DNA from: a virus
Length of the DNA stretch: 64,000 bases
Virus record (IMG/VR): IMGVR_UViG_3300020185_000025
Location: 1-64,000 of that record
Strand: one strand, 5' to 3'
Shown: piece after piece, positions 1-64,000 of the stretch
Position numbering within the stretch: the first letter of the stretch is position 1
How the letters are laid out: each line of letters begins with the position of its first letter
Program-made: the position numbers and the translations under genes
Notes under the pieces: generated by a model
Told to the model about the DNA's origin: nothing
Databases searched by the model: none
The model's input: only the letters and a program-made list of their open reading frames with translations

Positions 1-1
1 A

Positions 2-88
2 TTGAAAGGTGGAAAACCAACAAGTATTCAAGATGCTGTTAATAGATTAGACAGACTCGGGAATGCAATTGATAACTTAGGTGGTTAG
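2..88 (+). CDS. 3' end of upstream gene (partial; probably baseplate/tail protein)
   Basis: Open frame LKGGKPTSIQDAVNRLDRLGNAIDNLGG* ending before the gp26 SD; product inferred from context only. Confidence 0.4.
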   Translation: MKGGKPTSIQDAVNRLDRLGNAIDNLGG

Positions 89-110
89 ATTTAAATTATA
101 GGAGTATAGT

Positions 111-812
111 ATGGCACTACCAAAAATTGATTTACCGATTGGAGAATTAACTCTTCCAAGTAACGGTGATAAAATAAAATATAGACCGTTTACGGTTAAA
201 GAAGAAAAGATATTATTAGTCGCACAGGAAGCTGGAGATGCAGAAGCTGAAGTGATCGCAATGAAACAGATAATTAATAACTGTTTGATTGATTATCATA
301 TTGAGGATATAGCATTATTCGATTTTGAATATGTATACTTGATATTACGATCTAAGTCTGTAGATAACATGGCAAAGTTTGTAATTAAAGACCCTGACAC
401 AAACGAGAATGTTGAATTAGAACTTGATATGTCAGAGATAGAGGTAGCAAGAGATCCTAAACATACAAACGAAATTATAATTAATGATGATTATACATTA
501 TTTTTAAAATATCCAAACGTGGATAGTTTTATTAGAATCGTTGCTATGAATGAGGAAGATCCGTTAACGAATTATTTTGTAATGGTTGCTTGCTTGGATA
601 CATTGGCTTCAGAAGATGAAGTACATGATTTTTCAGAATATAGTTCTGAAGATGTAGAAACATTTATGGATGGTCTCTCAGGAGATGTTATTAGACAAAT
701 AACTACTTTCTTTGAAACTATGCCAAAGATACGAAAAGAATTACCGTATACAAATAGTGAAGGTAAAGAGCAAACATTTGTAGTAGAAGGAACACGAAGT
801 TTTTTTACGTAA
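111..812 (+). CDS. gp26: baseplate hub assembly protein, T4 gp26-like
   Basis: MALPKIDLP...KYRPFTVKEEKILL N-terminus and ..EGxxSFF end typical of marine T4-like gp26; SD AGGAG. Confidence 0.85.
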   Translation: MALPKIDLPIGELTLPSNGDKIKYRPFTVKEEKILLVAQEAGDAEAEVIAMKQIINNCLIDYHIEDIALFDFEYVYLILRSKSVDNMAKFVIKDPDTNENVELELDMSEIEVARDPKHTNEIIINDDYTLFLKYPNVDSFIRIVAMNEEDPLTNYFVMVACLDTLASEDEVHDFSEYSSEDVETFMDGLSGDVIRQITTFFETMPKIRKELPYTNSEGKEQTFVVEGTRSFFT

Positions 813-836
813 GCCTTAGCCACATAACGCTAGGGC
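800..836 (+). promoter_or_regulatory. putative -1 programmed ribosomal frameshift signal
   Basis: T TTT TTT heptamer 800-806, 6-nt spacer, 8-bp hairpin GCCTTAGC-N8-GCTAGGGC 813-836. Confidence 0.65.
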
Positions 837-847
837 ATTACTACCAA

Positions 848-982
848 ATGATTTTCTCCATGGCACAACACCATAAATGGTCTGTGGCTGAAATTGAGGC
901 AATGATGCCTTATGAAAGAGATCTTTATTTTAGTATGCTAGTAACATGGATCGAAGAACAAAACGAAAAACGACAGGGTTAA
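848..982 (+). CDS. gp51: baseplate hub assembly catalyst, gp51-like (not in ORF track; may be made as -1 frameshift extension of gp26)
   Basis: MIFSMAQHHKWSVAEIEAMMPYERDLYFSML matches gp51-like QHHKxSxxEIExMMPxERD motif; frame is open back to nt 800. Confidence 0.75.
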   Translation: MIFSMAQHHKWSVAEIEAMMPYERDLYFSMLVTWIEEQNEKRQG

Positions 983-987
983 ATTAA

Positions 988-2889
988 ATGGCAGATAACA
1001 ACGCACCAAAAGCAAAAAAGTTAAGTCCTGAGACTGAAGCTATTATAGATCGGCTGAAACGAGAAGGTCAGCTGACGCGTAATAGTGAAGGTAATTCTAT
1101 CAAGTCAATTAAAATAAATCTTGACAAGTTTGCTGATGCTTTTACAGCCATACAAAAAAGTACAGAAGAAACTGCCAAAATTATGACAGAAAACTTTGTT
1201 GATGGTAATACTGAAATACTTAAAAAGGTTGATGAATCATTAGAAGGTTTAACCGACGAACAAAAGAAAGCCGAACTTCAAAGAAGAAAGGAAGCCAAAC
1301 AAGAAACAATTGAAAATAAAGAAAATAAAAGAGAGCAATCAATGGCTGAAAAGTCGTTAAGGGCTACTCTTATGAATGGCTTTGGTGATTTAAAGAAAGG
1401 ATTCTTAGCGGTTAAAAAAGATCCGTGGGGTTCATTACTTCAGATCGGAAAGTGGGCAGTTATAATACCAATATTAGCAGGAGCAATAAAAGGTGTTCTT
1501 GATTTGATATTTGGTGATTCTGAAATGGCCAAGTTTTATAGTGATATCAATAATAGTGCGTTTATGAAATTTGTTAAAAATCATCCATGGTCGTCTCTTG
1601 GTATTGCTCTTACAGCTTTTGCCGGTGTTAAATGGGCAAAAATGTATTTAGCAATGATGGCTGCTGCAAAAACACTTGGAGTAAGCGGTGGTGGTACAGA
1701 TGTTGTAGCAGGCGGGCCAAATAAAGGAAAAGGAAAGGGACTCAAAGATAGACTTGGAAGATTATTAAAAACAACAAAGGGTAAAGGTGGAGTTGCTGGT
1801 ATTGTACTTCTTACTGTTGGCGGTATAACATATGCAGTAATGGATGATGATGACGAACCTGTAAATGTTGACGAAGAAATTAAAAGAATTAGAAGAGAAA
1901 ACGAAGTAAAAGAACAAGAAGTTATAAAGGGAAAAATAGACAGTTATAAAACCGCCTTAGAAAGAGATAGAACAACTTTTGGTGATGTATTAACAGGAAC
2001 TTTAGTTAGTGCAGGCATTGGTGCTGCAGGTGGTTCTTTTGCTGGTGGTGTTGGAGCTATACCTGGCGCTATTGGTGGAGCAATCTTTGGGGCTGTTACT
2101 GGTCTTGGTACGGTTGCGTGGGAAGCGGTTGATGATTATAGAAATGATATTGATAACATTCCTAATGAATTAGAAGCATTATTAAAGAAAGAAAAATTTA
2201 ACATGGCTGATAAAGCTGGTCGTAACAGACAGTTTCAATTATCAGATAAACAAAAAGAAGATTTAGTAAAAGCTAACGATGATCTTATTCAAAAAATGAT
2301 AGATGGTTTAGTTGGCACAATAGCAGGACAAGATGTAGATCTTAAAAATTTAGAAGCTGCTCTTGGCGGTGAAGTTACACGACAACGAAGTTCAAGCTCT
2401 AGGAGATCAGGATTTTCCGATTATGTAACTATGCCTGATGGTACATTAATTAAAAAATCAGAAGCTGAAAAGCAACTTGCAGATTTAAAAGAAGAAAGAT
2501 TGTTAAGAGAACAACAATTAATTACTTCAAGAAACATATTGAAAGCAAGGAAAGGAGAAGAGCAGGCAATACAAGAAAATGTACAGGCCGTTGAAGATAA
2601 CACAACAACAGTTAATGAAAAGACTGTAGAAATAAAAGATACTCCAATAGATGAGGTCGATATAAAACCCAGTACAGAGGAAAGAGAAAGAAAACAGAAT
2701 GTTGCTGCTGGTGGGTTTGCATTGAATATAGTAAATAACTATTATAATAAAGGTGGGGATACTGTTGTTCAGAATCAAGCTGACAATAGAGTTAACTCTA
2801 CAAAGAATACAGCGATTGCTGCAAGTGGAGTTGGTGGATCTAGTAGGTTTAGTGGTGGAGTTGGTTTACCGACTGGTCAGATGGCATAA
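988..2889 (+). CDS. putative tape measure / baseplate hub protein (gp29-like)
   Basis: Coiled-coil segments, hydrophobic and Gly-Ala-rich stretches, position right after gp26/gp51. Confidence 0.55.
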   Translation: MADNNAPKAKKLSPETEAIIDRLKREGQLTRNSEGNSIKSIKINLDKFADAFTAIQKSTEETAKIMTENFVDGNTEILKKVDESLEGLTDEQKKAELQRRKEAKQETIENKENKREQSMAEKSLRATLMNGFGDLKKGFLAVKKDPWGSLLQIGKWAVIIPILAGAIKGVLDLIFGDSEMAKFYSDINNSAFMKFVKNHPWSSLGIALTAFAGVKWAKMYLAMMAAAKTLGVSGGGTDVVAGGPNKGKGKGLKDRLGRLLKTTKGKGGVAGIVLLTVGGITYAVMDDDDEPVNVDEEIKRIRRENEVKEQEVIKGKIDSYKTALERDRTTFGDVLTGTLVSAGIGAAGGSFAGGVGAIPGAIGGAIFGAVTGLGTVAWEAVDDYRNDIDNIPNELEALLKKEKFNMADKAGRNRQFQLSDKQKEDLVKANDDLIQKMIDGLVGTIAGQDVDLKNLEAALGGEVTRQRSSSSRRSGFSDYVTMPDGTLIKKSEAEKQLADLKEERLLREQQLITSRNILKARKGEEQAIQENVQAVEDNTTTVNEKTVEIKDTPIDEVDIKPSTEERERKQNVAAGGFALNIVNNYYNKGGDTVVQNQADNRVNSTKNTAIAASGVGGSSRFSGGVGLPTGQMA

Positions 2890-2976
2890 AGGAGGGGAGA
2901 CGACCGAGAACCTCAATCCTTATCCCTCATTATCAACCTGAGATGTCACCCAGGAATTACAATCTCATAAGCTTTT

Positions 2977-3489
2977 TTATTCGCCTTTCAAATATGCAAG
3001 TACAACTTCAGGTTGTGTTTCACCATAAGGATCTGTTCCACAATCATCTTCCATCCCAGGTTCACTAAACATTCTTTCGACAGTACCATCGTCTACGACC
3101 ATAGCGTATCTCCAAGATCTTTTACCGAAACCGAGATTGTCCTTTGCGACTAACATATCCATTCCTGCTGTAAATTCGCAAGATCCGTCGGGAATCAATT
3201 TGATGTTTCTCACTCTCAAATCTTCAGCCCAAGCATTCATTACAAAAGTATCGTTACATGAAATACAATATACTTCATCGACACCAGCTTCTAGAATTTG
3301 ATCGTATAATACATCAAACCCAGGAACTTGGTTGTTAGAACATGTTGGAGTAAATGCACCAGGCAGTGAAAATACAACAACTCTTTTTCCTTTAAAGTAA
3401 TCGTCAGTAGTTGGGTGAACCCATTCAAACTCACCGGTTTCTACGTTTCTACGTCTTTCTTTAAATGTTACATTAGGGACTTGTCTCAT
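2977..3489 (-). CDS. peroxiredoxin (Prx5/Redoxin type)
   Basis: FSLPGAFTPTCS peroxidatic motif, GKRSWRYAMVV; start moved to MRQVPN (AGGA SD). Confidence 0.9.
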   Translation of the reverse strand: MRQVPNVTFKERRRNVETGEFEWVHPTTDDYFKGKRVVVFSLPGAFTPTCSNNQVPGFDVLYDQILEAGVDEVYCISCNDTFVMNAWAEDLRVRNIKLIPDGSCEFTAGMDMLVAKDNLGFGKRSWRYAMVVDDGTVERMFSEPGMEDDCGTDPYGETQPEVVLAYLKGE

Positions 3490-3510
3490 AATAAATTTTC
3501 CTATCAATAG

Positions 3511-3532
3511 TTGGGTAGCCGAAGCTACCCAG
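3511..3532 (-). other. cUUCGg hairpin between hsp20 and prx
   Basis: CTGGGTAGC-TTCG-GCTACCCAA on the minus strand, no U tract. Confidence 0.6.
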
Positions 3533-3544
3533 ATTTTAAATTGA

Positions 3545-3997
3545 TTAACCTTTTAAGAATTCTTTCTTAGTGTCAATCTTAATTTTTCTAGCCTTTTTAG
3601 CTTCAGGAATAATTCTTTCCAAAGCAACTGTTAAAAGACCGTTTTTAAAGTTGGCGCCGATTACTTCAATATCGTCTGCAAGAGTAAAACTTCTTGTAAA
3701 CTTCTTGAAAGAAATACCGCGGTGAATGTAATCACCTCCGCCATTGAAGTAATCACCAGCTTCATCCCAAGTGGAACGAATGGTTAATACATCTTCTTTT
3801 ACTTCAATTTCTACATCATTAATATCAAGACCTGCGAGGGCAAGATCAATAAAGAACTCTTCACCTTTTGTGGTTCTGATATTATAAGGCGGGAAGCCTT
3901 GAGATTGATGTACTTGTGGGAACTCCGCTAATCTGTCAAAGACTCTATCGAATCCGACAGCAAAAGGGTGTAGTTGGTTTATGTTTAATCCAGTCAT
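3545..3997 (-). CDS. small heat shock protein Hsp20 (IbpA-like)
   Basis: GFDRVFD, FPPYNI, HRGISFKKFTRSFTLAD, NGLLTV. Confidence 0.92.
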   Translation of the reverse strand: MTGLNINQLHPFAVGFDRVFDRLAEFPQVHQSQGFPPYNIRTTKGEEFFIDLALAGLDINDVEIEVKEDVLTIRSTWDEAGDYFNGGGDYIHRGISFKKFTRSFTLADDIEVIGANFKNGLLTVALERIIPEAKKARKIKIDTKKEFLKG

Positions 3998-4078
3998 GTT
4001 ATTCTCCTATTAAGCAAGATTAATTTATATCTGATGGTTTATACCCATCGGTTTCGCAAGACCCTTACGGCATCTTAC
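3998..4078 (-). promoter_or_regulatory. ROSE-like RNA thermometer leader of hsp20
   Basis: UCUUGCU-UAAU-AGGAGA hairpin with bulged G over the SD, plus two upstream hairpins. Confidence 0.65.
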
Positions 4079-4083
4079 AAATC

Positions 4084-4091
4084 TATTTATA
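4084..4091 (-). promoter_or_regulatory. T4-type late promoter (hsp20)
   Basis: TATAAATA. Confidence 0.65.
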
Positions 4092-4095
4092 TTCT

Positions 4096-4124
4096 ATTAT
4101 ACAACAGTTTTAGAAAAATGTCAA
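4096..4124 (-). promoter_or_regulatory. sigma70 promoter (hsp20)
   Basis: TTGACA-N17-TATAAT. Confidence 0.85.
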
Positions 4125-4526
4125 TTATTTTTTTCCAATATTGTATTTGACTGTTAGTTCCCAATCATTCTTTTCTTTAAATGAAATGATTTTAATTTGA
4201 TTTAGAGAAGCAATTGGATCTTTCGTTTTTGAAGGATCTACAATTTTAACAAGTTCCCATTCTTCTAAAAGATTCACTATCGTATTGCGACGTGATATAT
4301 CTTCTTCTGTTAACGTGTTATGCTTTCCGTCTAAAATAAACAATTCTTTAAAATGTAAAATGGCATACCTACCTTTCTTATGTAGTATATGACATGATTG
4401 ATATAACTTTTTTTCTTTGCGGCTTGAAATGCCTATTCGAGTCAATGTTTCTTTTACTTTGAGGAAAGAATCCTGCGTGGGTAATTCAACTTCGACACCT
4501 ACTCCTTTGAAAATATCTGTGTCCAT
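4125..4526 (-). CDS. regA: translational repressor RegA
   Basis: FLKVKETLTRIGI...LYQSCHILHKKGRYAILHFKELF. Confidence 0.95.
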   Translation of the reverse strand: MDTDIFKGVGVEVELPTQDSFLKVKETLTRIGISSRKEKKLYQSCHILHKKGRYAILHFKELFILDGKHNTLTEEDISRRNTIVNLLEEWELVKIVDPSKTKDPIASLNQIKIISFKEKNDWELTVKYNIGKK

Positions 4527-4587
4527 GATTTATATTCACCTTGTTAATTATTATGTTAGTGGCAATCGTAATGATACGATATAAGAT

Positions 4588-4595
4588 TATTTATA
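4588..4595 (-). promoter_or_regulatory. late promoter (regA)
   Basis: TATAAATA in intergenic gap. Confidence 0.55.
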
Positions 4596-4606
4596 ATAAT
4601 CATATT

Positions 4607-4999
4607 TTAGCCACCTTCATTGATTTTATCAAGGATAGTTTGGAGCTGTTCTTTATTTAATACTTTAAGATATTGTTTGGCAACTGTTCGGTTACATTGG
4701 TATACTTCTTGGATAGCATCAAGATCTGTGTTCTTTTCAGCCTTAGGCCATTTAGAGAATCTCTTACGCTTACGAAGAACAGCACGATAGTAATCGAACT
4801 GAGCAGCAGGAAATAATCCATGACGCATATTCATTTCGTTTGCGTGTAATATTGTATCCTCAAAATTTGTGAAGCCACGGTTCACTACATAAGGCGTATA
4901 CAACTTTTCAGTATGTTCAGGTATATCGCTATTGCGAATAAGATCTTCCTTTGAGAAGGACGCAGCGTTCATAAAATCAAACGGACTAAGTTCTTTCAT
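4607..4999 (-). CDS. gp62: clamp loader small subunit
   Basis: PYVVNRG...ANEMN...LRKRKRFSKW; synteny with gp44/regA. Confidence 0.9.
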   Translation of the reverse strand: MKELSPFDFMNAASFSKEDLIRNSDIPEHTEKLYTPYVVNRGFTNFEDTILHANEMNMRHGLFPAAQFDYYRAVLRKRKRFSKWPKAEKNTDLDAIQEVYQCNRTVAKQYLKVLNKEQLQTILDKINEGG

Positions 5000-5159
5000 C
5001 GAAAAGCTCCTCGTATTCCTTTACCATAACATCAAAATTTTTGCCACATTCTTCGCAGAGAATAAGTTCAGTCTTACCTTCATCGGTATTCGTTACTACC
5101 TTAAATGATTTCTTTTTCGTTGTTGTGGTATTACAATTAAAACATCGAGTCTTCAGCAT
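4986..5159 (-). CDS. 57-aa zinc-ribbon-like protein (not in ORF track)
   Basis: MLKTRCFNC...LCEECGKNF...; start overlaps gp44 stop and end overlaps gp62 start. Confidence 0.65.
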   Translation of the reverse strand: MLKTRCFNCNTTTTKKKSFKVVTNTDEGKTELILCEECGKNFDVMVKEYEELFDERT

Positions 5160-6112
5160 TAGGAATACTCACATTCAATCATAACCTCAGTTAGAAATGC
5201 AACCATGTTAATTTCTTGGTCAGCAACCAACGACGACTTGTACATATAATCGGCTAATGTAACTATGAATCCTGCTTGTGATTGTAAAATGACCTTTTGT
5301 GAACATGATTCGTAGATACGTCGAAACATTTCGTTCATATCTTGATCTGAGTTATTGGCAACCCATTTACGCATTTCAGTAAATTGCTTAGCTTTCAATA
5401 AACGAAATAGATCATCAATAGATTCTTGTTTCAAATTAACAAAGATGCCTTCATCAATTTTACCTGAAGCAGCATATGATTGTAATTCAGTTAATACACG
5501 TCTGAAATCAGGAAAGTGTTTCTCAATTACTTTAGCAACTACCTTAGGATCGTATTCAACTTCTTCTTGTTCAAGAATTGCCTTAACACGTTTAAAGAAT
5601 TCCATTGCCATCATTGGGCGATCAGCAGTATCAATTGAGAAGTCAACTTCGGAAAGTCGAGATCTTAATGGACTGATAATACGATTCTTGAAATTACAAG
5701 TAAAGATGAAACCACAGTTTGAACTATATTCTTCAATAAAGTTACGCAAAGCAGGCTGAACGTTTGCTGCATTCAAATAATCTGCTTCGTCAAAAATTAC
5801 ATACTTACGTCCTGTACCTGTTAGAGATACTGCGGAAGCAAATGTTGAGATATCGTATCGGAGGGTATCAATATTAACATTAAGAGAACCGTTCTTTACG
5901 ATATAATCGCAACCGAGTTCTTCAAGCATTGCCTTGGCAATTGTAGTTTTACCTACACCAGGACCGCCTGTTAATAATAGATTAGGAACACTTCCGTCTG
6001 ATACGAACTTCTGGAATGTTTCTTTTGTCTTGGTTGGTAAAATAGTATCAGCAACTACTTGCGGACGGTATTTCTCAACCCATAAGACTTCGTTTGATTT
6101 TGCATCAATCAT
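5159..6112 (-). CDS. gp44: clamp loader large subunit (AAA+)
   Basis: LWVEKYRP, GPGVGKTT, DEAD, SPLRSR. Confidence 0.95.
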   Translation of the reverse strand: MIDAKSNEVLWVEKYRPQVVADTILPTKTKETFQKFVSDGSVPNLLLTGGPGVGKTTIAKAMLEELGCDYIVKNGSLNVNIDTLRYDISTFASAVSLTGTGRKYVIFDEADYLNAANVQPALRNFIEEYSSNCGFIFTCNFKNRIISPLRSRLSEVDFSIDTADRPMMAMEFFKRVKAILEQEEVEYDPKVVAKVIEKHFPDFRRVLTELQSYAASGKIDEGIFVNLKQESIDDLFRLLKAKQFTEMRKWVANNSDQDMNEMFRRIYESCSQKVILQSQAGFIVTLADYMYKSSLVADQEINMVAFLTEVMIECEYS

Positions 6113-6142
6113 AATTCACCATAAACATAATATAAAAAATTT

Positions 6143-6180
6143 GAGAAAACGTAGGGGTGTTTGACCACCCCCACTTCTCG
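6143..6180 (-). terminator. hairpin/terminator-like element upstream of gp44
   Basis: GTGGGGGTG-GTCAAA-CACCCCTAC followed by GTTTTCTC on the minus strand. Confidence 0.45.
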
Positions 6181-6196
6181 AGAAATGGGTTATCGT

Positions 6197-6475
6197 TTAA
6201 CCAATAACCTTTTCAGCCAAAGGAGCATCAGGATTTGTTGTGTCAACAGAAACTTCTTCCTCACCAACCCCTTCAGGTTGCTTTGGACCTTTCTGTCTTA
6301 GGAATGCTTCGATTTTATTTCTCAGCATACCTACACCGGCCATCTCTTGTCCTTGGAATCCACCACGCTGTGATACTACATCAATAATTTGTAGCAGCGT
6401 TGACAGATCACTAAGATTGATAACCACTTCTTGTTCCTGGCCTTGGCCATTTTGTGATACGTCATTCATATTCAT
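6197..6475 (-). CDS. hypothetical protein
   Basis: ORF coupled to gp45 stop. Confidence 0.7.
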   Translation of the reverse strand: MNMNDVSQNGQGQEQEVVINLSDLSTLLQIIDVVSQRGGFQGQEMAGVGMLRNKIEAFLRQKGPKQPEGVGEEEVSVDTTNPDAPLAEKVIG

Positions 6476-7137
6476 TACCTTTTCTTATAAGTCGACTTTG
6501 AATCTATAGCCACGTAATACGTGACACCTTCGCCTTTAAACTCTGAGATACCTTTTGAACAAAGAGTAACATCATAGTCTATTGGCATTAGTTTCAAGTT
6601 ATCAGTTTTAATGATAATCTTGAACTCATCGGCAGTTTCCCCAATTTCAACGCCAAAGTCATCTGCGTTGTCGTTGGCACTGTCGATTGCTTTCAGATAA
6701 CATTTGCCGCCTTCGCCTACAAATGCAATCTCTGAAAATTGTAATACCCCTGCTGCCTTCAATACAGAAGACAATGTATCCGCCGTCACCGATACTTCAA
6801 CATCTGCTGAAGGAATAGTAATATCCTTTTCAGGTGGAGTATGGATCATGGATAAGTCGGCAAAAACATACTTGGTACGTCTTTTACCTTCTGATATAAT
6901 AAAGTATTTATCAAAAAACTCTACATCAGGATCATTATACAGAGATAAAATTGACAAAAATCTTGATAGATCATAAACACATGCATCAGAAGGGATTTCC
7001 TGTGATATGTTTGCGATCGCAATTAGAGTCTTCTCTGGAGTTATAGTCTTAATTACATTACCTTTTGCCAACAAGATTGACTTGTTGATGGAGGTAAAGC
7101 TTTTTAGGACCGTCAAGGTTTCGTTAGAAAATTTCAT
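6475..7137 (-). CDS. gp45: sliding clamp
   Basis: MKFSNETLTVLKSFTSINKSI, YDLSRFL, YYVAID. Confidence 0.93.
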   Translation of the reverse strand: MKFSNETLTVLKSFTSINKSILLAKGNVIKTITPEKTLIAIANISQEIPSDACVYDLSRFLSILSLYNDPDVEFFDKYFIISEGKRRTKYVFADLSMIHTPPEKDITIPSADVEVSVTADTLSSVLKAAGVLQFSEIAFVGEGGKCYLKAIDSANDNADDFGVEIGETADEFKIIIKTDNLKLMPIDYDVTLCSKGISEFKGEGVTYYVAIDSKSTYKKR

Positions 7138-7173
7138 TATATAAATTTCTCCATTTTAGTTATATTGTTGTAT

Positions 7174-7202
7174 ATTATAACAGGTTTATTTAGATTTGTC
7201 AA
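7174..7202 (-). promoter_or_regulatory. sigma70 promoter (gp45)
   Basis: TTGACA-N17-TATAAT; -35 lies inside upstream gene end. Confidence 0.85.
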
Positions 7203-8055
7203 TAGGATCATAAGCTTTTTTGTTAGATTTCTTATCCGCGGTAGCAGTTACACCTAATTGACCGAGAGCTCCCATGTCACCCTTAAAGATATAAGAACCA
7301 ACATGGTTGAGTTTCATCCAAGGACACATCCATACTGAAATGTCGGCTTTACGAGCCATCTTACAGAAGAAGTAATCTTCGGACAAGTACCTTCTTGACT
7401 CTGGGTCAATGACACAATCAAAGAAAGCATGTATATCTCGAGTACCGTCAAATTGTTCCGTTCTAACGTGGTCAGGTTTATATGCAAGTTCAGGATAAGC
7501 ATCTCGATATCTTTCGAGAGCATCTCTTGTGATTAACATAAACCCAGTACCACCTTCGGCAACTTCAACAGGTTCTGCGAGTTTAAATTGTTTTATATCT
7601 CCAACAGGATTAAAAACAAAATCTGATGTAAATTTTTCTAGGTCAAACGGATTCTCTTTGCCTACTCCACTTTGAGCAGCAGCAGATACCTTTTCCCATG
7701 CAATTGTCTTTTTAGGATATGGTCCACAAACGACATCGTATTTTTCAGGATCTGAAATCTGTAATGCAAGTAATGCCAAAGCATCTCTTGGATCAAATCC
7801 AATGTCTGCATCAATAAACAATAAGTGAGTACAGTCAGACCGTAAGAATTCATCTACGATATAGTTTCTTGCTCTTTGTATTAAACTCTCATTGAATAGA
7901 AAGTAATACTTCATTGGTATTTTGTGAGATGAACATAACATACTTAAATCATTAGTTGACTTAGTATATACTCCAGTACACTGACCACCATACATAGGTG
8001 TACCAATAAAGAGTCTTTGTTTTTGTAGTTCTTCTGTTTTTACTTCAAGCTTCAT
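7186..8055 (-). CDS. GT-A fold glycosyltransferase-like protein
   Basis: TPMYGG, LLFIDADI (DxD), GTGFMLI, LSEDYFFC. Confidence 0.75.
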   Translation of the reverse strand: MKLEVKTEELQKQRLFIGTPMYGGQCTGVYTKSTNDLSMLCSSHKIPMKYYFLFNESLIQRARNYIVDEFLRSDCTHLLFIDADIGFDPRDALALLALQISDPEKYDVVCGPYPKKTIAWEKVSAAAQSGVGKENPFDLEKFTSDFVFNPVGDIKQFKLAEPVEVAEGGTGFMLITRDALERYRDAYPELAYKPDHVRTEQFDGTRDIHAFFDCVIDPESRRYLSEDYFFCKMARKADISVWMCPWMKLNHVGSYIFKGDMGALGQLGVTATADKKSNKKAYDPIDKSK

Positions 8056-8690
8056 ACTGTAATTTGCTCCATATCATTTTCGGCTCTTGTGATTGATTGT
8101 AGTCTTAAGACATCAGCTAATATATCCCATGCCGAATCATGAGCTTTAAATACTGATTCCCATTTATCTTCGTTTGCACATGGAGGGAATCCATTCTTTT
8201 TAAGACCAAAGTCAAACTTTGCATCAATAAAAGTTCTTGTATCTCTAACTGTCCAATGTTTTAAATGGGATTGTAGATGGCCTACTTTACCTTGAGACTT
8301 AAATAGTCTTTCAAGTATAACAGGATCAAATGAATTAGATCTTGACCACCAAAAGTCAATCTTAGGTCCGTCAATTAAAAAATCTGTAAATTGTTTTACG
8401 AATTCTTCAACAGAAAGATCTGAACTCTTTGGAGCAATATTCTTTCTTACTTCTGAATCTTGTTTTGACCAAAAGTCGAGAGTACCTTTATCAACTACCC
8501 AATCGTAGTTCTTTACTTGCTCTGCTACATTCAATTTAAATTTCTTTGTCTTGAATACATCGCCTAAATTGTAGGGATCATCTGATGTAAACTTATCCCA
8601 CTGAAAAACCATGACTGACATATCAATCACGGCGCAGTTGTGGACATCTTGTCCCATTGTTTCGAAGTCGATGATTAAGTCGTTTCTCAT
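8052..8690 (-). CDS. dexA: 3'-5' exonuclease, DexA-like (DEDDh)
   Basis: LIIDFET, NSFDPVIL, RDTRT, HDSAWD. Confidence 0.8.
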   Translation of the reverse strand: MRNDLIIDFETMGQDVHNCAVIDMSVMVFQWDKFTSDDPYNLGDVFKTKKFKLNVAEQVKNYDWVVDKGTLDFWSKQDSEVRKNIAPKSSDLSVEEFVKQFTDFLIDGPKIDFWWSRSNSFDPVILERLFKSQGKVGHLQSHLKHWTVRDTRTFIDAKFDFGLKKNGFPPCANEDKWESVFKAHDSAWDILADVLRLQSITRAENDMEQITV

Positions 8691-8715
8691 AGTTTTACCT
8701 TTAATTTAATATACT

Positions 8716-8744
8716 ATTATAACAAACATTGCACCGCTTGTCAA
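8716..8744 (-). promoter_or_regulatory. sigma70 promoter (dexA)
   Basis: TTGACA-N17-TATAAT. Confidence 0.85.
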
Positions 8745-8749
8745 TAGTT

Positions 8750-9976
8750 TTATCCAAAGAATTCTTCCAAGTTTGGAGTTGTATCAGTTCCATTAGGATC
8801 GTATTCCATAAGTTGTTTCAAATTGTTCTGTCTTAAGTATGTTGTATTTGATAGTTCAAGATCGCCTGTTAGAAACTTACTAATTTCCAAATGCATATCT
8901 CTTGATGTTGGTACAGGACAATTCTGAGCAATATGATTCATCTTCTTTAATCCATCAAGCAACTCAAAATTTTCTGGGAATCCCATCATATGTAATGCTT
9001 CACGAATTGTTAATGAACGTTCTTCAGTAGGATGCATTGTGTCAACCATATTACGACCAATCACAGCATTCATATATTCACCAAAGACATGTACTGAACC
9101 ATCCCATACACCTTTGCCATCAGCAAACTTCATAATTGCATGGTCAGAATATTTAATACCTTTTTCGTTTCCTGTTTTGTGGAACCATTCGTTTGCTTCT
9201 TTCATCCAACCTTTCTTACAAACATAATTCAGAGTTGTCTTAACATTCTCTTCAATCATAAGTTCACGAACTTCACGATTTGTTTTTGTCTTAATAAAAT
9301 TGTAATAAGGTTCATCAGGAACATTCTTATTAATAATCAGATCTTGATGTAAAGCGTTTTCAGGAATCTCTTGAAGATATTCAGCAAAATCTTTTCTATC
9401 ACGATTATAATAATTCATAACTGGTGCAGATTCTGATTTCCAACCAATCGCAAATGATCTGTCTCTACCTTGTGGTACTCCATGAAATCTTGTAGAAGTT
9501 TTAAACAATGTTAATGAGTATCCTCTTTCTTTACAAATTTCGTAAAGTTTGTTTGCTACAGGACGTCCTTTGTTTGTAAACAGTGCAGGAGCATTCTCAA
9601 CAATGACTACCTTTGCTCCAAGAACATCAATACCATTTTCAAATACCATATACATAAAGTCGTTCTTTGCACAACCTGCTCCTTTTGATTCAGCGGTCGT
9701 TCCTGTATTCAGTTGAGATAACGCAGCACAAGGTGGAGTACCTGTGACTACATCAACTTGTTTAATATTAGGATTCTCTGAATCTAATAATACATAAGGA
9801 ATATCTTTTCTGCCTAAAGTATTTTGTTGATAGTTTACGTAATGACTATCATTAGCTTCAAATCCGCCAAAAGAGTAAATAGCTTCTGGTGGTTTACCAA
9901 ACGCCTTCTCTGCTCCTAAAGCTTGCCCACCAATAAGTGGAATAAGTGGTGCCCATGTTATTTCTTTTTTGTTCAT
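8750..9976 (-). CDS. C5-cytosine DNA methyltransferase homologue with atypical motif I
   Basis: GTPPC (IV), ENAP (VI), PQGRDR (VIII), TIREALHMMGFP (IX), QNCPVP (X); motif I reads LIPLIGG. Confidence 0.75.
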   Translation of the reverse strand: MNKKEITWAPLIPLIGGQALGAEKAFGKPPEAIYSFGGFEANDSHYVNYQQNTLGRKDIPYVLLDSENPNIKQVDVVTGTPPCAALSQLNTGTTAESKGAGCAKNDFMYMVFENGIDVLGAKVVIVENAPALFTNKGRPVANKLYEICKERGYSLTLFKTSTRFHGVPQGRDRSFAIGWKSESAPVMNYYNRDRKDFAEYLQEIPENALHQDLIINKNVPDEPYYNFIKTKTNREVRELMIEENVKTTLNYVCKKGWMKEANEWFHKTGNEKGIKYSDHAIMKFADGKGVWDGSVHVFGEYMNAVIGRNMVDTMHPTEERSLTIREALHMMGFPENFELLDGLKKMNHIAQNCPVPTSRDMHLEISKFLTGDLELSNTTYLRQNNLKQLMEYDPNGTDTTPNLEEFFG

Positions 9977-11232
9977 CCGAAAAAGTCCTCAAGTGTTGCA
10001 GCTACTTTCTTTTCAAATTGCGTTACATCAGGTGCAACATAATCAGTATCCATCGCTGTCATTATTTTATTGTTTAAGAAAGTACCATCATAATATTCTG
10101 GTTTACATATTAATTTACGTAAACCTTTAATTACAGATTCATACTCATCCTCATTATTTAATAACCTAATCATCCTTTCTTTAAATTCAGCAGGAGTCTT
10201 CGGTCTTAAAAAATCTGGTATTGGCAAATGCCCTTGTTCATCATAAGATGGATGTAAGAACGGTATCACACCAGCATGTACCATTTCAATATACTTTGAA
10301 GTTACCCAACCTTTTGCGATTGGAATAATAAAAGTAAACTTAACATTATTCATTTTAGCCATTACATCGTCAAGATGAATGGATCCTTTAAACCTTGCGT
10401 CGGTTTCAGTATTAGGATGTTCCCATTTACCGTAAATCTCAACGTTGTCAATATCATCAAGTACCCATTCTTTTAATAAGTTATATCTTGAAGGCTTTGC
10501 TTCATTCAATATAACCATAAATGGTAACCTGCGATTTAAATTAAATTGTTCTGAATGTTGATAGTTAATACAGAAGCAAGTTTCCATACCTGCATATGTT
10601 GAAGGTACCTTTCTTTCGTATCTGTTTTGATCTTCATAATCTTTAATACTACTTACTGTATATTCATAATCATATTGACCTAACGATACAGTTGGTAAAT
10701 GGAATATGTCTCTTGATTGATTCATAACATATCTTGGATCATTTACGATTTCAACATAAGGTGGTTGTTCTTCATTTAACCAAATAGAAATTGGTGAAGT
10801 ATAATTCTTTGTCATATCAATAACAGATGCAGGTTTACCATCAGTGACACCATCTTTTAAATGTTTCACCTGAGTAATTTTATCTGGGATCGTAACCGTA
10901 CCAACTTGACCAACCATCATAACAGTATAATCTAACTTGAATCCTTTCTGACCAAAGTAATTAAAGATATGACGATAGAAATTATCAGTACCATCATTCT
11001 TAATACCTTTCCAAATATCAATGACATTATTATATGGAAACAGCTCTAATTCTTCAGCCTCAGTTAGAGTACTGAAATCAGATCTTCCGATAATGTAAAA
11101 TGTTTTGTCTGGGTTATTATTTGCGAGTGCAATTAAAACTGTAGATGGTTCGTTGTCTCCACCAATAGGAGAGAAACGATTCCGTTTGAACTTGACCGAT
11201 TTACCGATCTTTCCGAAGCCAATGTTTTTCAT
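9973..11232 (-). CDS. putative DNA glycosyltransferase (GT-B, beta-glucosyltransferase-like)
   Basis: EIVNDPR, VEIYGKW, FKGSIH, WVTSKYIEMVHAGVIPF resembling the GT-B donor-binding C-domain; clamp-binding-like tail. Confidence 0.6.
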   Translation of the reverse strand: MKNIGFGKIGKSVKFKRNRFSPIGGDNEPSTVLIALANNNPDKTFYIIGRSDFSTLTEAEELELFPYNNVIDIWKGIKNDGTDNFYRHIFNYFGQKGFKLDYTVMMVGQVGTVTIPDKITQVKHLKDGVTDGKPASVIDMTKNYTSPISIWLNEEQPPYVEIVNDPRYVMNQSRDIFHLPTVSLGQYDYEYTVSSIKDYEDQNRYERKVPSTYAGMETCFCINYQHSEQFNLNRRLPFMVILNEAKPSRYNLLKEWVLDDIDNVEIYGKWEHPNTETDARFKGSIHLDDVMAKMNNVKFTFIIPIAKGWVTSKYIEMVHAGVIPFLHPSYDEQGHLPIPDFLRPKTPAEFKERMIRLLNNEDEYESVIKGLRKLICKPEYYDGTFLNNKIMTAMDTDYVAPDVTQFEKKVAATLEDFFG

Positions 11233-11259
11233 AATATAAAATAATTCCGTTCTGTAAAT

Positions 11260-11694
11260 TTATTTATTAGAATCGACCACACGCTTGCGAAGCTCTGTGG
11301 AACTGAAGGAATGCCTTCTTCGATTATAATGTACAGGACACAAACCTTTTCCTGTATGTTCTTGATCTTTGTATTCTTCACCAACAATACGAATGTCAGG
11401 ATTGATTGTAAGAATCATATCAACGATTTCTTGTTCTGTAGAAAACGGTATTACCTCGTCTACATATTTACAAGATGATACTTGTATGTATCTTTCAAAA
11501 GGAGTCTGAATCGGCTTGTTCTTTGCGTCAGGACGATCTACGGTTGGGTCTGTTAATAATCCAACAATTAAATAATCACACATCGACTTTGCTTCTTGTA
11601 GCATAACGATATGACCTGCATGAAATAAATCAAAAGTTGAACATGTAAAGCCAACCTTTGCGCCTTCCGGCAATAGTGTTCTATCAAGAAACAT
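11260..11694 (-). CDS. cytidylyltransferase (TagD/RfaE-like)
   Basis: TFDLFHAGH (HxGH), YLIVGL, SCKYVDEV, SFSSTELR. Confidence 0.88.
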   Translation of the reverse strand: MFLDRTLLPEGAKVGFTCSTFDLFHAGHIVMLQEAKSMCDYLIVGLLTDPTVDRPDAKNKPIQTPFERYIQVSSCKYVDEVIPFSTEQEIVDMILTINPDIRIVGEEYKDQEHTGKGLCPVHYNRRRHSFSSTELRKRVVDSNK

Positions 11695-12601
11695 ATCTAT
11701 TCTCCTCTTTTAATAATTCTTCAACAGCTTTTGCATACTGTGTATATAATGGTTCTTTATCAATTGGTAAGTAATGTATATATGCAGGAATCTTTTTAAG
11801 CTTCTTTACATCTTTCATTATTGTTGTCCATATACGAACATCACTACCAAATCTATCAGGTGCATAACCATTTTCATCAAGCCATTTATAATAGATGGCA
11901 TATATGTTTTGTTCTATGCACCAATACTTGCCACCCATACTTCTGTTGTTCTTTGCCGTACCATAAGCTGGTATGACTGAACCACCATAACCTTTTTTAT
12001 TCTTATACTTATATACACCATCCATGATAAGTATATATGTATCTTTACAAACTGCTCTTTGTAAGAACTCAAGATAATGTTCATTCTTACTATGTATTAC
12101 CTGTCCTGAGTTCATACTGAAATAAGGTTCTTTTCTCATGACTGATATATCAACTAAATCTTTATATAATGGAGATAAAGCTGACTCAACAAATTTACCC
12201 ATAACACCTAATGCAGATTCATTATAGAATACATACTCACTAAAGAAATAATGATCGAGCGGTTTAAGTAATAATACATCGTCGTCCATCATCATTGCTC
12301 TTTGGATATTAAGTACTTCATGTACATACGGAAAGACCAACCATTTAATTGCGACTCCGTATGAATCGAGAATCTTTAACAAATACTCTTCATCAAAGAA
12401 ATGCTTTGTTTTCTCAATCACATCAGTAGCATAATGTATATCAACTGAGTTTTCTATTGAATCTATATTATAAGTCGTTTTCCTATTATCTAGGATAACA
12501 TGTAAGCGTTGACATGTATCTTCTCCGTACACATTATAATACTTAAGAAGATTTTCAATTCTTTCAACTTTATTGCTTACTATGAATATGTCATTGTGCA
12601 T
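11684..12601 (-). CDS. putative GT-A glycosyltransferase
   Basis: MMMDDDVLLLKPLD (DxD), MNSGQV, EQ and late His as in GT8-like enzymes. Confidence 0.5.
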   Translation of the reverse strand: MHNDIFIVSNKVERIENLLKYYNVYGEDTCQRLHVILDNRKTTYNIDSIENSVDIHYATDVIEKTKHFFDEEYLLKILDSYGVAIKWLVFPYVHEVLNIQRAMMMDDDVLLLKPLDHYFFSEYVFYNESALGVMGKFVESALSPLYKDLVDISVMRKEPYFSMNSGQVIHSKNEHYLEFLQRAVCKDTYILIMDGVYKYKNKKGYGGSVIPAYGTAKNNRSMGGKYWCIEQNIYAIYYKWLDENGYAPDRFGSDVRIWTTIMKDVKKLKKIPAYIHYLPIDKEPLYTQYAKAVEELLKEENRYVS

Positions 12602-13631
12602 AATTAATCATGTCCAGTAAATCGTTTACGCATTGAAGAATAAAGTCTTTATCAGGATGATACTTGTAAACTCTAATTACTTCAGCTGCGACTAAGGTAA
12701 GTAAATCGTATTTGTCTATCCAATGATTATATGCCAACAGTGTATTAATAGCCAGATCTTGTTCGGCCGTACTGTAATGATTAATCATCAGACTTGCTAT
12801 GAATTTTGCTATGTCAAGTTCACGACAGCCAAATACATTAGGAATAGGATCAATTAAGAACAATTTGTCTTCATTAAACAACATGTTCTTAACACCAAAA
12901 TCTCCATGACAATAACCGTATTCCAATTCGATTGTTGCCATCTTTTCAATTACTTCTTTAAATGGTTCAAGTTCTGCTAATTGAGCATGACTTGCTATTC
13001 TTGCGATATAATCATCAAAGGTTAGAAACTTATTTTGTTTAATAGTATCCAATCCATCAAGAGATTCTTGAATCATTGCCAAAGCTTTATAAGGATGATC
13101 TGAAAAATAGTTTGGATCGTTTTTAATATAATCCATTGTAAGTGTATCACCTACAACTCTGTGAATCGTTGGAGTATTAACAACAGAACCGGTTTCTTCA
13201 AACCACTTTGCGGCTTCATGAGCGTTTCTTGCCGTCTTATGTACTACATTGCCATCAGTATAGATATCAGAACCTGAGAGACCACCTTCTAGTTCTCTTA
13301 TATCAGTTTCTATAAAATCTTCAGGAGTAATACCTTTATCATCAACATAATATGCTGCAAGTGGTTTATCAAAAGACAGAGCATGATATTTTACATGATG
13401 TCTTTCTAACCAAGCTTCAATTTGTGGACCATACTTATTTGCTGCTTCGACTCTACTCCTACAAGAAATAGAACCACGAGCAGTAAAGATATCAACGATC
13501 CAACCAGAATCGTATAACTTATTACACTTTTCTATAAGGGCAAGATTTGGCTTTGCATTTTCCCAATCTCTGTTGGAGGTATATGCAAGCGTATCGTCAA
13601 AGTCGAGTACAATTCTTTTATGCATCGACAT
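12591..13631 (-). CDS. HAD phosphatase fused to APH/choline-kinase-like phosphotransferase
   Basis: N-term LDFDDTL, FTARG, KP..YYVDDK; C-term GGLSGS, HGDFGVKN, LIDP. Confidence 0.8.
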   Translation of the reverse strand: MSMHKRIVLDFDDTLAYTSNRDWENAKPNLALIEKCNKLYDSGWIVDIFTARGSISCRSRVEAANKYGPQIEAWLERHHVKYHALSFDKPLAAYYVDDKGITPEDFIETDIRELEGGLSGSDIYTDGNVVHKTARNAHEAAKWFEETGSVVNTPTIHRVVGDTLTMDYIKNDPNYFSDHPYKALAMIQESLDGLDTIKQNKFLTFDDYIARIASHAQLAELEPFKEVIEKMATIELEYGYCHGDFGVKNMLFNEDKLFLIDPIPNVFGCRELDIAKFIASLMINHYSTAEQDLAINTLLAYNHWIDKYDLLTLVAAEVIRVYKYHPDKDFILQCVNDLLDMINYAQ

Positions 13632-13632
13632 C

Positions 13633-13833
13633 TTAATCTCTCTTTAGAATAGATCTTGTTAATCCACCAAAGAGGTACATGAAGTAAACAAAGAAAGGCA
13701 CTGCGATAGCAAGTCTAATTGTATCGTTGGCCAAGCCAATTAATTCCATACCTGAAATAAGGACAAACATAATACCGATGATTCCACCAGTAACGCCAAT
13801 TCCATAACCTAGATCTTTTAATTTTTCGTTCAT
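13633..13833 (-). CDS. small membrane protein
   Basis: Two hydrophobic segments. Confidence 0.6.
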   Translation of the reverse strand: MNEKLKDLGYGIGVTGGIIGIMFVLISGMELIGLANDTIRLAIAVPFFVYFMYLFGGLTRSILKRD

Positions 13834-13857
13834 AATATATCCTTTTAAATAATAGCT

Positions 13858-13886
13858 ATTATATCAAACTTTTGGGTCATTGTCAA
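13858..13886 (-). promoter_or_regulatory. sigma70 promoter heading the 13833-8750 operon
   Basis: TTGACA-N17-TATAAT. Confidence 0.85.
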
Positions 13887-14332
13887 TGGTTTGTTCCATT
13901 TAAAAAGTGAACATCAACATTTGCTTCATCAAACATCCTTCTTGATTTTTCAAATGAATCTAACCACTTCTGTGGTATATCATCCATTGACATTACGATT
14001 TTATTTATGCCAACTTGAATAATTCCTTTTGCACAATCATGGCAAACTGGTAATCCAAAGACATATAGAGTTGCATCTTTTAACGAAATACCATTGAAGG
14101 TAGCATTATATATGCAATTCATTTCAGCATGAACAACCAAATCATATTTGATTGATCTGTCTTCATAACGTTCAGGTATATCTTCAATTCCTTTCGGAAA
14201 TCCATTATACCCAGTTGCTAGGATACGACGGTCAGAGTTAACTGCCACCGCACCTATTTGTTTTGAAGGATCCTTACTCCAAGTAGAGATCTCTCGGGCA
14301 ACACGCATAAAGCGGTAATCCCATTTATCCAT
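13883..14332 (-). CDS. cd: dCMP deaminase
   Basis: SKDPSKQIGA, TGYNG, HAEMN, PVCHDC. Confidence 0.92.
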   Translation of the reverse strand: MDKWDYRFMRVAREISTWSKDPSKQIGAVAVNSDRRILATGYNGFPKGIEDIPERYEDRSIKYDLVVHAEMNCIYNATFNGISLKDATLYVFGLPVCHDCAKGIIQVGINKIVMSMDDIPQKWLDSFEKSRRMFDEANVDVHFLNGTNH

Positions 14333-14990
14333 TCTGCATTAACTCCTCAATAAACTCAAAATGTCTTTCGTATACATGGAAGTTAGATGCTGTCCAAATT
14401 AACTGACCAACCTCAACTCCAAGCTCAGTTGCTAATTGTTGCTGAACAAACCTTGCCCAGGCATAATCATTGTTATAACCAAAGACCGCATCGTTAGAAC
14501 GCATAAGATAATGTGATTCTAATTGACCATCTCGAATATAAAATGTATTAGCATAAGTACACATAAAGTCACTCATACCATCACGGTTATAATCAAGGTG
14601 CATACCAGGACGATTATAAATCATCGTAGCACGACGGCTGTTTGGATTATTTCTCAACTCTCGAAGTACATGGCTATATTGATTTCCATTCTCTTCTGAG
14701 TAAATACACCAACCATAATTAGAATTAATCTTACCTTCGTTAGAAGAGATTGATTTCCATATCTGTGGTGTTTCTCCAGGAATATCATCAACATATAATG
14801 ATTGAGACTTATACCATTCCAATTCACGTTCAATGTACTTATATGCTGGTTTACGAATTACATAATCTTCATCAGCATTAAAAGTTGCACCAATAATCTC
14901 GATGGTCTTTACACCAGTTTTATCAATAACAAAATCTTCTGCAAGATACTTGTCCATGATATAAGCTCGAATATCAGTTACGTTGTTCAT
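14325..14990 (-). CDS. gp42: dCMP hydroxymethylase (thymidylate-synthase fold, gp42-like)
   Basis: INSNYG, DFMCT, MRSNDAVFGYNNDYAW with Asp at the dCMP-specificity position. Confidence 0.82.
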   Translation of the reverse strand: MNNVTDIRAYIMDKYLAEDFVIDKTGVKTIEIIGATFNADEDYVIRKPAYKYIERELEWYKSQSLYVDDIPGETPQIWKSISSNEGKINSNYGWCIYSEENGNQYSHVLRELRNNPNSRRATMIYNRPGMHLDYNRDGMSDFMCTYANTFYIRDGQLESHYLMRSNDAVFGYNNDYAWARFVQQQLATELGVEVGQLIWTASNFHVYERHFEFIEELMQNG

Positions 14991-15244
14991 TAGATGGTTT
15001 CCATTAATGCTTCAATATCAGATACTTCAGCAACGAGATCTGAAACGTTTTGATTGTGGAAGGCTCTTGCGGTTTTGCGGAGAATTGATTTTGGGATCTG
15101 AACTTCTTCAGCCAAAGCATTGATTGCTTCTTTTTGAAAATCACGTTCTGATTCCATTCTTGTAAAAGAATTACTCATTTCTTCCATGCAACCACGGATG
15201 CGTTTTTTGTCTTCGTCGCTCGAAGGTAGTATCACATTACTCAT
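14990..15244 (-). CDS. small dsDNA-binding protein (DsbA/GapR-like)
   Basis: Helical E..RD..KEAI..LAEE..IPKSILRK pattern. Confidence 0.55.
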   Translation of the reverse strand: MSNVILPSSDEDKKRIRGCMEEMSNSFTRMESERDFQKEAINALAEEVQIPKSILRKTARAFHNQNVSDLVAEVSDIEALMETI

Positions 15245-15588
15245 TATTTAGTACTCCTGTTAAATACATCTTTAGTTGAATCCTGACCTTTAATACCTTT
15301 ACGACAGTAAGAGACAAAGAAACTTGAATAGTTAATTAAATCTTTTGCTGAATCTTCAAGGGATTCAAAGTTAGGATCATAATCATCCGACTGCATTGCT
15401 TCCATTACAGATTTCATACGTAGCATTTTTGCATGCATGATATCATGAATGGTCGTAATTCCGTTAGGATAGTAGTCGGCTTGTTGAACTGTCGAGTTTG
15501 GATTTTGATAATCTCTCGACTTTTTCAATTGAAGGTCAACGCACTCTTGCAGTACATCAACCGAAACTGGGTTAACCTGTTTGGTCAT
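15244..15588 (-). CDS. nucleotide-modification-associated domain 1 protein (DUF1599-like, MazG-related)
   Basis: LKKSRDY...KMLR...ESLEDSAKDLINY. Confidence 0.7.
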   Translation of the reverse strand: MTKQVNPVSVDVLQECVDLQLKKSRDYQNPNSTVQQADYYPNGITTIHDIMHAKMLRMKSVMEAMQSDDYDPNFESLEDSAKDLINYSSFFVSYCRKGIKGQDSTKDVFNRSTK

Positions 15589-15612
15589 AGTTTACTCCAT
15601 AATAAAAAATAT

Positions 15613-15641
15613 ATTATATCAAAGATCTCTGATAATGTCAA
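15613..15641 (-). promoter_or_regulatory. sigma70 promoter
   Basis: TTGACA-N17-TATAAT. Confidence 0.85.
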
Positions 15642-16107
15642 TAGGAACTTCGTATTTTAAGAAAAGATTTGTCATCTCTGGTGAAAGCTTGTCTGATTCG
15701 TTGTAGGTAAATGACCACGTAACATAATCAGATTTAGCACTCCTGTTATCAAAGTAATCAAAGAATACATCGTGTGGTATAACTGAAACTCTATAATCGG
15801 AATCTTGTACACCTGACGCATCTACCAAAGCAACCCAGTCACAGTGTCCTTTTTTCTCTCTAAGACTCCATGCACCTAATTTGCCATTGGTTGGTTTGTT
15901 TGCTGTTTTGACTTCAATTCGACCAGGATATCTTGTTTTACCAAGAACATCGAATTTACCGTTAACTGATTCGCCTTCGGTAAGGTTGACGACCTTAGAT
16001 TCACCCATCGTTCCAATCAGTGATTTGTAGAGGTCGTCAACTCCACTTAATTGTCCTTTTTGATGTTTATATAAAGCCCTTTCAAGTAATACCGTCAAGT
16101 GGTCCAT
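15619..16107 (-). CDS. putative PD-(D/E)XK endonuclease
   Basis: GE...FDV...IEVKT motif order. Confidence 0.6.
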   Translation of the reverse strand: MDHLTVLLERALYKHQKGQLSGVDDLYKSLIGTMGESKVVNLTEGESVNGKFDVLGKTRYPGRIEVKTANKPTNGKLGAWSLREKKGHCDWVALVDASGVQDSDYRVSVIPHDVFFDYFDNRSAKSDYVTWSFTYNESDKLSPEMTNLFLKYEVPIDIIRDL

Positions 16108-16136
16108 AATGTATCCATTAATTTAATTTATAAACA

Positions 16137-16165
16137 ATTATAATCTATATCATAAAGAATGTCAA
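16137..16165 (-). promoter_or_regulatory. sigma70 promoter (endonuclease)
   Basis: TTGACA-N17-TATAAT. Confidence 0.85.
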
Positions 16166-16182
16166 TGGTTTATTTCATTTAT

Positions 16183-16269
16183 TTAGAGAACTTTTCTCCA
16201 AACGTTCTGAATTCTACCTCTTTTCATGAATTTGTGAAAAGTTTTGTATTGTTGTTTAATGTATTGCAT
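16183..16269 (-). CDS. 28-aa basic peptide (not in ORF track)
   Basis: MQYIKQQYKTFHKFMKRGRIQNVWRKVL*; AAGGG SD-like; fills the intergenic gap. Confidence 0.45.
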   Translation of the reverse strand: MQYIKQQYKTFHKFMKRGRIQNVWRKVL

Positions 16270-16351
16270 AGTTTTCCCTTCTGTTTCCTAAATGTTGCAC
16301 GAATGTAACATATAAAATTATATATAAGGAAAACCTAACAGTATCAATAAT

Positions 16352-16579
16352 TTATACGACTTTTGGTGGAACAGGTACTACAAACGTTCTTACTGTTGCT
16401 AATTTGTCTTCAGCTTCAGCAAGTTTTGATACTTCAGCATCAAGAGTCTCAACAGTACCAGGATGTTCTGCTACTCCAACTCCACTTTCTAAAAATACCG
16501 CGATGTTTGCTGTATGCTCCGCAATTTGCGCTTCATACTTTGAAATCAAGGCATTTACTAATATTTCTCTAAGTGCCAT
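16352..16579 (-). CDS. conserved phage hypothetical protein
   Basis: GVGVAEHP motif; SD AGGAG. Confidence 0.7.
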   Translation of the reverse strand: MALREILVNALISKYEAQIAEHTANIAVFLESGVGVAEHPGTVETLDAEVSKLAEAEDKLATVRTFVVPVPPKVV

Positions 16580-16580
16580 T

Positions 16581-16994
16581 TTATTCTCCTTTTAAGTTTG
16601 GTAGGATACCGTGATTGCCTTCATGAGATGGAGCCGTCCATCCTTCAGGTTTCATCAGATCAGGTAATCCTAGTGGGTTTGGCCTTCCTTCCTTTACTCC
16701 AGGTTCCTTGGCCATGTTTGCTTCGAGAACTGCGTCCCAAGCTTTATAAGGATCGACTCCGAAGGCATCAAGAGTACCGATTGCCACTACACAAAGGTCA
16801 ACTAAACCATCTACGATTTCTTCGGAGTCGATAACTTTTTGGGCTGTTCTTGTTTCGGTTAACTCTTCTTCTAAAAAGTCAACTCGAAAACGCAAGAACG
16901 CCTTCAACTGATTTATATCTGCGTTTTCAATCCAGTCATGTGTTTTATACTTTGACTGCATTTCATTAATGTCTTTAACCCAATCTTTACTCAT
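16581..16994 (-). CDS. MazG-like NTP pyrophosphatase (candidate dCTPase)
   Basis: LEEELTE, EIVDGLVDL, ANMAK, KPEGW; start at MSKDWV. Confidence 0.8.
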   Translation of the reverse strand: MSKDWVKDINEMQSKYKTHDWIENADINQLKAFLRFRVDFLEEELTETRTAQKVIDSEEIVDGLVDLCVVAIGTLDAFGVDPYKAWDAVLEANMAKEPGVKEGRPNPLGLPDLMKPEGWTAPSHEGNHGILPNLKGE

Positions 16995-17298
16995 TTGGAT
17001 ATCCTTGTGAAATATAAACGCCAATCATACCAATTTGGCCTTCTGTTAATTTTTGGGCAGTTGGATACATCATTACTGATTGTGGTCCAACCGGTTCACC
17101 TGCTTTGTATTTTAATAACTTACCAATAATATCATCAGCAGATTGTCCTTGAAGTTTAGGACCGATTCCACCTTGACCTTGTGAACCATGACAGGCAGCA
17201 CAAGTAACCATTGTTGGTCTGATATCAGCGAAACGATCTTCAGCCAATGCGACTGATGTCATTCCTAATAGAGCAGTTGTTAATAAAACGTTCTTCAT
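16987..17298 (-). CDS. c-type cytochrome (c553/c4-like)
   Basis: Signal peptide, CAACHG, GPKLQGQ, distal MM. Confidence 0.88.
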   Translation of the reverse strand: MKNVLLTTALLGMTSVALAEDRFADIRPTMVTCAACHGSQGQGGIGPKLQGQSADDIIGKLLKYKAGEPVGPQSVMMYPTAQKLTEGQIGMIGVYISQGYPNE

Positions 17299-17522
17299 AA
17301 TAATTCCCTTAATTGGTCAAAACCACCGATCTTTTCTTCGTCTTTAATAATCTGAGGAAAGGTTCTTGCGGTTGGAAAGATTTCAAAAAATTCGTCTTGA
17401 GAATAATCAAGACCTAAATGTAGGTACATATAATCAGTACCTTCTGCGAATCCTTTAGATTCACAAAGCTGTTTTGCCATTTTACAATAAGCGCAATTAT
17501 CTTTACCGTAGATCTTAATCAT
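17295..17522 (-). CDS. glutaredoxin
   Basis: CAYC, TFPQI, IGGFDQL. Confidence 0.9.
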   Translation of the reverse strand: MIKIYGKDNCAYCKMAKQLCESKGFAEGTDYMYLHLGLDYSQDEFFEIFPTARTFPQIIKDEEKIGGFDQLRELL

Positions 17523-17809
17523 TATACTAACTTAAGTCCTGAATTACCAGGCATTGCGATTCCTGTTGTTGCTTCAATTACCTGCTTCTTTAGTTCATCA
17601 GCCGGTTCTACAACAAACATAACATGTTGTTCACCTACAACAACTGGTGTTCTTTTAGCGTAAGGAACAAATGGAACCATTCCAATTTTGCCTTCGCCTG
17701 CTGGTACTAATAAGATGCCATCCGTTAAGGTATAGAATCCTTTTTCATAACTTACTTTTGCTACAACCTCTTCACCGGTTGATAGTCTTACAATTTGTAC
17801 ATCGCTCAT
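17522..17809 (-). CDS. conserved T4-like Sm-like protein
   Basis: IVRLSTGEEVVA...VPFVPY. Confidence 0.6.
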   Translation of the reverse strand: MSDVQIVRLSTGEEVVAKVSYEKGFYTLTDGILLVPAGEGKIGMVPFVPYAKRTPVVVGEQHVMFVVEPADELKKQVIEATTGIAMPGNSGLKLV

Positions 17810-17833
17810 AGCGTTTCTCCTGTAATAGTGTAT

Positions 17834-17862
17834 ATTATAACACAGTTTAATTTAAATGTCAA
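17834..17862 (-). promoter_or_regulatory. sigma70 promoter
   Basis: TTGACA-N17-TATAAT. Confidence 0.85.
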
Positions 17863-17866
17863 TAGT

Positions 17867-20425
17867 TTAACTGAAAAAATCTTCAATCGTATTTACCTTT
17901 TCAGCCGACCATCCAACTGCGTCAAGTATTGATTGAATAGGACTTAAGAATACTTTATCAAATTGAAGTTCAGTATCTATATATTGATGCAGTCCTAATT
18001 GTTTTGGTAAAAGACCAGGAACCGATATTGCGTTTTCACGAATCGGATTAGGTACTTTCAAATATAATAGTTTGACCTTATCTCCAGCTTGGATAGTTTC
18101 AAACTTCTTATCAAGTCCTTTCTCTTTAAGGAACTGATTATACATCAAGGATCCACGAACATGCATTGGTGTACCTTTTCGATATACTGAGCTTTTGTCT
18201 TGATACTTTTTAAGTTCAGATACACCTGAAGTCTTTGCGATTTGAATAGGATCCAATTTACGAAAGTCTTCTTTGAATTCTTTAATGAATTCTTGAGTTG
18301 TTTCTTCGTCGGTATTCATAATCACTTCAAAACATTTCTTGAGTTTCTCTCGACAGATTTCTGGTGTTGAAGATCTGACTGATTCCAAACCGGTAACTGA
18401 GATCTTAGGAGTATCATAATGTACACCTTCAGAGTTCAATGTATTTAGAATATATCGTTTCTTGGCAACAAAAATACCACGGTGAGCAATCTTTTCACGT
18501 TTCATTACCATTGCATTACGATATGTACCAAGATCAGCAGCAAGCTTTTCATAACCGTCTTCGATGATTTGTTCTATCTTTGTAGAGCAAACTCTATCAA
18601 GGAACTCTTCACCTTTGTCTTTATCAATATCAGTCGTACCAAATACTTCTGTAATCAGAGGACCGAAGTCAACATAGATAGAGTCAGTATCAATATAAAT
18701 GATATAGTCAATGTCAGTTGTACCTAGAATTTTGTTTAGGTAATCATTCACTGATTTCTGAGCATAACGAATACTAAGCTGGCCGCTTGTTGTAATTGCC
18801 TCTGCCATTTCATTAATATAGTATAAGAAATATACGTTAGCAGTTGCACCATACAAACTATTCATGGCAATCTTAATTGACATTTGCGAGTTATGTAATT
18901 GGTTGATCTCTTTCTTGAGCCTTTTGAGTTCAAGTGGATCTTTTTCAATCTCAAACTGTTGTTCAGCTGCGATCATCTGCTTTTTAATGACAGAACGGTT
19001 ATTATAATATTCTTCAATGATTTCAGGAATGATTCCTAACTTCTTATTAGAAAAGCAAACACCATTAGCAGCAACGGAAACTCCGTTACGATCATTCTGA
19101 TATTCACCTTTGAGTACCATGTCCTGAGTTACGTATTCACGATCATCAGGCATATAGGTTTCTGGTGACATATTATATTGTAGCATCAAGTGAGGATATA
19201 GAGAGTTAAGGTCAAAAGATACAACCCAAGGATGCATACCGACCTTTGGATCTTTTACATAACCACCTACAAGATCTCCTGCTCTTTGACCAGGACCACC
19301 TTTTAATGGAGGAACAATTTTATCTGCCATAAGTTTACGATATATGGTTGCTTCCCATATACCAACCGTACCAAATGCATCACCGTAGTTTACACCACCA
19401 TCATAAGCAACTGTACATACCAACGCAAGTAATCCTGTCTCTTCTTCAAGACGAGCAATCAGTTGAGTATCTTTAAGGTTATAGTCCAAATATAATTGTG
19501 GATTCTCATCCCATAAACCAGTTAGAGAACCATATTCAGAGTAATCAATTTTCTTTTCACCAAGAACAACATAAGCAATATGATCTAACTTGTATGATTC
19601 TTGAGGACCATACTTATAACCAAACTTCTTGAAGCAATCCATATAGTCAATAACAGCAACACCCATAATAGAATATGTTGAATTGACTTTACCGAAAATT
19701 TCTCGAGATCTTTGTTTGATTGATTTATGTGGAGATAACCGTCTTGCAGTATCTTCTCCAAGTAATGCTATGATACGAGTTACGATGTATTGAATGTCAA
19801 AGTACTCAACGTTCCAACCTGTAACGATATCAGGATAATCAGTTGTCCAAAGTTTCATAAAGTATTGAAGCAAAGCACGTTCACCGTCTACTCCATCAAA
19901 TAAAACAAACTTAATCTTATCTTGAGGAATATCAGTAACTGTCTTTGTCTTGTCATAATCTTTACGACCGAGTACATAATAGATATCTTCTCGAGAACTA
20001 TGATAAGCAAGTGACGTAATAGGTTTATCAGCAGTTTCCATATTAGGATAACCATCACTGATGTCAACCTCAATATCAAACGATACGATATTGACTTGAC
20101 TTACATCATAGGTAATCTTGCCTGGGTATTCTTCTTGAATAAACTGAGTCACATAATTTGTTGAACCAAACGTCTTCATACCGTGAACACCTTTGTATTC
20201 TTCGATGAAGTTCTTTGCTTCTCGCATATCACCAAACTTATGTGGAGATACAGGTAAGTTACCTTCTAAAGAGCGATAACCTTCTTCTCCTGCTTTTGGA
20301 GTATGAACATATAGAGTAGGCTGAAATGGAACGCGATACGAAAAACGTTTACCATTTTCGTAACCTCGATGTAAAATATTGTTTCCGTATCTTTCAACGG
20401 ATGTATAGAATTTAGTCAATGCCAT
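17867..20425 (-). CDS. gp43: DNA polymerase (family B)
   Basis: FDIE exo I, SFDLNSLYP, KIAMNSLYG, YIDTDS; clamp-binding tail TIEDFFS. Confidence 0.97.
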   Translation of the reverse strand: MALTKFYTSVERYGNNILHRGYENGKRFSYRVPFQPTLYVHTPKAGEEGYRSLEGNLPVSPHKFGDMREAKNFIEEYKGVHGMKTFGSTNYVTQFIQEEYPGKITYDVSQVNIVSFDIEVDISDGYPNMETADKPITSLAYHSSREDIYYVLGRKDYDKTKTVTDIPQDKIKFVLFDGVDGERALLQYFMKLWTTDYPDIVTGWNVEYFDIQYIVTRIIALLGEDTARRLSPHKSIKQRSREIFGKVNSTYSIMGVAVIDYMDCFKKFGYKYGPQESYKLDHIAYVVLGEKKIDYSEYGSLTGLWDENPQLYLDYNLKDTQLIARLEEETGLLALVCTVAYDGGVNYGDAFGTVGIWEATIYRKLMADKIVPPLKGGPGQRAGDLVGGYVKDPKVGMHPWVVSFDLNSLYPHLMLQYNMSPETYMPDDREYVTQDMVLKGEYQNDRNGVSVAANGVCFSNKKLGIIPEIIEEYYNNRSVIKKQMIAAEQQFEIEKDPLELKRLKKEINQLHNSQMSIKIAMNSLYGATANVYFLYYINEMAEAITTSGQLSIRYAQKSVNDYLNKILGTTDIDYIIYIDTDSIYVDFGPLITEVFGTTDIDKDKGEEFLDRVCSTKIEQIIEDGYEKLAADLGTYRNAMVMKREKIAHRGIFVAKKRYILNTLNSEGVHYDTPKISVTGLESVRSSTPEICREKLKKCFEVIMNTDEETTQEFIKEFKEDFRKLDPIQIAKTSGVSELKKYQDKSSVYRKGTPMHVRGSLMYNQFLKEKGLDKKFETIQAGDKVKLLYLKVPNPIRENAISVPGLLPKQLGLHQYIDTELQFDKVFLSPIQSILDAVGWSAEKVNTIEDFFS

Positions 20426-20450
20426 AATGCCTTTTTATATTTGAACAACC

Positions 20451-20479
20451 ATTATATACTAGTTTGAGACGAATGTCAA
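20451..20479 (-). promoter_or_regulatory. sigma70 promoter (gp43)
   Basis: TTGACA-N17-TATAAT. Confidence 0.85.
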
Positions 20480-20482
20480 TGG

Positions 20483-22195
20483 TTATTGTACTAACTCCGA
20501 GAAGTTCTTGATTTTCTCAAACTTGAGATTGTTCTCAAACTTTTCTGCGAACTGATCGCCACGATGTGATATCACAAAGATGTTGTCATCGTTATTCAGT
20601 CCATGTAGAGTTTCAATCAAACTTTCAATACCGACACCATCCAAGGCACCGTCGAGAGTTTCATCAAGTATCAATAGGTTAGTAGATACCGAAGATCTTA
20701 GTTTAGCAACTGATCTCCAGGCCAACATAATTGATAGAGTGATACGTAGCTTCTCACCTTCTGAAAAACTAGCATAGGTGAACTTATCTCTGAACCTTGA
20801 ACGAATTACTTCATTGAACTCTTCGTCAAGTTGAAAGTCAACGAACAGATCAAACGCAGCAAGATACTTGTTGATAAGTTTATTAATAACAGGAATGTAC
20901 TGAGAAATAATTTTTGCCTTAATACCACCATCTCTCAGAATTGTTTGAACAATATTTAGTACTTCATGTTCATCAAGTAGTTTAGTTCGGATCTCAATTT
21001 GTTTATCAAGTTTCTTTTGTAGATTCTCAAGTTTAGAAGTATCAATTTCAGCAACTTCCTTTTGAGCATTATCAAGTTCTTTCTTATAACTCATTAGAGC
21101 ATTCTTAGACATTTTGATTTCAGCACGGATTTCAGAGATCTTAAAGTTAACTGCTTGTATCTGTTCTTCGATTTTTGAAATAGAACCAAGACGATCTTGA
21201 TGCTTCTTAATTGTCGTTGCTATATCAACGAGACCTTTTTCAATACCAGCTTTCTGTTGATTCTTATCTATAATTTGTTCTTGTTTGAATTCATGGGCAA
21301 TACCTTGCTTACATGTTGGACAATCATCATTATGTTCGTAGAACGATAGTTCCTTTTCAAACGCAACACGACTTCTTTCAAGTTCAGCTCTCTTTTCGGT
21401 TGCATCAGCAAACTTTTGTTTCTCATCAGGTTTATCAGAGATATCATCGTAGAGAACTTTCATAATCTCATCTTGAGTATCAATAGTACTATTCTTTTCT
21501 TCGATATCATCAATATGACCAGACATCTTTTCTTTGATCTTATCAACCTCAACTGTTTTAAGTTTACGAATCTCTTCGTTGTTTTCTTCAGCTGATTGTA
21601 TATTGTTTTCTATAATTTCAATGTCATACTTATTGTCTGTGATTTCTGTTTTGATACCTGACATACGATCTTTTGCCAATGTACCCATAACAGAGAATAC
21701 TTGTATATCCAATAGGTCTTCGATAATCTCACGACGTTGATATGCTCTCAATTCCATAAAAGGAATATAAGTAGCAGAACCAAGTACTACGATTTGATTG
21801 AATGCTTTAAAGTTGATACCTAGAATAGATTCTTCAAGGAATGCTTGATAGTCTCGAACAGACGCATCTTTATTAATCATTGAACCGTTCTTCCATATCT
21901 CAAACACATTAGGTTTGATTCCACGAACGATTTTATATTTGTCTCCACCTGCATTAAAGTATAATTCAACAACAAGTTCTTTATTATTAATAGAGTTAAC
22001 TAACTGAGCCTTATTAATATTTCTAAAAGGTCTACCGTAAAGACCAAATACAATTGCATCAAGCAATGTACTTTTACCTGAACCATTGGAACCTGCGATA
22101 AGAGTACTAGGTACCTGATTTAATTCAACTGTTGTGAATACGTTTCCTGTTGATAGAATATTTTTATATAATACTTTCTCAAAATTAATTCTCAT
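20483..22195 (-). CDS. gp46: recombination endonuclease ATPase subunit (Rad50/SbcC-like)
   Basis: GSNGSGKST, CPTC hook, FSEGEK, LILDE. Confidence 0.95.
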   Translation of the reverse strand: MRINFEKVLYKNILSTGNVFTTVELNQVPSTLIAGSNGSGKSTLLDAIVFGLYGRPFRNINKAQLVNSINNKELVVELYFNAGGDKYKIVRGIKPNVFEIWKNGSMINKDASVRDYQAFLEESILGINFKAFNQIVVLGSATYIPFMELRAYQRREIIEDLLDIQVFSVMGTLAKDRMSGIKTEITDNKYDIEIIENNIQSAEENNEEIRKLKTVEVDKIKEKMSGHIDDIEEKNSTIDTQDEIMKVLYDDISDKPDEKQKFADATEKRAELERSRVAFEKELSFYEHNDDCPTCKQGIAHEFKQEQIIDKNQQKAGIEKGLVDIATTIKKHQDRLGSISKIEEQIQAVNFKISEIRAEIKMSKNALMSYKKELDNAQKEVAEIDTSKLENLQKKLDKQIEIRTKLLDEHEVLNIVQTILRDGGIKAKIISQYIPVINKLINKYLAAFDLFVDFQLDEEFNEVIRSRFRDKFTYASFSEGEKLRITLSIMLAWRSVAKLRSSVSTNLLILDETLDGALDGVGIESLIETLHGLNNDDNIFVISHRGDQFAEKFENNLKFEKIKNFSELVQ

Positions 22196-23253
22196 AAACT
22201 AAGGGCCTCGTGGTATAATTCGTCAACTAAAGATTTTACCTTACCTTTATCAACATTGGTTTCAAGACCATCAATATATTGCGATAAGATTTCAGTTGTG
22301 TCTTTTGTTTCATCAAGTATTTCATCAACACCTTCTGCATCCAAATTCATATGATCGTCAACAGCTCGAACATCAACAGCACCACACTCTGACATACGAC
22401 CCATAAACATATCATAAAGATATGCGTTAGTTCTATTCTGTACTATGACTTTAACAAACTTATCACGGTATTGTTCTACATCGTAATTCGCAACATCGTC
22501 AACTGTCCAGTCTTGGTCATCATAAAATACTTTATAGAATACACGATTTGGATTTTCAATTTTAATCATCTCTCGAGTTTCAGTATCAAATACATGGAAA
22601 CCTCTACTACCTTTGTAATCAGACCAAGTCATTTCGTATGGAGATCCAAGGTACTCAACATTGCCATATCTTGAAGGATGGTGAAAATGACCAGAGAACG
22701 CAGATTCAAAATTCTTAAACACGTTCATATCAATACCATGCGTACATAACGCACCTTTCATCATCTCGAAACCTTTTACTTCAAGGTGTCCCATTAATAT
22801 ATTAGCAGTTGAGTTCTTTACAATTTCTAAATTCTTTTCACCGTTCTCTTTGTTGAGCCACGGTAACATAAGGAATTTTGTAGATCCTAATTCAATTTCT
22901 TTAGCAGTATCTTGGTATAGAGTAAACTGAGGATACTCTTTGGTCAATAGATTCATACTATTGATTTCATTAGTACTTGCATAATATGTATCGTGATTAC
23001 CAATAAGACAATGAAAATCAATATTACGTTTTGCTAAATTATCAAAGAGGAATGATTTACCTGCTGAGAGTGAAGCATAATTAATATACTTACGACGGTC
23101 AAATGTATCACCAAGGTCAAACACCGTTGTGATCTCATGTTCGTCAATATATGGAAAGAATACTTCTTCAAAGAATTTTCTTTGAACTTCGTGGAATACT
23201 TTGCTATCTCCACGGACACCGATGTGAATATCGGTAACGATCGCGATTTTCAT
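22192..23253 (-). CDS. gp47: recombination endonuclease subunit (Mre11/SbcD-like)
   Basis: TDIHIG, GDTFD, GNHD, SGHFH. Confidence 0.95.
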   Translation of the reverse strand: MKIAIVTDIHIGVRGDSKVFHEVQRKFFEEVFFPYIDEHEITTVFDLGDTFDRRKYINYASLSAGKSFLFDNLAKRNIDFHCLIGNHDTYYASTNEINSMNLLTKEYPQFTLYQDTAKEIELGSTKFLMLPWLNKENGEKNLEIVKNSTANILMGHLEVKGFEMMKGALCTHGIDMNVFKNFESAFSGHFHHPSRYGNVEYLGSPYEMTWSDYKGSRGFHVFDTETREMIKIENPNRVFYKVFYDDQDWTVDDVANYDVEQYRDKFVKVIVQNRTNAYLYDMFMGRMSECGAVDVRAVDDHMNLDAEGVDEILDETKDTTEILSQYIDGLETNVDKGKVKSLVDELYHEALSL

Positions 23254-23254
23254 A

Positions 23255-23821
23255 TTACTCCGTATGCGTTGCGACTTTTGCGTTGTCTATAGCAGCTTGC
23301 GCTGATTGCATATAAGCCTTTAACTGATTTCGTTGTTTTGAAATTTTAGATTTCTTTTTTAATGCTCTATCCCATTTGAGTCGAGATACTTTGTCTTTAA
23401 ATACAACACCATATAAGTGGTCATATTCATGTAAGAAACATCTTGCGGTATAACCATCAAACGAACCTTCCTGTGGATTACCTTCTTCGTCAAACCATCT
23501 TGCATCTACAGTGTTTGGACGTTTGAATGATACAAAAACATCAGGATAGGTCAGGCAACCTTCAACATCAAACTCTTCTTCTTCTGATACTGAAATGACT
23601 TCGGGATTAACAAACATCATTGTATTCTCTTTGTTCTCACCAATGATAAACAGTTTATAGTTGATACCCACTTGTGGTGCAGACAACCCCAGGCCTCTTT
23701 TAGAGACCATCAGCTCCACCATTTCTTCCTTGGTTTGCTTTAAATCTACTTGAGGATTTTCAATATCAATATCTTCCAACTCTCTTTTTAGTATTGGATC
23801 ATTGTGTGGTACTAATTTCAT
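23255..23821 (-). CDS. def: peptide deformylase
   Basis: GLGLSAPQ, EGCLT, HEYDH. Confidence 0.92.
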   Translation of the reverse strand: MKLVPHNDPILKRELEDIDIENPQVDLKQTKEEMVELMVSKRGLGLSAPQVGINYKLFIIGENKENTMMFVNPEVISVSEEEEFDVEGCLTYPDVFVSFKRPNTVDARWFDEEGNPQEGSFDGYTARCFLHEYDHLYGVVFKDKVSRLKWDRALKKKSKISKQRNQLKAYMQSAQAAIDNAKVATHTE

Positions 23822-24219
23822 AATTTACCTTCTTCCCTTAATTGCTCACGAATCTTTGTTCCTGAGATTTCGTTTATTTCTTGTCCAAGATCATGTTCAG
23901 TGAAAGTAAAACCAGGAGTCCTTCCATAACTAATATCAATAATGTTAGGAACCATCTGAATCATATACTCTCGACCTTCTTCAAAGCCAGCATCTCCTAA
24001 ACCTTTCTTAATACTATCAATGACAGCAATTTCTCCAAAGGGATTATCAGACGCAGTCTCTTCATAACCATACACTTCTCTAACCATTATAACACATTGT
24101 CCTGTCAATGTCAAGGCCTTTTTGAATAATTCTGTATGACCATCATGCCAGGGTTGCCACCTACCTAATAATTGAACAGTAGGCTTTGTGTAATCAAACG
24201 CATTCTCGAAATCAAACAT
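23818..24219 (-). CDS. cytidylyltransferase-like nucleotidyltransferase
   Basis: GRWQPWHDGH, ISGTKIR. Confidence 0.75.
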   Translation of the reverse strand: MFDFENAFDYTKPTVQLLGRWQPWHDGHTELFKKALTLTGQCVIMVREVYGYEETASDNPFGEIAVIDSIKKGLGDAGFEEGREYMIQMVPNIIDISYGRTPGFTFTEHDLGQEINEISGTKIREQLREEGKL

Positions 24220-24222
24220 GAC

Positions 24223-24705
24223 CTACTTCTTCTTAAGTTTAGTCTCAAAGTCGTCAATAAAGTCATTAATATAATCAGGTAGTTGATTTCCAGTAACTGG
24301 TTCGCCTGACGAATCATGTACTTCGTTGTCCATCATTTGTCTTTGAGAAGCTTTGAATTTAATATACATCTGCTTTTTCTCTTTAGAGATTCGCCTTAAG
24401 AATGCATACCAAATGATTTGCGTAAAATAAGCAAAAGGGTTTTGGGATTTCTCGGGATTGAAGTTATGTATATATTGTAGACAGTTTTCAATGCCATCAG
24501 ATACCATTTCTTCCTTGTACATGTACCCACTGAAATTTGGTCTTGTTGCTAATCGTTGTGCAATTAACATAATACACTTTCCAATGTAATCTGGTACTTG
24601 TGGATTCTTTTCACCACACTCTTCTGCCTCTGCGCATTTTTCTCGATATTCGATTAACGCTGCGAGGAGGTCTTTATTGTTTACGTAGTTTCGTTTCTTA
24701 GCCAT
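24223..24705 (-). CDS. gp55: late transcription sigma factor
   Basis: YVNNKD, PNFSGY, NPFAYFTQI..AFLRRI.KEKKQ. Confidence 0.95.
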   Translation of the reverse strand: MAKKRNYVNNKDLLAALIEYREKCAEAEECGEKNPQVPDYIGKCIMLIAQRLATRPNFSGYMYKEEMVSDGIENCLQYIHNFNPEKSQNPFAYFTQIIWYAFLRRISKEKKQMYIKFKASQRQMMDNEVHDSSGEPVTGNQLPDYINDFIDDFETKLKKK

Positions 24706-24740
24706 TTCAAACTAACACTCCTTTTTGTTTTATAATGTAT

Positions 24741-24769
24741 ATTATATACCATTTAGTTCGTTTTGTCAA
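24741..24769 (-). promoter_or_regulatory. sigma70 promoter (gp55)
   Basis: TTGACA-N17-TATAAT. Confidence 0.85.
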
Positions 24770-24818
24770 TAGAAAGTTGACAAATATGAAATTAATTAAA
24801 CTTTTTTCAAAAAAACTA

Positions 24819-24847
24819 TTGACAAGTCTCTAACTTCCTTGTATAAT
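24819..24847 (+). promoter_or_regulatory. orphan sigma70 promoter pointing antisense into uvsW
   Basis: TTGACA-N17-TATAAT with upstream A/T tracts; no plus-strand ORF in the track downstream. Confidence 0.75.
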
Positions 24848-24877
24848 AAGACTATCGGCTTTAAGGTATATCTCAAT

Positions 24878-26371
24878 TTAGATATCGACAGTAAAGATTT
24901 TAAACGGAAACTCCTCTGACGAGTAGATTTCAATTCTTGATTTAAAATGTTTTAATGTATAGTTTTCGTAACTACCCACCGACAAATCATCAGCGATATC
25001 ATAGAGGACCGCTTTCTGCGAGTCCTCTGCTTTACGTAAACTTCTACCTATTGATTGTAATACTTTAATCTCAGATTTACTTGAGGAAGCAAAGATTACA
25101 TTATCAAGTCTTTTAATATTAACACCAGTACTAAACACTCCATAGGATGCGAGTATATTGTGTTTCTTATCGGGGTCGTTTTCAACCAAATGTCGAATTC
25201 GTTCACGTTCTTCTCCTTTTGTAGCTCCGTAAATAAAATGTAACTCTCTACCTTTTTGATGTAACATAGGTTCGAGTATCTTACCGTGCTTCTCTACTAA
25301 ATCAAATAGTATTAAATTATTCTGATCTTTAAGAGAATGAACAAGGTTCTTAATAAAGTTGTTTCTCTTTTCGTGGTTAACAATGAATTCGCGTTCAGCC
25401 GGCCATTTCTTAACTGATTCTTTGACCTGACCCATTGCCTTTTTAAATGCAGCCTTTTGTTCGTTACTATGGTTCAGTATAATTGCTTTTACTTCAAAGT
25501 CAGCAACCGTGCCATCGTCCATAAGTTTCTTTGTGGATACAATTCTTTTGACTTCTCCAAAACAACCTTCAAGTACTAACCTATGAGTCTTACTCTCTGC
25601 TGATTTAAGTGTACCTGTAAACCCATGACGGAATTCGCAATCTTCGAGTTTATGCATAATGGTTGTTAATGACTTTGCTTGGAAGGTATGAGCTTCATCA
25701 CCCATCACACAACCAAATTGACCAAACCAATTCTTATCTTGTTTAACTAAAGATTGCCATGTAGATATTACTATAGGTGCTTTGGTATTCTTATCAACTC
25801 CACCCTGTATTTTATAGATATCATTTTCATCACAACCGTAATCAACAAAGTCACCAGCCATCTGATGTACCAACGAAATAGTAGGAACAATAATTAATGT
25901 TCTTAATCCAAAGGTTTGATAGTAATGTTGTTGTATTAGGTAAATAATTAAAGACTTACCAGATGATGTCGGTGATAGAGATAAAGATCTGCGGTTACGC
26001 AAAGCGTTAGTGATATATTCGATCTGATAGTCTCTTGGTTTAAATTTACAGTTAATCGTTTCAGCCAATTCTTCAACGTATCCATCCTCTATGATTTCTG
26101 GTTCTCCGATCTCGGCCGGTGCTTCTAATATATAATCTCTTTGTTCACAAAACTTCTTTAGGTGTGGATATAGACCAACATACAATACAGGACGCATTGG
26201 TTGAAAGAGTCTAATTGTTCCATCCCATACTCTTGCTTTATATTTAGGACTGAACTGATAGCCTTCTGGTTTAAACGCAAAGAACTCTGATAGTTCAACC
26301 TTTAAACCTGAGTCAGCCTTAATTCGCATATAGACCGAATTAATATATTCTACTTCTATTCTTTCGCTCAT
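24878..26371 (-). CDS. uvsW: RNA-DNA/DNA-DNA helicase UvsW
   Basis: WDGTIRL, SPTSSGKS, DEAH, QSIGR; start at MSERIEV. Confidence 0.95.
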   Translation of the reverse strand: MSERIEVEYINSVYMRIKADSGLKVELSEFFAFKPEGYQFSPKYKARVWDGTIRLFQPMRPVLYVGLYPHLKKFCEQRDYILEAPAEIGEPEIIEDGYVEELAETINCKFKPRDYQIEYITNALRNRRSLSLSPTSSGKSLIIYLIQQHYYQTFGLRTLIIVPTISLVHQMAGDFVDYGCDENDIYKIQGGVDKNTKAPIVISTWQSLVKQDKNWFGQFGCVMGDEAHTFQAKSLTTIMHKLEDCEFRHGFTGTLKSAESKTHRLVLEGCFGEVKRIVSTKKLMDDGTVADFEVKAIILNHSNEQKAAFKKAMGQVKESVKKWPAEREFIVNHEKRNNFIKNLVHSLKDQNNLILFDLVEKHGKILEPMLHQKGRELHFIYGATKGEERERIRHLVENDPDKKHNILASYGVFSTGVNIKRLDNVIFASSSKSEIKVLQSIGRSLRKAEDSQKAVLYDIADDLSVGSYENYTLKHFKSRIEIYSSEEFPFKIFTVDI

Positions 26372-26835
26372 AATTGTTCCTGAAGCCAACTTGCTTCTTC
26401 TTTACCAACTTTAAAGGCAAACCCTACGGATTGAAACATACCTTTTGGTACCTTTCTCCACAAGTCTTCAGGCTCCTTTGAATAATTTTCTTTTGATGTT
26501 GCTAATATACAACAATCTCGTTTTAAAAAGAAATCCCAAAATTCATTAAAGGTCCATTCTTTTGAAAACAAAATATCTGAAGTTTCTTTTCTTGAATAGA
26601 TATGTGAACGGTTGATTTTCTTTGGTCTTTTATATTCGTTCTCTTGAATACGTAGTGCAGCTGCTTCAGTAATACCAATGACCGCCCAACCATATTCTTT
26701 TAACATACTTGTTAACGCAAGCAACATACCCTGTCTTACTCGAGGAGTAATTCCTTCTATTTCCTGTATAGAACAAAAGCCATTATAAATGGTTTCTTTT
26801 AATTCAGTAGGTATATCGTTTACGTATGGATTCAT
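26368..26835 (-). CDS. hypothetical protein
   Basis: ORF coupled to neighbours. Confidence 0.65.
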   Translation of the reverse strand: MNPYVNDIPTELKETIYNGFCSIQEIEGITPRVRQGMLLALTSMLKEYGWAVIGITEAAALRIQENEYKRPKKINRSHIYSRKETSDILFSKEWTFNEFWDFFLKRDCCILATSKENYSKEPEDLWRKVPKGMFQSVGFAFKVGKEEASWLQEQL

Positions 26836-27047
26836 AATTTAATTGCTAATAGTAAAAGTATTGCTATTAACAATACATTTGTGAAAAAGATACCAATTGC
26901 CAATATCGTATGATACCAAATCCATCTTGTTTTATATGCGTTTTCAATTGTTAATGCCTCAGGGTCAACATCGTCTTTCATCATGTCTATGACAAGAGTT
27001 TCCTGTTTGACTTCAGGCTTTCTCCAAAACTTTGTTAACCAATCCAT
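26832..27047 (-). CDS. small membrane protein
   Basis: C-terminal TM helix. Confidence 0.65.
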   Translation of the reverse strand: MDWLTKFWRKPEVKQETLVIDMMKDDVDPEALTIENAYKTRWIWYHTILAIGIFFTNVLLIAILLLLAIKL

Positions 27048-27484
27048 TAATAATCCCCTGACTGAAACTTTAGAATATCAATCATATTCTTTACTACAAA
27101 ATTTCTACTGTGTATTGTTTTAATAATATCTTCAAGATAGTTTGCGTTAGCAGTATGAAAATCAATCGTCAAACTAAGTTTGATAATATCTTTATCTGCT
27201 TGAATATGTTTATCCAAATCGTTTCTTATTACCTTTCTTTGAAATGGTTTCCATCCATGTTCCTTTAGCGTTAGTTCATCCATTGAACCATCGTAATAGT
27301 TACGCTTCTCCATTTCTAATTCTTTATATTCTGCTTTTAATTTTTTGACACGAAGGACTTCCCTATAATACAAGTTATAGTACTTGCTGTGTAGTTCGGG
27401 AATTCGTTTGCTTTCACCAACGAGGTTTGTTTCATCTATTGGAGAATCAGCTGCCCATATTGCTGCTATATCATTTGTGTCCAT
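27047..27484 (-). CDS. uvsY: recombination mediator UvsY
   Basis: W..D..IDE..L..ES.RIP.LHSKY; next to uvsW. Confidence 0.88.
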   Translation of the reverse strand: MDTNDIAAIWAADSPIDETNLVGESKRIPELHSKYYNLYYREVLRVKKLKAEYKELEMEKRNYYDGSMDELTLKEHGWKPFQRKVIRNDLDKHIQADKDIIKLSLTIDFHTANANYLEDIIKTIHSRNFVVKNMIDILKFQSGDY

Positions 27485-27515
27485 AATCTATCTCAAGTTT
27501 TTTAAATACATTACT

Positions 27516-27544
27516 ATTATATCAAACTTTAAGTTAGATGTCAA
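27516..27544 (-). promoter_or_regulatory. sigma70 promoter (uvsY)
   Basis: TTGACA-N17-TATAAT. Confidence 0.85.
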
Positions 27545-28139
27545 TAGTTAATATAGTATTTTGTTCTCCAACTCCACGTCTTGCTACTTTATAACCAAGG
27601 TCAATGTATAAGTCTATTGTCTCATCAACTATTTCTTTAGGTGTTAATATGTTTGTCTCAAACTCAATCCAAACAGGCCAACGATCTTTATCTCTTAATA
27701 AAAGAAAAGGAATAAACGATTGAAGTATTTTACAATCACCGCCTTCAGTATCTATCTTTAATACAGTTACTTTATCAACATCATTCTCTTCAAAGATTTC
27801 ACTAAGTGGAATACAGTCAATATCTATTGTCTTAACAAGCTTTTCAAGATTGTGCTTTTTGTGTTGATAGTGATAATCACCTACTGCATTACAACCACGA
27901 ATCCAAAGTGGAAATTGATGTTCATAAATGGTATGAAGTGGTATATAGTATACTTTATCTTTACCGCGCTCACCATCAAAAGAAACCGCACAATTGAGTT
28001 TCTTAACGTTATTTTTATTTGGTAAACGGTCTAAGTAAAATTGTATAGGATCAATAGATAACCCAACGGTGTCGTGAGTTGCTGTTTGAATAAGAGTGTC
28101 AAAGTCCGAAGTGCCTATCTCAATAAAATCATAATTCAT
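27534..28139 (-). CDS. FkbM-family methyltransferase-like protein
   Basis: FIEIGT, LKIDTEG. Confidence 0.7.
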   Translation of the reverse strand: MNYDFIEIGTSDFDTLIQTATHDTVGLSIDPIQFYLDRLPNKNNVKKLNCAVSFDGERGKDKVYYIPLHTIYEHQFPLWIRGCNAVGDYHYQHKKHNLEKLVKTIDIDCIPLSEIFEENDVDKVTVLKIDTEGGDCKILQSFIPFLLLRDKDRWPVWIEFETNILTPKEIVDETIDLYIDLGYKVARRGVGEQNTILTIDI

Positions 28140-28154
28140 AATAAAGGTTTCTTG

Positions 28155-28643
28155 TTATATTTGTTCCATAATAAAAGTATCGTATCTCCATGACACATTT
28201 GTAGTTGCATATGCTACATCAGTATTGTTTACATCAAGACTAACACCACCCAAACCAATAGGAAAGCAATTCTTGAATGTAAATCTTACATGAGGATTCT
28301 TGTGAGAGTTTGTGATAGTACAAATTAAGTCTGATTCAAAACCAATCTTTTCTCTTAACTTGTTTTGTGTGGTAGTTTCTGGAGCAGAATAACCTTGGAT
28401 CCAATCTAAGATCTCTTTATAGTTATTCATGTCTTCGTCAACAATCATCGTAGTTTGCAGTTCACCATAATCCAATCTATCGCCATATTCATATATGTTG
28501 GACAGAGGATTGCTAATGGTTTGTGCAGTAGCGGTTATGTCTGGAATCGTAAGCTTTTGAGTAAAGAATTCTACATTTGGGAGTCTCTCTATACTAATCG
28601 TAAAATTAGTAGGAGATAAGTAGTTATTAATAATTTCAGCCAT
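28155..28643 (-). CDS. gp3: tail tube terminator / tail completion protein
   Basis: NYLSPTNF, PNVEFF, VDEDMNNY.EI..W, FKNCFP. Confidence 0.85.
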   Translation of the reverse strand: MAEIINNYLSPTNFTISIERLPNVEFFTQKLTIPDITATAQTISNPLSNIYEYGDRLDYGELQTTMIVDEDMNNYKEILDWIQGYSAPETTTQNKLREKIGFESDLICTITNSHKNPHVRFTFKNCFPIGLGGVSLDVNNTDVAYATTNVSWRYDTFIMEQI

Positions 28644-28709
28644 TTGTTAATCCTAGTAAAATAATACCTTTCTTGTATAGTATTATTTATTAGAATTGAG
28701 TCGGTGTAA

Positions 28710-29441
28710 TTATTCTTCGTTGGTAAGATAGACCATGAATGCACAACACTTGGACCAATCACCAGCAGCTAACCATTTATCATCAGCAGCCAATGCCATG
28801 TGTTTCTTGTCCATCCATCGTACTTTTTTGAACTGAGGTAATAGATTGTCTCTTACTTTTTGCCATTGCTTTGCAGCACCAGGATAACAGCTTAAGTGAA
28901 ACTCAACTGCTATGTGTTTAACGTTTGTAGTTAAATAAGGCATATTCAATTCGGTAAAGACTCCATACTCTCCACCTTCACAATCTATTTTGAGGTAATC
29001 AATCTTTGGTATATTATAATCTACAACAAGATCGAGGAATGACATCTTTTTAAATTCATCGTATTCAGAGAATACATTATTAAAATGATTTGCAGTAGAA
29101 CCTATTCCTGCTTCGATTGGAATAACCGGAATCTTACCGTGATCAATAAAGTAATCCGAAACATTGCGGATAAGAGTTTTGAGATGAGGTCTTGAAGGCT
29201 CGATAGCATATATTTTAGAAGCTTTACGATCAAGAGCGTGAGCGACAAAGAACCCAACACAAGCACCAATATCAACAACAACATCACCTGGCTCAACATC
29301 ACGCCACCATTTGTAATCCATCCTATGAAAGAATTCAATGAATTGTGCATTAACATCTGGTAAGGGTAATCCGTCTGTTGATAAATGTAGGTTTAAGTAT
29401 TTGTTAGTATCTTGATTTTCGTAATCTTCTTTTCTGCTCAT
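28710..29441 (-). CDS. FkbM-family methyltransferase
   Basis: VVDIGACVG, AIEP, LKIDCEGGE, VEFH. Confidence 0.85.
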   Translation of the reverse strand: MSRKEDYENQDTNKYLNLHLSTDGLPLPDVNAQFIEFFHRMDYKWWRDVEPGDVVVDIGACVGFFVAHALDRKASKIYAIEPSRPHLKTLIRNVSDYFIDHGKIPVIPIEAGIGSTANHFNNVFSEYDEFKKMSFLDLVVDYNIPKIDYLKIDCEGGEYGVFTELNMPYLTTNVKHIAVEFHLSCYPGAAKQWQKVRDNLLPQFKKVRWMDKKHMALAADDKWLAAGDWSKCCAFMVYLTNEE

Positions 29442-29442
29442 G

Positions 29443-29604
29443 TCACCAATGCCTTATAGTATTTGCCATAATAAAGAAACACGTTAAAAAGTTTACTCCA
29501 ACAATAATCGTTCTTAATAACATAACATAATCGTCATAAGGTTCTGTCTTATCGTCAGAGAAACCACCTAATGAGTATTTCCATATCAATTTAAGTTTAT
29601 TCAT
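29443..29604 (-). CDS. 53-aa membrane protein (not in ORF track)
   Basis: MNKLKLIWKYSLGGFSDDKTEPYDD...IMANTIRHW*. Confidence 0.65.
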   Translation of the reverse strand: MNKLKLIWKYSLGGFSDDKTEPYDDYVMLLRTIIVGVNFLTCFFIMANTIRHW

Positions 29605-29610
29605 TATTAT

Positions 29611-29895
29611 TTATTCTTCCTCGGCTAATGTATAATCCTCGAGCATATTACGAGCATACTTCGCCATTTGTTCTAATTTGTTAACTAATAGTTCTGCATC
29701 AGGAATATCAATAGGTCTAATTTTGTCACCAATCAAATAACCTTCAAAATGATTCTCAATTAAAGCCTCAAAGTCAAATGTTATTTCTGCGACAGGATCA
29801 CAAGAACCTTCTCCCACATAAACGCAGACACCAAATCCTTCTTCGGATACAAATCCTGCGGTGTCTATTTCAATTTGAGTAATTACACTATCCAT
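29611..29895 (-). CDS. hypothetical acidic protein
   Basis: ORF coupled to gp52 stop. Confidence 0.6.
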   Translation of the reverse strand: MDSVITQIEIDTAGFVSEEGFGVCVYVGEGSCDPVAEITFDFEALIENHFEGYLIGDKIRPIDIPDAELLVNKLEQMAKYARNMLEDYTLAEEE

Positions 29896-31238
29896 TATAC
29901 ATTCTCCAAGTCAGTTGTAAATTGTTCGTTAGGGGTTGTCTTTTGCCAAAAGCTTAATGTTGTTTTAGATTCTTCAATCTGTTTCTTTAACTTTACAATC
30001 TCTTCATTGGTTGCATTTAAGAAACTTAATGCGAGCAATCTGTTTGTGTCACCTCCTAGTGCAGACGTCTCTTGCATTATTTGATTGACGACCTGTTCTT
30101 TAGTATTATTTTTATATACTATACGATCATCAATATTTGCTTGAATGAATTCCATTTTAACATTAAGCCAACGGACCTCTTCATTAAACTCTTTTATACG
30201 AGCATCAATTCTCTGCTGCAATATACCTAAACGGTAATCACAAAAGTCCTTTATAAGGTCTCGAGCATCTGTGTATTCTCGAAGTTTGCCATCAAAATCA
30301 ATCACTGTGAGGTTTTGAGCGAATGGCTTACTGAGTTTAAACTTGCTAATAAGTTTGGTATCATTCCATTTAACAGAAGAAAGTTTAAGCTTTACTTCAA
30401 AACGGAAACCGTCCTTATTACATTTATCTTCGTAGGATACGATATCTCCTTCTTCTTCCAACTTATCGAGTACCTTAACATAACCTTCTCGGTCAAAGCC
30501 GTATGGTACCTCTGTGATGGAGACGCCTGTTTTACCAGTGCGTTTGAAGATACCATACGAAACATATTTTGTTGGGTCTTCTTTTGATTGTTCGACTGTT
30601 CCTTTAAACTCAGGAAACATAACTTTAGGCTTTGTGGTAATTTTACCTTTATCCAAATATTGAATACAAGCCTTCTTTAAATCTTTTGGATTGTGCGGTA
30701 GTATATTCGTTGCGAATCCAGTTGCGATTCCTTTTGTTCCATTTACAAGTACCAAAGGAATGATAGGCAAATAGAACTGAGGTGGTTCGTGTTCAGGATC
30801 TTCGTGAATAGGAGCAAGATCAACATCTTTTATGTATTTGTTGAAATTGTCATGTACTCTTGAATAGACATAACGAGCAGCACCAGCTTCTTGAACCAAT
30901 CGAGTACCAAATGATCCTCGACCTTCAATTAAGCAAATGTTGTTATTCCATTCTGCGGCCATGAGTTGTCCTGCACCAGCGGCAGATGATTCACCATGAT
31001 TATAACCGTAGTCAGAAATAATACCAGAGACTGCAGATACCTTTTTGAAATCCTTCTTGCTATTTAATAAAGAAGAATAAAGGTAGAACCTTTGAACAGG
31101 TTTCAGTCCATCAATCATATTAGGTATTGCTCTGCTCTCAACAGTATACATCGCGAATGATTTCCATTCGTTGGAAGCAACCTTTGAGATAGGATAGTTT
31201 TTACCCAATAGCGTTTCAGTAAACATTTCTAAATTCAT
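29895..31238 (-). CDS. gp52: type II topoisomerase, GyrA-like subunit
   Basis: RAIPNMIDGLKPVQR, YNHGE, AARY, GIATGF. Confidence 0.95.
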   Translation of the reverse strand: MNLEMFTETLLGKNYPISKVASNEWKSFAMYTVESRAIPNMIDGLKPVQRFYLYSSLLNSKKDFKKVSAVSGIISDYGYNHGESSAAGAGQLMAAEWNNNICLIEGRGSFGTRLVQEAGAARYVYSRVHDNFNKYIKDVDLAPIHEDPEHEPPQFYLPIIPLVLVNGTKGIATGFATNILPHNPKDLKKACIQYLDKGKITTKPKVMFPEFKGTVEQSKEDPTKYVSYGIFKRTGKTGVSITEVPYGFDREGYVKVLDKLEEEGDIVSYEDKCNKDGFRFEVKLKLSSVKWNDTKLISKFKLSKPFAQNLTVIDFDGKLREYTDARDLIKDFCDYRLGILQQRIDARIKEFNEEVRWLNVKMEFIQANIDDRIVYKNNTKEQVVNQIMQETSALGGDTNRLLALSFLNATNEEIVKLKKQIEESKTTLSFWQKTTPNEQFTTDLENV

Positions 31239-33061
31239 GCGAACATATACTCCTTTCTTAAACTTGAATCTTTTCCAAACATCATTTGAAATACCGAAGC
31301 ATCATCAACAGTAACAGTGTCATACTGAGGTTTGTTAATAATGTCGTGGTATTCATCTTCAGTTAAGGAACCAAGACCTTTAATATATCTATGCTTATAG
31401 CCGTCGTTCTTTTTGAACTCCTGAGCATCTTCATAAGTATAGAACCATTTAACCGTAGATCCTTTTGTTGAGATCATAATTGGTGTTCTTGTAATTTGAA
31501 CACGATTCTCTAAAAGTAATCGAGGCCAAAATTTGTAAAAGAATGCAATTAACAGTGGACTGATATGTCCTATACCGTCATGGTCAGCATCAGTTAATGT
31601 AGCAATATATTTGTATGTCATATTGTCCACACTGTCTGGATCGTTAATATCGAGACCCAGAACTGCTACCAATTCCGATAGTTCTTTATTCTTTAATACT
31701 TCAGCAGGTTTCATATCCCAGGTATTCATAATCACACCACGTAATGGAAAAGCTCCAATCGTATCAGGATCACGTACCTTTAATAAGAATCCCATTGCCG
31801 AATCACCTTCCACAATTTTCAGAGTAGCATCATCTTTGTTAGCAGAGATATGTTTCGCAACTTTTACCTTACGTAACTTTTTCTGAGCCAATGTTGCAGC
31901 TCTTCTATCCGCGGCTAGCTTCTTTGCCAGTTGAGCTTCAATAATAGGATCAATTATATCAGGAGTATTTAATATCTTCTGCGCAAGCCACTCAGCATCA
32001 CGTACCTGACAGATATCTAGGTGTTCCTTGATATTACCAATTGGATTAGTTAGACGTTCTTTTGTTTGAGAATCAAATTTAGGATTCACAAAGTTACGAG
32101 CAAACATAACGAATGTAATACCACTCTTGATCGTTGTCTTTAATACTTCGACCTTATGACGTCTTTTAATTTTGACTGTTAACGAATCAATAATAGTATT
32201 CATAAAGTGGTCAACATAAGTACCACCCTGTCTTGTATTCACACCATTGATAAAACTGTTAGTTCTGAATCCATCTTCCGAAGGAGCAATGAAGTAAGAC
32301 AGATTGTTTGTCTTCTCCATGATAGTCGTATCAGAAAACATATCAGCATACTTCTTGAAATTATTAATAGCAACCTTCTTTTTATTAAAGGAAAACTGAA
32401 TCTCAGGAAATGCCATCTGTAAACTTATCAGACGATCTTCAATTAATATGATCGTATCAAGTTGGTCCAATGATTCAACCTCAAACAAATCAAAGTCAGG
32501 AACAAAAGATACCTCAGTACCAGTTCCTGCTTTTGAACCTTTCTTGATCTTCATGGTATCAGCGCCGTCTTTACAGTCAAGTTGAATTGACTTTCCGTTA
32601 GACCATGTTTTACCAGTGAATGATTTAGATAGGAAGTTGGTTGCAGCTGAACCGACACCGTTAGTACCGATCGTTACTCGTTCGTCATCAAACGAAGTAC
32701 CTGCATTAACTTTTGTCCAAGCCGCTACAGGTCGTAAGATGTTTGCTTGCATCGCCTCGTCAAAGATCTGGTCTTGAGGAATACCTCGACCGTTATCAGT
32801 GACGGTTACTTCGTTGTTATTAATAGATACATTAATCTTGTTAGCAAATTTGAAGTTGGTACGGATTGCTTCATCAATTGAGTTGTCAAGTATTTCGTCA
32901 ACCATTTTTGATAGTGCAGGTACATACGTAGCTTTCTTCCATTCTCCAAGGATGAATCTTTCGATCTCCTCTTTTGAACTTGAACCCATGTACATACCGA
33001 TCCTCTCTCGAACGTGCTGTCGAGCTGTGAGGATTCTGAACTGTTCGTTTTGTTTAGTCAA
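31235..33061 (-). CDS. gp39: type II topoisomerase, GyrB-like subunit (unsplit gp39+60)
   Basis: EILDNSIDE, DNGRGIP, EGDSA, PLRG, TDADHDG, YIKGLG; probable TTG start after GGAG SD. Confidence 0.93.
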   Translation of the reverse strand: MTKQNEQFRILTARQHVRERIGMYMGSSSKEEIERFILGEWKKATYVPALSKMVDEILDNSIDEAIRTNFKFANKINVSINNNEVTVTDNGRGIPQDQIFDEAMQANILRPVAAWTKVNAGTSFDDERVTIGTNGVGSAATNFLSKSFTGKTWSNGKSIQLDCKDGADTMKIKKGSKAGTGTEVSFVPDFDLFEVESLDQLDTIILIEDRLISLQMAFPEIQFSFNKKKVAINNFKKYADMFSDTTIMEKTNNLSYFIAPSEDGFRTNSFINGVNTRQGGTYVDHFMNTIIDSLTVKIKRRHKVEVLKTTIKSGITFVMFARNFVNPKFDSQTKERLTNPIGNIKEHLDICQVRDAEWLAQKILNTPDIIDPIIEAQLAKKLAADRRAATLAQKKLRKVKVAKHISANKDDATLKIVEGDSAMGFLLKVRDPDTIGAFPLRGVIMNTWDMKPAEVLKNKELSELVAVLGLDINDPDSVDNMTYKYIATLTDADHDGIGHISPLLIAFFYKFWPRLLLENRVQITRTPIMISTKGSTVKWFYTYEDAQEFKKNDGYKHRYIKGLGSLTEDEYHDIINKPQYDTVTVDDASVFQMMFGKDSSLRKEYMFA

Positions 33062-33086
33062 ATCATTATTCTCCATATCAACCATC

Positions 33087-33115
33087 ATTATAACACAGTT
33101 TGCTGTCGATGTCAA
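33087..33115 (-). promoter_or_regulatory. sigma70 promoter (gp39)
   Basis: TTGACA-N17-TATAAT. Confidence 0.85.
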
Positions 33116-33194
33116 TAGTTATTTAAATTAACTTCAAGGCTACATCCTTCCGAATCATGCTTTACAACCTTCTCAATCAATTCGTTATGATACC

Positions 33195-33223
33195 ATTATA
33201 CAATAGTTCTTTGTGAATGTCAA
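33195..33223 (-). promoter_or_regulatory. second tandem sigma70 promoter
   Basis: TTGACA-N17-TATAAT. Confidence 0.8.
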
Positions 33224-33299
33224 CCATTATTTTCGTGGTACCTCAACTATCTATATATTGTATAAGGAGTCGTTTCCTGAAAATAATTTCAGAAAACCA

Positions 33300-33328
33300 T
33301 TGACATCTGCAGTTGAACCAGTTATAAT
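33300..33328 (+). promoter_or_regulatory. sigma70 early promoter
   Basis: TTGACA-N17-TATAAT. Confidence 0.85.
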
Positions 33329-33371
33329 AGATTTATCAAATCGAAACCACAAATAGAAAAAGGAGAAAATT

Positions 33372-33563
33372 ATGGGATTAACAAATGAACAAATAACACT
33401 GCTTGCGCAGCAATCCACCGTAGGTGGCAAACAAAGGTATACTGAATCACAAATTAGGGATATGGTTGGAGCACCATCAATTGAAGAGGATCAACTCTGC
33501 GGTTGTGGAGACAATATCAATATCTGTCCTGATGCCTACGAACACATGACTCACGGAGTCTAA
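33372..33563 (+). CDS. hypothetical early protein
   Basis: SD AGGAG; CxC...C...H possible metal site. Confidence 0.7.
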   Translation: MGLTNEQITLLAQQSTVGGKQRYTESQIRDMVGAPSIEEDQLCGCGDNINICPDAYEHMTHGV

Positions 33564-33610
33564 TATTCAGTTTGGTTATAACCATATAACTAAATGATCT
33601 AAATAAACTA

Positions 33611-33639
33611 TTGACATTTGTTATGAAACCGTTTATAAT
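33611..33639 (+). promoter_or_regulatory. sigma70 early promoter
   Basis: TTGACA-N17-TATAAT. Confidence 0.85.
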
Positions 33640-33672
33640 ATCTATATTAAATAATTGAAAAGGAATAGGAAC

Positions 33673-33771
33673 ATGGTTGAAGTATTGGTTAGAATTACAG
33701 TCGCAATCGCATCCTTTATTATTATTGCTGCAATTGCAGTGACAGTTTCAACATTTATCATAACTTTGTGA
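33673..33771 (+). CDS. 32-aa single-TM peptide (not in ORF track)
   Basis: MVEVLVRITVAIASFIIIAAIAVTVSTFIITL*; own promoter and AGGA SD. Confidence 0.55.
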   Translation: MVEVLVRITVAIASFIIIAAIAVTVSTFIITL

Positions 33772-33790
33772 AAATAAATGAAAATAACTA

Positions 33791-33819
33791 TTGACATCGT
33801 AAGGAAACTGTGTTATAAT
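33791..33819 (+). promoter_or_regulatory. sigma70 early promoter
   Basis: TTGACA-N17-TATAAT. Confidence 0.85.
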
Positions 33820-33850
33820 TGTTGTATAAATTAAATCAATGGGAGTTGTT

Positions 33851-34201
33851 ATGAATTTAGAAAACTATAAAATCAAACCACGGTCGGAGTTCGTTTCGAC
33901 TAGTCTTCAAGGCTATATCACATGTTCTTACGCAGAACTGGTTAAAGTCTTCGGCGAACCAACATGTACAGAAACCTCAGGTGACGGCAAAGTCGACATT
34001 GAGTGGGAAATGCAAGTTGAGGATTTCGATCACAATGCAATCCGTCCTTTTACCATTTATAATTGGAAAGACTATGACGGAGGATTTGATGCAAGATCCA
34101 ATCCTATTTACAGATGGCATATTGGTGGTACCTCTGGTATCGTCTCTGCTTATGTAACTGAATACTTTAATAATACATTAAATTACTCGGAGGCAGTGTA
34201 A
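33851..34201 (+). CDS. conserved phage hypothetical protein
   Basis: TSLQGY...FGEP...TIYNWK...WHIGG; GGGAG SD before MNLENY. Confidence 0.7.
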   Translation: MNLENYKIKPRSEFVSTSLQGYITCSYAELVKVFGEPTCTETSGDGKVDIEWEMQVEDFDHNAIRPFTIYNWKDYDGGFDARSNPIYRWHIGGTSGIVSAYVTEYFNNTLNYSEAV

Positions 34202-34440
34202 TGAAAAAATTAAGTTCTTACGAAGTGATCATGCGTGAATTGACCAAAATGAAAAAGAAGTACGAAAAGGAAGAAGCTAACAAAGAACGTAAAGAAGCAG
34301 CAAAGAATGAACGTGCTGTCAACAAGTTAGCAAAGATGAAAGACTTTGCCTTGTATTCTGATGACAAGTTTGATGCTACTTCAGAATTGAATTTAACTCC
34401 TTCTTATGATGAAGGTGGAATCAATCCTGAATGGAACTAG
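34201..34440 (+). CDS. hypothetical protein
   Basis: ORF coupled to upstream stop. Confidence 0.65.
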   Translation: MKKLSSYEVIMRELTKMKKKYEKEEANKERKEAAKNERAVNKLAKMKDFALYSDDKFDATSELNLTPSYDEGGINPEWN

Positions 34441-34586
34441 TACTTGTTTTAGGGTCATACCTATTGATCTTGATTCTTGTGATTGCATTTATCAAGATCA
34501 TTCTAGGTGGATTGGAATTCATTTGGAATAATGTTTTTACAATCATTGCGATTATATTATTAATTAGTTTACTTATGGGTATTTAA
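34431..34586 (+). CDS. 51-aa membrane protein (not in ORF track)
   Basis: MELVLVLGSYLLILILVIAFIKIILGG...; fills gap. Confidence 0.55.
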   Translation: MELVLVLGSYLLILILVIAFIKIILGGLEFIWNNVFTIIAIILLISLLMGI

Positions 34587-34588
34587 GT

Positions 34589-35011
34589 ATGAAAGTTTTT
34601 TTCTCGGGTCCACGTGACGGACAGCTCGATACGTATCTACAGGCTTCGGCACTGATGTTTGTTAAGTTCATTTCTAAAGAACTCAACATTAATCGACTCC
34701 GTACCAATATACATGTCAAGTTCCATCACAAGCTCTTTGTAGACAACTCCCACAGTGAGGGACTTTGCGAGTCCGTGGATTCGAGAAATTTTATTATTGA
34801 TGTTGCATTGTATGGGAATTGGATGTCAACATTGGCTCATGAATTAGTTCATGTGAAACAGTTTGCTCGAGGAGAGTTGACAGAGAATCTACAATATTGG
34901 AAAGGTAAGGACCATTCCGAAACAGAGTATTGGGATCAACCTTGGGAGAAGGAAGCTCGACGTTTACAAATTCAGCTCATGACCAAGTATATGAAATCTT
35001 TTGAGGTTTAA
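34589..35011 (+). CDS. HEXXH zinc metallopeptidase-like protein
   Basis: TLAHELVHVKQ, YWDQPWEKEA. Confidence 0.75.
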   Translation: MKVFFSGPRDGQLDTYLQASALMFVKFISKELNINRLRTNIHVKFHHKLFVDNSHSEGLCESVDSRNFIIDVALYGNWMSTLAHELVHVKQFARGELTENLQYWKGKDHSETEYWDQPWEKEARRLQIQLMTKYMKSFEV

Positions 35012-35019
35012 TTGGAAAT

Positions 35020-35096
35020 GCGCTCATAGCTCAACTGGATAGAGCAACAGCCTTCTAAGCTGTAGGTTCCAGGTTCAAGTCCTGGTGGGCGTGCCA
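35020..35096 (+). tRNA. tRNA-Arg (TCT)
   Basis: Cloverleaf; anticodon arm ACAGC-CTTCTAA-GCTGT; GTTCAAG T-loop; CCA end. Confidence 0.93.
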
Positions 35097-35120
35097 ATTA
35101 AAATAGGAATAAATATTGCT

Positions 35121-35306
35121 ATGAAAAAGAAAGAAAGAATAAAATTAAAAGGTGGAGCAGAATGGGATGCTCTAACACCTGCACGCAAATGGTATAAGTA
35201 TTTAACAAGTCCTGGTGTTACCGCAAGTATTAAGAAAGGCTATAATAAAAGGTTTAGGAAAAATGGAAAAATTGACACTGAGAAATCCAGTCGCGAAGAA
35301 CTGTAA
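35121..35306 (+). CDS. small basic hypothetical protein
   Basis: Start moved to MKKKERI because the track start lies inside the tRNA. Confidence 0.65.
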   Translation: MKKKERIKLKGGAEWDALTPARKWYKYLTSPGVTASIKKGYNKRFRKNGKIDTEKSSREEL

Positions 35307-35397
35307 TAAGTTCAATAAACCTGCGACACACAAAGATCGTAAGAAAGCGGCAAGCCGTGGTTACACTAAACACAAACTCCAAAAGATTAAGGAATGA
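35263..35397 (+). CDS. small basic protein, possibly ArfA-like
   Basis: NPVAK..NKFNK...H.DRKK....Y.KHK; AGGA SD. Confidence 0.5.
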   Translation: MEKLTLRNPVAKNCNKFNKPATHKDRKKAASRGYTKHKLQKIKE

Positions 35398-35633
35398 CAA
35401 TGGATGCTACAGAATTTTTTAAGTTGTTAGAAAGCCATGATTGGTACTATCAATATTCCGACGACCATCGAGCATGGGAAAAAGGTAATAAAGAATCGAA
35501 GCGACTTCAGTCAATTATACAAGAAGATTCATTATATACTAATATGTATTTGGCAATGTCAGATTACATGTTTAAGCCGTTAGAAGAAAGAGAAGGTTTG
35601 GAAAGACCACAACTGAAGGATTTTATTAATTAA
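35394..35633 (+). CDS. hypothetical protein
   Basis: HDWYYQYSDD motif. Confidence 0.7.
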   Translation: MTMDATEFFKLLESHDWYYQYSDDHRAWEKGNKESKRLQSIIQEDSLYTNMYLAMSDYMFKPLEEREGLERPQLKDFIN

Positions 35634-35640
35634 GAATAAC

Positions 35641-36030
35641 ATGGTTTCAACAAAAGAAATAAAGCAAGACGTTAAAGAAAAGTTCGAAGATAGCACAATG
35701 ACTCGAACTGGTCGACTTGCTATGGAATTAGCTGCTGAACGTTCACGTCTTAGACAAGAGATGGAAGAACTTCAAGTACAAGTAGAAGATCTATCTCCTG
35801 TCACACCAGAAGGTACTGTTGATAGTTATGTTAAATGGGCAGCAACCATTCTTGCAGTTTTTGGAGTATTTACTCAGAGTGCAGGATTTATTATTGTAGG
35901 TAAGATTGCTTATGCTTGTAGTTCTATTGCTTGGACTTATGTTGGACATTGTTGGAATGATAAAGCAATTATGATCGGTAGTGCAATTACAGGTACTGCT
36001 GTTCTATTAAATTTAACGGAATATTTATGA
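35641..36030 (+). CDS. coiled-coil plus membrane protein
   Basis: DSYVKWAAT...WNDKAIM; paralogous to 36920. Confidence 0.65.
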   Translation: MVSTKEIKQDVKEKFEDSTMTRTGRLAMELAAERSRLRQEMEELQVQVEDLSPVTPEGTVDSYVKWAATILAVFGVFTQSAGFIIVGKIAYACSSIAWTYVGHCWNDKAIMIGSAITGTAVLLNLTEYL

Positions 36031-36740
36031 GTGAAGTATTTGTATTTGATGTAGACGGAACATTGACCGAACCAAGATTGAGGATAGATGAACAGTTTTT
36101 CAACTATATGTTGAACTTCTGTAAAGATAACGATGTATACCTCATTACTGGATCCGATCGTCAAAAGACCTTTGAACAATTAGGCTTTGAGTTATACGAT
36201 GCTTGTAAAGGAGTATGGCAATGCAACGGTAACGAATTCTGGGAAGGATCTCGAAGAGGTGAAAAGAAAGACTTTACAATGGATTACGAATTCAAAAAGT
36301 TCCTAACAAATTACGTTAACTCTAGTAGGTACCCAATTAAAACTGGTAGCCATCTCGAAGAAAGAACTGGTATGATTAACTTTTCTACTGTAGGCCGCGG
36401 TGCTACATTACAACAAAGAAAAGATTATTATGCATGGGATAAAGTTAACCACGAACGTATATTACTTTGTGAAGAAATCAATAAAGAATATCCAAAGCTT
36501 ATGGCTTCCGTTGGTGGAGAAATTAGTATTGATATTGCGATAAGAGGAAATAACAAATCGCAGGTCGCAGATATCCTAAATAAAAAATACGATCACATTC
36601 ACTTCTTTGGAGATAGAATGGATTATGGAGGCAACGATTATCCGTTAGCCACAACAATAGAACTAGGACAGATGGGAACAAATTATCCTGTTAGTTCATG
36701 GAAAGAAACCTGGGAGAAACTAAATGAAATTAAGAATTAG
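36027..36740 (+). CDS. HAD-IIB phosphomannomutase-like protein
   Basis: FDVDGTL, TGSD, ERTGMINFS, GGEISID, FFGD...GGNDY. Confidence 0.85.
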   Translation: MSEVFVFDVDGTLTEPRLRIDEQFFNYMLNFCKDNDVYLITGSDRQKTFEQLGFELYDACKGVWQCNGNEFWEGSRRGEKKDFTMDYEFKKFLTNYVNSSRYPIKTGSHLEERTGMINFSTVGRGATLQQRKDYYAWDKVNHERILLCEEINKEYPKLMASVGGEISIDIAIRGNNKSQVADILNKKYDHIHFFGDRMDYGGNDYPLATTIELGQMGTNYPVSSWKETWEKLNEIKN

Positions 36741-36918
36741 ATATACGCATGAAACAGATGCATCAAGAGAATTAGAAGTTGTAGGTTGGCAATACGCAAG
36801 ACCTAGTGGTGAACTTAGTGAAGAACACGACGAAACGCGAACTTACATTCGTAGGATAGACGATTATATTATCGACTTTCCAACAGCAAACATTATTGAG
36901 ACAATTGAAATAGGATAG
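36724..36918 (+). CDS. hypothetical protein
   Basis: ORF in operon. Confidence 0.55.
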   Translation: MKLRIRYTHETDASRELEVVGWQYARPSGELSEEHDETRTYIRRIDDYIIDFPTANIIETIEIG

Positions 36919-36919
36919 T

Positions 36920-37213
36920 ATGATACGTAGTGATAGAGGTGAAAGGAAACTAGATTGGTATGTCAAATGGTTGGCATCAATGTTGGTTATGACAGCAATA
37001 TGCGCAAGAGCGGCAGGTCCTGAGTGGAGAGATATAGATTTAATCGCAGGAACTTGTGGTATTGCTTTATGGTTATGGGTATCATTACTTTGGGAAGATA
37101 GAGCACTTATATTATTAAATGGTGTTTCTTTCTTTGTACTTTGTGTTGGAATATTAAAAGAATTTGGACCACTCATGCAAAAGTTTCAATTAATTGCATG
37201 GTTGGTAGGATAA
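36920..37213 (+). CDS. small membrane protein
   Basis: DWYVKWLAS...WEDRALILLN. Confidence 0.65.
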   Translation: MIRSDRGERKLDWYVKWLASMLVMTAICARAAGPEWRDIDLIAGTCGIALWLWVSLLWEDRALILLNGVSFFVLCVGILKEFGPLMQKFQLIAWLVG

Positions 37214-37223
37214 GTTTACGCGC

Positions 37224-37300
37224 GCGTTTGTAGCTCAGATGGATAGAGCATTGGTCTACGAAACCAAGGGTCAGGAGTTCGAATCTCTTCAAGCGCGCCA
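37224..37300 (+). tRNA. tRNA-Arg (ACG)
   Basis: Anticodon arm TTGGT-CTACGAA-ACCAA; GTTCGAAT; CCA. Confidence 0.93.
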
Positions 37301-37302
37301 AT

Positions 37303-37378
37303 GCTCCCTTAGCTCAGCAGGCAGAGCAGCTGATTTGTAATCAGCAGGTCGTTGGTTCGATTCCGACAGGGAGCTCCA
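37303..37378 (+). tRNA. tRNA-Thr (TGT)
   Basis: Anticodon arm GCTGA-TTTGTAA-TCAGC; GTTCGATT; CCA. Confidence 0.93.
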
Positions 37379-37381
37379 CTA

Positions 37382-37410
37382 TTGACAAGTGAATGAAAGT
37401 TTGTTATAAT
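37382..37410 (+). promoter_or_regulatory. sigma70 promoter
   Basis: TTGACA-N17-TATAAT. Confidence 0.85.
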
Positions 37411-37443
37411 AGACAAAATTTATTTAAACAGGAATATATAACA

Positions 37444-37728
37444 ATGGAAACCCAAGAAAAGAGTAATTTGTTAAACGCACTAAAAGCTGGTGTAGTAACA
37501 GTTGTATTTAAAAAAATTAATACCGATGAGATTCGTATTATGCCTTGTACTTTGAATCAAGAAGTCTTGACCGAAAACAAAGTGAAAATGAATGTTAAGG
37601 ATATTGATTTAGAAACAGAACATTTTGCCGCTTGGGCAATTGATAAAGAAGCTTGGAGATCATTCCGTTTGGATACTGTTGTATCTTGGGAAGTAGGATT
37701 TCCATCAGCGGAGGCAGTGAATGGCTAA
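37444..37728 (+). CDS. SH3/WYL-like hypothetical protein
   Basis: VTVVFKK...R.M.CTL...WRSFRLD; start at METQEK. Confidence 0.65.
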   Translation: METQEKSNLLNALKAGVVTVVFKKINTDEIRIMPCTLNQEVLTENKVKMNVKDIDLETEHFAAWAIDKEAWRSFRLDTVVSWEVGFPSAEAVNG

Positions 37729-38014
37729 ATGGCCGAAAAGACAACCATGGCATGATGGTGTTAGGATGCAATTCGATTATGAAGATTATATCATGTCGGT
37801 TGTAAAATTTACAGGTTCCTATGGATATAAAAAAGGTCTATGGGAAGTTGCTTTTATGGATGTAGATACTCGGGACTTTGTAGATCCACCTTTAGACTTC
37901 TTATCAGAATACTATAACCCAGACCCAGGTATATATGGATCACTGAATGATCCTGATGTTGACCGCTGCCATAAATCGCTGTCACTGATATCTAATTACA
38001 TAGGAGAGCACTAA
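37721..38014 (+). CDS. hypothetical protein
   Basis: SVV...SYG.K.GLWEVA. Confidence 0.65.
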   Translation: MAKWPKRQPWHDGVRMQFDYEDYIMSVVKFTGSYGYKKGLWEVAFMDVDTRDFVDPPLDFLSEYYNPDPGIYGSLNDPDVDRCHKSLSLISNYIGEH

Positions 38015-38217
38015 TGCCAATCAAATTAAGACCGAGTTCGACACTTAGAGATAAAGCGTCGGGCAAAAAAGTAACACAACATTCGTATATGAAATCAACT
38101 CCTTTAAAGGAACTGTTGGACGTATATACAAAATCAAATACACAACCAAAGATTCGTCAAAAGGTTCGTAACGAGCTTGTAAGACGTAAGGCAGAAATAC
38201 CTGCATTGGAGATCTAA
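38014..38217 (+). CDS. small basic hypothetical protein
   Basis: Coupled ORF. Confidence 0.6.
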   Translation: MPIKLRPSSTLRDKASGKKVTQHSYMKSTPLKELLDVYTKSNTQPKIRQKVRNELVRRKAEIPALEI

Positions 38218-38420
38218 TGTTAAATTGGCTTGACGAATTTTTAGACAAAACATCATATTGGTCAATACAGGCGCTTATATGGATTGGTGTATCTTTTTGG
38301 ATACTATTTTTTGTTATATTAATTGGGTCTCAATTTTTTGAAGACGATCCTATTGTTGGTGAAACATATCACGGAGTAATAATTCGCGAAAGCGATTTGG
38401 AGAAAGAAGAAAATGAGTAG
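38217..38420 (+). CDS. small membrane protein
   Basis: Single TM helix. Confidence 0.6.
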   Translation: MLNWLDEFLDKTSYWSIQALIWIGVSFWILFFVILIGSQFFEDDPIVGETYHGVIIRESDLEKEENE

Positions 38421-38619
38421 AACAGCAAACATTCGTAGAGAACAAGTAGCAGGCACTAATGAATCAGGTTCAAGCGGACCAGATTTAATGTTTGTAGTTG
38501 ATCTTATGGAAAATGGGCAAGTTATTGAAACAAGACGCCTTCCAGGTAAAAGCAGATCTTATGCAGTAGATGTAGTTGAGAATTGGGAGAATGGATTAAT
38601 TCAGCTTCTGATTGATTAG
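38413..38619 (+). CDS. hypothetical protein
   Basis: Coupled ORF. Confidence 0.6.
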   Translation: MSRTANIRREQVAGTNESGSSGPDLMFVVDLMENGQVIETRRLPGKSRSYAVDVVENWENGLIQLLID

Positions 38620-38627
38620 TATAAATA
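38620..38627 (+). promoter_or_regulatory. late promoter
   Basis: TATAAATA before structural-type genes. Confidence 0.7.
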
Positions 38628-38654
38628 ATTAATCAAACTATAGGCATATATTAA

Positions 38655-39332
38655 ATGGCATTACAAACCAGCGGCTCGATTTCAATGGCTCAAATCTCTG
38701 GAGAGTTTGGTCTTGGCTATGCGATATCATCCTACTATAGAGATAGTTCAGATCCATACATTGGGACGATTCCTACGAGTGGTACTATTAGTTATTCTAA
38801 TTTCTATGGCTCAAGTAAAAGAACCGCAAGACTAAGATCTGGCCGCGGATCAACTTCGTTCTCAGGAACATACACTTACAGAAGAATAGGTTGGAGTGTT
38901 GCGAATGGAGCAAGAGAATGGCATCCTGAGTCAGGGTCATCGACTGGTGCAATTGGTTCAGCAACTCGAAGAAACAATTTATCTACGACAGCTGTACTTG
39001 GCGGTATTCATTACTTTGCATACGGCAGTCATAGACATATAACGATCTCTCACCAATCAAGTTCAAATAGTGGTTGGACATATGCCGATTTCAAAATACC
39101 AACTTACAATAGTTCATACACCGTTAGAACAATTCGTAGAGCATCCTCAAGCGGAAGTGGCGGAACATACAGAGGATTTAGAAGACAGTATGGTAATTCA
39201 ACTCAACGAACTTATTACCATTGGTCATGGTCTTATGAAGCATCTCAGTCAACCGGTGCGCTTGGCGTGATTGGCAATGGATTAGTATTTGCGTACCAAC
39301 GCGGACAAGATTGGTTCGTGAATTTTAGATAA
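38655..39332 (+). CDS. putative tail-fibre tip / adhesin-like virion protein
   Basis: MALQTSGSIS...EFG...ISYSNFYG N-terminal motif; Ser/Gly/Thr/Tyr-rich. Confidence 0.55.
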   Translation: MALQTSGSISMAQISGEFGLGYAISSYYRDSSDPYIGTIPTSGTISYSNFYGSSKRTARLRSGRGSTSFSGTYTYRRIGWSVANGAREWHPESGSSTGAIGSATRRNNLSTTAVLGGIHYFAYGSHRHITISHQSSSNSGWTYADFKIPTYNSSYTVRTIRRASSSGSGGTYRGFRRQYGNSTQRTYYHWSWSYEASQSTGALGVIGNGLVFAYQRGQDWFVNFR

Positions 39333-39346
39333 TTAAAGGAAACAAT

Positions 39347-39883
39347 ATGATAACATATAAAATTTTACAATATAACTTAGTCGAAAAATGGGCTCAGATT
39401 AGATACAGCAAACCAAACGAACCAGATTTCTTTCTTCAAACAATTCTTGAAGATGGAGATTTTAGTGAAGATGCTTTACATGCAGATTGTGCCGAAAGAG
39501 CAACTGAAGCTCAAGAATATTGGGCTGCTCGACGTGCAACCGCAGAAGTAACATTAGAATCCGATGAAGGCAACGTTGGTAATATTGTAGTAGAGGATAT
39601 GCCAGAATTTGATATTCTTACTCAGGACTGTCAACGAGTTAAAACGGTTGATGGAGATACAACAACATATTCATGGAATATAGTTGCTTTAACCGATGAG
39701 GCAATTGGTATGAATATCAGAATGCAAAGAGACGATCTATTACATCATACTGATCACCACGCCTTACAAGATAGAGGTACTATGACTGCAGCAATGATTG
39801 CTTATCGTCAAGCATTACGTGATATTACAGATCAAGAAGGTTATCCTTTATCAGTAACTTGGCCAACGGAACCTATAGACTAA
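39347..39883 (+). CDS. tail fibre assembly chaperone-like protein
   Basis: R.QRD.LL..TD...YRQALRDIT.Q.GYP..V.WP. Confidence 0.75.
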   Translation: MITYKILQYNLVEKWAQIRYSKPNEPDFFLQTILEDGDFSEDALHADCAERATEAQEYWAARRATAEVTLESDEGNVGNIVVEDMPEFDILTQDCQRVKTVDGDTTTYSWNIVALTDEAIGMNIRMQRDDLLHHTDHHALQDRGTMTAAMIAYRQALRDITDQEGYPLSVTWPTEPID

Positions 39884-39884
39884 T

Positions 39885-40961
39885 ATGTCAGGAACAGTTA
39901 AATTCTACGCTCTATGCTGTCGTAACACGTTAGCATTACAGAGACAAATCGAAACAATTCCAAAAGAAGATCTTATTGTTATTATTAATACATTAGATTC
40001 TGATTTTGAAACTGCTGCAGCTGCATGGTGTTCTTCTGAAAGTATTGAACATTATATTACTGTAAGTGATGGTACTGCAGCAACAGGAAAGAATTCTGTC
40101 TTCGATAATTTTGCTGCTTCCGACCACGATTATATGGTTCTTATTGATGGTGATGATTATTTAACAAACCATGGAGTTTGGACATACAAACAAATAGCAG
40201 GAATGGATACTCCACCTGATGTTGTTGCTTTAGAATATCAAATAGGAATTAAGAATTCATACGGTAACGATCCAATCAGTTGTTCTTTAGGTCCTGAACC
40301 TACTATCGGTGATAATCTTGACTCAAGAAGAATTTCAGGAATGGTTGTAAGACCGTTTCATTTCCCAAAGGAATGGTGGACAACTGCAAGAGCAGGTACA
40401 CAAGTAGAAGTTACTGAATGGGATGTTGACGATTTCGCAGAAAGATTATCAGGTGTACATCAACGGTGGTCAAACCATTGTTACGACTACATTAATAATT
40501 GGGAAGTACATTGTCGTTTAGTGTTCTTTTCAAAAGCAGCAATTAATACAGGAATAAGATTTGATCCTACCTTTATTGTTGGAGAAGACACCGTACTTTA
40601 TTTTGAATATAAACATTTACATAATCAAGGTAGTCTTGTAATGAAAAGTTTATTTGATAGATACCCAACTTACGTATATGATACAAGAATAGGCGGAGTG
40701 GTTGAAACAGAAAAAGATAAAGAAGGACATGATGTCGGTTGGTTAAATTGGTTGTCTATATTAACAGACAAGTATGACGAGCTCGAATCAGCAGGTAAAA
40801 TGCATTCAGCAAAAATACCTGAGTTAAAAGTATTTACAGTTCCAGAATCGGAAGATTCGGTTTTCACAGCAAGTGATTGGGATATAGTATGGCCTGATGG
40901 TTATATTCCAGATGTGGATAACTTAGTTAATTACCCAGGCAAATTGAAAATTAAATTTTAA
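39885..40961 (+). CDS. putative GT-A fold glycosyltransferase
   Basis: GKNSV, LIDGDD, GED motifs. Confidence 0.5.
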   Translation: MSGTVKFYALCCRNTLALQRQIETIPKEDLIVIINTLDSDFETAAAAWCSSESIEHYITVSDGTAATGKNSVFDNFAASDHDYMVLIDGDDYLTNHGVWTYKQIAGMDTPPDVVALEYQIGIKNSYGNDPISCSLGPEPTIGDNLDSRRISGMVVRPFHFPKEWWTTARAGTQVEVTEWDVDDFAERLSGVHQRWSNHCYDYINNWEVHCRLVFFSKAAINTGIRFDPTFIVGEDTVLYFEYKHLHNQGSLVMKSLFDRYPTYVYDTRIGGVVETEKDKEGHDVGWLNWLSILTDKYDELESAGKMHSAKIPELKVFTVPESEDSVFTASDWDIVWPDGYIPDVDNLVNYPGKLKIKF

Positions 40962-40970
40962 GGATATATT

Positions 40971-41231
40971 ATGGATTATAAAGGAAACAACGTTGAGACT
41001 ATTACTCATTCAAAAAAGATAATGCTAGATAGAGCAGCAAGACCTTACGACGGATTATCTGAAGGACCTTTCAAAGAATCTTTATCAAAGATGAACGGTG
41101 TATTTCGTAAAGAAGTAGTTTCGTATAGAATCAAAGATGGATATCTATATAGAGAAACAGCAATTAGGAATTTTACCGACGGTGACTATCATGATACCGT
41201 CAAAATTGAAACTCTACACTCCGTAGAGTAA
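40971..41231 (+). CDS. hypothetical protein
   Basis: ORF with SD. Confidence 0.6.
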   Translation: MDYKGNNVETITHSKKIMLDRAARPYDGLSEGPFKESLSKMNGVFRKEVVSYRIKDGYLYRETAIRNFTDGDYHDTVKIETLHSVE

Positions 41232-41239
41232 TAAAGAAT

Positions 41240-41283
41240 TTGGTCGGAAACGACTAATATGAGATTGTCAGCAATGGCGATCT
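41240..41283 (+). other. tandem GNRA-capped hairpins in porin leader
   Basis: TTGGTCG-GAAA-CGACTAA and AGATTGTCA-GCAA-TGGCGATCT. Confidence 0.6.
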
Positions 41284-41317
41284 ATTTTACTATGTTAATA
41301 ATAAGGAGAATTATATT

Positions 41318-41941
41318 ATGAAAAACATATTCGCAGCATTTCTATTAATGCTATCAACAACTGCATTCGCAGACCTCAGTGGTTCAGCCACTATCACAAA
41401 CGATTACGTATGGAGAGGAATGACTCAAGGCGCAGAGAATGCCCTTCAAGTCGGAATCGACTACAACAACGACAAAGGATTTTATATTGGTGCATGGACA
41501 TCAGATGTAGATTTCGGTGGAGAAGTTGACCGTGAAGTGGATCTATATGCAGGGTGGAGTGGAGCTCTTGTAGACGGAGTACTTGATGTAACTGTTGGTT
41601 ATATTAAATACGACTATCAAGGCGATGCTTTTGATTTCGAAGAGTATTTGGTTGGATTCAGTAGTAATGGTTTTACAGTAAACTATTATGATACTGTTGA
41701 TTCAGATACATATACAGTCGAAGCAATCTATGCAGTACCATTTATTACAGTGGTAGATGTTGAACTAATTGGCTATGAGATTGGTGGAGAAGGTACGGAA
41801 GTATTCGGACAATTCCAAGACTCGGTTGGTCTTAGATTAACAAAAGAACTTAATGATAGGTTCTCTGTAGGTTTTAATGTTGGTCAAGATTTAGTGGCTG
41901 ACAGTAATTACTATGCCTTTAGCGTAAGCGCAAGTCTGTAA
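41318..41941 (+). CDS. outer-membrane beta-barrel, TorF/Gcw_chp-like putative porin
   Basis: Signal peptide, NDYVWRG.TQ, GFYIGAW, EVDLYAGW. Confidence 0.8.
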   Translation: MKNIFAAFLLMLSTTAFADLSGSATITNDYVWRGMTQGAENALQVGIDYNNDKGFYIGAWTSDVDFGGEVDREVDLYAGWSGALVDGVLDVTVGYIKYDYQGDAFDFEEYLVGFSSNGFTVNYYDTVDSDTYTVEAIYAVPFITVVDVELIGYEIGGEGTEVFGQFQDSVGLRLTKELNDRFSVGFNVGQDLVADSNYYAFSVSASL

Positions 41942-41958
41942 TTAGAACCAAATAAATT

Positions 41959-41985
41959 GGGGGACTATATGTCCCCTTTTTTATT
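41959..41985 (+). terminator. intrinsic terminator
   Basis: GGGGAC-TATAT-GTCCCC followed by TTTTTT between convergent genes. Confidence 0.75.
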
Positions 41986-42304
41986 TCTTAGAGTAAGCTT
42001 GTGCACCAAAGAAGGCAGCAACAATACCAGCAACTGCTACAAAGTATGTAGGAGCCATTGAACCTAAAGTCTTTTGAGCTTCGTCAAGTCCTACTAACGA
42101 CGCAAGTACTACAGCAAATGGATATAGCAATAATCCACCTAATGCAAACCAAGTCATTTTACGTTGCGCATCTCGCATTGCATCTTGATCGTCGAGTTCT
42201 TTTCTTTTGAACTCTAAATACATTTTCTCTTCTTCCGAAGATACCTTACCGTCACCGTTAGTATCTGCTGGGTGATGTCCTGCTGCTTTTAATTCTTCTT
42301 CCAT
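41981..42304 (-). CDS. two-TM membrane protein with EF-hand-like loop (holin-like)
   Basis: DTNGDGKVSSEE plus two TM helices. Confidence 0.55.
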   Translation of the reverse strand: MEEELKAAGHHPADTNGDGKVSSEEEKMYLEFKRKELDDQDAMRDAQRKMTWFALGGLLLYPFAVVLASLVGLDEAQKTLGSMAPTYFVAVAGIVAAFFGAQAYSKK

Positions 42305-42477
42305 TGTTCTTCCTTATAATTATTCCACGTATATTGTGGTTCGTGTGTTAGTCCTGCGTAAACCCCACCACCAATTAATACCAAAGATAATATCAAACCG
42401 TACCAAGTCATAGGATCGCTCCAGTCTTGGCCGGCTTGAATAGGCTTACGAGAATTTCCTCGCAAATCCTTTGACAT
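42289..42477 (-). CDS. small membrane protein
   Basis: Single TM. Confidence 0.5.
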   Translation of the reverse strand: MSKDLRGNSRKPIQAGQDWSDPMTWYGLILSLVLIGGGVYAGLTHEPQYTWNNYKEEQWKKN

Positions 42478-42480
42478 ACA

Positions 42481-42636
42481 TTAGTCTTCCTTCTTCCATA
42501 TAGTCCATGCACCATACGCAATAAGACCCCAACCTATTAAGCTTGTTGGAATTAGTATCATTACAATACCGCCGCCGATAGCAACAGCTCCATCTAGTGA
42601 AGTTCTTTCTTTAAGTCTAGCTTTTAACCAATCCAT
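42481..42636 (-). CDS. small membrane protein
   Basis: MDWLKARLKERTSLDG...YGAWTIWKKED; GAGGAG SD. Confidence 0.6.
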   Translation of the reverse strand: MDWLKARLKERTSLDGAVAIGGGIVMILIPTSLIGWGLIAYGAWTIWKKED

Positions 42637-42647
42637 ATCTTTCTCCT

Positions 42648-42968
42648 CTATGTTTTGAATTGAACAGAAACACCACACCCACAAGAAGATTCCTCCTGTG
42701 GATTAATAATCTTAAAACTTTCGTTCAGTCCTATTTTAGCCCAATCTAATATTGAGCCATTTAAAAACGGTAATGATTTTTCATCAATTACTATTTTAAA
42801 CTTTCCGTAATCTGTTATAGTATCATCGCTATTAATTTCGTCAGCATAATCAATAACGTACTCCCAGCCAGCGCAGCCGCTAGGAATAATGCCAATCCTA
42901 ATATCGCTAGACGACGATCCTGCCGTTCTTTCAATCGCTTTAGATAGTGCTGCATCTGTGAGCTCCAT
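42648..42968 (-). CDS. iscA: Fe-S cluster carrier protein IscA/HesB
   Basis: SGCAG, NP...SCGCG.S. Confidence 0.9.
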   Translation of the reverse strand: MELTDAALSKAIERTAGSSSSDIRIGIIPSGCAGWEYVIDYADEINSDDTITDYGKFKIVIDEKSLPFLNGSILDWAKIGLNESFKIINPQEESSCGCGVSVQFKT

Positions 42969-43342
42969 TACTTTTTGCGCTTCTTCTCAATTTTATCCAA
43001 TCTTATATTGATATCGTCAATTAAATTTTTCAACTCTGATGCTCCACCTGGTTCAATAGGTTTATGAGCAATTGATTCCATGAATTTAATTCTGGTTTCT
43101 AGCTCGTCAATCTTTCCTGTGATACGTGGATACTTTTTTCTCCATGCGTCAGGATCAGTTTGTAACCAAGTCCATCCCCATCTTACCGCTAAGTATTCCA
43201 AGAAAGAATCAAATTTACCAACAGCCCATAGAGCCATCCTTGTATCTTTAAACCAAAACAAGAATCCTGCACCGGCGATTGAACCTAAAATTGCTGTGTA
43301 GATCCATAGAGTATCGTCCGTTAGTCTCTCTAAAAGTTCCAT
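42968..43342 (-). CDS. membrane-anchored hypothetical protein
   Basis: N-terminal TM, C-terminal coiled coil. Confidence 0.6.
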   Translation of the reverse strand: MELLERLTDDTLWIYTAILGSIAGAGFLFWFKDTRMALWAVGKFDSFLEYLAVRWGWTWLQTDPDAWRKKYPRITGKIDELETRIKFMESIAHKPIEPGGASELKNLIDDINIRLDKIEKKRKK

Positions 43343-44088
43343 TAGTTATCCTTTGTATATTTTGTATAGTTATCCATTGAGTGGTCAGAAAGGCCGTCAA
43401 AAGGCTTTAATTGAATCCACGAAGTAGCAATTCCTCGTAGTTTATCTTTTAACTTTCTCCACCAAGCAAGGTTTTTGATAATCCCATTATAGTTAAAATA
43501 CATAACTTGGCCGTGATGTCGATAACCCATAAACCAAGGTGGTATAACAGTTACGAGGTCATTGTTATTTACAAAACGATAATGTTCAAGATCAGCACAC
43601 TCCTTTACGAATGCAGCATTACCAACTCTTGGTGATCCAAATGTATATAGAACGGGTTTGCGTTTAAGTAATCTCGAAGCAGCAATTGTTGCCATTGCTC
43701 CACCTAATGAATGACCGCATATAGAAATATGTTTTGTGGCATGCTTTGAAAGTACTTTCAGAACATCGTCCCAGATATCATCTATTTCGTTTTGGAATCC
43801 ATTATGTACCCAACCACCAACCTGAGCTTTATCAGGCCAAATGTTGAGATCTGCTTTAAGATCATTGAGTTCGGTAGGTTCTGTACCACGGCAGCATAGA
43901 ACAAACTCTTCTTTGTTCCATACACAATGAGCTTGTGCACCGTCATGGTCAATAAACTTATGACCGGTATAACCTAATTTTTTGAAGATAGGCTTTGCTG
44001 TTTTACCATCTTCGTAGGCAATCTTTGCCATTTCAGCGAATTTAATCGCCTCACTTTTTACATCACAAAATTGTACTTTCTGTTTCAT
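43342..44088 (-). CDS. lipase class 3
   Basis: RGTE, VHNGF, GHSLGG, TFGSPRVG, DHSM; start MKQKVQ with AGGAG SD. Confidence 0.88.
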   Translation of the reverse strand: MKQKVQFCDVKSEAIKFAEMAKIAYEDGKTAKPIFKKLGYTGHKFIDHDGAQAHCVWNKEEFVLCCRGTEPTELNDLKADLNIWPDKAQVGGWVHNGFQNEIDDIWDDVLKVLSKHATKHISICGHSLGGAMATIAASRLLKRKPVLYTFGSPRVGNAAFVKECADLEHYRFVNNNDLVTVIPPWFMGYRHHGQVMYFNYNGIIKNLAWWRKLKDKLRGIATSWIQLKPFDGLSDHSMDNYTKYTKDN

Positions 44089-44128
44089 GTGGTCTCCTAT
44101 TGAGATATATACAATTAAGTTCAACAAT

Positions 44129-44140
44129 TATTTATAAATA
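44129..44140. promoter_or_regulatory. palindromic bidirectional late promoter
   Basis: TATTTATAAATA gives TATAAATA on both strands between divergent operons. Confidence 0.7.
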
Positions 44141-44178
44141 GTTTCATATACAATATGAATTAAACTGAGAGGTATACT

Positions 44179-44802
44179 ATGTCAAACAATCTAAAAGAAT
44201 TAACTCGCCAACACCACGATAACGCAGAAAGAACAGAATTCGCAGAAATGCTACTATCGGGCAATATCAGCCCAAAACTATACCAAGAATATTTACACGC
44301 GCAATTACAAAACTATATGGTTTTAGAATCAGCCGTTGAAGTGCCTATGGAATTAGAACCTATATTTAGGTCAACATCAATTGAAGAAGACTTACAAGAA
44401 TTAGAAAACACGTTTGATCTTGAAGAAATTGAAGATAACTTCGAGTCAACATTAGAATATAATAAACATATACTAACTTTACTCGAGGAGGGTAATAATG
44501 AAGGTCTTCTTGCTCATCTATATGTGCGTCATTTTGGAGATGCTCATGGCGGACAAATCATCAAAAGAAACGTACCTGGGTCGGGTCTTATGTATGAATT
44601 CGAGAATAGAGCCGAACTTATTAAAAGCGTAAGAGAACTATTACACGACGGAATGGCTGACGAAGCAATGATTTGCTTTGAGTACGCAGAAAGATTATTT
44701 CATGAACTCATGGAAAATTATAGAAACAACGCTGAGAACTACGAACCTGAAGATTATGCAAGAGCAAGAACAATGGATGCGTGGGACGAAGATGATAGTT
44801 GA
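44179..44802 (+). CDS. hemO: heme oxygenase
   Basis: LKELT...H..AE, AHLYVRHFGDAHGGQII. Confidence 0.9.
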   Translation: MSNNLKELTRQHHDNAERTEFAEMLLSGNISPKLYQEYLHAQLQNYMVLESAVEVPMELEPIFRSTSIEEDLQELENTFDLEEIEDNFESTLEYNKHILTLLEEGNNEGLLAHLYVRHFGDAHGGQIIKRNVPGSGLMYEFENRAELIKSVRELLHDGMADEAMICFEYAERLFHELMENYRNNAENYEPEDYARARTMDAWDEDDS

Positions 44803-45493
44803 TTCGCCACTCTTTGACCAATTAAGAAAACTTGCTTCAACGTTAATTAACGATTTCGATTCAACGATGGAACGCGTTGAGAATAAGAAACACGTTGCTG
44901 ATCTAAATGGATGGAAGGATTACTTCTGGCATAGTAAGGAAATTCGTAAAGCCCATCTTAAGACAATTGAACCTGTAGGTAAGAACAAGTTATGGTTAAT
45001 GCATATCAATATCTTTCCGCGTGAAGGAGTTGATATACCTATCTTTGGTTTAGATATTGTTGCGAATCCAAAAAAGATTAGTGGTTGCTTTTGTGACTAC
45101 TCTCCAATTGATGAACTACAAAAACCCGACACTCATCCTTATATGATTAAGTTCAGAACAGCAACTGAAAATCTAGAATGGAAGAAAGAAAGAGTAATGC
45201 CTGACTGGGCGTTAGAGATCTTTTCGGAAAACATTGTAGGTGCTGGTGCAATTCGCGATGGAGAAGAAACCGAACAGTTAATTAACATGGCTTTAGAACT
45301 CTCAAGGTTCTACACAATGGAGATGGGCAATCCTCAATACAAAACTAGATGGATTAATACTCTCGAACGACAGAACAAGTATTGTGCAAAACAAAAGCTC
45401 AACCGAATGCTTCATAGTTCAATTTTGGCAATGGGAATTTCAGAGGAACGTAAGAATCAGTATGTAGAGAATGTCTTATTTGAAGAGATCTAG
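44792..45493 (+). CDS. ferredoxin-dependent bilin reductase (PcyA/PcyX-like)
   Basis: RKAHL, WLMH..IFP, PIFGLDIVA, DYSP, P.WA..IFS, QNKYC..QK.N. Confidence 0.85.
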   Translation: MIVDSPLFDQLRKLASTLINDFDSTMERVENKKHVADLNGWKDYFWHSKEIRKAHLKTIEPVGKNKLWLMHINIFPREGVDIPIFGLDIVANPKKISGCFCDYSPIDELQKPDTHPYMIKFRTATENLEWKKERVMPDWALEIFSENIVGAGAIRDGEETEQLINMALELSRFYTMEMGNPQYKTRWINTLERQNKYCAKQKLNRMLHSSILAMGISEERKNQYVENVLFEEI

Positions 45494-45578
45494 CATATAA
45501 CGAAATGTAATATATTAGATAACTAAATATAATGGATATTTATTCTTATTTTCCCTTCAAGTTTGTATATATAATCGC

Positions 45579-45593
45579 GTTACCATTGGTAAC
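45579..45593. promoter_or_regulatory. perfect palindrome just downstream of a -10 box (operator-like)
   Basis: GTTACCA-T-TGGTAAC after TATAAT 45570-45575. Confidence 0.5.
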
Positions 45594-45633
45594 ATGACTA
45601 TTAACCTTACGAATAATTCCTAGAAGGAGAGAA

Positions 45634-45780
45634 ATGACCACTTTGGCACTGAGAGCTGAAATCGAAAAATTGAAAAATAATGAGAAAGTCTGTAAGTTCT
45701 GCGAAATTACACAAGCCCTGTCTCTAATAACATTCCCTATCGTCCTACCGTTCTTTATCATCATGGCGTCATCTAATTAA
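45634..45780 (+). CDS. 48-aa membrane peptide (not in ORF track)
   Basis: AGGAGA SD; MTTLALRAEIEKLKNNEKVCKFCEITQALSLITFPIVLPFFIIMASSN*. Confidence 0.65.
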   Translation: MTTLALRAEIEKLKNNEKVCKFCEITQALSLITFPIVLPFFIIMASSN

Positions 45781-45793
45781 TTCAATAAATAGA

Positions 45794-45822
45794 TTGACAT
45801 CTGACTGAAAAATTGTTATAAT
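45794..45822 (+). promoter_or_regulatory. sigma70 promoter
   Basis: TTGACA-N17-TATAAT. Confidence 0.8.
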
Positions 45823-45860
45823 AGATCTGTTCAATTCAATAATAAGAGTTGAACGGATTT
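45823..45860 (+). other. 15-bp RNA hairpin
   Basis: AGATCTGTTCAATTC-N8-GAGTTGAACGGATTT with three G-U pairs. Confidence 0.55.
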
Positions 45861-45885
45861 ATTTACACTAAACAAAAAATAACTA

Positions 45886-45914
45886 TTGACATATCACGTT
45901 AACTAGTATATAAT
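45886..45914 (+). promoter_or_regulatory. sigma70 promoter (gp33-59-32)
   Basis: TTGACA-N17-TATAAT. Confidence 0.85.
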
Positions 45915-45925
45915 ACAAGGTATAC

Positions 45926-46201
45926 ATGACAAAAAAAGATTCTAAGGAAAACACTGATATGTCCGTTGTCGCTCTAACACCAGATAAAATACACCACGAA
46001 ATATCTCATCATATTTCAAAAGGAGTACCGTACATCGATGCTCTATGCCACTTCGCTGATAAGAATGGTATTGAAATTGAAACGATTGCACAAATCGTAA
46101 AGAAGAGTTCTGTACTGAAAGAAAAGATACGGACTGAAGCAGTTGACTTGAGAATGGTGAAAAAAGAAGATGAACAAGATATCACAGACTTTAGTAAGTG
46201 A
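45926..46201 (+). CDS. gp33: late transcription co-activator
   Basis: YIDAL.HF...NGIEIE.......LKEKI..EA; synteny with gp59. Confidence 0.85.
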   Translation: MTKKDSKENTDMSVVALTPDKIHHEISHHISKGVPYIDALCHFADKNGIEIETIAQIVKKSSVLKEKIRTEAVDLRMVKKEDEQDITDFSK

Positions 46202-46775
46202 TGATTCGTTTAATACATACGTAAAATTTCTGGCATTAAAGAAACATTTTACAACGGACAATTACGATTACTTCAAATATAATGGAAAGGTACGAGCAAA
46301 CTTTGATACCTTTATGTCGCGAAACGATGCATATTCGTTCGCAAAATTATCGAAAAAAGAGGACCCACAAGGTCTAATTTTGAGTAATCTTTTAATAAAT
46401 AAAAACATCTGGGTTCGAGATTTACTCGACAGTGAAGGAGAAGCCAGATACACGAATTGGAGGAAGAGGGTAGAATCATTAGGTTATATCTTCAAATCCG
46501 AGCTTGCTCATCTTAATGATGAATACAAGCGAAACTTTATATCAATAGATGGACAACATCCTTTGGTAATGACTCTGTTATTACAGAAGAAGATTAGTTT
46601 GGAAACATTTACTATTCTTTCTCATCAAGCGAATATATTTTCGTATTGGCAAGAAAAAGTAGTTGACAAACACGTATCTTTTGATATAATAAACAAATCG
46701 CGAAAGTATAAACCCTTTCTCGATTTTGAGCCGAAGCGATTCCAAAAGTTAATTAAGGATCACTTTGGTATTTAA
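46170..46775 (+). CDS. gp59: helicase loader
   Basis: LALKKHFT...YDYFKYNGK, ISLET. Confidence 0.92.
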   Translation: MNKISQTLVSDDSFNTYVKFLALKKHFTTDNYDYFKYNGKVRANFDTFMSRNDAYSFAKLSKKEDPQGLILSNLLINKNIWVRDLLDSEGEARYTNWRKRVESLGYIFKSELAHLNDEYKRNFISIDGQHPLVMTLLLQKKISLETFTILSHQANIFSYWQEKVVDKHVSFDIINKSRKYKPFLDFEPKRFQKLIKDHFGI

Positions 46776-46820
46776 TAAAATACTACGCAATATAACGCTA
46801 TATATAAAGGAGAACTAATT

Positions 46821-47747
46821 ATGGCACTAACAGACTTTTCTTCACTCAAGAAGAACCGTTCGAAGACTCTCGACAAGTTGAATTCACAACTCGAAAAGAT
46901 TTCTTCAAAATCATATCAAGACCCTAACGCAGGGAAATTCTGGAAACCTACAAGAGATAAGGCAGGAAATGGCTTCGCAGTCATTCGATTCCTACCAGCC
47001 TCTAAAGGTGAAGAGATGCCTTTCGTAAGGATTTGGGATCATGGATTCCAAGGTCCTACAGGTCTTTGGTATATCGAAAACTCTTTAACAACATTGAACC
47101 AGGATGATCCTGTATCAGAGTTTAATTCTAAACTTTGGAACAGTGGTGTTGAGTCAGACAAGGAACAAGCACGTAAACAGAAGCGTAGGCTGAAGTATAC
47201 TGCTAATATTATTGTCGTTAAAGACCCAGCAAATCCTGAGAATGAAGGTAAAGTATTCATGTATCAGTTTGGTAAAAAGATCTTTGATAAGTTGAATGAT
47301 TTAATGAATCCAACTTTTGAAGATGAAGAACCAACCAATCCGTTTGATCTATGGGAAGGTGCAAACTTTCGTTTAAAGATCAGACAGTTTGAAGGTTATC
47401 CAAACTACGATAAATCTGAATTTGATCCTGCGTCTCCATTGTCTGATGACGATGCTGAGTTGGAAAGAATTTGGGGAGAACAACATTCTCTACAGGAATT
47501 GGTATCTGAAAGTAACTTCAAAACTTACACAGAACTGAAAACTAAATTGTATCGTGTACTTGATCTACAAAATGATGAACCGACTGCTTCTGCACCGGTA
47601 ACTGAAACGGCTGACGAATTGGATTTATCCGATATGTCTAATGATACTTCTGAACCGGTTATGGCAACTGCCGAACCATCAGTAGGATCAACCGCAAGTG
47701 ATGATGATGATGACCTTAGTATATTTAAGGAATTGGCACGTAGTTAA
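46821..47747 (+). CDS. gp32: single-stranded DNA-binding protein
   Basis: FWKP..DKAGNG.AVIRFLP, YIENSLTT, FGKKIFDK, acidic tail. Confidence 0.95.
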   Translation: MALTDFSSLKKNRSKTLDKLNSQLEKISSKSYQDPNAGKFWKPTRDKAGNGFAVIRFLPASKGEEMPFVRIWDHGFQGPTGLWYIENSLTTLNQDDPVSEFNSKLWNSGVESDKEQARKQKRRLKYTANIIVVKDPANPENEGKVFMYQFGKKIFDKLNDLMNPTFEDEEPTNPFDLWEGANFRLKIRQFEGYPNYDKSEFDPASPLSDDDAELERIWGEQHSLQELVSESNFKTYTELKTKLYRVLDLQNDEPTASAPVTETADELDLSDMSNDTSEPVMATAEPSVGSTASDDDDDLSIFKELARS

Positions 47748-47755
47748 ACAACTGT

Positions 47756-47781
47756 GGGGGACCTTCGGGTCCCTTATCTTT
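47756..47781 (+). terminator. terminator after gp32
   Basis: GGGGACC-TTCG-GGTCCCT followed by T-rich tail. Confidence 0.75.
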
Positions 47782-47794
47782 CTAGGAGGACATT

Positions 47795-48079
47795 ATGTCT
47801 ATTGAAAAAGAAACAACCATTCTCGATTTTGATTTTGGTTTTACAGCTGTGGACGCTGACGAACTAGAAGTAGTTCAACAAGCCAAAGAAGTTGCTACAA
47901 CTTCAAATGCTACCGCAGAATCTAATGCAGCCAAAGCGCAGTTATTATATGACGCAGTAGTTCCTTTAATAAACAACTTAAAAGCTAACCCTGAAAAGGA
48001 TTACATCTATTGGCCAAACCGATATGAAAAACTCGATGCGTTCGCTGATAAGTTACATCAAATTCTAAGTGGAGAATAA
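47795..48079 (+). CDS. conserved phage hypothetical protein
   Basis: FDFGFTAVD...NPEKDYIYWPNR. Confidence 0.7.
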   Translation: MSIEKETTILDFDFGFTAVDADELEVVQQAKEVATTSNATAESNAAKAQLLYDAVVPLINNLKANPEKDYIYWPNRYEKLDAFADKLHQILSGE

Positions 48080-48082
48080 AAT

Positions 48083-49147
48083 ATGAGTTTACTCGATAAA
48101 ATGTTGAAGGCAGGATCAGTAAAGCAGGCAGCTGCTCTAAATGATTCCGCTTTCTTTAAAGATAAGGATCCTATTCAAACAGAACTACCTATTGTAAATA
48201 TTGCATTTAGTGGTTCGTTGAAAGGTGGTCTTATCCCAGGTCTTACAGTTGTAGCAGGAGAATCAAAAAGTTTCAAAACTTTGCTCGGCTTATACTGTAT
48301 GAAGGCTTATTTGAAAAAGTACCCGAAAGGTGTTGCTTTGTTATACGATTCTGAATATGGTATTACACCAGAGTATTTAGAATCTTTTGATATTGATACT
48401 AGTAGAGTACTTCATATTCCGATTGAAGATGTTGAACAATTAAAGTTTGATATTGTTGGTCGTTTAGACGAAGTATCTAAAGGTGACAACATAATGGTAA
48501 TGATTGATTCAATTGGTAACCTTGCTTCAAAGAAAGAAGTTGAGGATGCATTGAATGAAAAATCAGTTGCTGATATGTCGAGAGCAAAAGCTCTTAAGTC
48601 ATTGTTTAGAATTATTACGCCTAGACTAACTACAAAGGACATTCCTTGTATTGCGGTCAACCATACATATAAAGAAATTGGATTATTCCCAAAGAATATT
48701 ATTTCAGGTGGTACAGGTATTTACTATTCTGCTAATCAGATCTTTATTATATCTAAGGCTCAAGAGAAAGATGGTACTGACCTCGCAGGTTGGAAGTTTA
48801 CTATCAATATCGAAAAGTCAAGATATGTAAAAGAGAAAGCAAAATTACCGTTTAAGGTATTGTATGATTCAGGTATTCAAAAGAACAGTTCCTTAATGGA
48901 TCTTGCGATTGAATCCGGTCATATCCAAAAAGCTACACAAGGTTGGTATAATCTAACTGATCTTAGTACTGGTGAAATTATTGAACCGAAACGTAGAGGC
49001 AAGGATATTGAAGATGATAATGATTTCTTCAAAGAATTATGTCAAAACGATTCATTCAATACATTCGTAGAACGTAAATATAAACTTCAAAATGTGGAGG
49101 GAAACAATGCTCGAGAAGACAATCTTATCGAATCTGATTCTGAATGA
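48083..49147 (+). CDS. uvsX: RecA-like recombinase UvsX
   Basis: AGESKSFKT, YDSEYG, IDSIGNLASKKE, ADMSRAK. Confidence 0.95.
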   Translation: MSLLDKMLKAGSVKQAAALNDSAFFKDKDPIQTELPIVNIAFSGSLKGGLIPGLTVVAGESKSFKTLLGLYCMKAYLKKYPKGVALLYDSEYGITPEYLESFDIDTSRVLHIPIEDVEQLKFDIVGRLDEVSKGDNIMVMIDSIGNLASKKEVEDALNEKSVADMSRAKALKSLFRIITPRLTTKDIPCIAVNHTYKEIGLFPKNIISGGTGIYYSANQIFIISKAQEKDGTDLAGWKFTINIEKSRYVKEKAKLPFKVLYDSGIQKNSSLMDLAIESGHIQKATQGWYNLTDLSTGEIIEPKRRGKDIEDDNDFFKELCQNDSFNTFVERKYKLQNVEGNNAREDNLIESDSE

Positions 49148-50558
49148 GGACTTTTGCCGTAAGGTATTTCCATATTTAAAAGAAGATTACTTCGATGATA
49201 CTGTTCTTCGTAAAGTATTTGAAACGGCTTCTGAGTACCTTGAAAAGTACAAGGAGCCGCCTTCTCTTGAAGCTTTAAAGATTGCTGTTGATAAACGAAA
49301 GGATCTGAACGAAGATACGTATCAAGGTGTACATCAGTTAGTCGACAGTATGTCGGTTGATAAAGATACACAAATAGAATTTTTGATTGATGAAACTGAA
49401 AAGTTCTGTCAAGACAAAGATCTATATAATAGTATACGTAAATCAATTCTTATCCTTGATGGCCAGGAGTCAGAAACTGGTAAAGGAGAAATTCCAAAGC
49501 TGTTATCCGATTCGTTGGGTATCAGTTTTGATTCTTCTGTTGGTCATGACTTTCTTGAAGACGTTGATGATCGTTATGAACATTATCATCGCAAAGAAGA
49601 ACGTATCCCTTTTGACATTGACATCTTAAACAAAATTACAAAAGGTGGCATACCTCGTAAATCTATGACTGTTCTGTTGGCAACGACAGGTGGTGGTAAG
49701 TCTTTACTTAAATGTCACATGGCAGCAAATCATTTGATGTATGGAAAGAATGTTCTGTATATTACAATGGAAATGGCTGCTGAAGAAATCGGTCGTCGTA
49801 TTGACGCAAACATTATGGATATTACTCTCGACGAAGTTGCCGAAGTTCCTCGTGATGTATTTGAGAAACGCATAGCCCGATATAAAACAAAGACAACTGG
49901 TAAACTTATTGTGAAGGAGTTCCCAACTGGTTCTGCTCATAGTGGTCACTTCCGACATTTATTGAATGAGTTGAAACTTAAAAAGAATTTTACTCCTGAT
50001 GTTATCTTTCTCGATTACTTGAACATATGTTCATCAGCTCGAGTAAAAGGTGCGGCAGCTGCAAACAGTTATACCTTAGTCAAATCAATTGCAGAAGAAG
50101 TTCGTGGATTGGCAATGGAATATAATTGCGCAGTCGTTACGTCTTCTCAATACAACAGAGATGCGTATGGTAACTCTGACGTTGATCTAACAAATACATC
50201 TGAGTCAATGGGTATTACTCATACGGCTGACTGTATATTAGGTTTGGTCAGTTCTGAATATCTTGACGAAATGAATCAGTTGATGATTAAACAGTTGAAG
50301 AATCGTTGGGGAGACATCAGTTACTATCGTCGATTCCTTGTAGGTATTGAAAGAGCAAAGATGAAGATCTATGAACTCGAAGAATCTGCTCAAGATAATA
50401 TCAATCTCGAAGGTCCATCCGGAGGTGGTGGCCAACCAGGAAAAAAGAACTCATATGATGATGGCGGTCCTGTCTTTGATAAGACCGATATTGGTATGAG
50501 ACTAAATAAAAGAAAGCCTGGTGGTAAAAACATATTTGGAGATGTTGCTTTAACTTGA
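49107..50558 (+). CDS. gp41: replicative DNA helicase
   Basis: TGGGKS, YITMEM, DYLNIC, AEEVRGLA, KQLKNR; start MLEKTIL after GGAGG. Confidence 0.95.
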   Translation: MLEKTILSNLILNEDFCRKVFPYLKEDYFDDTVLRKVFETASEYLEKYKEPPSLEALKIAVDKRKDLNEDTYQGVHQLVDSMSVDKDTQIEFLIDETEKFCQDKDLYNSIRKSILILDGQESETGKGEIPKLLSDSLGISFDSSVGHDFLEDVDDRYEHYHRKEERIPFDIDILNKITKGGIPRKSMTVLLATTGGGKSLLKCHMAANHLMYGKNVLYITMEMAAEEIGRRIDANIMDITLDEVAEVPRDVFEKRIARYKTKTTGKLIVKEFPTGSAHSGHFRHLLNELKLKKNFTPDVIFLDYLNICSSARVKGAAAANSYTLVKSIAEEVRGLAMEYNCAVVTSSQYNRDAYGNSDVDLTNTSESMGITHTADCILGLVSSEYLDEMNQLMIKQLKNRWGDISYYRRFLVGIERAKMKIYELEESAQDNINLEGPSGGGGQPGKKNSYDDGGPVFDKTDIGMRLNKRKPGGKNIFGDVALT

Positions 50559-50565
50559 GGTTCTG

Positions 50566-50573
50566 TATAAATA
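50566..50573 (+). promoter_or_regulatory. late promoter
   Basis: TATAAATA. Confidence 0.7.
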
Positions 50574-50608
50574 AACTCTAGATATATACTAATTTTTATA
50601 GGGTTAAT

Positions 50609-52036
50609 ATGAAAGGCTTTAATACATTCATTACAGAAGCTAGTTTCTTAAAACCTGACTACGTTATAGGACATAAGATTGCTTATAACGGAAAAGGTTT
50701 TAAAGAACTCTCTGCGTTAGGCTACAATGCCGGCGATCATTTTGAAATCATATCTCCGACAAAGGCTGACTATACGTACGGAGATGGATCTGAAGAAAAA
50801 TATTTAAAAGCTCCTAATGGTAAGGTTATTCATATCAAAGGATCTACTTCTTTTAAATCAAGTTCCTTCACTCATGTGAAAGCTTCAGGATCTCCACCAA
50901 CTGGTGCTGAATGGGAAGATGTAATTGTTTATGCCTACAATAAACTCAATAATAAAACAACAGATCCAGAAACAATTGCCGTAGCAGAAAAGTTTAGTAA
51001 CTATATGGATGTTGCTGATAAAATCGCAAGTAACTTCAATAGTCAATTAAAAGCAAAACAATTAGTACAAACTGGTCGTGGTATGGGATCTATTAGTTTA
51101 GGACCTATATGGAAAGAAGTTGGTGCTAAGAATAAAACACCGAAGACCGATATTGCTTCCTCCGATTTCAAAGAAAAGATATCTTTAAAGAAAGCAGGCG
51201 GATCTCAACTTGCCTCACCAACCAAAGCAGAAGCTATCGCAATCGTTAAAGCCGCAATGGCAGAAATGGGCGAAGATAGAGGAATGGCAACTAAACTGGT
51301 TGAAACAATGGAAACAAATATGTCTTCTTTAGTTTCAAGGGTTGCTGCTGGTGAATTGCGAAAACAATCAAAGGCTGGTGTAAAAACTGATGCAGTGATT
51401 GACTTCCAAGCAAAGGATAAAGGGAATAGAGAATTAACTAAAATGCTCGAAGGCCTTATTAATCAAGATACAGCAGTTAACGCTTTATTTAGTAAACATA
51501 TTGTACTTGAAGCAGCAACTGGTAATCATAAATTTGGAAGCGCAGGTTCTCCTGCAGCGGCAAACCTTTTAGGTAAGTTTGATTTAAACGGCGGTATTGA
51601 AGTTCAATCCATTAGTAATATTAAAGATCCAATTATTATTAAATATGCACAAACTGTTAAGCCTGTCGTTTCGTTTAAATCAGGTGGCGGTGGTGCTCCT
51701 GCGTATTCAGCATTACGTTTAGGTATTAAAGAATCAGAAACATTAAGAGGTATTGTATTATCTGAAATGGAACAACTTGATGGCTTAATGTTAACAGAAG
51801 ACTTCCTATCAGAAGGTCCACTTGATATGCTAAAGAAAGCTGGTGATTGGGCAAGAGATAAAGGTACTGCTTTTGTAAATAAAGTTAAATCTGCCGTTTC
51901 TAAAGTTATTGCTAAAATAGGTGCAGTATTTAAAAAGATCGCAAAGATGGGTAAGAAAATGTTTGCTTCTTTAATGCAGTTTATGGGAGTCGAGATTAGA
52001 TCAGCATCAGGTATACCAGGAAGTATTTCTTTATGA
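50609..52036 (+). CDS. putative internal head protein with PD-(D/E)XK-like nuclease motif
   Basis: MKGFNTFITEA N-terminus; GAEWE...PKTD...ISLK. Confidence 0.5.
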   Translation: MKGFNTFITEASFLKPDYVIGHKIAYNGKGFKELSALGYNAGDHFEIISPTKADYTYGDGSEEKYLKAPNGKVIHIKGSTSFKSSSFTHVKASGSPPTGAEWEDVIVYAYNKLNNKTTDPETIAVAEKFSNYMDVADKIASNFNSQLKAKQLVQTGRGMGSISLGPIWKEVGAKNKTPKTDIASSDFKEKISLKKAGGSQLASPTKAEAIAIVKAAMAEMGEDRGMATKLVETMETNMSSLVSRVAAGELRKQSKAGVKTDAVIDFQAKDKGNRELTKMLEGLINQDTAVNALFSKHIVLEAATGNHKFGSAGSPAAANLLGKFDLNGGIEVQSISNIKDPIIIKYAQTVKPVVSFKSGGGGAPAYSALRLGIKESETLRGIVLSEMEQLDGLMLTEDFLSEGPLDMLKKAGDWARDKGTAFVNKVKSAVSKVIAKIGAVFKKIAKMGKKMFASLMQFMGVEIRSASGIPGSISL

Positions 52037-52890
52037 AAAGTTTTAATGAGTTTAATGAAGGACCAAATGATCCTGCGATATTTAAAGCAATCTTTTTAGC
52101 AGGCGGTCCTGGTTCAGGTAAATCTTTTATTGTTGGTAAGACAGCATTACCTGCTCACGGATTTAAAGTTGTTAACTCAGATGATGCATTTGAAGTAGCA
52201 ATGAATAAAGCTGGTTTAACAATGGATGCTGATACTATCTTTTCAACTCAAGGACAAGAGATTCGCGATAAAGCAAAGAAAATAACAAGCGCAAGAATGA
52301 CTGGTTATTTACGTGGTCGTCTCGGTTTAGTTATTGATGGAACAGGTAAGAATGTAGCAAAGATACAAGGTCAAATAAAACAATTAAGATCTCTTGGTTA
52401 TGATGTTGGAATGATATACGTTAATACAGATTTAGATACTGCGATTAAGCGTAATGATATGAGACCAAGATCACTACCAGTTCAACAAGTTACTGCATTA
52501 TGGAAAGAAGTACAAAAGAACATCGGATCATTTAATAGTATGTTTGGTTCTAACTTTGTAGTAATTGATAATTCTGAAGGTGAAAACATTGATAAAGGAA
52601 TTATGGATGGATATAAGTGGGCAGGTAAATTTGCCAAATCTAATATCAACAATCCTAAAGCAAAGAAATGGATTAAACAATATTCAGAAGAACATTTAAA
52701 TATTAATGAAGCTGATTTATCAATGGATCGTGGTTCTATTATTGATATAATTCTTAAAGATGTAAAAGACAAGTTAATGAAGGATGTTATGAAGAACGAT
52801 CTTAGACTTCTTAAAGACATTGCATCAGAAGTAAAAAGAAAAGTAGAAATAGATTTTAAACATAAAGGTAGATTAAGGATTAAAACATAA
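52033..52890 (+). CDS. P-loop kinase (zeta-toxin/Pnk-like)
   Basis: LAGGPGSGKS, VNSDD, LVIDGT, R...R lid. Confidence 0.75.
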   Translation: MKSFNEFNEGPNDPAIFKAIFLAGGPGSGKSFIVGKTALPAHGFKVVNSDDAFEVAMNKAGLTMDADTIFSTQGQEIRDKAKKITSARMTGYLRGRLGLVIDGTGKNVAKIQGQIKQLRSLGYDVGMIYVNTDLDTAIKRNDMRPRSLPVQQVTALWKEVQKNIGSFNSMFGSNFVVIDNSEGENIDKGIMDGYKWAGKFAKSNINNPKAKKWIKQYSEEHLNINEADLSMDRGSIIDIILKDVKDKLMKDVMKNDLRLLKDIASEVKRKVEIDFKHKGRLRIKT

Positions 52891-54122
52891 TGAAGAGTTA
52901 TAATCAATATCTTGCTGAGGCAGATGCCAATCTACATATGACGCATTTAGAAGATGCTGTTATTGACGGCGGTGTAAAAGGTACAAGAAACGTAATTAAC
53001 TATATTCGTAATATCCGAGATATGTTATCGGGTAATACACAAGCTCCTGTTAGTTTAACAACAAAATGGGATGGCGCGCCTGCGATCTTTGCTGGAGTTG
53101 ATCCTGCTGACGGCAAGTTCTTTGTGGCAAAGAAAGGAGTATTTAATAAGACTCCAAAATTATATAAAACAAATGCAGAAATAGATAATGATCTAAGCGG
53201 TGATCTTAATAGCAAATTTAAAGTTGCTTTAAAAGAATTTGCCAAGCTTGGAATTGAAGGAGTGGTACAAGGTGATTTCTTATATACGAACGACGATCTT
53301 AAAACGGAAAATATTGATGGAGAACCGTGTGTTACTTTCCATCCTAATACCATTGTTTACGCGGTACCTAAATCATCAGACCTCGGTAAGACAATTTCAG
53401 GATCCAAGATCGGTGTGGTCTGGCACACAACATACGGAGGATCAACTCTTCAAACAATGTCTGCAAGCTTTGGTCAGGCGATCTCAACAAAACTTAATAA
53501 AGTTAAAACGGTCTGGCACGTAGACGCAACATTCGAAGATAAGTCAGGTACAGCAACAATGACAAAGGCAGAGACTGATAATCTTACAGCCATGTTATCA
53601 AAGGCAGGATCATTGTTTAGAACAATAGATGCTAAGGTTCTAGGCGAACTCGGAACAAACGAAGATTTAAATGTAAAGGTAAATACTTTTATCAATACAA
53701 AGGTTCGTGCAGGAGAGCGTATTGGATCAGTCAAGCCATTCGTTGCGGATCTCCAACGATACATACAACAATATTACCAAAAGGAAGCAGATAAGCGTAA
53801 GACTCCTGCTGGTAAGAAAACGCAAATGGATAAAGCAGCTGCAGTATTACAAATTTTTGATAAAAGAAATACTAAAAAGCTTGAGGCCATATTTACGTTA
53901 TATGATTTGTTCGTTGATATGAAATATGTTATCATTGCGAAACTAAATACTGTTGACGGTATACGAACATTATTAAAAACAAAGAAAGGATTTGAAGTTA
54001 CAGGGCAAGAAGGATTTGTTGCTATTGATCATTATAGTTCGAACGCATTAAAAATTGTTGACCGCATGGGATTCAGTCTTGCTAACTTCTCAGACAAATA
54101 CATTAAAGGGTGGCAAAAATAA
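52890..54122 (+). CDS. conserved T4-like protein with ligase-type nucleotidyltransferase motifs (DUF6267-like)
   Basis: HMTHLED; TKWDG (I), VQGDFL (III), EGFVA (IV), LKIV (V). Confidence 0.6.
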   Translation: MKSYNQYLAEADANLHMTHLEDAVIDGGVKGTRNVINYIRNIRDMLSGNTQAPVSLTTKWDGAPAIFAGVDPADGKFFVAKKGVFNKTPKLYKTNAEIDNDLSGDLNSKFKVALKEFAKLGIEGVVQGDFLYTNDDLKTENIDGEPCVTFHPNTIVYAVPKSSDLGKTISGSKIGVVWHTTYGGSTLQTMSASFGQAISTKLNKVKTVWHVDATFEDKSGTATMTKAETDNLTAMLSKAGSLFRTIDAKVLGELGTNEDLNVKVNTFINTKVRAGERIGSVKPFVADLQRYIQQYYQKEADKRKTPAGKKTQMDKAAAVLQIFDKRNTKKLEAIFTLYDLFVDMKYVIIAKLNTVDGIRTLLKTKKGFEVTGQEGFVAIDHYSSNALKIVDRMGFSLANFSDKYIKGWQK

Positions 54123-54367
54123 TGGCATTCGTAACAGTACCAGGAAGTAATGGAACATGGGAATATGAAAATACAGCAACCGCTACTGATACCTATGTTG
54201 ACTCTCCAGGAACGGTCTCCGCGGGTGTTAGAACATTTACAGTACCTAATTCAGGCGGTTACACAACTCAAACTTATATTAAATGCAGGAAGCCAGGAAA
54301 AACTCTGGTAAATGGTGAAATTAATAAGGACTTTTACGACTATAGATTTAGTCAAGGAACACCGTAG
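54122..54367 (+). CDS. hypothetical protein
   Basis: Coupled ORF, Thr/Gly-rich. Confidence 0.6.
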   Translation: MAFVTVPGSNGTWEYENTATATDTYVDSPGTVSAGVRTFTVPNSGGYTTQTYIKCRKPGKTLVNGEINKDFYDYRFSQGTP

Positions 54368-54389
54368 ATTTAGTTAAGGAATACGAAGA

Positions 54390-55196
54390 ATGGCAATTTG
54401 GAACAAAAATAATCAAGCATACTTACAAGATAATAAAACTTTATTTGAAGCATTTATGTTATCAGATAAAGATGGTAATATTATCAATACGTTTGGCGAG
54501 GCATCTAATATTCCTTTAGCAGCCGGAGAACTAGACGGTTACTCTGCGGTACATAAGTTTGGCATCATTGATGGAACTATTGGAACAGGCTGGTCAACTA
54601 TTTGGGCGCAAGGCGAAAATATTGGAGATCAATTAGCACCTTGGAGAGAAATTGGTGATGCCGGCGTTGTTACTGTTACTTCATCCCTTGCTGGTGATAC
54701 AACTGATGTTACGCTTGAAGGATTAGATGCCGATTATAACTTTCAATCAGAAACATTGACTTTGGCTGGTACTGCTGATGTTGTAGGAACTAAAACTTGG
54801 CATCGTATTAATCGTATGTTTATGGTAACAGAGACAAACGTTGGTAATGTTACTGCAACGATCGGTGCTGATATTGTAAGTTCTATTAAAGCAGGTCGTG
54901 GCCAAACGTTACAAGCTTTTTATACAGTCCCTGCTGGTAAAACTGCTTACCTAACTCATATGCAAGTATCTTCTAGTAAGAACCAAGCTGTTGAAGCATC
55001 ACTCTTTGTAAGACCGTTTGGCGGAGCATTTAGAGTTACTGGTGGTACTATGCTATACCAAATGGAACACACAATCCATTACTCTTCTCCTATTCGAATT
55101 ACTGAAAAGAGTGATATGGACTTTAGAGCTATTGGTGCAGCAAACGGTGTTTTATCAGCATCGTTTGATTTAATATTAGTTGACAACCCTGCCTAA
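54390..55196 (+). CDS. putative virion protein
   Basis: VHKFG, EGLD, YTVPAGKTAYL, EKSD beta-rich composition. Confidence 0.55.
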   Translation: MAIWNKNNQAYLQDNKTLFEAFMLSDKDGNIINTFGEASNIPLAAGELDGYSAVHKFGIIDGTIGTGWSTIWAQGENIGDQLAPWREIGDAGVVTVTSSLAGDTTDVTLEGLDADYNFQSETLTLAGTADVVGTKTWHRINRMFMVTETNVGNVTATIGADIVSSIKAGRGQTLQAFYTVPAGKTAYLTHMQVSSSKNQAVEASLFVRPFGGAFRVTGGTMLYQMEHTIHYSSPIRITEKSDMDFRAIGAANGVLSASFDLILVDNPA

Positions 55197-55208
55197 ATAT
55201 GATATAAT
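55180..55208 (+). promoter_or_regulatory. sigma70 promoter
   Basis: TTGACA-N17-TATAAT. Confidence 0.85.
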
Positions 55209-55241
55209 ATAAATTCTATAATATGAATAAGGTGATCCTCA

Positions 55242-55775
55242 ATGAAAGATGTAACAGTCATAAACTTCTACGGCGGGCCGGGGTCAGGTAAATCTACCGC
55301 TGCTGCCGGTTTGTTCTATCAAATGAAAATCGCAGGCTATAACGTCGAACTGACGGATGAGTTTGCTAAAGAGTGCGTATGGGAAGGTAACATACCAATG
55401 TTGGCAGATCAACTTTGGGTACTCGGTCATCAACACAGAAAGATATTACGATTGTCCGATAAGGTAGATTATATTATTACCGATAGTCCTGTACTCTTAA
55501 GTCCAATATATCGTGAGAGATATGGTGAAGCAATCTATTCAGATCTAATTGACAAAATGGCTTTTGAGTGTTACTGTTTATATAATCATAATATTAACTT
55601 TATGCTAACAAGACCTGATGATTTTGAACAAAACGGTAGAGCACAAGATCTAAAAGAATGTAAAGAAATTGATGATGCAATTATAGAACAGTTTGACCGA
55701 CTTAACATCGGATATATAAATTTAGACTCTAATGATAACGCAGCTGCAGCAATGAGATATATTAAAAGATTATGA
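55242..55775 (+). CDS. P-loop nucleotide kinase/ATPase (NadR-like AAA)
   Basis: YGGPGSGKST, EFAKE, ITDSP. Confidence 0.75.
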   Translation: MKDVTVINFYGGPGSGKSTAAAGLFYQMKIAGYNVELTDEFAKECVWEGNIPMLADQLWVLGHQHRKILRLSDKVDYIITDSPVLLSPIYRERYGEAIYSDLIDKMAFECYCLYNHNINFMLTRPDDFEQNGRAQDLKECKEIDDAIIEQFDRLNIGYINLDSNDNAAAAMRYIKRL

Positions 55776-56446
55776 ATATTGAAAAGAAGATGACACATAT
55801 ATGGATAGGACCAAATCCTGCTCCATTGAAGTGGATGAATACTTGGCAAGAAAAGATGCCTGACTGGGAATACAGCGTGTTCACAGATGACATGTTACAT
55901 AAGCGTAAATGGTACAATCAACATTTAATTGAAGAGTACTACAGAAGAGGTACATGGGCAGGAGTTGCTGATTTAATTCGTTATGAGTTAATATATGAAA
56001 AAGGTGGCTTTTGGCCTGAAGCAGATTCAGAATGTTATCATAGAGTAGACGAACTATTTGTTGAAGATCCAAATCTTGCATATACTGTATTTGAAAAAGA
56101 AGATGTAATACCAAGATCTATATCTCCAATCATGGCAGCAAACCCAGGCAATAAATTTCTCGATGTTATATTAAGAAAGCTCCATACACTCAGACCAAAT
56201 CAATTAGATCTAAAGCCTCATGAATCAACAGGAAACTTTTTCCTAGCAAGATTGTTAGATGATACACGACATATGTTACATATCTTTCCATCTTATATGT
56301 TTATACCACAATGGTTTCGCCCAGGTTATCCAAGGTATAATGGACCAGGTAAAATATACGCAGAACAACATTGGGGTTCAACTGCTCTCGACCAAGCTCC
56401 TTCAATGTCAGGAACAACAAAACAATATTCACAAGGTATAGAATGA
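55772..56446 (+). CDS. glycosyltransferase family 32-like
   Basis: HIWIG, ADLIRYELIY.KGG.W.EAD, HWGS. Confidence 0.78.
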   Translation: MNIEKKMTHIWIGPNPAPLKWMNTWQEKMPDWEYSVFTDDMLHKRKWYNQHLIEEYYRRGTWAGVADLIRYELIYEKGGFWPEADSECYHRVDELFVEDPNLAYTVFEKEDVIPRSISPIMAANPGNKFLDVILRKLHTLRPNQLDLKPHESTGNFFLARLLDDTRHMLHIFPSYMFIPQWFRPGYPRYNGPGKIYAEQHWGSTALDQAPSMSGTTKQYSQGIE

Positions 56447-57117
56447 GACACGTAGAAATATTAGGTCTAGGACATCCAAGAACAGGCACAGGATATACAA
56501 GTAAAGTATTATCTGATTGGGGTTTAGATGTTGGCCACGAAACATCAGGCAAGATGGGAATTGTATCTTGGTTATTAGTTAAACCTAAAGGTCCATATAT
56601 GTGGCAGAGTGGATTTGATAGAAGACCAACATACAATCATTTAGTTTATAACGTAAGAGATCCAAAAACTGCTCTTGCTTCTATTACTTATACTGAATCA
56701 CCACCATGTGATAGAGATGGTTATAGTTGGGATGGGACTCAATTTTATACTGAATACGAAAGAGTAGTAAAAAACTTTAATTACGATTCTACTTATTTTA
56801 GAAAACAATTCATCGGATTAAATAATAATAACCCAGTAGAAAACGCAATTGATAGTATATGCCAGTTTCATGATATGATAATGAATTGTAGACCAAATAT
56901 TAAATATAGAATTGAGGATGAAGAAGAAAAGTTATTTGAGTATATGAAAATACAGTATCCTCATATTGAATTTACACCACATCCAAAGGCAGAGAATACT
57001 CGAGTTCATAAATCGTTTGAAGATATGTGCAGAGAGTTTCCAACACCTTCGTTAAAACATCAACAAAGAATTAACGAATACGCAGAAATAAACAAGTACG
57101 AAAAGGTAGTATTTTGA
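56443..57117 (+). CDS. sulfotransferase-like P-loop protein
   Basis: GHPRTGT (5'-PSB-like), VGHE, VRDP...LAS (3'-PB-like). Confidence 0.6.
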   Translation: MRHVEILGLGHPRTGTGYTSKVLSDWGLDVGHETSGKMGIVSWLLVKPKGPYMWQSGFDRRPTYNHLVYNVRDPKTALASITYTESPPCDRDGYSWDGTQFYTEYERVVKNFNYDSTYFRKQFIGLNNNNPVENAIDSICQFHDMIMNCRPNIKYRIEDEEEKLFEYMKIQYPHIEFTPHPKAENTRVHKSFEDMCREFPTPSLKHQQRINEYAEINKYEKVVF

Positions 57118-57803
57118 AAGCTTATATATTAACACACGATCATCCAATATCACGCAAGTATGCAAAGATGTGTTCTCAAACTTGTGATGCAATAGATTTG
57201 GATTGGGAATACTTTGAAGGTTGGTCTAATTGTACTGGTCGTATGGCTTGGTGCCAAACTGGTATTAAGATGAAGTTTTACGAACCAATGCTACACGTTG
57301 ATTTTCCAACACCTGAACATAAAGCAAATACTTGTTCCGCAGGTCATGCCGCTATTTGGAAAAAGATTGCTGAAGGAGACGATGAAGTTGGTATTGTATT
57401 AGAACATGATGCATTAATGTATTATAAACCAGATATAAAAGTACCTGATAATTATTTAATTACATTAGGATATAAAGTTACTGACCCAGAAAACTATCGA
57501 GCGTTTGATGCAAGAGATAATGAACCAAGACAATTAATTAATATAAATGGACATGAAGGTGCCCATGCTTATATGATGACAAAAAGAACAGCCCAGAATC
57601 TTATTTACGAAATAGAACAAAGAGGTGTAATGGGATGTGTTGATAATGCATACTTTATTTTAAATCAAAGATGTACACAAATTCCATTAGCAATTATGTC
57701 GCCTACACCAGCAATAGGATATTTAAGAGATTCTACGATTTGGGATAAGTCTGCACATGTTAACTATGAATTTATTGAGACCTTTGCTAAATATTATAAA
57801 TAA
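57114..57803 (+). CDS. glycosyltransferase family 25-like
   Basis: C..GH..IW, IVLEHDA, GAHAY. Confidence 0.7.
   Translation: MKAYILTHDHPISRKYAKMCSQTCDAIDLDWEYFEGWSNCTGRMAWCQTGIKMKFYEPMLHVDFPTPEHKANTCSAGHAAIWKKIAEGDDEVGIVLEHDALMYYKPDIKVPDNYLITLGYKVTDPENYRAFDARDNEPRQLININGHEGAHAYMMTKRTAQNLIYEIEQRGVMGCVDNAYFILNQRCTQIPLAIMSPTPAIGYLRDSTIWDKSAHVNYEFIETFAKYYK
57795..57802 (+). promoter_or_regulatory. late promoter
   Basis: TATAAATA. Confidence 0.65.
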
Positions 57804-57836
57804 AAACATTAGCAAATTAAAAATAGGAATATTTAG

Positions 57837-59618
57837 ATGGATCGCTTAAACGAAAAAGATAAAGAGACTTCCGTAGCGCAAGATTCTGTCGATGATAACG
57901 CAAATCACGACAAAATAAATGACGCGGACAATAAAGATATTAAGAAGCGTAAAGATAAAAAGAAGGACCAGGATACTGGTAAAGGCATTATTAAAAAGAA
58001 TAGCAAGACAAGCTTTGACGCTAATAAATTTATTGATACGGAACCTACAATAGCGGAAGCTGTTCAGAACAAAGCGGTTATTACTTTTGGTAGAATGAAT
58101 CCTCCAACAGTCGGTCATGAAAAATTAGTTAATAAAATAATCTCAACAGCAATCTCTGAAAAAGGTACTCCTTTAGTATACCTATCAAAAACTCAAGATG
58201 CAAAAAAGAATCCTTTAACATACGAACAAAAACTCAAATATGCTCAAACATTCTTTGGAAAAAGATTAGTTGTTAAATCAAATGCTAAAACAATTATTCA
58301 AGTTGCTCAAGAATTACAAAAGGCAGGATTTAAGGATCTTGTTCTCGTTGTTGGTTCAGATAGAATAAGAGAATTTGAAACACTATTGAACAGATACAAC
58401 GGAAAGGATTATACGTTTAATTCTATTAAGGTTGTTTCCGCAGGAGAACGTGATCCTGACTCTGATGATGTTTCAGGAATGTCAGCAAGTAAAATAAGAG
58501 CTGCTGCTGCAGAAGGTAATCTTGATTTATTTAAAAAAGGTATACCAACAAGAAACGACAGATTAATATTAGACTTATTTAATGACGTTCGTAAAGGTTT
58601 AGGTATTTCTGAATCATTAAATTTTGCGGTACTACAATTCCTCGGCGAAAGAGTTAAGGATGGTAAAGTAGATCCTTTATCACCAATGGGGAAGCAAAAA
58701 CTAACTGGCGCTGAAGTTGCTCAATATTATAAGAACAATCCTAAAGCAAAGTCTGCGGCAAATCGAGATAAGAATGTTAAGCTTGGTATTGAACTTGCTT
58801 TAGATTTAGCAGGTAATATGAATTACGCAGTTAAAGAAATTGATAAACTCAAAAGAAACCTTTCCAAACATCCTGAAATTCAAAAAGCTTTAAAAACCGC
58901 AAACGAATCACATAACGTTGATTTATATCGCGCTGCTTCTATTCAAGAAAGACTACAACAAGAAGCTGATAAAGAATCAAAACAACAAAAGCAACAGCCC
59001 GGTTATTATAAAGATCTAGGTAATTCAACAAAAGATAAAAGACAAGCTCACTTTAATAAAAAGACAAAGATGGATGATGACAATCCAAAAGCCTATGAGC
59101 CTGCGCCTGGTGATGCTGAAGCTAAAACAAAACCATCTAAACATTCAAACAAGTTTAAGAAAATGTTTGGTGAAGCCGTTAACCGTAATATGGAACGTGC
59201 AGGTTTAAAAAGACCACATCAATTATTAAGACAAGATAATACTGTTAATTTTGATTATAGATTTAAAATGTATGGCAAAGCAAAAGAACTTGAAGCTGTA
59301 GCAAAACAAAGAGCAGATGTTGAATCTGAAATAACAGAACAAAGAATTGAAGAATTATACGATCTGATAGAACAAGTAGAATTCGTAAGCGAGAAATCAA
59401 ACCCTGAAAAATCATTAAAGGATAAAGCAGAAAAATCTGGAATGCCTTATGGAATATTGAAGAAAGTGTTTGATCGTGGAGTTGCTGCTTGGAGAACAGG
59501 GCATAGACCTGGTACAACTCCAGTACAATGGGGATTAGCAAGAGTAAACAGTTTTGCTACAAAATCACCAGGTACTTGGGGTAAGGCTGATAAAGATTTG
59601 GCTGATAAAGTTAAATAA
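57837..59618 (+). CDS. multidomain protein with HxGH nucleotidyltransferase domain
   Basis: FGRMNPPTVGH, KNPL, VVGSDR, MSASKIR; C-terminal RGVAAW...WGLARVNSF domain. Confidence 0.75.
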   Translation: MDRLNEKDKETSVAQDSVDDNANHDKINDADNKDIKKRKDKKKDQDTGKGIIKKNSKTSFDANKFIDTEPTIAEAVQNKAVITFGRMNPPTVGHEKLVNKIISTAISEKGTPLVYLSKTQDAKKNPLTYEQKLKYAQTFFGKRLVVKSNAKTIIQVAQELQKAGFKDLVLVVGSDRIREFETLLNRYNGKDYTFNSIKVVSAGERDPDSDDVSGMSASKIRAAAAEGNLDLFKKGIPTRNDRLILDLFNDVRKGLGISESLNFAVLQFLGERVKDGKVDPLSPMGKQKLTGAEVAQYYKNNPKAKSAANRDKNVKLGIELALDLAGNMNYAVKEIDKLKRNLSKHPEIQKALKTANESHNVDLYRAASIQERLQQEADKESKQQKQQPGYYKDLGNSTKDKRQAHFNKKTKMDDDNPKAYEPAPGDAEAKTKPSKHSNKFKKMFGEAVNRNMERAGLKRPHQLLRQDNTVNFDYRFKMYGKAKELEAVAKQRADVESEITEQRIEELYDLIEQVEFVSEKSNPEKSLKDKAEKSGMPYGILKKVFDRGVAAWRTGHRPGTTPVQWGLARVNSFATKSPGTWGKADKDLADKVK

Positions 59619-59788
59619 TGGATCGTATAAATAATATAAAGGAAGAAGGCGGTGCTGGAGATTGGGGAACCGATAAAGCAAGAGCCAAACTTCAAACAGA
59701 CACCCCTTACCAAAAAGTTAAGAGGGAAAACAAATTAAAGACTTTCAAACAATTTAATAAGGACCAGGTAACCAATGAAAAAGTTTAG
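59618..59788 (+). CDS. 56-aa hypothetical protein (not in ORF track)
   Basis: MDRINNIKEEGGAGDWGTDK...DTPYQ...; coupled on both sides; contains TATAAATA at 59626-59633. Confidence 0.55.
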   Translation: MDRINNIKEEGGAGDWGTDKARAKLQTDTPYQKVKRENKLKTFKQFNKDQVTNEKV

Positions 59789-60788
59789 ACAGGTATTAGA
59801 AAGCGTTGATCCAATCAGCGAGAATATTAATAAATCAAGCAAAGAGCTTGGGAAAGAAATCAATGATGCTGCAAGAAAAGAAACTGGCGGTGATAAAAGG
59901 GATTTCATGAATGTGTCTAAACTCATTTCACAAGGCAAGCATAAAGATGCTGCTAAGTATATGTCTAAATTAGATACAGCAGTTCTTGAAGATCTTGTTA
60001 CTTTTATCATGGGTCATGAAGATGTATTTAAAGTAATGTATCCTAAAGCTCGTCCTGGTCAGCCGGTTGCTTTATTTGCTCGAGAAGAAACTGAAATTGT
60101 TGAGGCAATGTCAGAAAAAGATAAAGCAAAACGTTTAGCATTAATTAAGAAAGCAGTTGAGAGAATCAATAAAGGTAATGCAGAGAAGGCAAAGAAAGAT
60201 GCACTTGCTATGATGAAGGCCTCAGGTATGTTTGATGAAGATCTTGACGAATCAACAATTAATGAAGTATCAACGCCAAACAGTTTAGAACAAGCAATTG
60301 AGATTGAAGTTGATTTAGGTGTAACATTTGATAAAGGTACTTTAACCAGATCTGACGCTGAAGAGTTAAAAAGAGACTGGGCTGTTTACAGACAAGAAAT
60401 AGCAAAGGTTGTTAAGCCATTAGGTGGTTTAGTAACAGATACAATTGCTCCTAATCCAAGAATGACCAACACAAAAGGACAAAGACTTGGTACTGTTTCT
60501 ATAGGTACTCGTGGTGATGCAAGTAAACTTGACGCGAAAAAAATCAAAGCAGTATTAAGTAGAAGTGTTGATGTTGCAGATATGAAGATTACCAATCTAA
60601 ACGAAGAATCAGATCTTCAAGAAAAGATTACTTTCTACGGTTCTGTAATTGGTGGATTGAGAGATAAACAGTATACCTATCAAGCGGTAGCAGTTGACTA
60701 CAAAGGTAAGTTAGGATATAAGATAACAAATCAACATGGAGATTTTGAAACACTCACTCTCCAGCAATTCGCAAAGAGGTTCGGATAA
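59775..60788 (+). CDS. putative internal head protein
   Basis: MKKFRQVLES N-terminus, many (I/L)xE sites. Confidence 0.55.
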   Translation: MKKFRQVLESVDPISENINKSSKELGKEINDAARKETGGDKRDFMNVSKLISQGKHKDAAKYMSKLDTAVLEDLVTFIMGHEDVFKVMYPKARPGQPVALFAREETEIVEAMSEKDKAKRLALIKKAVERINKGNAEKAKKDALAMMKASGMFDEDLDESTINEVSTPNSLEQAIEIEVDLGVTFDKGTLTRSDAEELKRDWAVYRQEIAKVVKPLGGLVTDTIAPNPRMTNTKGQRLGTVSIGTRGDASKLDAKKIKAVLSRSVDVADMKITNLNEESDLQEKITFYGSVIGGLRDKQYTYQAVAVDYKGKLGYKITNQHGDFETLTLQQFAKRFG

Positions 60789-61393
60789 TGACATATATTT
60801 TTGAAGAATTGCATAAAATAAGATTGAAAGAAAACTATGCTCAGGACTTAGACCTTGCACAGAAGAATATGGCCAGGTTATCTCAGAAAGAAACAGGTCA
60901 AGATAAGAAAGATTATCAATCAGTAGCTCGAGCTCTTAATCAAGGCAATCTCGGTGCAGTTAAGAAAGTAATCAAAGGTATTAGTACCGATGAGATTAGA
61001 GCAGATATTCTAAATGTACTTGTAGGTTATAATGACCTTATTGCTAAAATGTATCCTAAAGCAGTAGATTCTAAGGGTAGACTTAAAACTCCTATGAACG
61101 TAAGTAAGATGATTAAAGAAGATGAAGAAATCATTGAAGAAGAAACAGATTTTGATGAACTTGCAGAGTTGGTTGAAAACATTCAAAAGGTAATTAAGTT
61201 ATTCCCAGGTGATAACGATTGGAAGAAACTAATAACTAAACACCGTAGAGATATTGATGCTTTAAGAAGAGGCAAAGATTTACCTCAAAAGGTACAAGAC
61301 GAGTTAATGAGTTGGGCAATGGATAACGGTGAAATTAAGACTGATGATGTCGATGAGCTCGACGATTTCATAATGACAATTATTGACGCGTAG
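60788..61393 (+). CDS. putative internal head protein, partial paralogue of upstream gene
   Basis: KETG.DK.D...MYPKA shared domain. Confidence 0.55.
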   Translation: MTYIFEELHKIRLKENYAQDLDLAQKNMARLSQKETGQDKKDYQSVARALNQGNLGAVKKVIKGISTDEIRADILNVLVGYNDLIAKMYPKAVDSKGRLKTPMNVSKMIKEDEEIIEEETDFDELAELVENIQKVIKLFPGDNDWKKLITKHRRDIDALRRGKDLPQKVQDELMSWAMDNGEIKTDDVDELDDFIMTIIDA

Positions 61394-61403
61394 GTAAGGT
61401 ATA

Positions 61404-61940
61404 ATGAAATCCTTCAAACAATTTTTAGAAGCAGACGGTTGTTGGACTGGCTACAAAAAAGTAGGCATGAAAAAGAAAGGCGACAAGATGGTTCCTAATT
61501 GCGTACCTGAAGAAAACGAGATTGAAGAACTTACAACCTCGCAGGCTATTAAAAAGATTGCCGCAGATACTATATTCAAAAAGAAATATGGTCGAGGTGT
61601 TGAACTCGTAAAACAAATTATGTATAAACACGGTCCAAAGCCAAGACACGGAAAAGAATATTATGCAGGTAAGATTGCGAATCAGTTAGGATTAGATTCA
61701 CATGTACTTGCACTTATGGTTGATGAACAATTATCAGAAGGTTCCGAATCGTGGGAAGACGGGTTTGAGCGCAGAGTTGTTAAAACAACAAAACCAGAAC
61801 ACAAGAAAGATGGCTATGAATGGCGCATTAAAGGCAAAGACAAAGCTAATCTATCAATTAAATTATATAAAACAAAACCAGACTTTGCAGAATTTAAAAA
61901 ACAAATGAAGCGAGTCGCGGGACACGAATTCGGAGGATAA
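61404..61940 (+). CDS. putative internal head protein
   Basis: MKSFKQFLEA; CWTGYKKVGMKKKG.KMVPNCVP motif. Confidence 0.6.
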   Translation: MKSFKQFLEADGCWTGYKKVGMKKKGDKMVPNCVPEENEIEELTTSQAIKKIAADTIFKKKYGRGVELVKQIMYKHGPKPRHGKEYYAGKIANQLGLDSHVLALMVDEQLSEGSESWEDGFERRVVKTTKPEHKKDGYEWRIKGKDKANLSIKLYKTKPDFAEFKKQMKRVAGHEFGG

Positions 61941-61941
61941 A

Positions 61942-62364
61942 GTGGATACAATAACCAAAAAAGCTATCGATGCAAGAACTCGAGAGTTTAAAGAAAAATT
62001 AGCGAAACTAACATATGAAAAAATTAAGCAAGTCTTGGTACCTTCTCCTACTCCTCTTAAAGGCTATCCTGCCAACGAAGAAGTGACAATTAGTGTGGAC
62101 GAATCTGTATTGTCTGAAGCGTTGAGACTTAAAAGTCCAAGCAAAACAACTACAGTTGATATTGACTATATTGGAAGTTCATCTGATATTAACCAATCGC
62201 AAAGAGAATACAATATTAAAATCAAAAAGACAGGTCGTCAAATGGCTGACATTACTGGTAAGAAAGGCGACATTGTTAAGTTCTTACAAGGCGATGCATA
62301 TGCAATGGACGACGAAGATATCAAAGATATCTTTCCAGAACTACTCGAATTACACTCGAAGTAG
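61942..62364 (+). CDS. hypothetical protein
   Basis: GTG start after GGAGG SD. Confidence 0.6.
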   Translation: MDTITKKAIDARTREFKEKLAKLTYEKIKQVLVPSPTPLKGYPANEEVTISVDESVLSEALRLKSPSKTTTVDIDYIGSSSDINQSQREYNIKIKKTGRQMADITGKKGDIVKFLQGDAYAMDDEDIKDIFPELLELHSK

Positions 62365-62393
62365 TTGACATTCAGCCACAAAGTTGATATAAT
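62365..62393 (+). promoter_or_regulatory. sigma70 promoter, probably leaderless
   Basis: TTGACA-N17-TATAAT with ATG 5 nt after the -10 box. Confidence 0.8.
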
Positions 62394-62398
62394 AAATT

Positions 62399-63850
62399 AT
62401 GAAATCCATATCTGAATACAGAAATCACCAGTTACTAGAGGAAGAGACGGAAGTTCTTTCTTATGATGAACTGCACATTGTTGTATTAGGTACAGGAGAT
62501 GGTGACGGCACCTTTGCTGATATTGTTGAAGAAGTGTCAACTAAAAGAAATATCAAGTACGATTTTGTTGATGTATCTAAGGCATGGATTGCTGGTTCTG
62601 ATATTGAGATTGGAAGTGTAAAGCTTCGTAATGTTGATGGTAAGGATAAAGATATTGAAATTGAGACTTATAACTCAATTGTATTTGTAAGAGCAGGAGC
62701 AATTGGTACGCTTACTTCACAGGCGTTTGTTTCTTCCTTACAGGATATTGGTTTCTTACTTGTAAACGATTTAGAGTCAATGTTAGTTTGCGATAACAAA
62801 ATGTCCAACGCATTATTGTTAGGTCGTAATAATATACCGATTCCAAGAACCTCATCTATTCCAAACGAACATTCTATTGAAGACGCTCATAAACGAGTTG
62901 GTGGAAAGTTCCCAGTTATTGCTAAAACATTGAAAGGTACACAAGGTGTTGGTGTAATGAAGGTTGACAGTATGTCATCTCTAACAGGTGTATGTCAATC
63001 ATTATGGAAATATGAAGCTGATTTGCTAATTCAAGAATTCTTTGAAATGCAATCAGACATTCGTACTTTAGTTGTAGGTGGTAAAATACTTGCTGCAGCT
63101 GAAAGAATACAGGCACCAGATAATAAAGACTTTAGAAACAATGTACACCAAGGCGCAACAACCGAACCTTATAAATTAAATAAGAAAGAGATAGCAGTAA
63201 TTAAAGCTGCAGCGCGAGCAACAGGAGCTGTATATTGTGGAGTAGATCATTTTGTTGATAAGAAAGGCAATCCTTATATTATCGAAGTAAATGGTTCTCC
63301 AGGTATTCGTTCTCATTTTGAAGGATATGATCCTTGGACTGAAGAACCTAAAGGTAAAGTTTCTGATAAAAATGTAGTAGAGAGTATTATATCATTCTTT
63401 ACTAAGGATGTCAATAGAAGACCAATCTTTAGACAAGAAGCTGGATATATTGAAACAATTATATTTAAAGGTATGGAAAAGAATCCTGTCCGTGCAAAGT
63501 TTGATTCAGGTAATAGTGCAAAAGCAAGTATGTTACATGTTGATAAAATGGAAGTAAAAGGCAAGAAGGTATTTTGGGAAAAGAACGGATATAAGTTTGA
63601 AGATGAGTTATTGTATGTCTCAAAACCAATGCGTGGCCAAAAGCCATTTGATGAAAGACCTGTAATCGAACATGAAATAACTTTTAATAATAAAAAACAT
63701 ATTGCTGAGATTGCTTTATCATTAAAAGATACAGCATCAGAGATGTTAGTGAATCGTAAACTAATGACAAAGTTTAAGATTGCTGTAAATCCTAATAGAC
63801 GGTTTATATTATCAAATAAAACGGCAAAGAACGACGAATCGGATCACTAA
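62399..63850 (+). CDS. RimK-family ATP-grasp ligase fused to retropepsin-like (RimB-like) protease
   Basis: CDNK, GTQGVGV, IQEF, DIR.LVVGG, FRNN.HQG, GVD, EVNGSPG; C-term AKFDSG...ERP...MLVNR. Confidence 0.82.
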   Translation: MKSISEYRNHQLLEEETEVLSYDELHIVVLGTGDGDGTFADIVEEVSTKRNIKYDFVDVSKAWIAGSDIEIGSVKLRNVDGKDKDIEIETYNSIVFVRAGAIGTLTSQAFVSSLQDIGFLLVNDLESMLVCDNKMSNALLLGRNNIPIPRTSSIPNEHSIEDAHKRVGGKFPVIAKTLKGTQGVGVMKVDSMSSLTGVCQSLWKYEADLLIQEFFEMQSDIRTLVVGGKILAAAERIQAPDNKDFRNNVHQGATTEPYKLNKKEIAVIKAAARATGAVYCGVDHFVDKKGNPYIIEVNGSPGIRSHFEGYDPWTEEPKGKVSDKNVVESIISFFTKDVNRRPIFRQEAGYIETIIFKGMEKNPVRAKFDSGNSAKASMLHVDKMEVKGKKVFWEKNGYKFEDELLYVSKPMRGQKPFDERPVIEHEITFNNKKHIAEIALSLKDTASEMLVNRKLMTKFKIAVNPNRRFILSNKTAKNDESDH

Positions 63851-64000
63851 TGAAAAAATTTACAGATTGGAAATACGAAGGTTTTGGATTATATGAAGGA
63901 GTCACAGTTCCTTTAGAAACACCAATGATTGAATTGGATGTATCAGAAGAACCAGAACTAAATTCACCAAAACGCTCAGGCGGAGATAAAAAGTATGTTG
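63850..64000 (+). CDS. 5' end of hypothetical protein (partial)
   Basis: MKKFTDWKYEG... runs off the window. Confidence 0.55.
   Translation, partial: MKKFTDWKYEGFGLYEGVTVPLETPMIELDVSEEPELNSPKRSGGDKKYV

Follow-up and report, generated by a model that had tools for sequence, protein, structure and literature searches.

Between the genes for the gp45 sliding clamp and the gp43 DNA polymerase, the window (the whole stretch of phage DNA analyzed, 64,000 nucleotides long) carries a compact run of genes that resemble nucleotide- and sugar-processing enzymes. What might these genes make together? A first-pass annotation read them as a cytosine hypermodification pathway. The scheme that we favor, and consider moderately probable, has two stages: 5hmC is made in the nucleotide pool, and a phage-activated sugar, most likely a heptose, is subsequently added on DNA.

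Organization and boundaries of the island

The flanking genes encode gp45 (6475..7137; PF09116, 3e-13), which is the predicted docking partner for two C-terminal tails discussed below, and gp43 (17867..20425; PF00136 and PF03104), which ends in TIEDFFS. All genes described here, flanks included, lie on the minus strand, and adjacent stops and starts within the island overlap or abut, in agreement with the co-orientation noted originally. Gene order is conserved in 22 of 22 near relatives, which were fetched with the HAD-kinase, and it is found again in dozens of IMG/VR contigs. In addition, 0.87-0.94 of the sampled words from positions 9973-13631 are present in 14 marine or seawater runs from five studies. 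The synteny among relatives and the recurrence of a near-identical island in marine runs indicate that the island is more than a chance arrangement, and its carrier is a widespread marine T4-like phage (myovirus).

Most of the families named in the first-pass annotation are borne out by library or fold matches, with the DUF1599, 289-aa GT-A, and endonuclease assignments being weak or unverified. The proposed endonuclease is a variable 162-aa ORF (15619..16107) that matched no family in profile searches of Pfam, PHROGs, and NCBIfam. This ORF is patchy among the relatives, being missing from some, and one DNA contig from run X13 skips it by joining 15590 directly to 16114. The ORF at the proposed island end, 17024, is real, although this position is a TTG start and relatives begin the same gene (137 aa) 10 codons downstream. 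At the other end, the 289-aa GT-A-like protein (7186..8055; phrog_1574, 7.8e-57) has only sub-threshold Pfam matches and one Atlas cluster (rank 19) named nucleotide-diphospho-sugar transferase. Homologues occur in Stenotrophomonas phage DLP6, Sinorhizobium phages phiM7, M19, and N3, cyanophage ACG-2014f, and pelagiphage HTVC027P. In DLP6, the gene is located immediately upstream of the DsbA and sliding clamp genes in a neighborhood free of hmC genes, which argues against the pathway membership first proposed; the gene is probably a conserved neighbor of the replication module and clamp rather than part of the island.

Three further genes complete the locus. The DexA-like 3'-5' exonuclease (8052..8690; PF16473, 8e-19; phrog_255, 1.8e-33) is as annotated earlier. 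A DsbA-like dsDNA-binding transcription factor (14990..15244) matches phrog_639 (4.1e-13) and, under its cut-off, PF11126 (4.6e-4). A putative small membrane protein of 66 aa (13633..13833), whose sole Pfam match falls under the cut-off, holds a conserved position between the deaminase and HAD-kinase genes in relatives, at 50-100% identity.

Predicted enzymes for a hydroxymethylated precursor

The 221-aa TS homologue (14325..14990; PF00303, 4.9e-25) matches the T4 dCMP hydroxymethylase structures 1b49/1b5d over residues 4-217 (E 5.3e-74) and is about 54% identical to the gp42 homologues found in T4-like phages. SDFMCT and MRSND..NDYAW are common to this protein and T4 gp42, and the protein contains AVFGYNNDYAW, which upholds the earlier call of a gp42-like enzyme with Asp at the dCMP-specificity site. 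Three signature sites agree with T4 (in ThyA numbering, L143 to D, N177 to D, and D169 kept). By sequence, the protein is a T4 gp42-type dCMP hydroxymethylase. Identity as an RB69-type 5-hydroxy-dCMP synthase was ruled out because D169 is retained, unlike in RB69 gp48, which is 28% identical to the TS homologue and carries MRSQN at this site; D169N is given as the diagnostic of 5hoC synthases (PMC13326640).

The deaminase and pyrophosphatase listed in the first-pass annotation are likewise recovered. The former is a dCMP deaminase (13883..14332; PF00383, 3.3e-20; phrog_174, 4.7e-46). The latter is a MazG-like all-alpha NTP pyrophosphatase (16581..17024; PF01503, 5.8e-9; phrog_671, 1.3e-21) whose best PDB match, DR2231, is weak (E 0.0047). 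Ochrobactrum phage ORM_20 encodes a 42% homologue, flanked by a dNMP kinase on one side and a TS homologue on the other, and we consider the MazG-like protein a candidate dCTPase. The small DUF1599/Nmad1-like protein (15244..15588) falls under the cut-off for PF07659 (E 0.024) but does match phrog_18404 (1.8e-13) over positions 171-258 of the profile; the MazG-like protein aligns to another part of that profile, positions 52-139.

In the first stage of the scheme, the gp42-type enzyme would convert dCMP into 5-hydroxymethyl-dCMP, the deaminase and the MazG-like pyrophosphatase would shape the nucleotide pool, and 5hmC would enter DNA during replication. Neither Tet_JBP, a dNMP kinase, nor an isomerase (SIS, SIS_2) was found in the 89-kb contig, and because this contig is just 42% complete, these absences prove little.

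Proposed sugar activation and transfer

The 346-aa product of 12591..13631 joins an N-terminal HAD phosphatase to a C-terminal APH-like sugar kinase. The HAD part matches TIGR01689 over residues 5-112 (5e-17) and PDB entries 1xpj (3.2e-12) and 9iqw (1.5e-11), whereas the kinase part, at residues 217-301, scores just below the PF01636 cut-off (2.7e-4). The protein shows DFDDT, plus HGDFGVKN...IDP in the kinase domain. Its presumed partner is a 144-aa RfaE-domain-II/TagD-type nucleotidyltransferase (11260..11694; PF01467, 3.4e-16), for which the best NCBIfam match is TIGR02199 rfaE_dom_II (heptose-1-P adenylyltransferase; 2.7e-22) followed by TagD, TIGR01518 (9.3e-15), all under the equivalog cut-offs. 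Homology thus agrees with the original reading of a HAD-kinase fusion and a TagD-like cytidylyltransferase as a phage-encoded module for making an activated donor. The 419-aa protein encoded at 9973..11232 had been called GT-B-like, and a fold match agrees: its AF2 model (pLDDT 75, with 46 residues under 50) has T4 beta-glucosyltransferase 1bgt as top Foldseek match (E 1.1e-8, TMt 0.67), with TM-scores to beta-GT of 0.5-0.67. Homologues occur in Pseudoalteromonas phage XG4 (42%) and Enterococcus phage 9183 (30%), in both cases within a TS/HAD/NTase-kinase cluster.

These three proteins have the same architecture as the 'contig 53' trio of Pyle et al., the comparison being one of architecture and not of sequence. 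In that preprint, a HAD/APH bifunctional enzyme, a cytidylyltransferase, and a GT-B DNA glycosyltransferase, all three required, produce mono- and di-heptosyl-5hmC in E. coli (bioRxiv 2023, 10.1101/2023.12.21.572611). The first-pass annotation did not recognize the genes as forming a characterized pathway, which no longer applies to the core trio. By analogy, the sugar placed on 5hmC is most likely a heptose, a link that rests on shared architecture and sub-cut-off family scores. In the second stage, a host sugar phosphate would be phosphorylated at C1 by the APH-like domain and then lose its distal phosphate through the fused HAD domain, the nucleotidyltransferase would make the NDP-sugar, and the T4-beta-GT-like enzyme would put the sugar onto 5hmC.

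The same scheme could instead use a pentose (arabinose, as in the Afh pathway of RB69 and HY126) or another non-heptose sugar, with host arabinose-5-phosphate as the kinase/HAD substrate. Gram-negative hosts make arabinose-5-phosphate for Kdo. Homology links the HAD domain to the AfhF-type phosphatase that serves the arabinosyl pathway (33% identity to RB69 gp51, E 2e-15; also the 9iqw match). Moreover, a sister clade has an AfhE/AfhF-type donor module while retaining the TS, GT-B, and C5-MTase homologues, and XG4 likewise pairs this core with an AfhE-like NTase-kinase and a separate HAD. The heptose result was also obtained from the metabolite pool of E. coli, not that of the natural host. 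Nevertheless, E. coli holds arabinose-5-phosphate, and the sole reconstituted system of identical architecture gave heptose. The nucleotidyltransferase belongs to PF01467 and is closest to rfaE domain II, whereas the AfhE domain is PF00483-type, another family. In pairwise comparison, the kinase does not significantly resemble RB69 gp52 (E 0.28 for the best relevant segment), and the SIS isomerase is among the functions not found in the incomplete contig. We therefore regard a non-heptose sugar as unlikely.

We assign only a slight chance to a CDP-alcohol donor (glycerol-, ribitol-, ethanolamine-, or choline-phosphate type), from which the 'GT-B' would add a phospho-alcohol to give a teichoic-acid-like phosphodiester on 5hmC. 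The strongest PDB matches of the nucleotidyltransferase are indeed ethanolamine-phosphate (3elb, 1.3e-23) and glycerol-3-phosphate (1coz, 5.6e-15) cytidylyltransferases, the kinase weakly matches choline kinase and APH families, and TIGR01689 takes its name from capsule biosynthesis phosphatases. However, NCBIfam ranks rfaE domain II above TagD, the GT-B finds its top fold matches among Leloir glycosyltransferases, with T4 beta-GT first, and the trio of identical architecture yielded heptosides rather than phosphodiesters.

A hydroxymethylase, a donor module, a beta-GT-like transferase, and, in some strains, a second (GT8-like) transferase make non-glucose, possibly multi-step decoration of modified cytosine the best reading by homology, as first suggested. 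Of that interpretation, the gp42 route, the phage's own donor, and the DNA glycosyltransferase stand; the novelty of the core and the membership of the 289-aa protein do not. What is new here is the coupling of the module to a pre-replicative gp42 route, an optional GT8-like second transferase, and a C5-methyltransferase homologue always beside the GT-B gene. Such decoration may, by analogy with other phages, serve against restriction or CRISPR.

Predicted clamp-binding tails and the accessory enzymes

The GT-B (tail TLEDFFG) and the 408-aa C5-cytosine methyltransferase homologue (8750..9976; tail NLEEFFG) both end in a polymerase-type clamp-binding tail, [IL]E[DE]FF[GS]; the donor enzymes carry no such tail. 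The pattern [LIVM][DE][DE]F[FLMIW].? at the C-terminus, defined post hoc once the tails had been seen, occurs in just 3 of 333 ORFs of at least 40 aa (gp43 and these two), against a mean of 0.0165 in shuffled controls, where 0 of 2000 reached 3. Changes in the tails follow those in the tail of the cognate polymerase: locus L021 has TLDDFFS on gp43, TLEDFFA on the GT, and NLDEFFA on the methyltransferase homologue, and at locus L025 QVSLF on gp43 accompanies SVSLF on TAGT. A model of three gp45 chains with residues 365-408 of the methyltransferase homologue scored 0.62 (best of three controls, 0.00), a mark that 58 of 80 solved complexes reach, as do 2 of 110 mismatched pairs. Agreement between runs is at least 41% of contacts, with partner pLDDT of at least 43, and the tail makes contact through residues 398-408. 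The model supports predicted binding of this tail to gp45, although the pass may reflect likeness to a solved clamp-peptide complex that exists for a T4-like phage. The polymerase-like tail would keep the GT-B on the clamp, and T4 alpha-GT is reported to co-purify with gp45 (PMC13216743).

Of the two GT-A-like enzymes first reported, the one that holds up is a 305-aa GT8-like accessory protein (11684..12601; AF2 pLDDT 87.5), with glycogenin, LARGE1, and XXYLT1 as best Foldseek matches (from E 3.5e-7) and with DDD and NSGQ..H invariant in 17 sequences. Its gene is missing in 4 of the 22 near relatives and is present in 13 of 35 loci having both kinase and nucleotidyltransferase. In strains that carry it, this enzyme would probably add a second sugar.

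Perhaps the sugar genes remodel host LPS or surface glycans for superinfection exclusion and merely neighbor a plain T4-like hmC pathway. A pelagimyophage survey interprets phage rfaE and GT8 genes as modifying the O-chain (PMC7029224), neither the GT8-like nor the 289-aa protein has a clamp tail, and the latter is present in phages without hmC genes. Yet tight translational packing places the donor genes between the hydroxymethylase/deaminase pair and a beta-GT-like enzyme with a polymerase tail, and in unrelated phages the donor module sits beside TET and TAGT (L025, L029) or TS and GT-B (L028). The same-architecture trio also modifies DNA in E. coli, and we consider a surface-glycan role highly improbable.

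The C5-MTase homologue, recognized in the first-pass annotation and confirmed by PF00145 (2.8e-23), keeps TPPC, ENAP, HGVPQxRxR, HPTExR, and QNxPV invariant down to 31% identity, with IPLIGG as motif I. Of 71 further loci, 65 have its gene next to that of the GT-B, and none of the 71 had it without a GT-B where upstream DNA was at hand. Complete replacement by 5hmC would leave a C5-methyltransferase without an obvious substrate, which is a paradox of this locus.

An alternative, to which we give a small chance, is that the protein is not a methyltransferase here and uses Cys-C6 covalent catalysis to swap or strip off the C5 substituent of 5hmC or glycosyl-5hmC, yielding a further cytosine derivative. 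C5-MTases without SAM can act on 5hmC in vitro. The catalytic Cys, ENAP, and QxRxR never vary, whereas IPLIGG stands in motif I instead of FxGxG; at the acidic position aligned to motif II, the window has E, but XG4 and L028 have W. In four lineages (the window family, L028, XG4, and cyanophage S-TIM5), the gene is accompanied by a dCMP-specific (N177D) TS homologue. However, IPLIGG/IPLVGG characterizes the family as a whole and is not tied to hmC context, and the S-TIM5 homologue is solitary, with no accompanying GT, which makes ordinary methylation the simpler reading. The protein would be a clamp-tethered, methyltransferase-like partner of the island core that works on the same nascent DNA as the GT-B, most simply as a candidate methylase of cytosines that escaped replacement.

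The predicted modified base and its nucleotide supply

Every open reading frame from the polymerase gene gp43 (17867-20425) to the sliding clamp gene gp45 (6475-7137) lies on the minus strand, and stops and starts overlap or abut throughout. The first-pass annotation had proposed that the genes between these two (7186-17024) form a cytosine hypermodification island, and most of the entries on its gene list are borne out by family or fold matches. The reading that the phage makes its own activated donor and decorates 5-hydroxymethylcytosine (5hmC) with a sugar other than glucose, possibly in several steps, remains the best supported one on the basis of these matches and of an architecture shared with a metavirome fragment called contig 53. 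Some individual assignments fared less well. The protein listed as DUF1599-like matches a PF07659-type model below the Pfam cut-off (E 0.024) but is recovered by phrog_18404 (1.8e-13), and the 289-aa protein listed as GT-A-like has sub-threshold Pfam matches only.

The thymidylate synthase (TS) homologue (14325-14990) matches PF00303 (4.9e-25) and has the thymidylate synthase fold and the catalytic cysteine (ThyA C146), with its SDFMCT stretch aligned to the SDFMCT of T4. It matches the structures of T4 dCMP hydroxymethylase with an E value of 5.3e-74 and has the residues MRSND..F..NDYAW in common with them. Two sites described in PMC13326640 also agree with T4: aspartate stands at the position of ThyA N177, which sets the preference for dCMP, and the residue at ThyA L143, which governs water access, is acidic, with NNDYAW and SDFMC in T4 register. 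A related possibility is an enzyme of the RB69 type, since the TS homologues of RB69 and DLP3 are reported to be flavin-dependent 5-hydroxy-dCMP synthases, for which asparagine at ThyA position 169 (D169N) has been proposed as diagnostic (Lee et al., PMC13326640). This possibility was rejected, as the window reads MRSND where RB69 gp48 reads MRSQN, and the two proteins are 28% identical. Because D169 is kept and identity to gp48 is this low, the TS homologue is by sequence a gp42-type dCMP hydroxymethylase, which makes 5hmC the predicted base. The Tet_JBP family has no match in the 89-kb contig, which is 42% complete. A TET dioxygenase hidden among the unassigned reading frames was likewise rejected, given the lack of a Tet_JBP match in the contig and the GT-A/GT8 fold of the 305-aa reading frame.

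The dCMP deaminase gene overlaps the 3′ end of the TS homologue gene, and a MazG-like pyrophosphatase is located upstream of the latter. In Ochrobactrum phage ORM_20, the gene for a homologue of the MazG-like protein (42%) is flanked by those for a dNMP kinase and a TS homologue, and this placement fits a role for the MazG-like protein as a candidate dCTP-clearing enzyme. With the ORM_20 kinase as query, no phage dNMP kinase was found in the 89-kb fragment, by a tool whose empty answers carry no weight. As listed, the MazG-like reading frame (16581-17024) starts with TTG and overlaps the upstream cytochrome-c-like gene (16987-17298) by 38 bases. Because the protein has a 137-aa form at two related loci (L011 and L021), an ATG at about 16994, ten codons further in, is the likelier start. 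The cytochrome-c-like gene itself encodes 103 aa with a signal-peptide-like N-terminus, a CxxCH haem motif and a match to PF00034 (3e-5), which is odd in a phage replication region.

The island resembles the T4 system in its dCMP hydroxymethylase with identical signature residues, its dCMP deaminase, the beta-glucosyltransferase-like fold of one of its enzymes, and a transferase predicted to associate with gp45. However, the T4 system of gp42, gp56 and the alpha- and beta-glucosyltransferases draws on host UDP-glucose and includes neither a donor pathway nor a C5-methyltransferase (C5-MTase) homologue.

The proposed donor module and the glycosyltransferases

Two proteins would make the activated sugar. 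The first is a HAD-kinase fusion (12591-13631; 346 aa) whose N-terminal domain matches TIGR01689 (5e-17) and the PDB entries 1xpj (3.2e-12) and 9iqw (1.5e-11), the latter of which we infer from its entry series and name to be AfhF of phage HY126. This domain is 33% identical to RB69 gp51 (E 2e-15), which identifies it as an AfhF-type HAD phosphatase. The C-terminal domain is APH-like (PF01636, 2.7e-4) and carries HGD....N and IDP motifs. The second protein is a PF01467 nucleotidyltransferase (NTase; 11260-11694; 144 aa) whose top NCBIfam match is heptose-1-phosphate adenylyltransferase (rfaE domain II, 2.7e-22), followed by TagD (9.3e-15), both below their equivalog cut-offs. Donor synthesis would proceed from an anomeric kinase to a distal HAD phosphatase and then to the nucleotidyltransferase. 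The same logic underlies bacterial ADP-heptose synthesis (GmhA, HldE, GmhB), which likewise combines an anomeric kinase, a HAD-type distal phosphatase and a nucleotidyltransferase of the RfaE-domain-II type. The kinase of that pathway is ribokinase-like, whereas that of the window is APH-like, and the fusions differ as well, HldE joining kinase to NTase and the window protein joining HAD to kinase.

The first-pass annotation did not recognize this gene combination as a characterized pathway, a claim that proves wrong because for the core trio of HAD-kinase, NTase and GT-B a counterpart of like architecture has already been reconstituted experimentally. Contig 53, assigned to a subclass III hypermodification cluster, is described as encoding a bifunctional HAD-like/APH-like enzyme, a cytidylyltransferase and a GT-B DNA glycosyltransferase resembling T4 beta-glucosyltransferase (Pyle, Lund, O'Toole, Saleh, bioRxiv 10.1101/2023.12.21.572611). 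In that account, the sugar is not provided as a host NDP-sugar and the product is a heptose, and all three enzymes proved essential in E. coli for mono-heptosyl and di-heptosyl 5hmC, with the 5hmC supplied by a heterologous methyltransferase and TET enzyme. The neighbors listed there for GT-B/ThyS contigs include methyltransferases, gp45/clamp and APH. The same three-gene set is present in the window, the likeness being one of described architecture. By analogy with this common architecture, and from the rfaE-type top match of the NTase, the sugar is probably a heptose. The two systems nevertheless differ in their source of 5hmC, which in contig 53 is described as post-replicative, made by a C5-methyltransferase and a TET-type dioxygenase at GpC sites, and in the window is predicted to be pre-replicative and of gp42 type. 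The contig-53 pairing of a C5-methyltransferase with a 5mYOX/TET enzyme is not seen in the window, whose contig is 42% complete and gave no Tet_JBP match; instead, there is a C5-MTase homologue without TET, a predicted clamp-binding tail on both DNA enzymes, and an optional GT8-like gene.

SIS isomerase families (PF01380, PF13580) have no match in the 42%-complete contig, whereas the controls of these searches gave matches in 14 and 13 of 14 genomes, and GmhA was not found in the contig either. An ENA contig of 1,282 bases encodes a 253-aa protein (P0020) in which the first 155 or so residues of the GT8-like protein (75% identity) are fused to a stretch resembling SIS-type phosphosugar isomerases. 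Either the assembly is chimeric here or an isomerase occupies this spot in some relatives, and we left the protein out of the evidence.

The Afh system of RB69, DLP3 and HY126, which makes arabinosyl-5-hydroxycytosine, is similar in being found in T4-like phages, in placing a TS homologue near the polymerase, in running from kinase to HAD phosphatase to nucleotidyltransferase with a homologous HAD enzyme, and in using a GT-B that acts on DNA, as described in PMC13326640. Its base is 5-hydroxycytosine, made by a D169N flavin-dependent TS homologue (PMC13326640), whereas the gp42-like enzyme of the window keeps D169. AfhE joins its kinase to an NTase of the PF00483 type, whereas the kinase of the window is fused to HAD and the PF01467 NTase is separate. 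Moreover, the Afh system is reported to encode an arabinose-5-phosphate isomerase (PMC13326640), and none was found in the incomplete contig of the window.

The third member of the trio (9973-11232; 419 aa) is predicted to adopt a GT-B fold (pLDDT 75). Its top PDB structural match is T4 beta-glucosyltransferase (E 1.1e-8), and a glycosyltransferase of phage HY126 ranks 46th; the Pfam model for T4 beta-glucosyltransferase has no match in the contig. The 305-aa protein encoded at 11684-12601 matches no family in Pfam or NCBIfam, but its model (pLDDT 87.5, from a 17-sequence alignment) has a GT8-type GT-A fold, with glycogenin as the best Foldseek match (E 3.5e-7, probability 1.00, TM 0.41-0.49) together with LARGE1 and xyloside xylosyltransferase. 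Invariant DDD and NSGQ..H motifs accompany this predicted fold and supply the DxD expected of it. Because the gene overlaps both neighbors within the donor module and yet varies by strain, its product fits an optional second-sugar step.

The 289-aa GT-A-like gene (7186-8055) belongs to phrog_1574 and has homologues in phages of Stenotrophomonas, Sinorhizobium, Ochrobactrum, Synechococcus and Pelagibacter. The DLP6 copy, in a Stenotrophomonas phage, is found immediately upstream of the genes for DsbA and the clamp in a region without hydroxymethylcytosine genes, and we therefore treat the 289-aa gene as a conserved neighbor of the clamp gene. Its position upstream of the clamp gene is the same in the lineage of the window and in DLP6, a distant T4-like phage, and the gene may therefore have its own function connected with replication.

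Cassette exchange among relatives, and habitat

A scan of IMG/VR with the HAD-kinase yielded 26 loci. All 22 near relatives (72-100% identity) share the gene order of the window over the length that their contigs cover, with the GT8-like gene absent from four of them (L013-L016). Four distant loci have the kinase and NTase in other gene company. L028 (IMGVR_UViG_3300042268_000161) encodes a TS homologue (63%), kinase, NTase, SDR epimerase, GT-B (38%) and C5-MTase homologue (37%); L027 encodes kinase, NTase and GT-B; L029 encodes Tet_JBP, TAGT, kinase and NTase; and L025, from a marine T4-like contig (IMGVR_UViG_3300020383_000006, 145.5 kb), encodes a DexA-like protein, Tet_JBP, TAGT, kinase and NTase (7775-9990), followed by gp43. 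The NAD-dependent NDP-sugar epimerase/dehydratase gene of L028 (11664-12671; PF01370, 5.9e-47) is inserted between the NTase and GT-B genes and suggests further variation of the sugar. Its identification as the heptose 6-epimerase HldD was considered and dropped, as GalE ranks first in NCBIfam (2.1e-43) and heptose_epim fifth (1.5e-28), all below their cut-offs, so that the match is uninformative on the sugar.

Scanning again, this time with the C5-MTase homologue, gave 158 relatives, and the best 80, each at least 66% identical, were taken. The C5-MTase homologue and GT-B occur together in 65 of 71 newly fetched loci, several of which share contigs with loci of the first scan, and GT-B is missing from none of the newly fetched loci that have more than 1.4 kb of upstream DNA. 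Kinase and NTase are found together in 35 newly fetched loci, 13 of which also carry the GT8-like gene. In a sister clade (L089, L095-L099), the TS homologue (with RSND retained), deaminase, GT-B, C5-MTase homologue, DexA, 289-aa gene and gp45 are all kept, and the donor module consists of a PF00483+APH fusion (seen in L095) and a separate HAD protein, an architecture like that of AfhE/AfhF. The same arrangement occurs in Pseudoalteromonas phage vB_Psh_XG4, the sole cultured phage in which the core of TS homologue, GT-B and C5-MTase homologue turned up, with a TS homologue reading RSCD, a HAD protein, a 559-aa NTase-kinase, GT-B (42%), a second glycosyltransferase and a C5-MTase homologue (49%). 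Enterococcus phage 9183 encodes TMP kinase, TS, dUTPase, HAD, an NTase-kinase and a 30% GT-B homologue. Because the sister clade and vB_Psh_XG4 swap the donor module and keep the TS homologue, GT-B and C5-MTase homologue, the donor cassette is exchangeable and these three genes are the stable core in the lineage of the window. The module is thus a portable cassette that pairs with TS- or TET-based sources of 5hmC and can be exchanged for one of Afh type.

The source contig is 88,997 bases long, with the window as its first 64 kb (completeness 42% by CheckV), and the phage belongs, as a distant member, to the T4 superfamily. A protein with 98% identity to one of this phage lies on a contig of 169,039 bases, in line with a full genome of about 169 kb. 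Among 50,697 phage records, no gp43 is more than 44.6% identical to that of the window, the top matches being 'Phage C48C1' and Synechococcus myoviruses, and the island DNA has no near-identical match and no close cultured relative in that collection. Between 0.87 and 0.94 of sampled words from 9973-13631 are present in 14 marine or seawater metagenome runs from five studies (2014 to 2024), a habitat statement that leaves out the small-share runs X17-X20, one freshwater and one 'aquatic' among them. In two of the 14 runs, DNA contigs cover all 30 bins of 7000-17100, and one of these marine runs may be the source sample of the window contig. Contigs from two metatranscriptome runs extend over 22 and 25 of the 30 island bins, but these are strandless and DNA carry-over is possible.

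Judging from gene content, several features of the island would be new: the pairing, in an abundant T4-like lineage of the sea, of a gp42-type pre-replicative source of 5hmC with a donor cassette of the contig-53 type, the ability of such a cassette to be swapped for one of Afh type, the putative optional GT8-like step, and a fixed, clamp-tailed C5-MTase homologue. The island would place 5hmC decoration of the heptose type, or with another non-glucose sugar, in an abundant and recurrent marine phage lineage, whereas the sole known case of heptose-type decoration so far is the reconstituted system of a metavirome fragment. Glycosylated cytosines decide the survival of phage DNA against restriction enzymes, CRISPR nucleases and modification-dependent defenses, and new sugar-base chemistries are also a source of enzymes for epigenetic sequencing.

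The reading frame at 15619-16107 (162 aa), which the first-pass annotation had called an endonuclease, matched no family across three libraries. It is indel-like and is missing in part of the near relatives; L007-L011, for example, have a different reading frame of 167-181 aa in its place. In one marine run (X13), a DNA contig joins 15590 to 16114 and skips 523 bases.

Putative clamp-binding tails and the C5-methyltransferase homologue

Three proteins of the window end alike: gp43 in TIEDFFS, GT-B in TLEDFFG and the C5-MTase homologue (8750-9976; 408 aa) in NLEEFFG. The tail pattern [LIVM][DE][DE]F[FLMIW].?, which was defined post hoc from tails already seen, occurs in only these three of 333 six-frame reading frames of at least 40 aa, whereas the mean number of matches among shuffled tails was 0.0165 and none of 2000 shuffles produced three. 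The donor enzymes, GT8-like protein and 289-aa protein are without a clamp-type tail. In other lineages the tails co-vary with that of the cognate polymerase: those of L021 read TLDDFFS in gp43, TLEDFFA in GT-B and NLDEFFA in the C5-MTase homologue, and in L025 the polymerase ends in EEEQVSLF and the TAGT glycosyltransferase in SKVESVSLF. The GT-B of L027 ends in SLEDFFI; DW ends both GT-B and the C5-MTase homologue of L028, where the polymerase end falls outside the locus; and the sister-clade enzymes end in GLESFFG and TLEEF[LMI]x.

When residues 365-408 of the C5-MTase homologue were modelled together with three copies of gp45, the complex scored 0.62, against 0.00 for the best of three controls. 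Of 80 solved complexes 58 pass the same mark, as do 2 of 110 mismatched pairs, although our model used its own alignments and three clamp copies, unlike the calibration set. Contact agreement between runs was at least 41% and partner pLDDT at least 43, and the confident contacts join tail residues 398-404 and 406-408 to gp45 residues 35-39, 102-109, 176-180, 196-197 and 208-214. As a model, this supports binding of the tail to gp45. There is a solved clamp-peptide complex from a T4-like phage, and likeness to it may account for the pass. Clamp association of a DNA glycosyltransferase has precedent, because T4 alpha-glucosyltransferase is reported to co-purify with gp45, whereas beta-glucosyltransferase does not (PMC13216743); the passages on alpha-glucosyltransferase and gp45 in that account make no mention of a C-terminal tail. 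That three families of DNA-modifying enzymes (GT-B, TAGT and C5-MTase-like) carry the clamp-binding tail of their own polymerase is a lead worth following.

The C5-METHYLTRANSFERASE homologue retains TPPC (with the catalytic cysteine), ENAP, HGVPQxRxR, HPTExR and QNxPV invariantly from the window to cyanophage S-TIM5 (31% identity). We take these stretches to be C5-MTase motifs IV (PC), VI (ENV), VIII (QxRxR), IX and X, which are present in five sequences down to 31% identity, the window protein reading PQGRDR, HPTEER..REAL..GFP and QNCPVP. The canonical SAM-binding motif I, FxGxG, is absent. In its place is IPLIGG, aligned to SGVGG of 3g7u, and motif I reads IPLIGG or IPLVGG in all members of the family, including the stand-alone protein of S-TIM5.

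A second lead is that this gene is fixed in genomes in which C5 is predicted to be occupied already. A C5-methylase would be left without a substrate if all cytosine were replaced by 5hmC. The simplest explanation is that the homologue, riding the clamp, would methylate cytosines that have escaped replacement. A bolder proposal, which we regard as improbable, is that its covalent Cys-C6 catalysis acts on 5hmC or glycosyl-5hmC in nascent DNA to yield an undescribed cytosine derivative, and more generally that the tailed enzymes form a clamp-riding 'modification train.'

The S-TIM5 gene stands alone, without an adjacent glycosyltransferase. In that phage (NC_019516), a TS homologue annotated as thymidylate synthase lies 2.4 kb from the 31% C5-MTase homologue (3757-4593 and 6977-8194 of locus L103). 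Because it has aspartate at the ThyA N177 site (ARSND...VPLD), this TS homologue is probably dCMP-specific, and its proximity to a C5-MTase homologue suggests that S-TIM5 DNA carries a modified cytosine. With S-TIM5 added, there are thus four phage lineages in which the C5-MTase-homologue family occurs alongside TS homologues specific for dCMP.

Follow-up and report, generated by a model that had tools for sequence, protein, structure and literature searches.

What does a protein with the fold and catalytic motifs of a cytosine-C5 methyltransferase do in a phage whose cytosines are expected to carry a C5 substituent already? The question is raised by one gene in the window, by which we mean the whole stretch of 64,000 nucleotides analysed here (positions 1 to 64,000 of IMG/VR record IMGVR_UViG_3300020185_000025). 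The source phage is marine and T4-like, and its record holds 88,997 bases at 42% completeness; window positions 8000-12000, searched as nucleotides against 50,697 phage records, gave no match. A first-pass annotation of this DNA had described a paradox, in which the catalytic motifs are kept and the SAM motif is changed in a genome predicted to have C5 already substituted, and we find that the paradox is real. The interpretation offered there, an enzyme that may be repurposed to edit or derivatise hmC, to use another cofactor or to methylate residual C, is supported in part. The gene and the neighbours that bear on it, all on the minus strand, are as follows.

8750..9976, minus strand: MT-like ORF (C5-cytosine methyltransferase fold, 'PLIGG' phage subfamily), 408 amino acids, ATG start
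9973..11232, minus strand: T4 beta-glucosyltransferase-like DNA glycosyltransferase, ending TLEDFFG
11260..11694, minus strand: cytidylyl/adenylyl-transferase-like enzyme (PF01467, E 3.4e-16; RfaE domain II and TagD-like matches below cut-off)
11684..12601, minus strand: cassette ORF of 305 amino acids, found in part of the related loci
12591..13631, minus strand: HAD-type phosphatase fused to an APH-like kinase (TIGR01689, E 5e-17, below cut-off; APH, E 2.7e-4)
13883..14332, minus strand: dCMP deaminase (PF00383, E 3.3e-20; phrog_174)
14325..14990, minus strand: T4 gp42-type 5-hydroxymethyl-dCMP synthase (1B49, T4 dCMP hydroxymethylase, E 5.3e-74)
16581..17024, minus strand: MazG-like all-alpha NTP pyrophosphatase (PF01503, E 5.8e-9; phrog_671)
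17867..20425, minus strand: T4-type DNA polymerase, ending TIEDFFS (phrog_262, E 2.8e-293)
6475..7137, minus strand: gp45 sliding clamp (phrog_223, E 6.7e-69)

The prediction that C5 is already substituted in this genome agrees with the content of the cassette, as the gp42-type synthase has Asp, Cys, Asp and Asp at the positions of ThyA L143, C146, D169 and N177, the signature of a 5hm-dCMP synthase; residue criteria for these enzymes are described in the consulted part of PMC13326640. We considered and rejected a 5-hydroxy-dCMP synthase of the RB69 type, for which the D169 position would be Asn and not the Asp found here. The MazG-like pyrophosphatase is, we infer, a candidate dCTPase, and the product of 11260..11694 would, judging from its family match, make a nucleotide-activated sugar or polyol; the 305-residue ORF has no match in Pfam, PHROG or NCBIfam. 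The AF2 model of the glycosyltransferase (pLDDT 86.7) finds T4 BGT as its best Foldseek match (1qkj/1c3j, E 4e-9, TM to target 0.62-0.68), and the stop codon of this gene overlaps the start of the MT-like gene (ATGA).

The MT-like protein matches PF00145 (DNA_methylase) over residues 15-345 with E 2.8e-23 and 83.3 bits (cut-off 22), and scores 62.2 bits for NCBIfam TIGR00675 (dcm), under the cut-off of 100.65. Its family aligns by hhalign with a canonical set of five, made up of E. coli Dcm and four phage methyltransferases, at a probability of 99.6% and E 1.1e-24 over 330 columns. With the AF2 model (pLDDT 95.2, pTM 0.93), the Foldseek matches listed at ranks 1-50 are all cytosine-C5 (carboxy)methyltransferase chains, with a best E of ~1e-13 and a TM to target of 0.64-0.69; as modelled, the protein has a class I methyltransferase fold made of two domains, one large and one small. 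Relatives number 1373 representative clusters at E<=0.001, of which 288 reach E<=1e-30. The PLIGG subfamily appears to be large and phage-only; in the protein atlas only viral PF00145 clusters were found. Fused forms comprise seven proteins of 432-1462 amino acids, in which one CXXC zinc finger is the only informative extra domain. Our literature search found no paper on the subfamily, though supplements of related papers may list such genes; in their sources the relatives are called 'site-specific DNA-cytosine methylase' by automatic naming. These names, together with the Pfam score above the gathering cut-off, speak for an ordinary SAM-dependent, sequence-specific 5mC methyltransferase directed against host restriction, which would still bind SAM despite its unusual motif I and would be linked to the hmC cassette by descent only. 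We consider this improbable, for reasons found first in the motifs themselves.

9926..9946, minus strand: variant motif I, residues 11-17 LIPLIGG; hhalign places I12 at the canonical Phe and L14 at the first Gly
9716..9739, minus strand: motif IV, residues 80-87 TPPCAALS, with catalytic Cys83 (C83 in 103/103 representatives)
9587..9598, minus strand: motif VI ENAP (of 103: E127 103, N128 102, A129 103, P130 101)
9458..9472, minus strand: motif VIII Q169-G-R171-D-R173 (of 103: Q169 100, R171 103, R173 103)
8906..9019, minus strand: motifs IX and X, R320-SLTIREALHMMGFP334 and I349-A-Q-N-C-P-V-P-T357

Motifs IV, VI, VIII, IX and X, which the first-pass annotation had listed as present, are all legible in the translation, and motif I is altered as it had reported, reading L11-I-P-L-I-G-G17 in place of a motif whose F, G, G and G are kept in 5/5 of the canonical set. 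The change on the cofactor side extends further than had been noted, to the motif II acid, the motif III Asp and the Gln of PCQ. In the alignment the variant motif I is a hallmark of the subfamily and neither chance nor decay, since P13 (100/103), L14 (103/103), G16 (103/103) and G17 (102/103) are kept across representatives at 31-64% identity, position 12 being I, V or Q. Residues invariant in all 103 are L14, G16, C83, E127, A129, T160, R171, R173 and M331. With a register taken from hhalign, phmmer and AF2 secondary structure and involving no superposition, positions 36-41 hold no conserved motif II acid (position 36 is Y, F or W in 91/103; position 40 is A in 21, K in 14 and a gap in 13), and the motif III Asp58 is retained in only 40/103. 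In motif X, Q351 takes the place of the canonical Gly in 102/103, and N352, at the position of M.HhaI N304, is present in 100/103.

Retention of every catalytic motif and of Asn352 speaks for an ordinary methyltransferase, and residue 43, acidic (D/E) in 97/103 and close to where helix B begins, might stand in for the motif II Glu. Against this stand the invariant Leu at the first Gly of FxGxG and the loss or poor conservation of the motif I Phe, the motif II Glu and aromatic, the motif III Asp and the PCQ Gln. Profile alignment with solved methyltransferases likewise starts only at motif IV, 3G7U being the exception. In CmoX the adenosine moiety is contacted by Phe-25, Glu-47/Phe-48 and Asp-69, as reported in the consulted part of PMC12783734; the canonical adenosine contacts are lost or unconserved in the PLIGG subfamily, which makes a SAM-type donor doubtful. 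The usual specificity region also speaks against an ordinary enzyme, as it is conserved throughout the subfamily (K283, W291, D292; consensus GKGxWDxS) and helical, which fits one shared target better than a range of recognition sites.

The pocket around C5 is altered as well. The PCQ Gln, present in 5/5 of the canonical set, is replaced by Ala84 (A 77, S 21 and G 4 of 103), and the Val of ENV by A129. In M.HhaI, the Q82A substitution lowers methyl transfer ~16-fold and favours bulkier groups (PMC3526304, as far as consulted). Ala at both positions agrees with a flipped base that already bears a C5 group at least as well as with bare cytosine. This extra room (cf. PMC3526304) and the lost SAM contacts point to a reading in which the enzyme acts on hmC itself, the main idea of the first-pass annotation: Cys83 would add to C6 of a flipped hmC, the hydroxyl would leave and another nucleophile capture the exocyclic methylene, or the group would be exchanged or removed, and the outcome would be a further derivative at hmC sites unserved by the glycosyltransferase. 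C5-methyltransferases are reported to bind hmC DNA covalently and, free of SAM, to dehydroxymethylate it (PMC11347137, in the part consulted). We regard this reading as rather unlikely. The N-terminal half is conserved as though it binds a ligand, for which a reaction free of cofactor would have no use, and the enzyme would compete with the glycosyltransferase over the same base.

A co-occurrence check with gp42, proposed in the first-pass annotation, came out strongly positive: a cytosine-specific ThyA homolog lies near the MT-like gene wherever the flanks allow. Among loci with at least 6 kb upstream of the MT-like gene, a ThyA homolog with the DCDD signature (ThyA-hm) is present in 23/23 close relatives and in 28/28 of a clade at ~32% identity, counts drawn from phages that are related to one another, so that the events are not independent. 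In a third clade it is in the locus in 24/57, and a search of 46 records of that clade, all fragments of 4-65% completeness, found 10 that hold one farther away. The distance from the MT-like gene is 4.5 kb in Pseudoalteromonas phage vB_Psh_XG4 and 2.4 kb in cyanophage S-TIM5. The latter was considered as a counter-example, having no gp42 match at E<=1e-3, and was dismissed when its gp076 was found to match the ThyA-hm profile (E 1.7e-46); this protein is mis-named 'thymidylate synthase', has Asp at the N177 position, and would yield 5m- or 5hm-dCMP. The dependence is one-way: when ThyA-hm loci with a downstream stretch of at least 8 kb are taken as the starting point, only 16/34 contain the MT-like gene.

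An ordinary methyltransferase would find its substrate C largely missing from such genomes, and the link to ThyA-hm holds across three genome contexts and also in two non-T4 lineages. No restriction-enzyme partner was found among the annotated frequent neighbour clusters. Dependence on a 5hm-dCMP synthase is what an enzyme acting on hmC would show. It also matches a further alternative, in which the protein recognises bare C to mark, trap or damage host DNA during takeover, or serves as a base-flipping DNA-binding subunit that does not turn over, an arrangement that is sensible only if the phage DNA lacks bare C. SAM-starved C5-methyltransferases hold or damage their target, and T4 offers a model in its functions specific for C-DNA. 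We judge this alternative very improbable; the catalytic set is strictly conserved in full, which argues instead for turnover chemistry.

The MT-like gene closes the cassette in all inspected loci of 14 kb or more, beside at least five different sugar modules. The cassettes themselves are variable and contain a T4-type 5hm-dCMP synthase, a dCMP deaminase, sugar-nucleotide enzymes and a DNA glycosyltransferase; three types of glycosyltransferase neighbour the gene, the type changing between cassettes. For this reason an obligate complex of the MT-like protein with the glycosyltransferase was considered and set aside. The constancy of the gene beside such different sugars argues against sugar-specific chemistry, which becomes impossible for an enzyme acting on hmC, and the cassettes have no constant gene that would supply it with a second substrate or nucleophile. 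In one cassette type (27 loci), a 5-hmdU-DNA-kinase-like gene lies just upstream and would, on the hmC reading, create a leaving group. One related cassette contains a TET-associated glycosyltransferase (PF20691, E 1.9e-20).

Evidence on where the enzyme works comes from its C-terminus.

8753..8773, minus strand: C-terminal tail NLEEFFG of the MT-like protein, resembling the polymerase TIEDFFS

A tail of the form LE(E/D)FFx occurs on only 3/92 window ORFs, the MT-like protein, the glycosyltransferase and the DNA polymerase. Across loci it is carried by TAGT (7/7), c14 (36/45), the HMUDK-like kinase (23/36), MT-like proteins (147/241), BGT-like (72/127) and AGT-like (12/22) transferases and the polymerase (28/74), and it is absent from ThyA-hm (0/92), deaminase (0/84), epimerase (0/95), cytidylyltransferase (0/71), UvsX (0/112), helicase (0/93) and the clamp (0/54). 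Polymerase and MT-like tails covary, with both present in 27 loci, neither in 45 and only two discordant; the third clade is nearly devoid of the tail (2/83). In T4, gp43, gp55 and gp33 dock on gp45 by C-termini of a similar hydrophobic and acidic kind (PMC2988020, as consulted). The MT-like tail is probably, by this resemblance, an epitope that binds the gp45 sliding clamp, and the gp45 encoded in the window is the presumed docking partner of the tails. A predicted complex of three gp45 chains with MT-like residues 365-408 gave weak support, scoring 0.56 with the best of three controls at 0.00; the pass may reflect memorisation by the predictor, since a like complex, the RB69 clamp with the polymerase peptide, has already been solved. 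The mark used is reached by 58/80 solved complexes and 2/110 mismatched pairs, with scores <=0.60 in only 7/80 of the former and in both of the mismatches that passed; between runs, contacts agree by at least 57% and the partner pLDDT is at least 43. That the tail is common to the MT-like protein, the glycosyltransferase and the polymerase speaks for action on DNA at the fork, and suggests that enzymes which modify DNA move along with the replisome. It points to nascent phage DNA, and so away from host DNA as the target.

Taken together, the MT-like enzyme probably performs a further step of DNA modification. We favour C5 modification of unsubstituted cytosines, with derivatisation of hmC as the close rival. 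The favoured reading, a tentative preference that falls a little short of an even chance, is of a clamp-tethered, post-replicative enzyme of the C5-methyltransferase fold, a fixed part of the hmC cassette, that substitutes C5 of cytosines left bare. The enzyme would ride the gp45 clamp behind the fork, flip a cytosine-type base, add Cys83 to C6 and install a C5 substituent on cytosines incorporated without one. As donor, the rebuilt pocket may bind a one-carbon folate, a relative of SAM, or SAM itself in an unusual pose, and the product may be 5mC, 5hmC or something larger. No bare cytosine would then be left, and the neighbouring glycosyltransferase would decorate hmC. A point against this reading is that dC is fully excluded from T4 DNA; were the same true here, there would be no leftover cytosine to mop up. 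It is distinctly possible, if on balance doubtful, that the PLIGG subfamily at large has turned the active site of C5-methyltransferases to a reaction that is not SAM methyl transfer, carried out while riding the replication clamp with DNA glycosyltransferases. It could comprise DNA cytosine hydroxymethylases or alkylases with a non-SAM donor, or enzymes that activate or exchange the hydroxymethyl group of hmC.

Epigenome sequencing and DNA labelling draw on enzymes from phage DNA hypermodification, which also shapes how phages escape restriction and CRISPR. The PLIGG subfamily comprises hundreds of clusters, has abundant members among marine T4-like phages and is tied to hmC cassettes; a survey of pelagimyophages assigned the sugar genes of such phages to the host surface (LPS) and, in the part of its main text consulted, does not mention a methyltransferase (PMC7029224). 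If the donor is not SAM or the substrate is hmC, the fold would have a new reaction and hmC chemistry a new tool, and a non-SAM reaction would be a new hypermodification step and the first natural dedicated case of what are now test-tube side reactions. If leftover C is methylated, the enzyme would show phages closing the gaps of pre-replicative base replacement.

Among known systems, M.HhaI, M.HaeIII and E. coli Dcm (PF00145) share with the MT-like protein the fold and motifs IV (Pro-Cys), VI (Glu-Asn), VIII (QxRxR), IX and X. The MT-like protein differs from these canonical enzymes in having PLIGG for FxGxGG, PCA/S for PCQ, ENAP for ENV and QN for GN, in its unconserved motif II Glu/aromatic and motif III Asp, in a variable region that is conserved and helical, and in its clamp-type tail. 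The hmC system of T4 consists of gp42, gp56 and the alpha- and beta-glucosyltransferases, and is not known to have a partner with a C5-methyltransferase fold. In common with it, this phage has a gp42-type synthase, a dCMP deaminase, an NTP pyrophosphatase, a beta-GT-like transferase and a T4-like replication module; about half of the sampled ThyA-hm loci resemble T4 in having no C5-methyltransferase-fold partner. The reactions of C5-methyltransferases on 5hmC in vitro are ones that a Cys-Glu-Arg site could carry out, and in the consulted part of PMC11347137 they are known only as a test-tube side reaction of ordinary enzymes; our literature search found no natural enzyme dedicated to a reaction of the 5hmC dehydroxymethylation type. 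The pathway of methyltransferase, TET/5mYOX and glycosyltransferase is similar in that a C5-methyltransferase-fold gene clusters with glycosyltransferases that decorate 5hmC (PMC8256090; 10.1101/2023.12.21.572611, both as consulted). There the methyltransferase makes 5mC and TET oxidises it after replication, whereas in this phage hmC is made before replication by the ThyA homolog. At E<=0.1, no match to Tet_JBP (PF12851) was found in the record of 88,997 bases, itself a fragment (42% complete), and the TET-pathway reading is unsupported. The DNA cytosine C5-carboxymethyltransferase CmoX of Synechococcus phage S-B43 is likewise a phage enzyme of this fold in a hypermodification pathway (PMC12783734, in the part consulted), and its structure (PDB 8YF3) is Foldseek rank 34 at E 1.2e-11. 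None of the window ORFs covered by general annotation scans is named as CmoA, the Cx-SAM synthase. CmoX has SPPC and an Arg-350 at the position of M.HhaI Asn-304, keeps its adenosine contacts and travels with CmoA (PMC12783734, same part). The MT-like protein, in contrast, lacks this SPPC/Arg signature, by which we reject its identity as a CmoX; it has TPPC and Asn352, has lost the adenosine contacts, and is partnered by a 5hm-dCMP synthase.

The gene at 8750..9976 (-) encodes a 408-residue methyltransferase-like (MT-like) protein (PF00145, E 2.8e-23) that most likely acts on newly made phage DNA, using Cys-C6 chemistry on a cytosine-type base, in a role that is most likely independent of the sugar and makes sense only in a hydroxymethylcytosine (hmC) phage. 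All the motifs listed in the first-pass annotation are found in the translation, with motif I reading LIPLIGG, and the alteration it had remarked on in this motif proved to be a subfamily-wide trait. Among 103 representatives (31-64% identical), L14, G16, C83, E127, A129, T160, R171, R173 and M331 are invariant, P13, G17, P30, N42, N128, P130, H165, Q169, K283, Q351 and N352 are kept in more than 90%, and six of six clade alignments retain PL(I/V)GG or QPLxGG. An exhaustive profile search returned 1373 representative clusters at E<=0.001, of which 288 pass E<=1e-30. Judged from these alignments, the gene is a member of a subfamily and not a decayed copy. The protein falls under the NCBIfam dcm cut-off and its single sequence matches the ordinary methyltransferases of the PDB at best at E 1e-6; the structural neighbours of its AF2 model (pLDDT 95.2) are DNA C5-methyltransferases. 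One distant member, P0211 (598 residues), has a fused CXXC zinc finger (PF02008, E 6.6e-7); in eukaryotic DNMT1 and TET, fingers of this kind recognise CpG sites that lack methylation.

The premise that cytosine in this genome is already substituted at C5 holds. The ORF at 14325..14990 (-) matches T4 dCMP hydroxymethylase (E 5.3e-74). Some "gp42-like" enzymes are reported to produce 5-hydroxy-dCMP, the diagnostic ThyA positions being N177D for cytosine, L143D/E for the hydroxymethyl type and D169N for the 5-hydroxy type (2026 paper, PMC13326640). At L143, C146, D169 and N177 the ORF has Asp, Cys, Asp and Asp (DCDD), the T4 type of 5hm-dCMP synthase. Genes for a dCMP deaminase and a MazG-like pyrophosphatase, a candidate dCTPase, adjoin it, and full replacement of cytosine in the phage DNA is plausible. 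The parent viral record (88,997 bases, CheckV completeness 42%) holds a T4-type replication module comprising DNA polymerase, clamp, clamp loader, gp46/47, gp55, UvsY, UvsX, gp41, gp32 and topoisomerase II. Its DNA-metabolism operon includes a peptide deformylase gene, an arrangement described in a survey as a core trait of pelagimyophages (PMC7029224); the host assignment is inferred. Other features of the window are as follows.

2977-3507, 3545-3997, 23255-23821, 44678-45493 and 62399-63850: auxiliary genes (peroxiredoxin, Hsp20, peptide deformylase, ferredoxin-oxidoreductase-like, RimK-like ligase)
7186-8055 (-): phrog_1574 protein (E 7.8e-57); it contains a DxD-like stretch, FIDAD, and its glycosyltransferase matches are no better than faint
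9973-11232: gene whose predicted model is most like T4 beta-glucosyltransferase
16987-17298 (-): short ORF matching cytochrome c (PF00034, E 3e-5), within the nucleotide-metabolism operon
17867-20425: DNA polymerase
27534-28139 and 28710-29441 (-): FkbM-type methyltransferase genes (PF05050, E 1e-8 and 6.5e-11) flanking a tail-tube-like gene
55242-55775: thymidylate-kinase-like ORF
57837-59618 and 52890-54122 (+): cytidylyltransferase-like (phrog_3041, E 1.4e-99) and phrog_455 genes, distant from the cassette, which may serve another glycan pathway

The ATG of the MT-like gene overlaps the stop codon of the beta-glucosyltransferase-like gene (ATGA), and farther upstream lie a cytidylyltransferase-like gene, an unknown ORF, a phosphatase-kinase fusion, the deaminase and the 5hm-dCMP synthase. 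We collected 240 IMG/VR loci from three clades, clustered their ORFs and named the frequent clusters. Every inspected locus of 14 kb or longer has the MT-like gene last in a cassette that opens with a ThyA homolog and a deaminase; the replication genes come after it, and the middle of the cassette differs between types.

Middle genes of the cassette types
Phosphatase-kinase, cytidylyltransferase, BGT-like transferase
Inositol-phosphate-synthase-like gene, 5-hmdU-DNA-kinase-like gene, ORF cluster c14
AGT-like transferase, epimerase
DegT, GT2, HAD, nucleotidyltransferase, BGT-like transferase, epimerase
TET-associated-type glycosyltransferase only (L141)

Loci L086, L097, L098, L124, L144, L160, L170 and others combine the 5hm-dCMP synthase with a PF18723 protein (5-hmdU DNA kinase helical domain, E 1.4e-11; for example L097:2533-3684), an inositol-1-phosphate-synthase-like gene and an FkbM methyltransferase; the gene content of this kinase-type cassette gives a hint of a cytosine hypermodification that is phosphate-activated and non-glycosidic. 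In one clade (L086, L097, L098, L119, L124, L144) the MT-like gene is immediately followed on its 3' side by a gene for ribosomal protein S21 (for example L124:11148-11477). In 64 of 80 close-relative loci the phrog_1574 gene keeps its place as the second gene after the MT-like gene; its product lacks a clamp-type tail and might act as a second transferase.

Co-occurrence with gp42, which the first-pass annotation had proposed as a check, is complete in two sets of loci with at least 6 kb upstream (23/23 and 28/28 with a ThyA homolog in the locus) and only partial in the third (24/57). The 99 in-locus homologs carry the signature DCDD in 95 cases and CCDD in one, and three are cut. For the 54 third-set loci without an in-locus homolog, 46 records were searched, all fragments of 4-65% completeness; PF00303 matched in 12, of which 10 hold the DCDD type and two a true thymidylate synthase only. 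The phage isolate XG4 (49% identity) shares the cassette of the window, and in the S-TIM5 group (31% identity) a gene named "thymidylate synthase", which encodes Asp at N177, lies 2.4 kb from the MT-like gene. With this Asp and a Cys at L143, S-TIM5 gp076 (L002:4757-5593), so annotated, is probably a dCMP-modifying enzyme, and S-TIM5 DNA may carry 5mC or 5hmC. The converse fails, the MT-like gene being present in 16 of 34 loci that have a ThyA homolog of the 5hm-dCMP-synthase type and at least 8 kb downstream. The MT-like enzyme thus depends on the hmC route and not vice versa, the counts coming from related phages and not from independent events.

On the cofactor side, where residues were mapped from alignments and predicted secondary structure, hhalign against five canonical enzymes places the motif I Phe at I12 and the first Gly at L14. 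In the CmoX structure, Phe-25, Phe-48 and Asp-69 hold the adenine and Glu-47 the ribose (PMC12783734). In contrast, the subfamily has I/V/Q at the Phe-25 position (12), lacks a conserved acid after strand 2 in the Glu-47/Phe-48 region (36 is aromatic in 91/103, 40-41 are variable), and has an Asp at the Asp-69 position (Asp58) in 40/103 only. Alignments of the subfamily profile with solved enzymes begin at motif IV, except for 3G7U. The N-terminal half is nonetheless conserved (P30, S35, F39, N42, D/E43), which suggests that it probably binds some ligand. Ordinary sequence-specific SAM methylation is an improbable reading given that these motifs are lost, the specificity region is conserved and the gene is linked to the hmC cassette.

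The C5 pocket is also altered, with Ala or Ser at the Gln position of PCQ in 98 of the 103 representatives and Ala at the Val position of ENV in all of them. In M.HhaI, Gln82, Tyr254 and Asn304 are reported to crowd the transferable group, and because of this Q82A, which lowers methylation about 16-fold, favours bulkier groups (PMC3526304); the N304 position is retained here as Asn352. Extra room at C5 and the loss of SAM contacts speak for derivatisation or exchange of the group at hmC, which we rank just below the favoured reading and consider rather unlikely. Our tentative preference is that the enzyme would modify at C5, from a putative donor, those cytosines that entered the DNA unsubstituted.

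LE(E/D)FFG ends the MT-like protein and the glycosyltransferase, and IEDFFS ends the DNA polymerase; no other ORF among the 92 of the window has such a tail. Across loci it is carried by BGT-like, AGT-like, TAGT-like and c14 transferases, the 5-hmdU-DNA-kinase-like protein, the MT-like protein and the polymerase, and LE(E/D)FFx is absent from all nucleotide or sugar enzymes, a looser DegT match (13/21, ...KTFFNK) being probably spurious. In 72 of 74 loci the MT-like and polymerase tails vary together; the third clade ends in other tails, with the motif in 2 of 83. In T4, gp43, gp55 and gp33 attach to the gp45 clamp by hydrophobic-acidic C-termini that resemble this tail (PMC2988020). When the tail was modelled together with three clamp chains, the predicted complex scored 0.56 against 0.00 for controls, which is weak support and might be owed to a solved RB69 peptide complex. 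The presence of the tail on enzymes expected to act on DNA, and never on nucleotide or sugar enzymes, suggests that the DNA-modifying enzymes ride the sliding clamp. That the MT-like protein acts on host DNA, or serves without turnover, we regard as very unlikely.

The literature searched contained no description of this subfamily; supplementary tables, which lay outside the search, may list such genes. CmoX and the MT+TET pathway are the closest published cases, and each differs from the subfamily in defining features.
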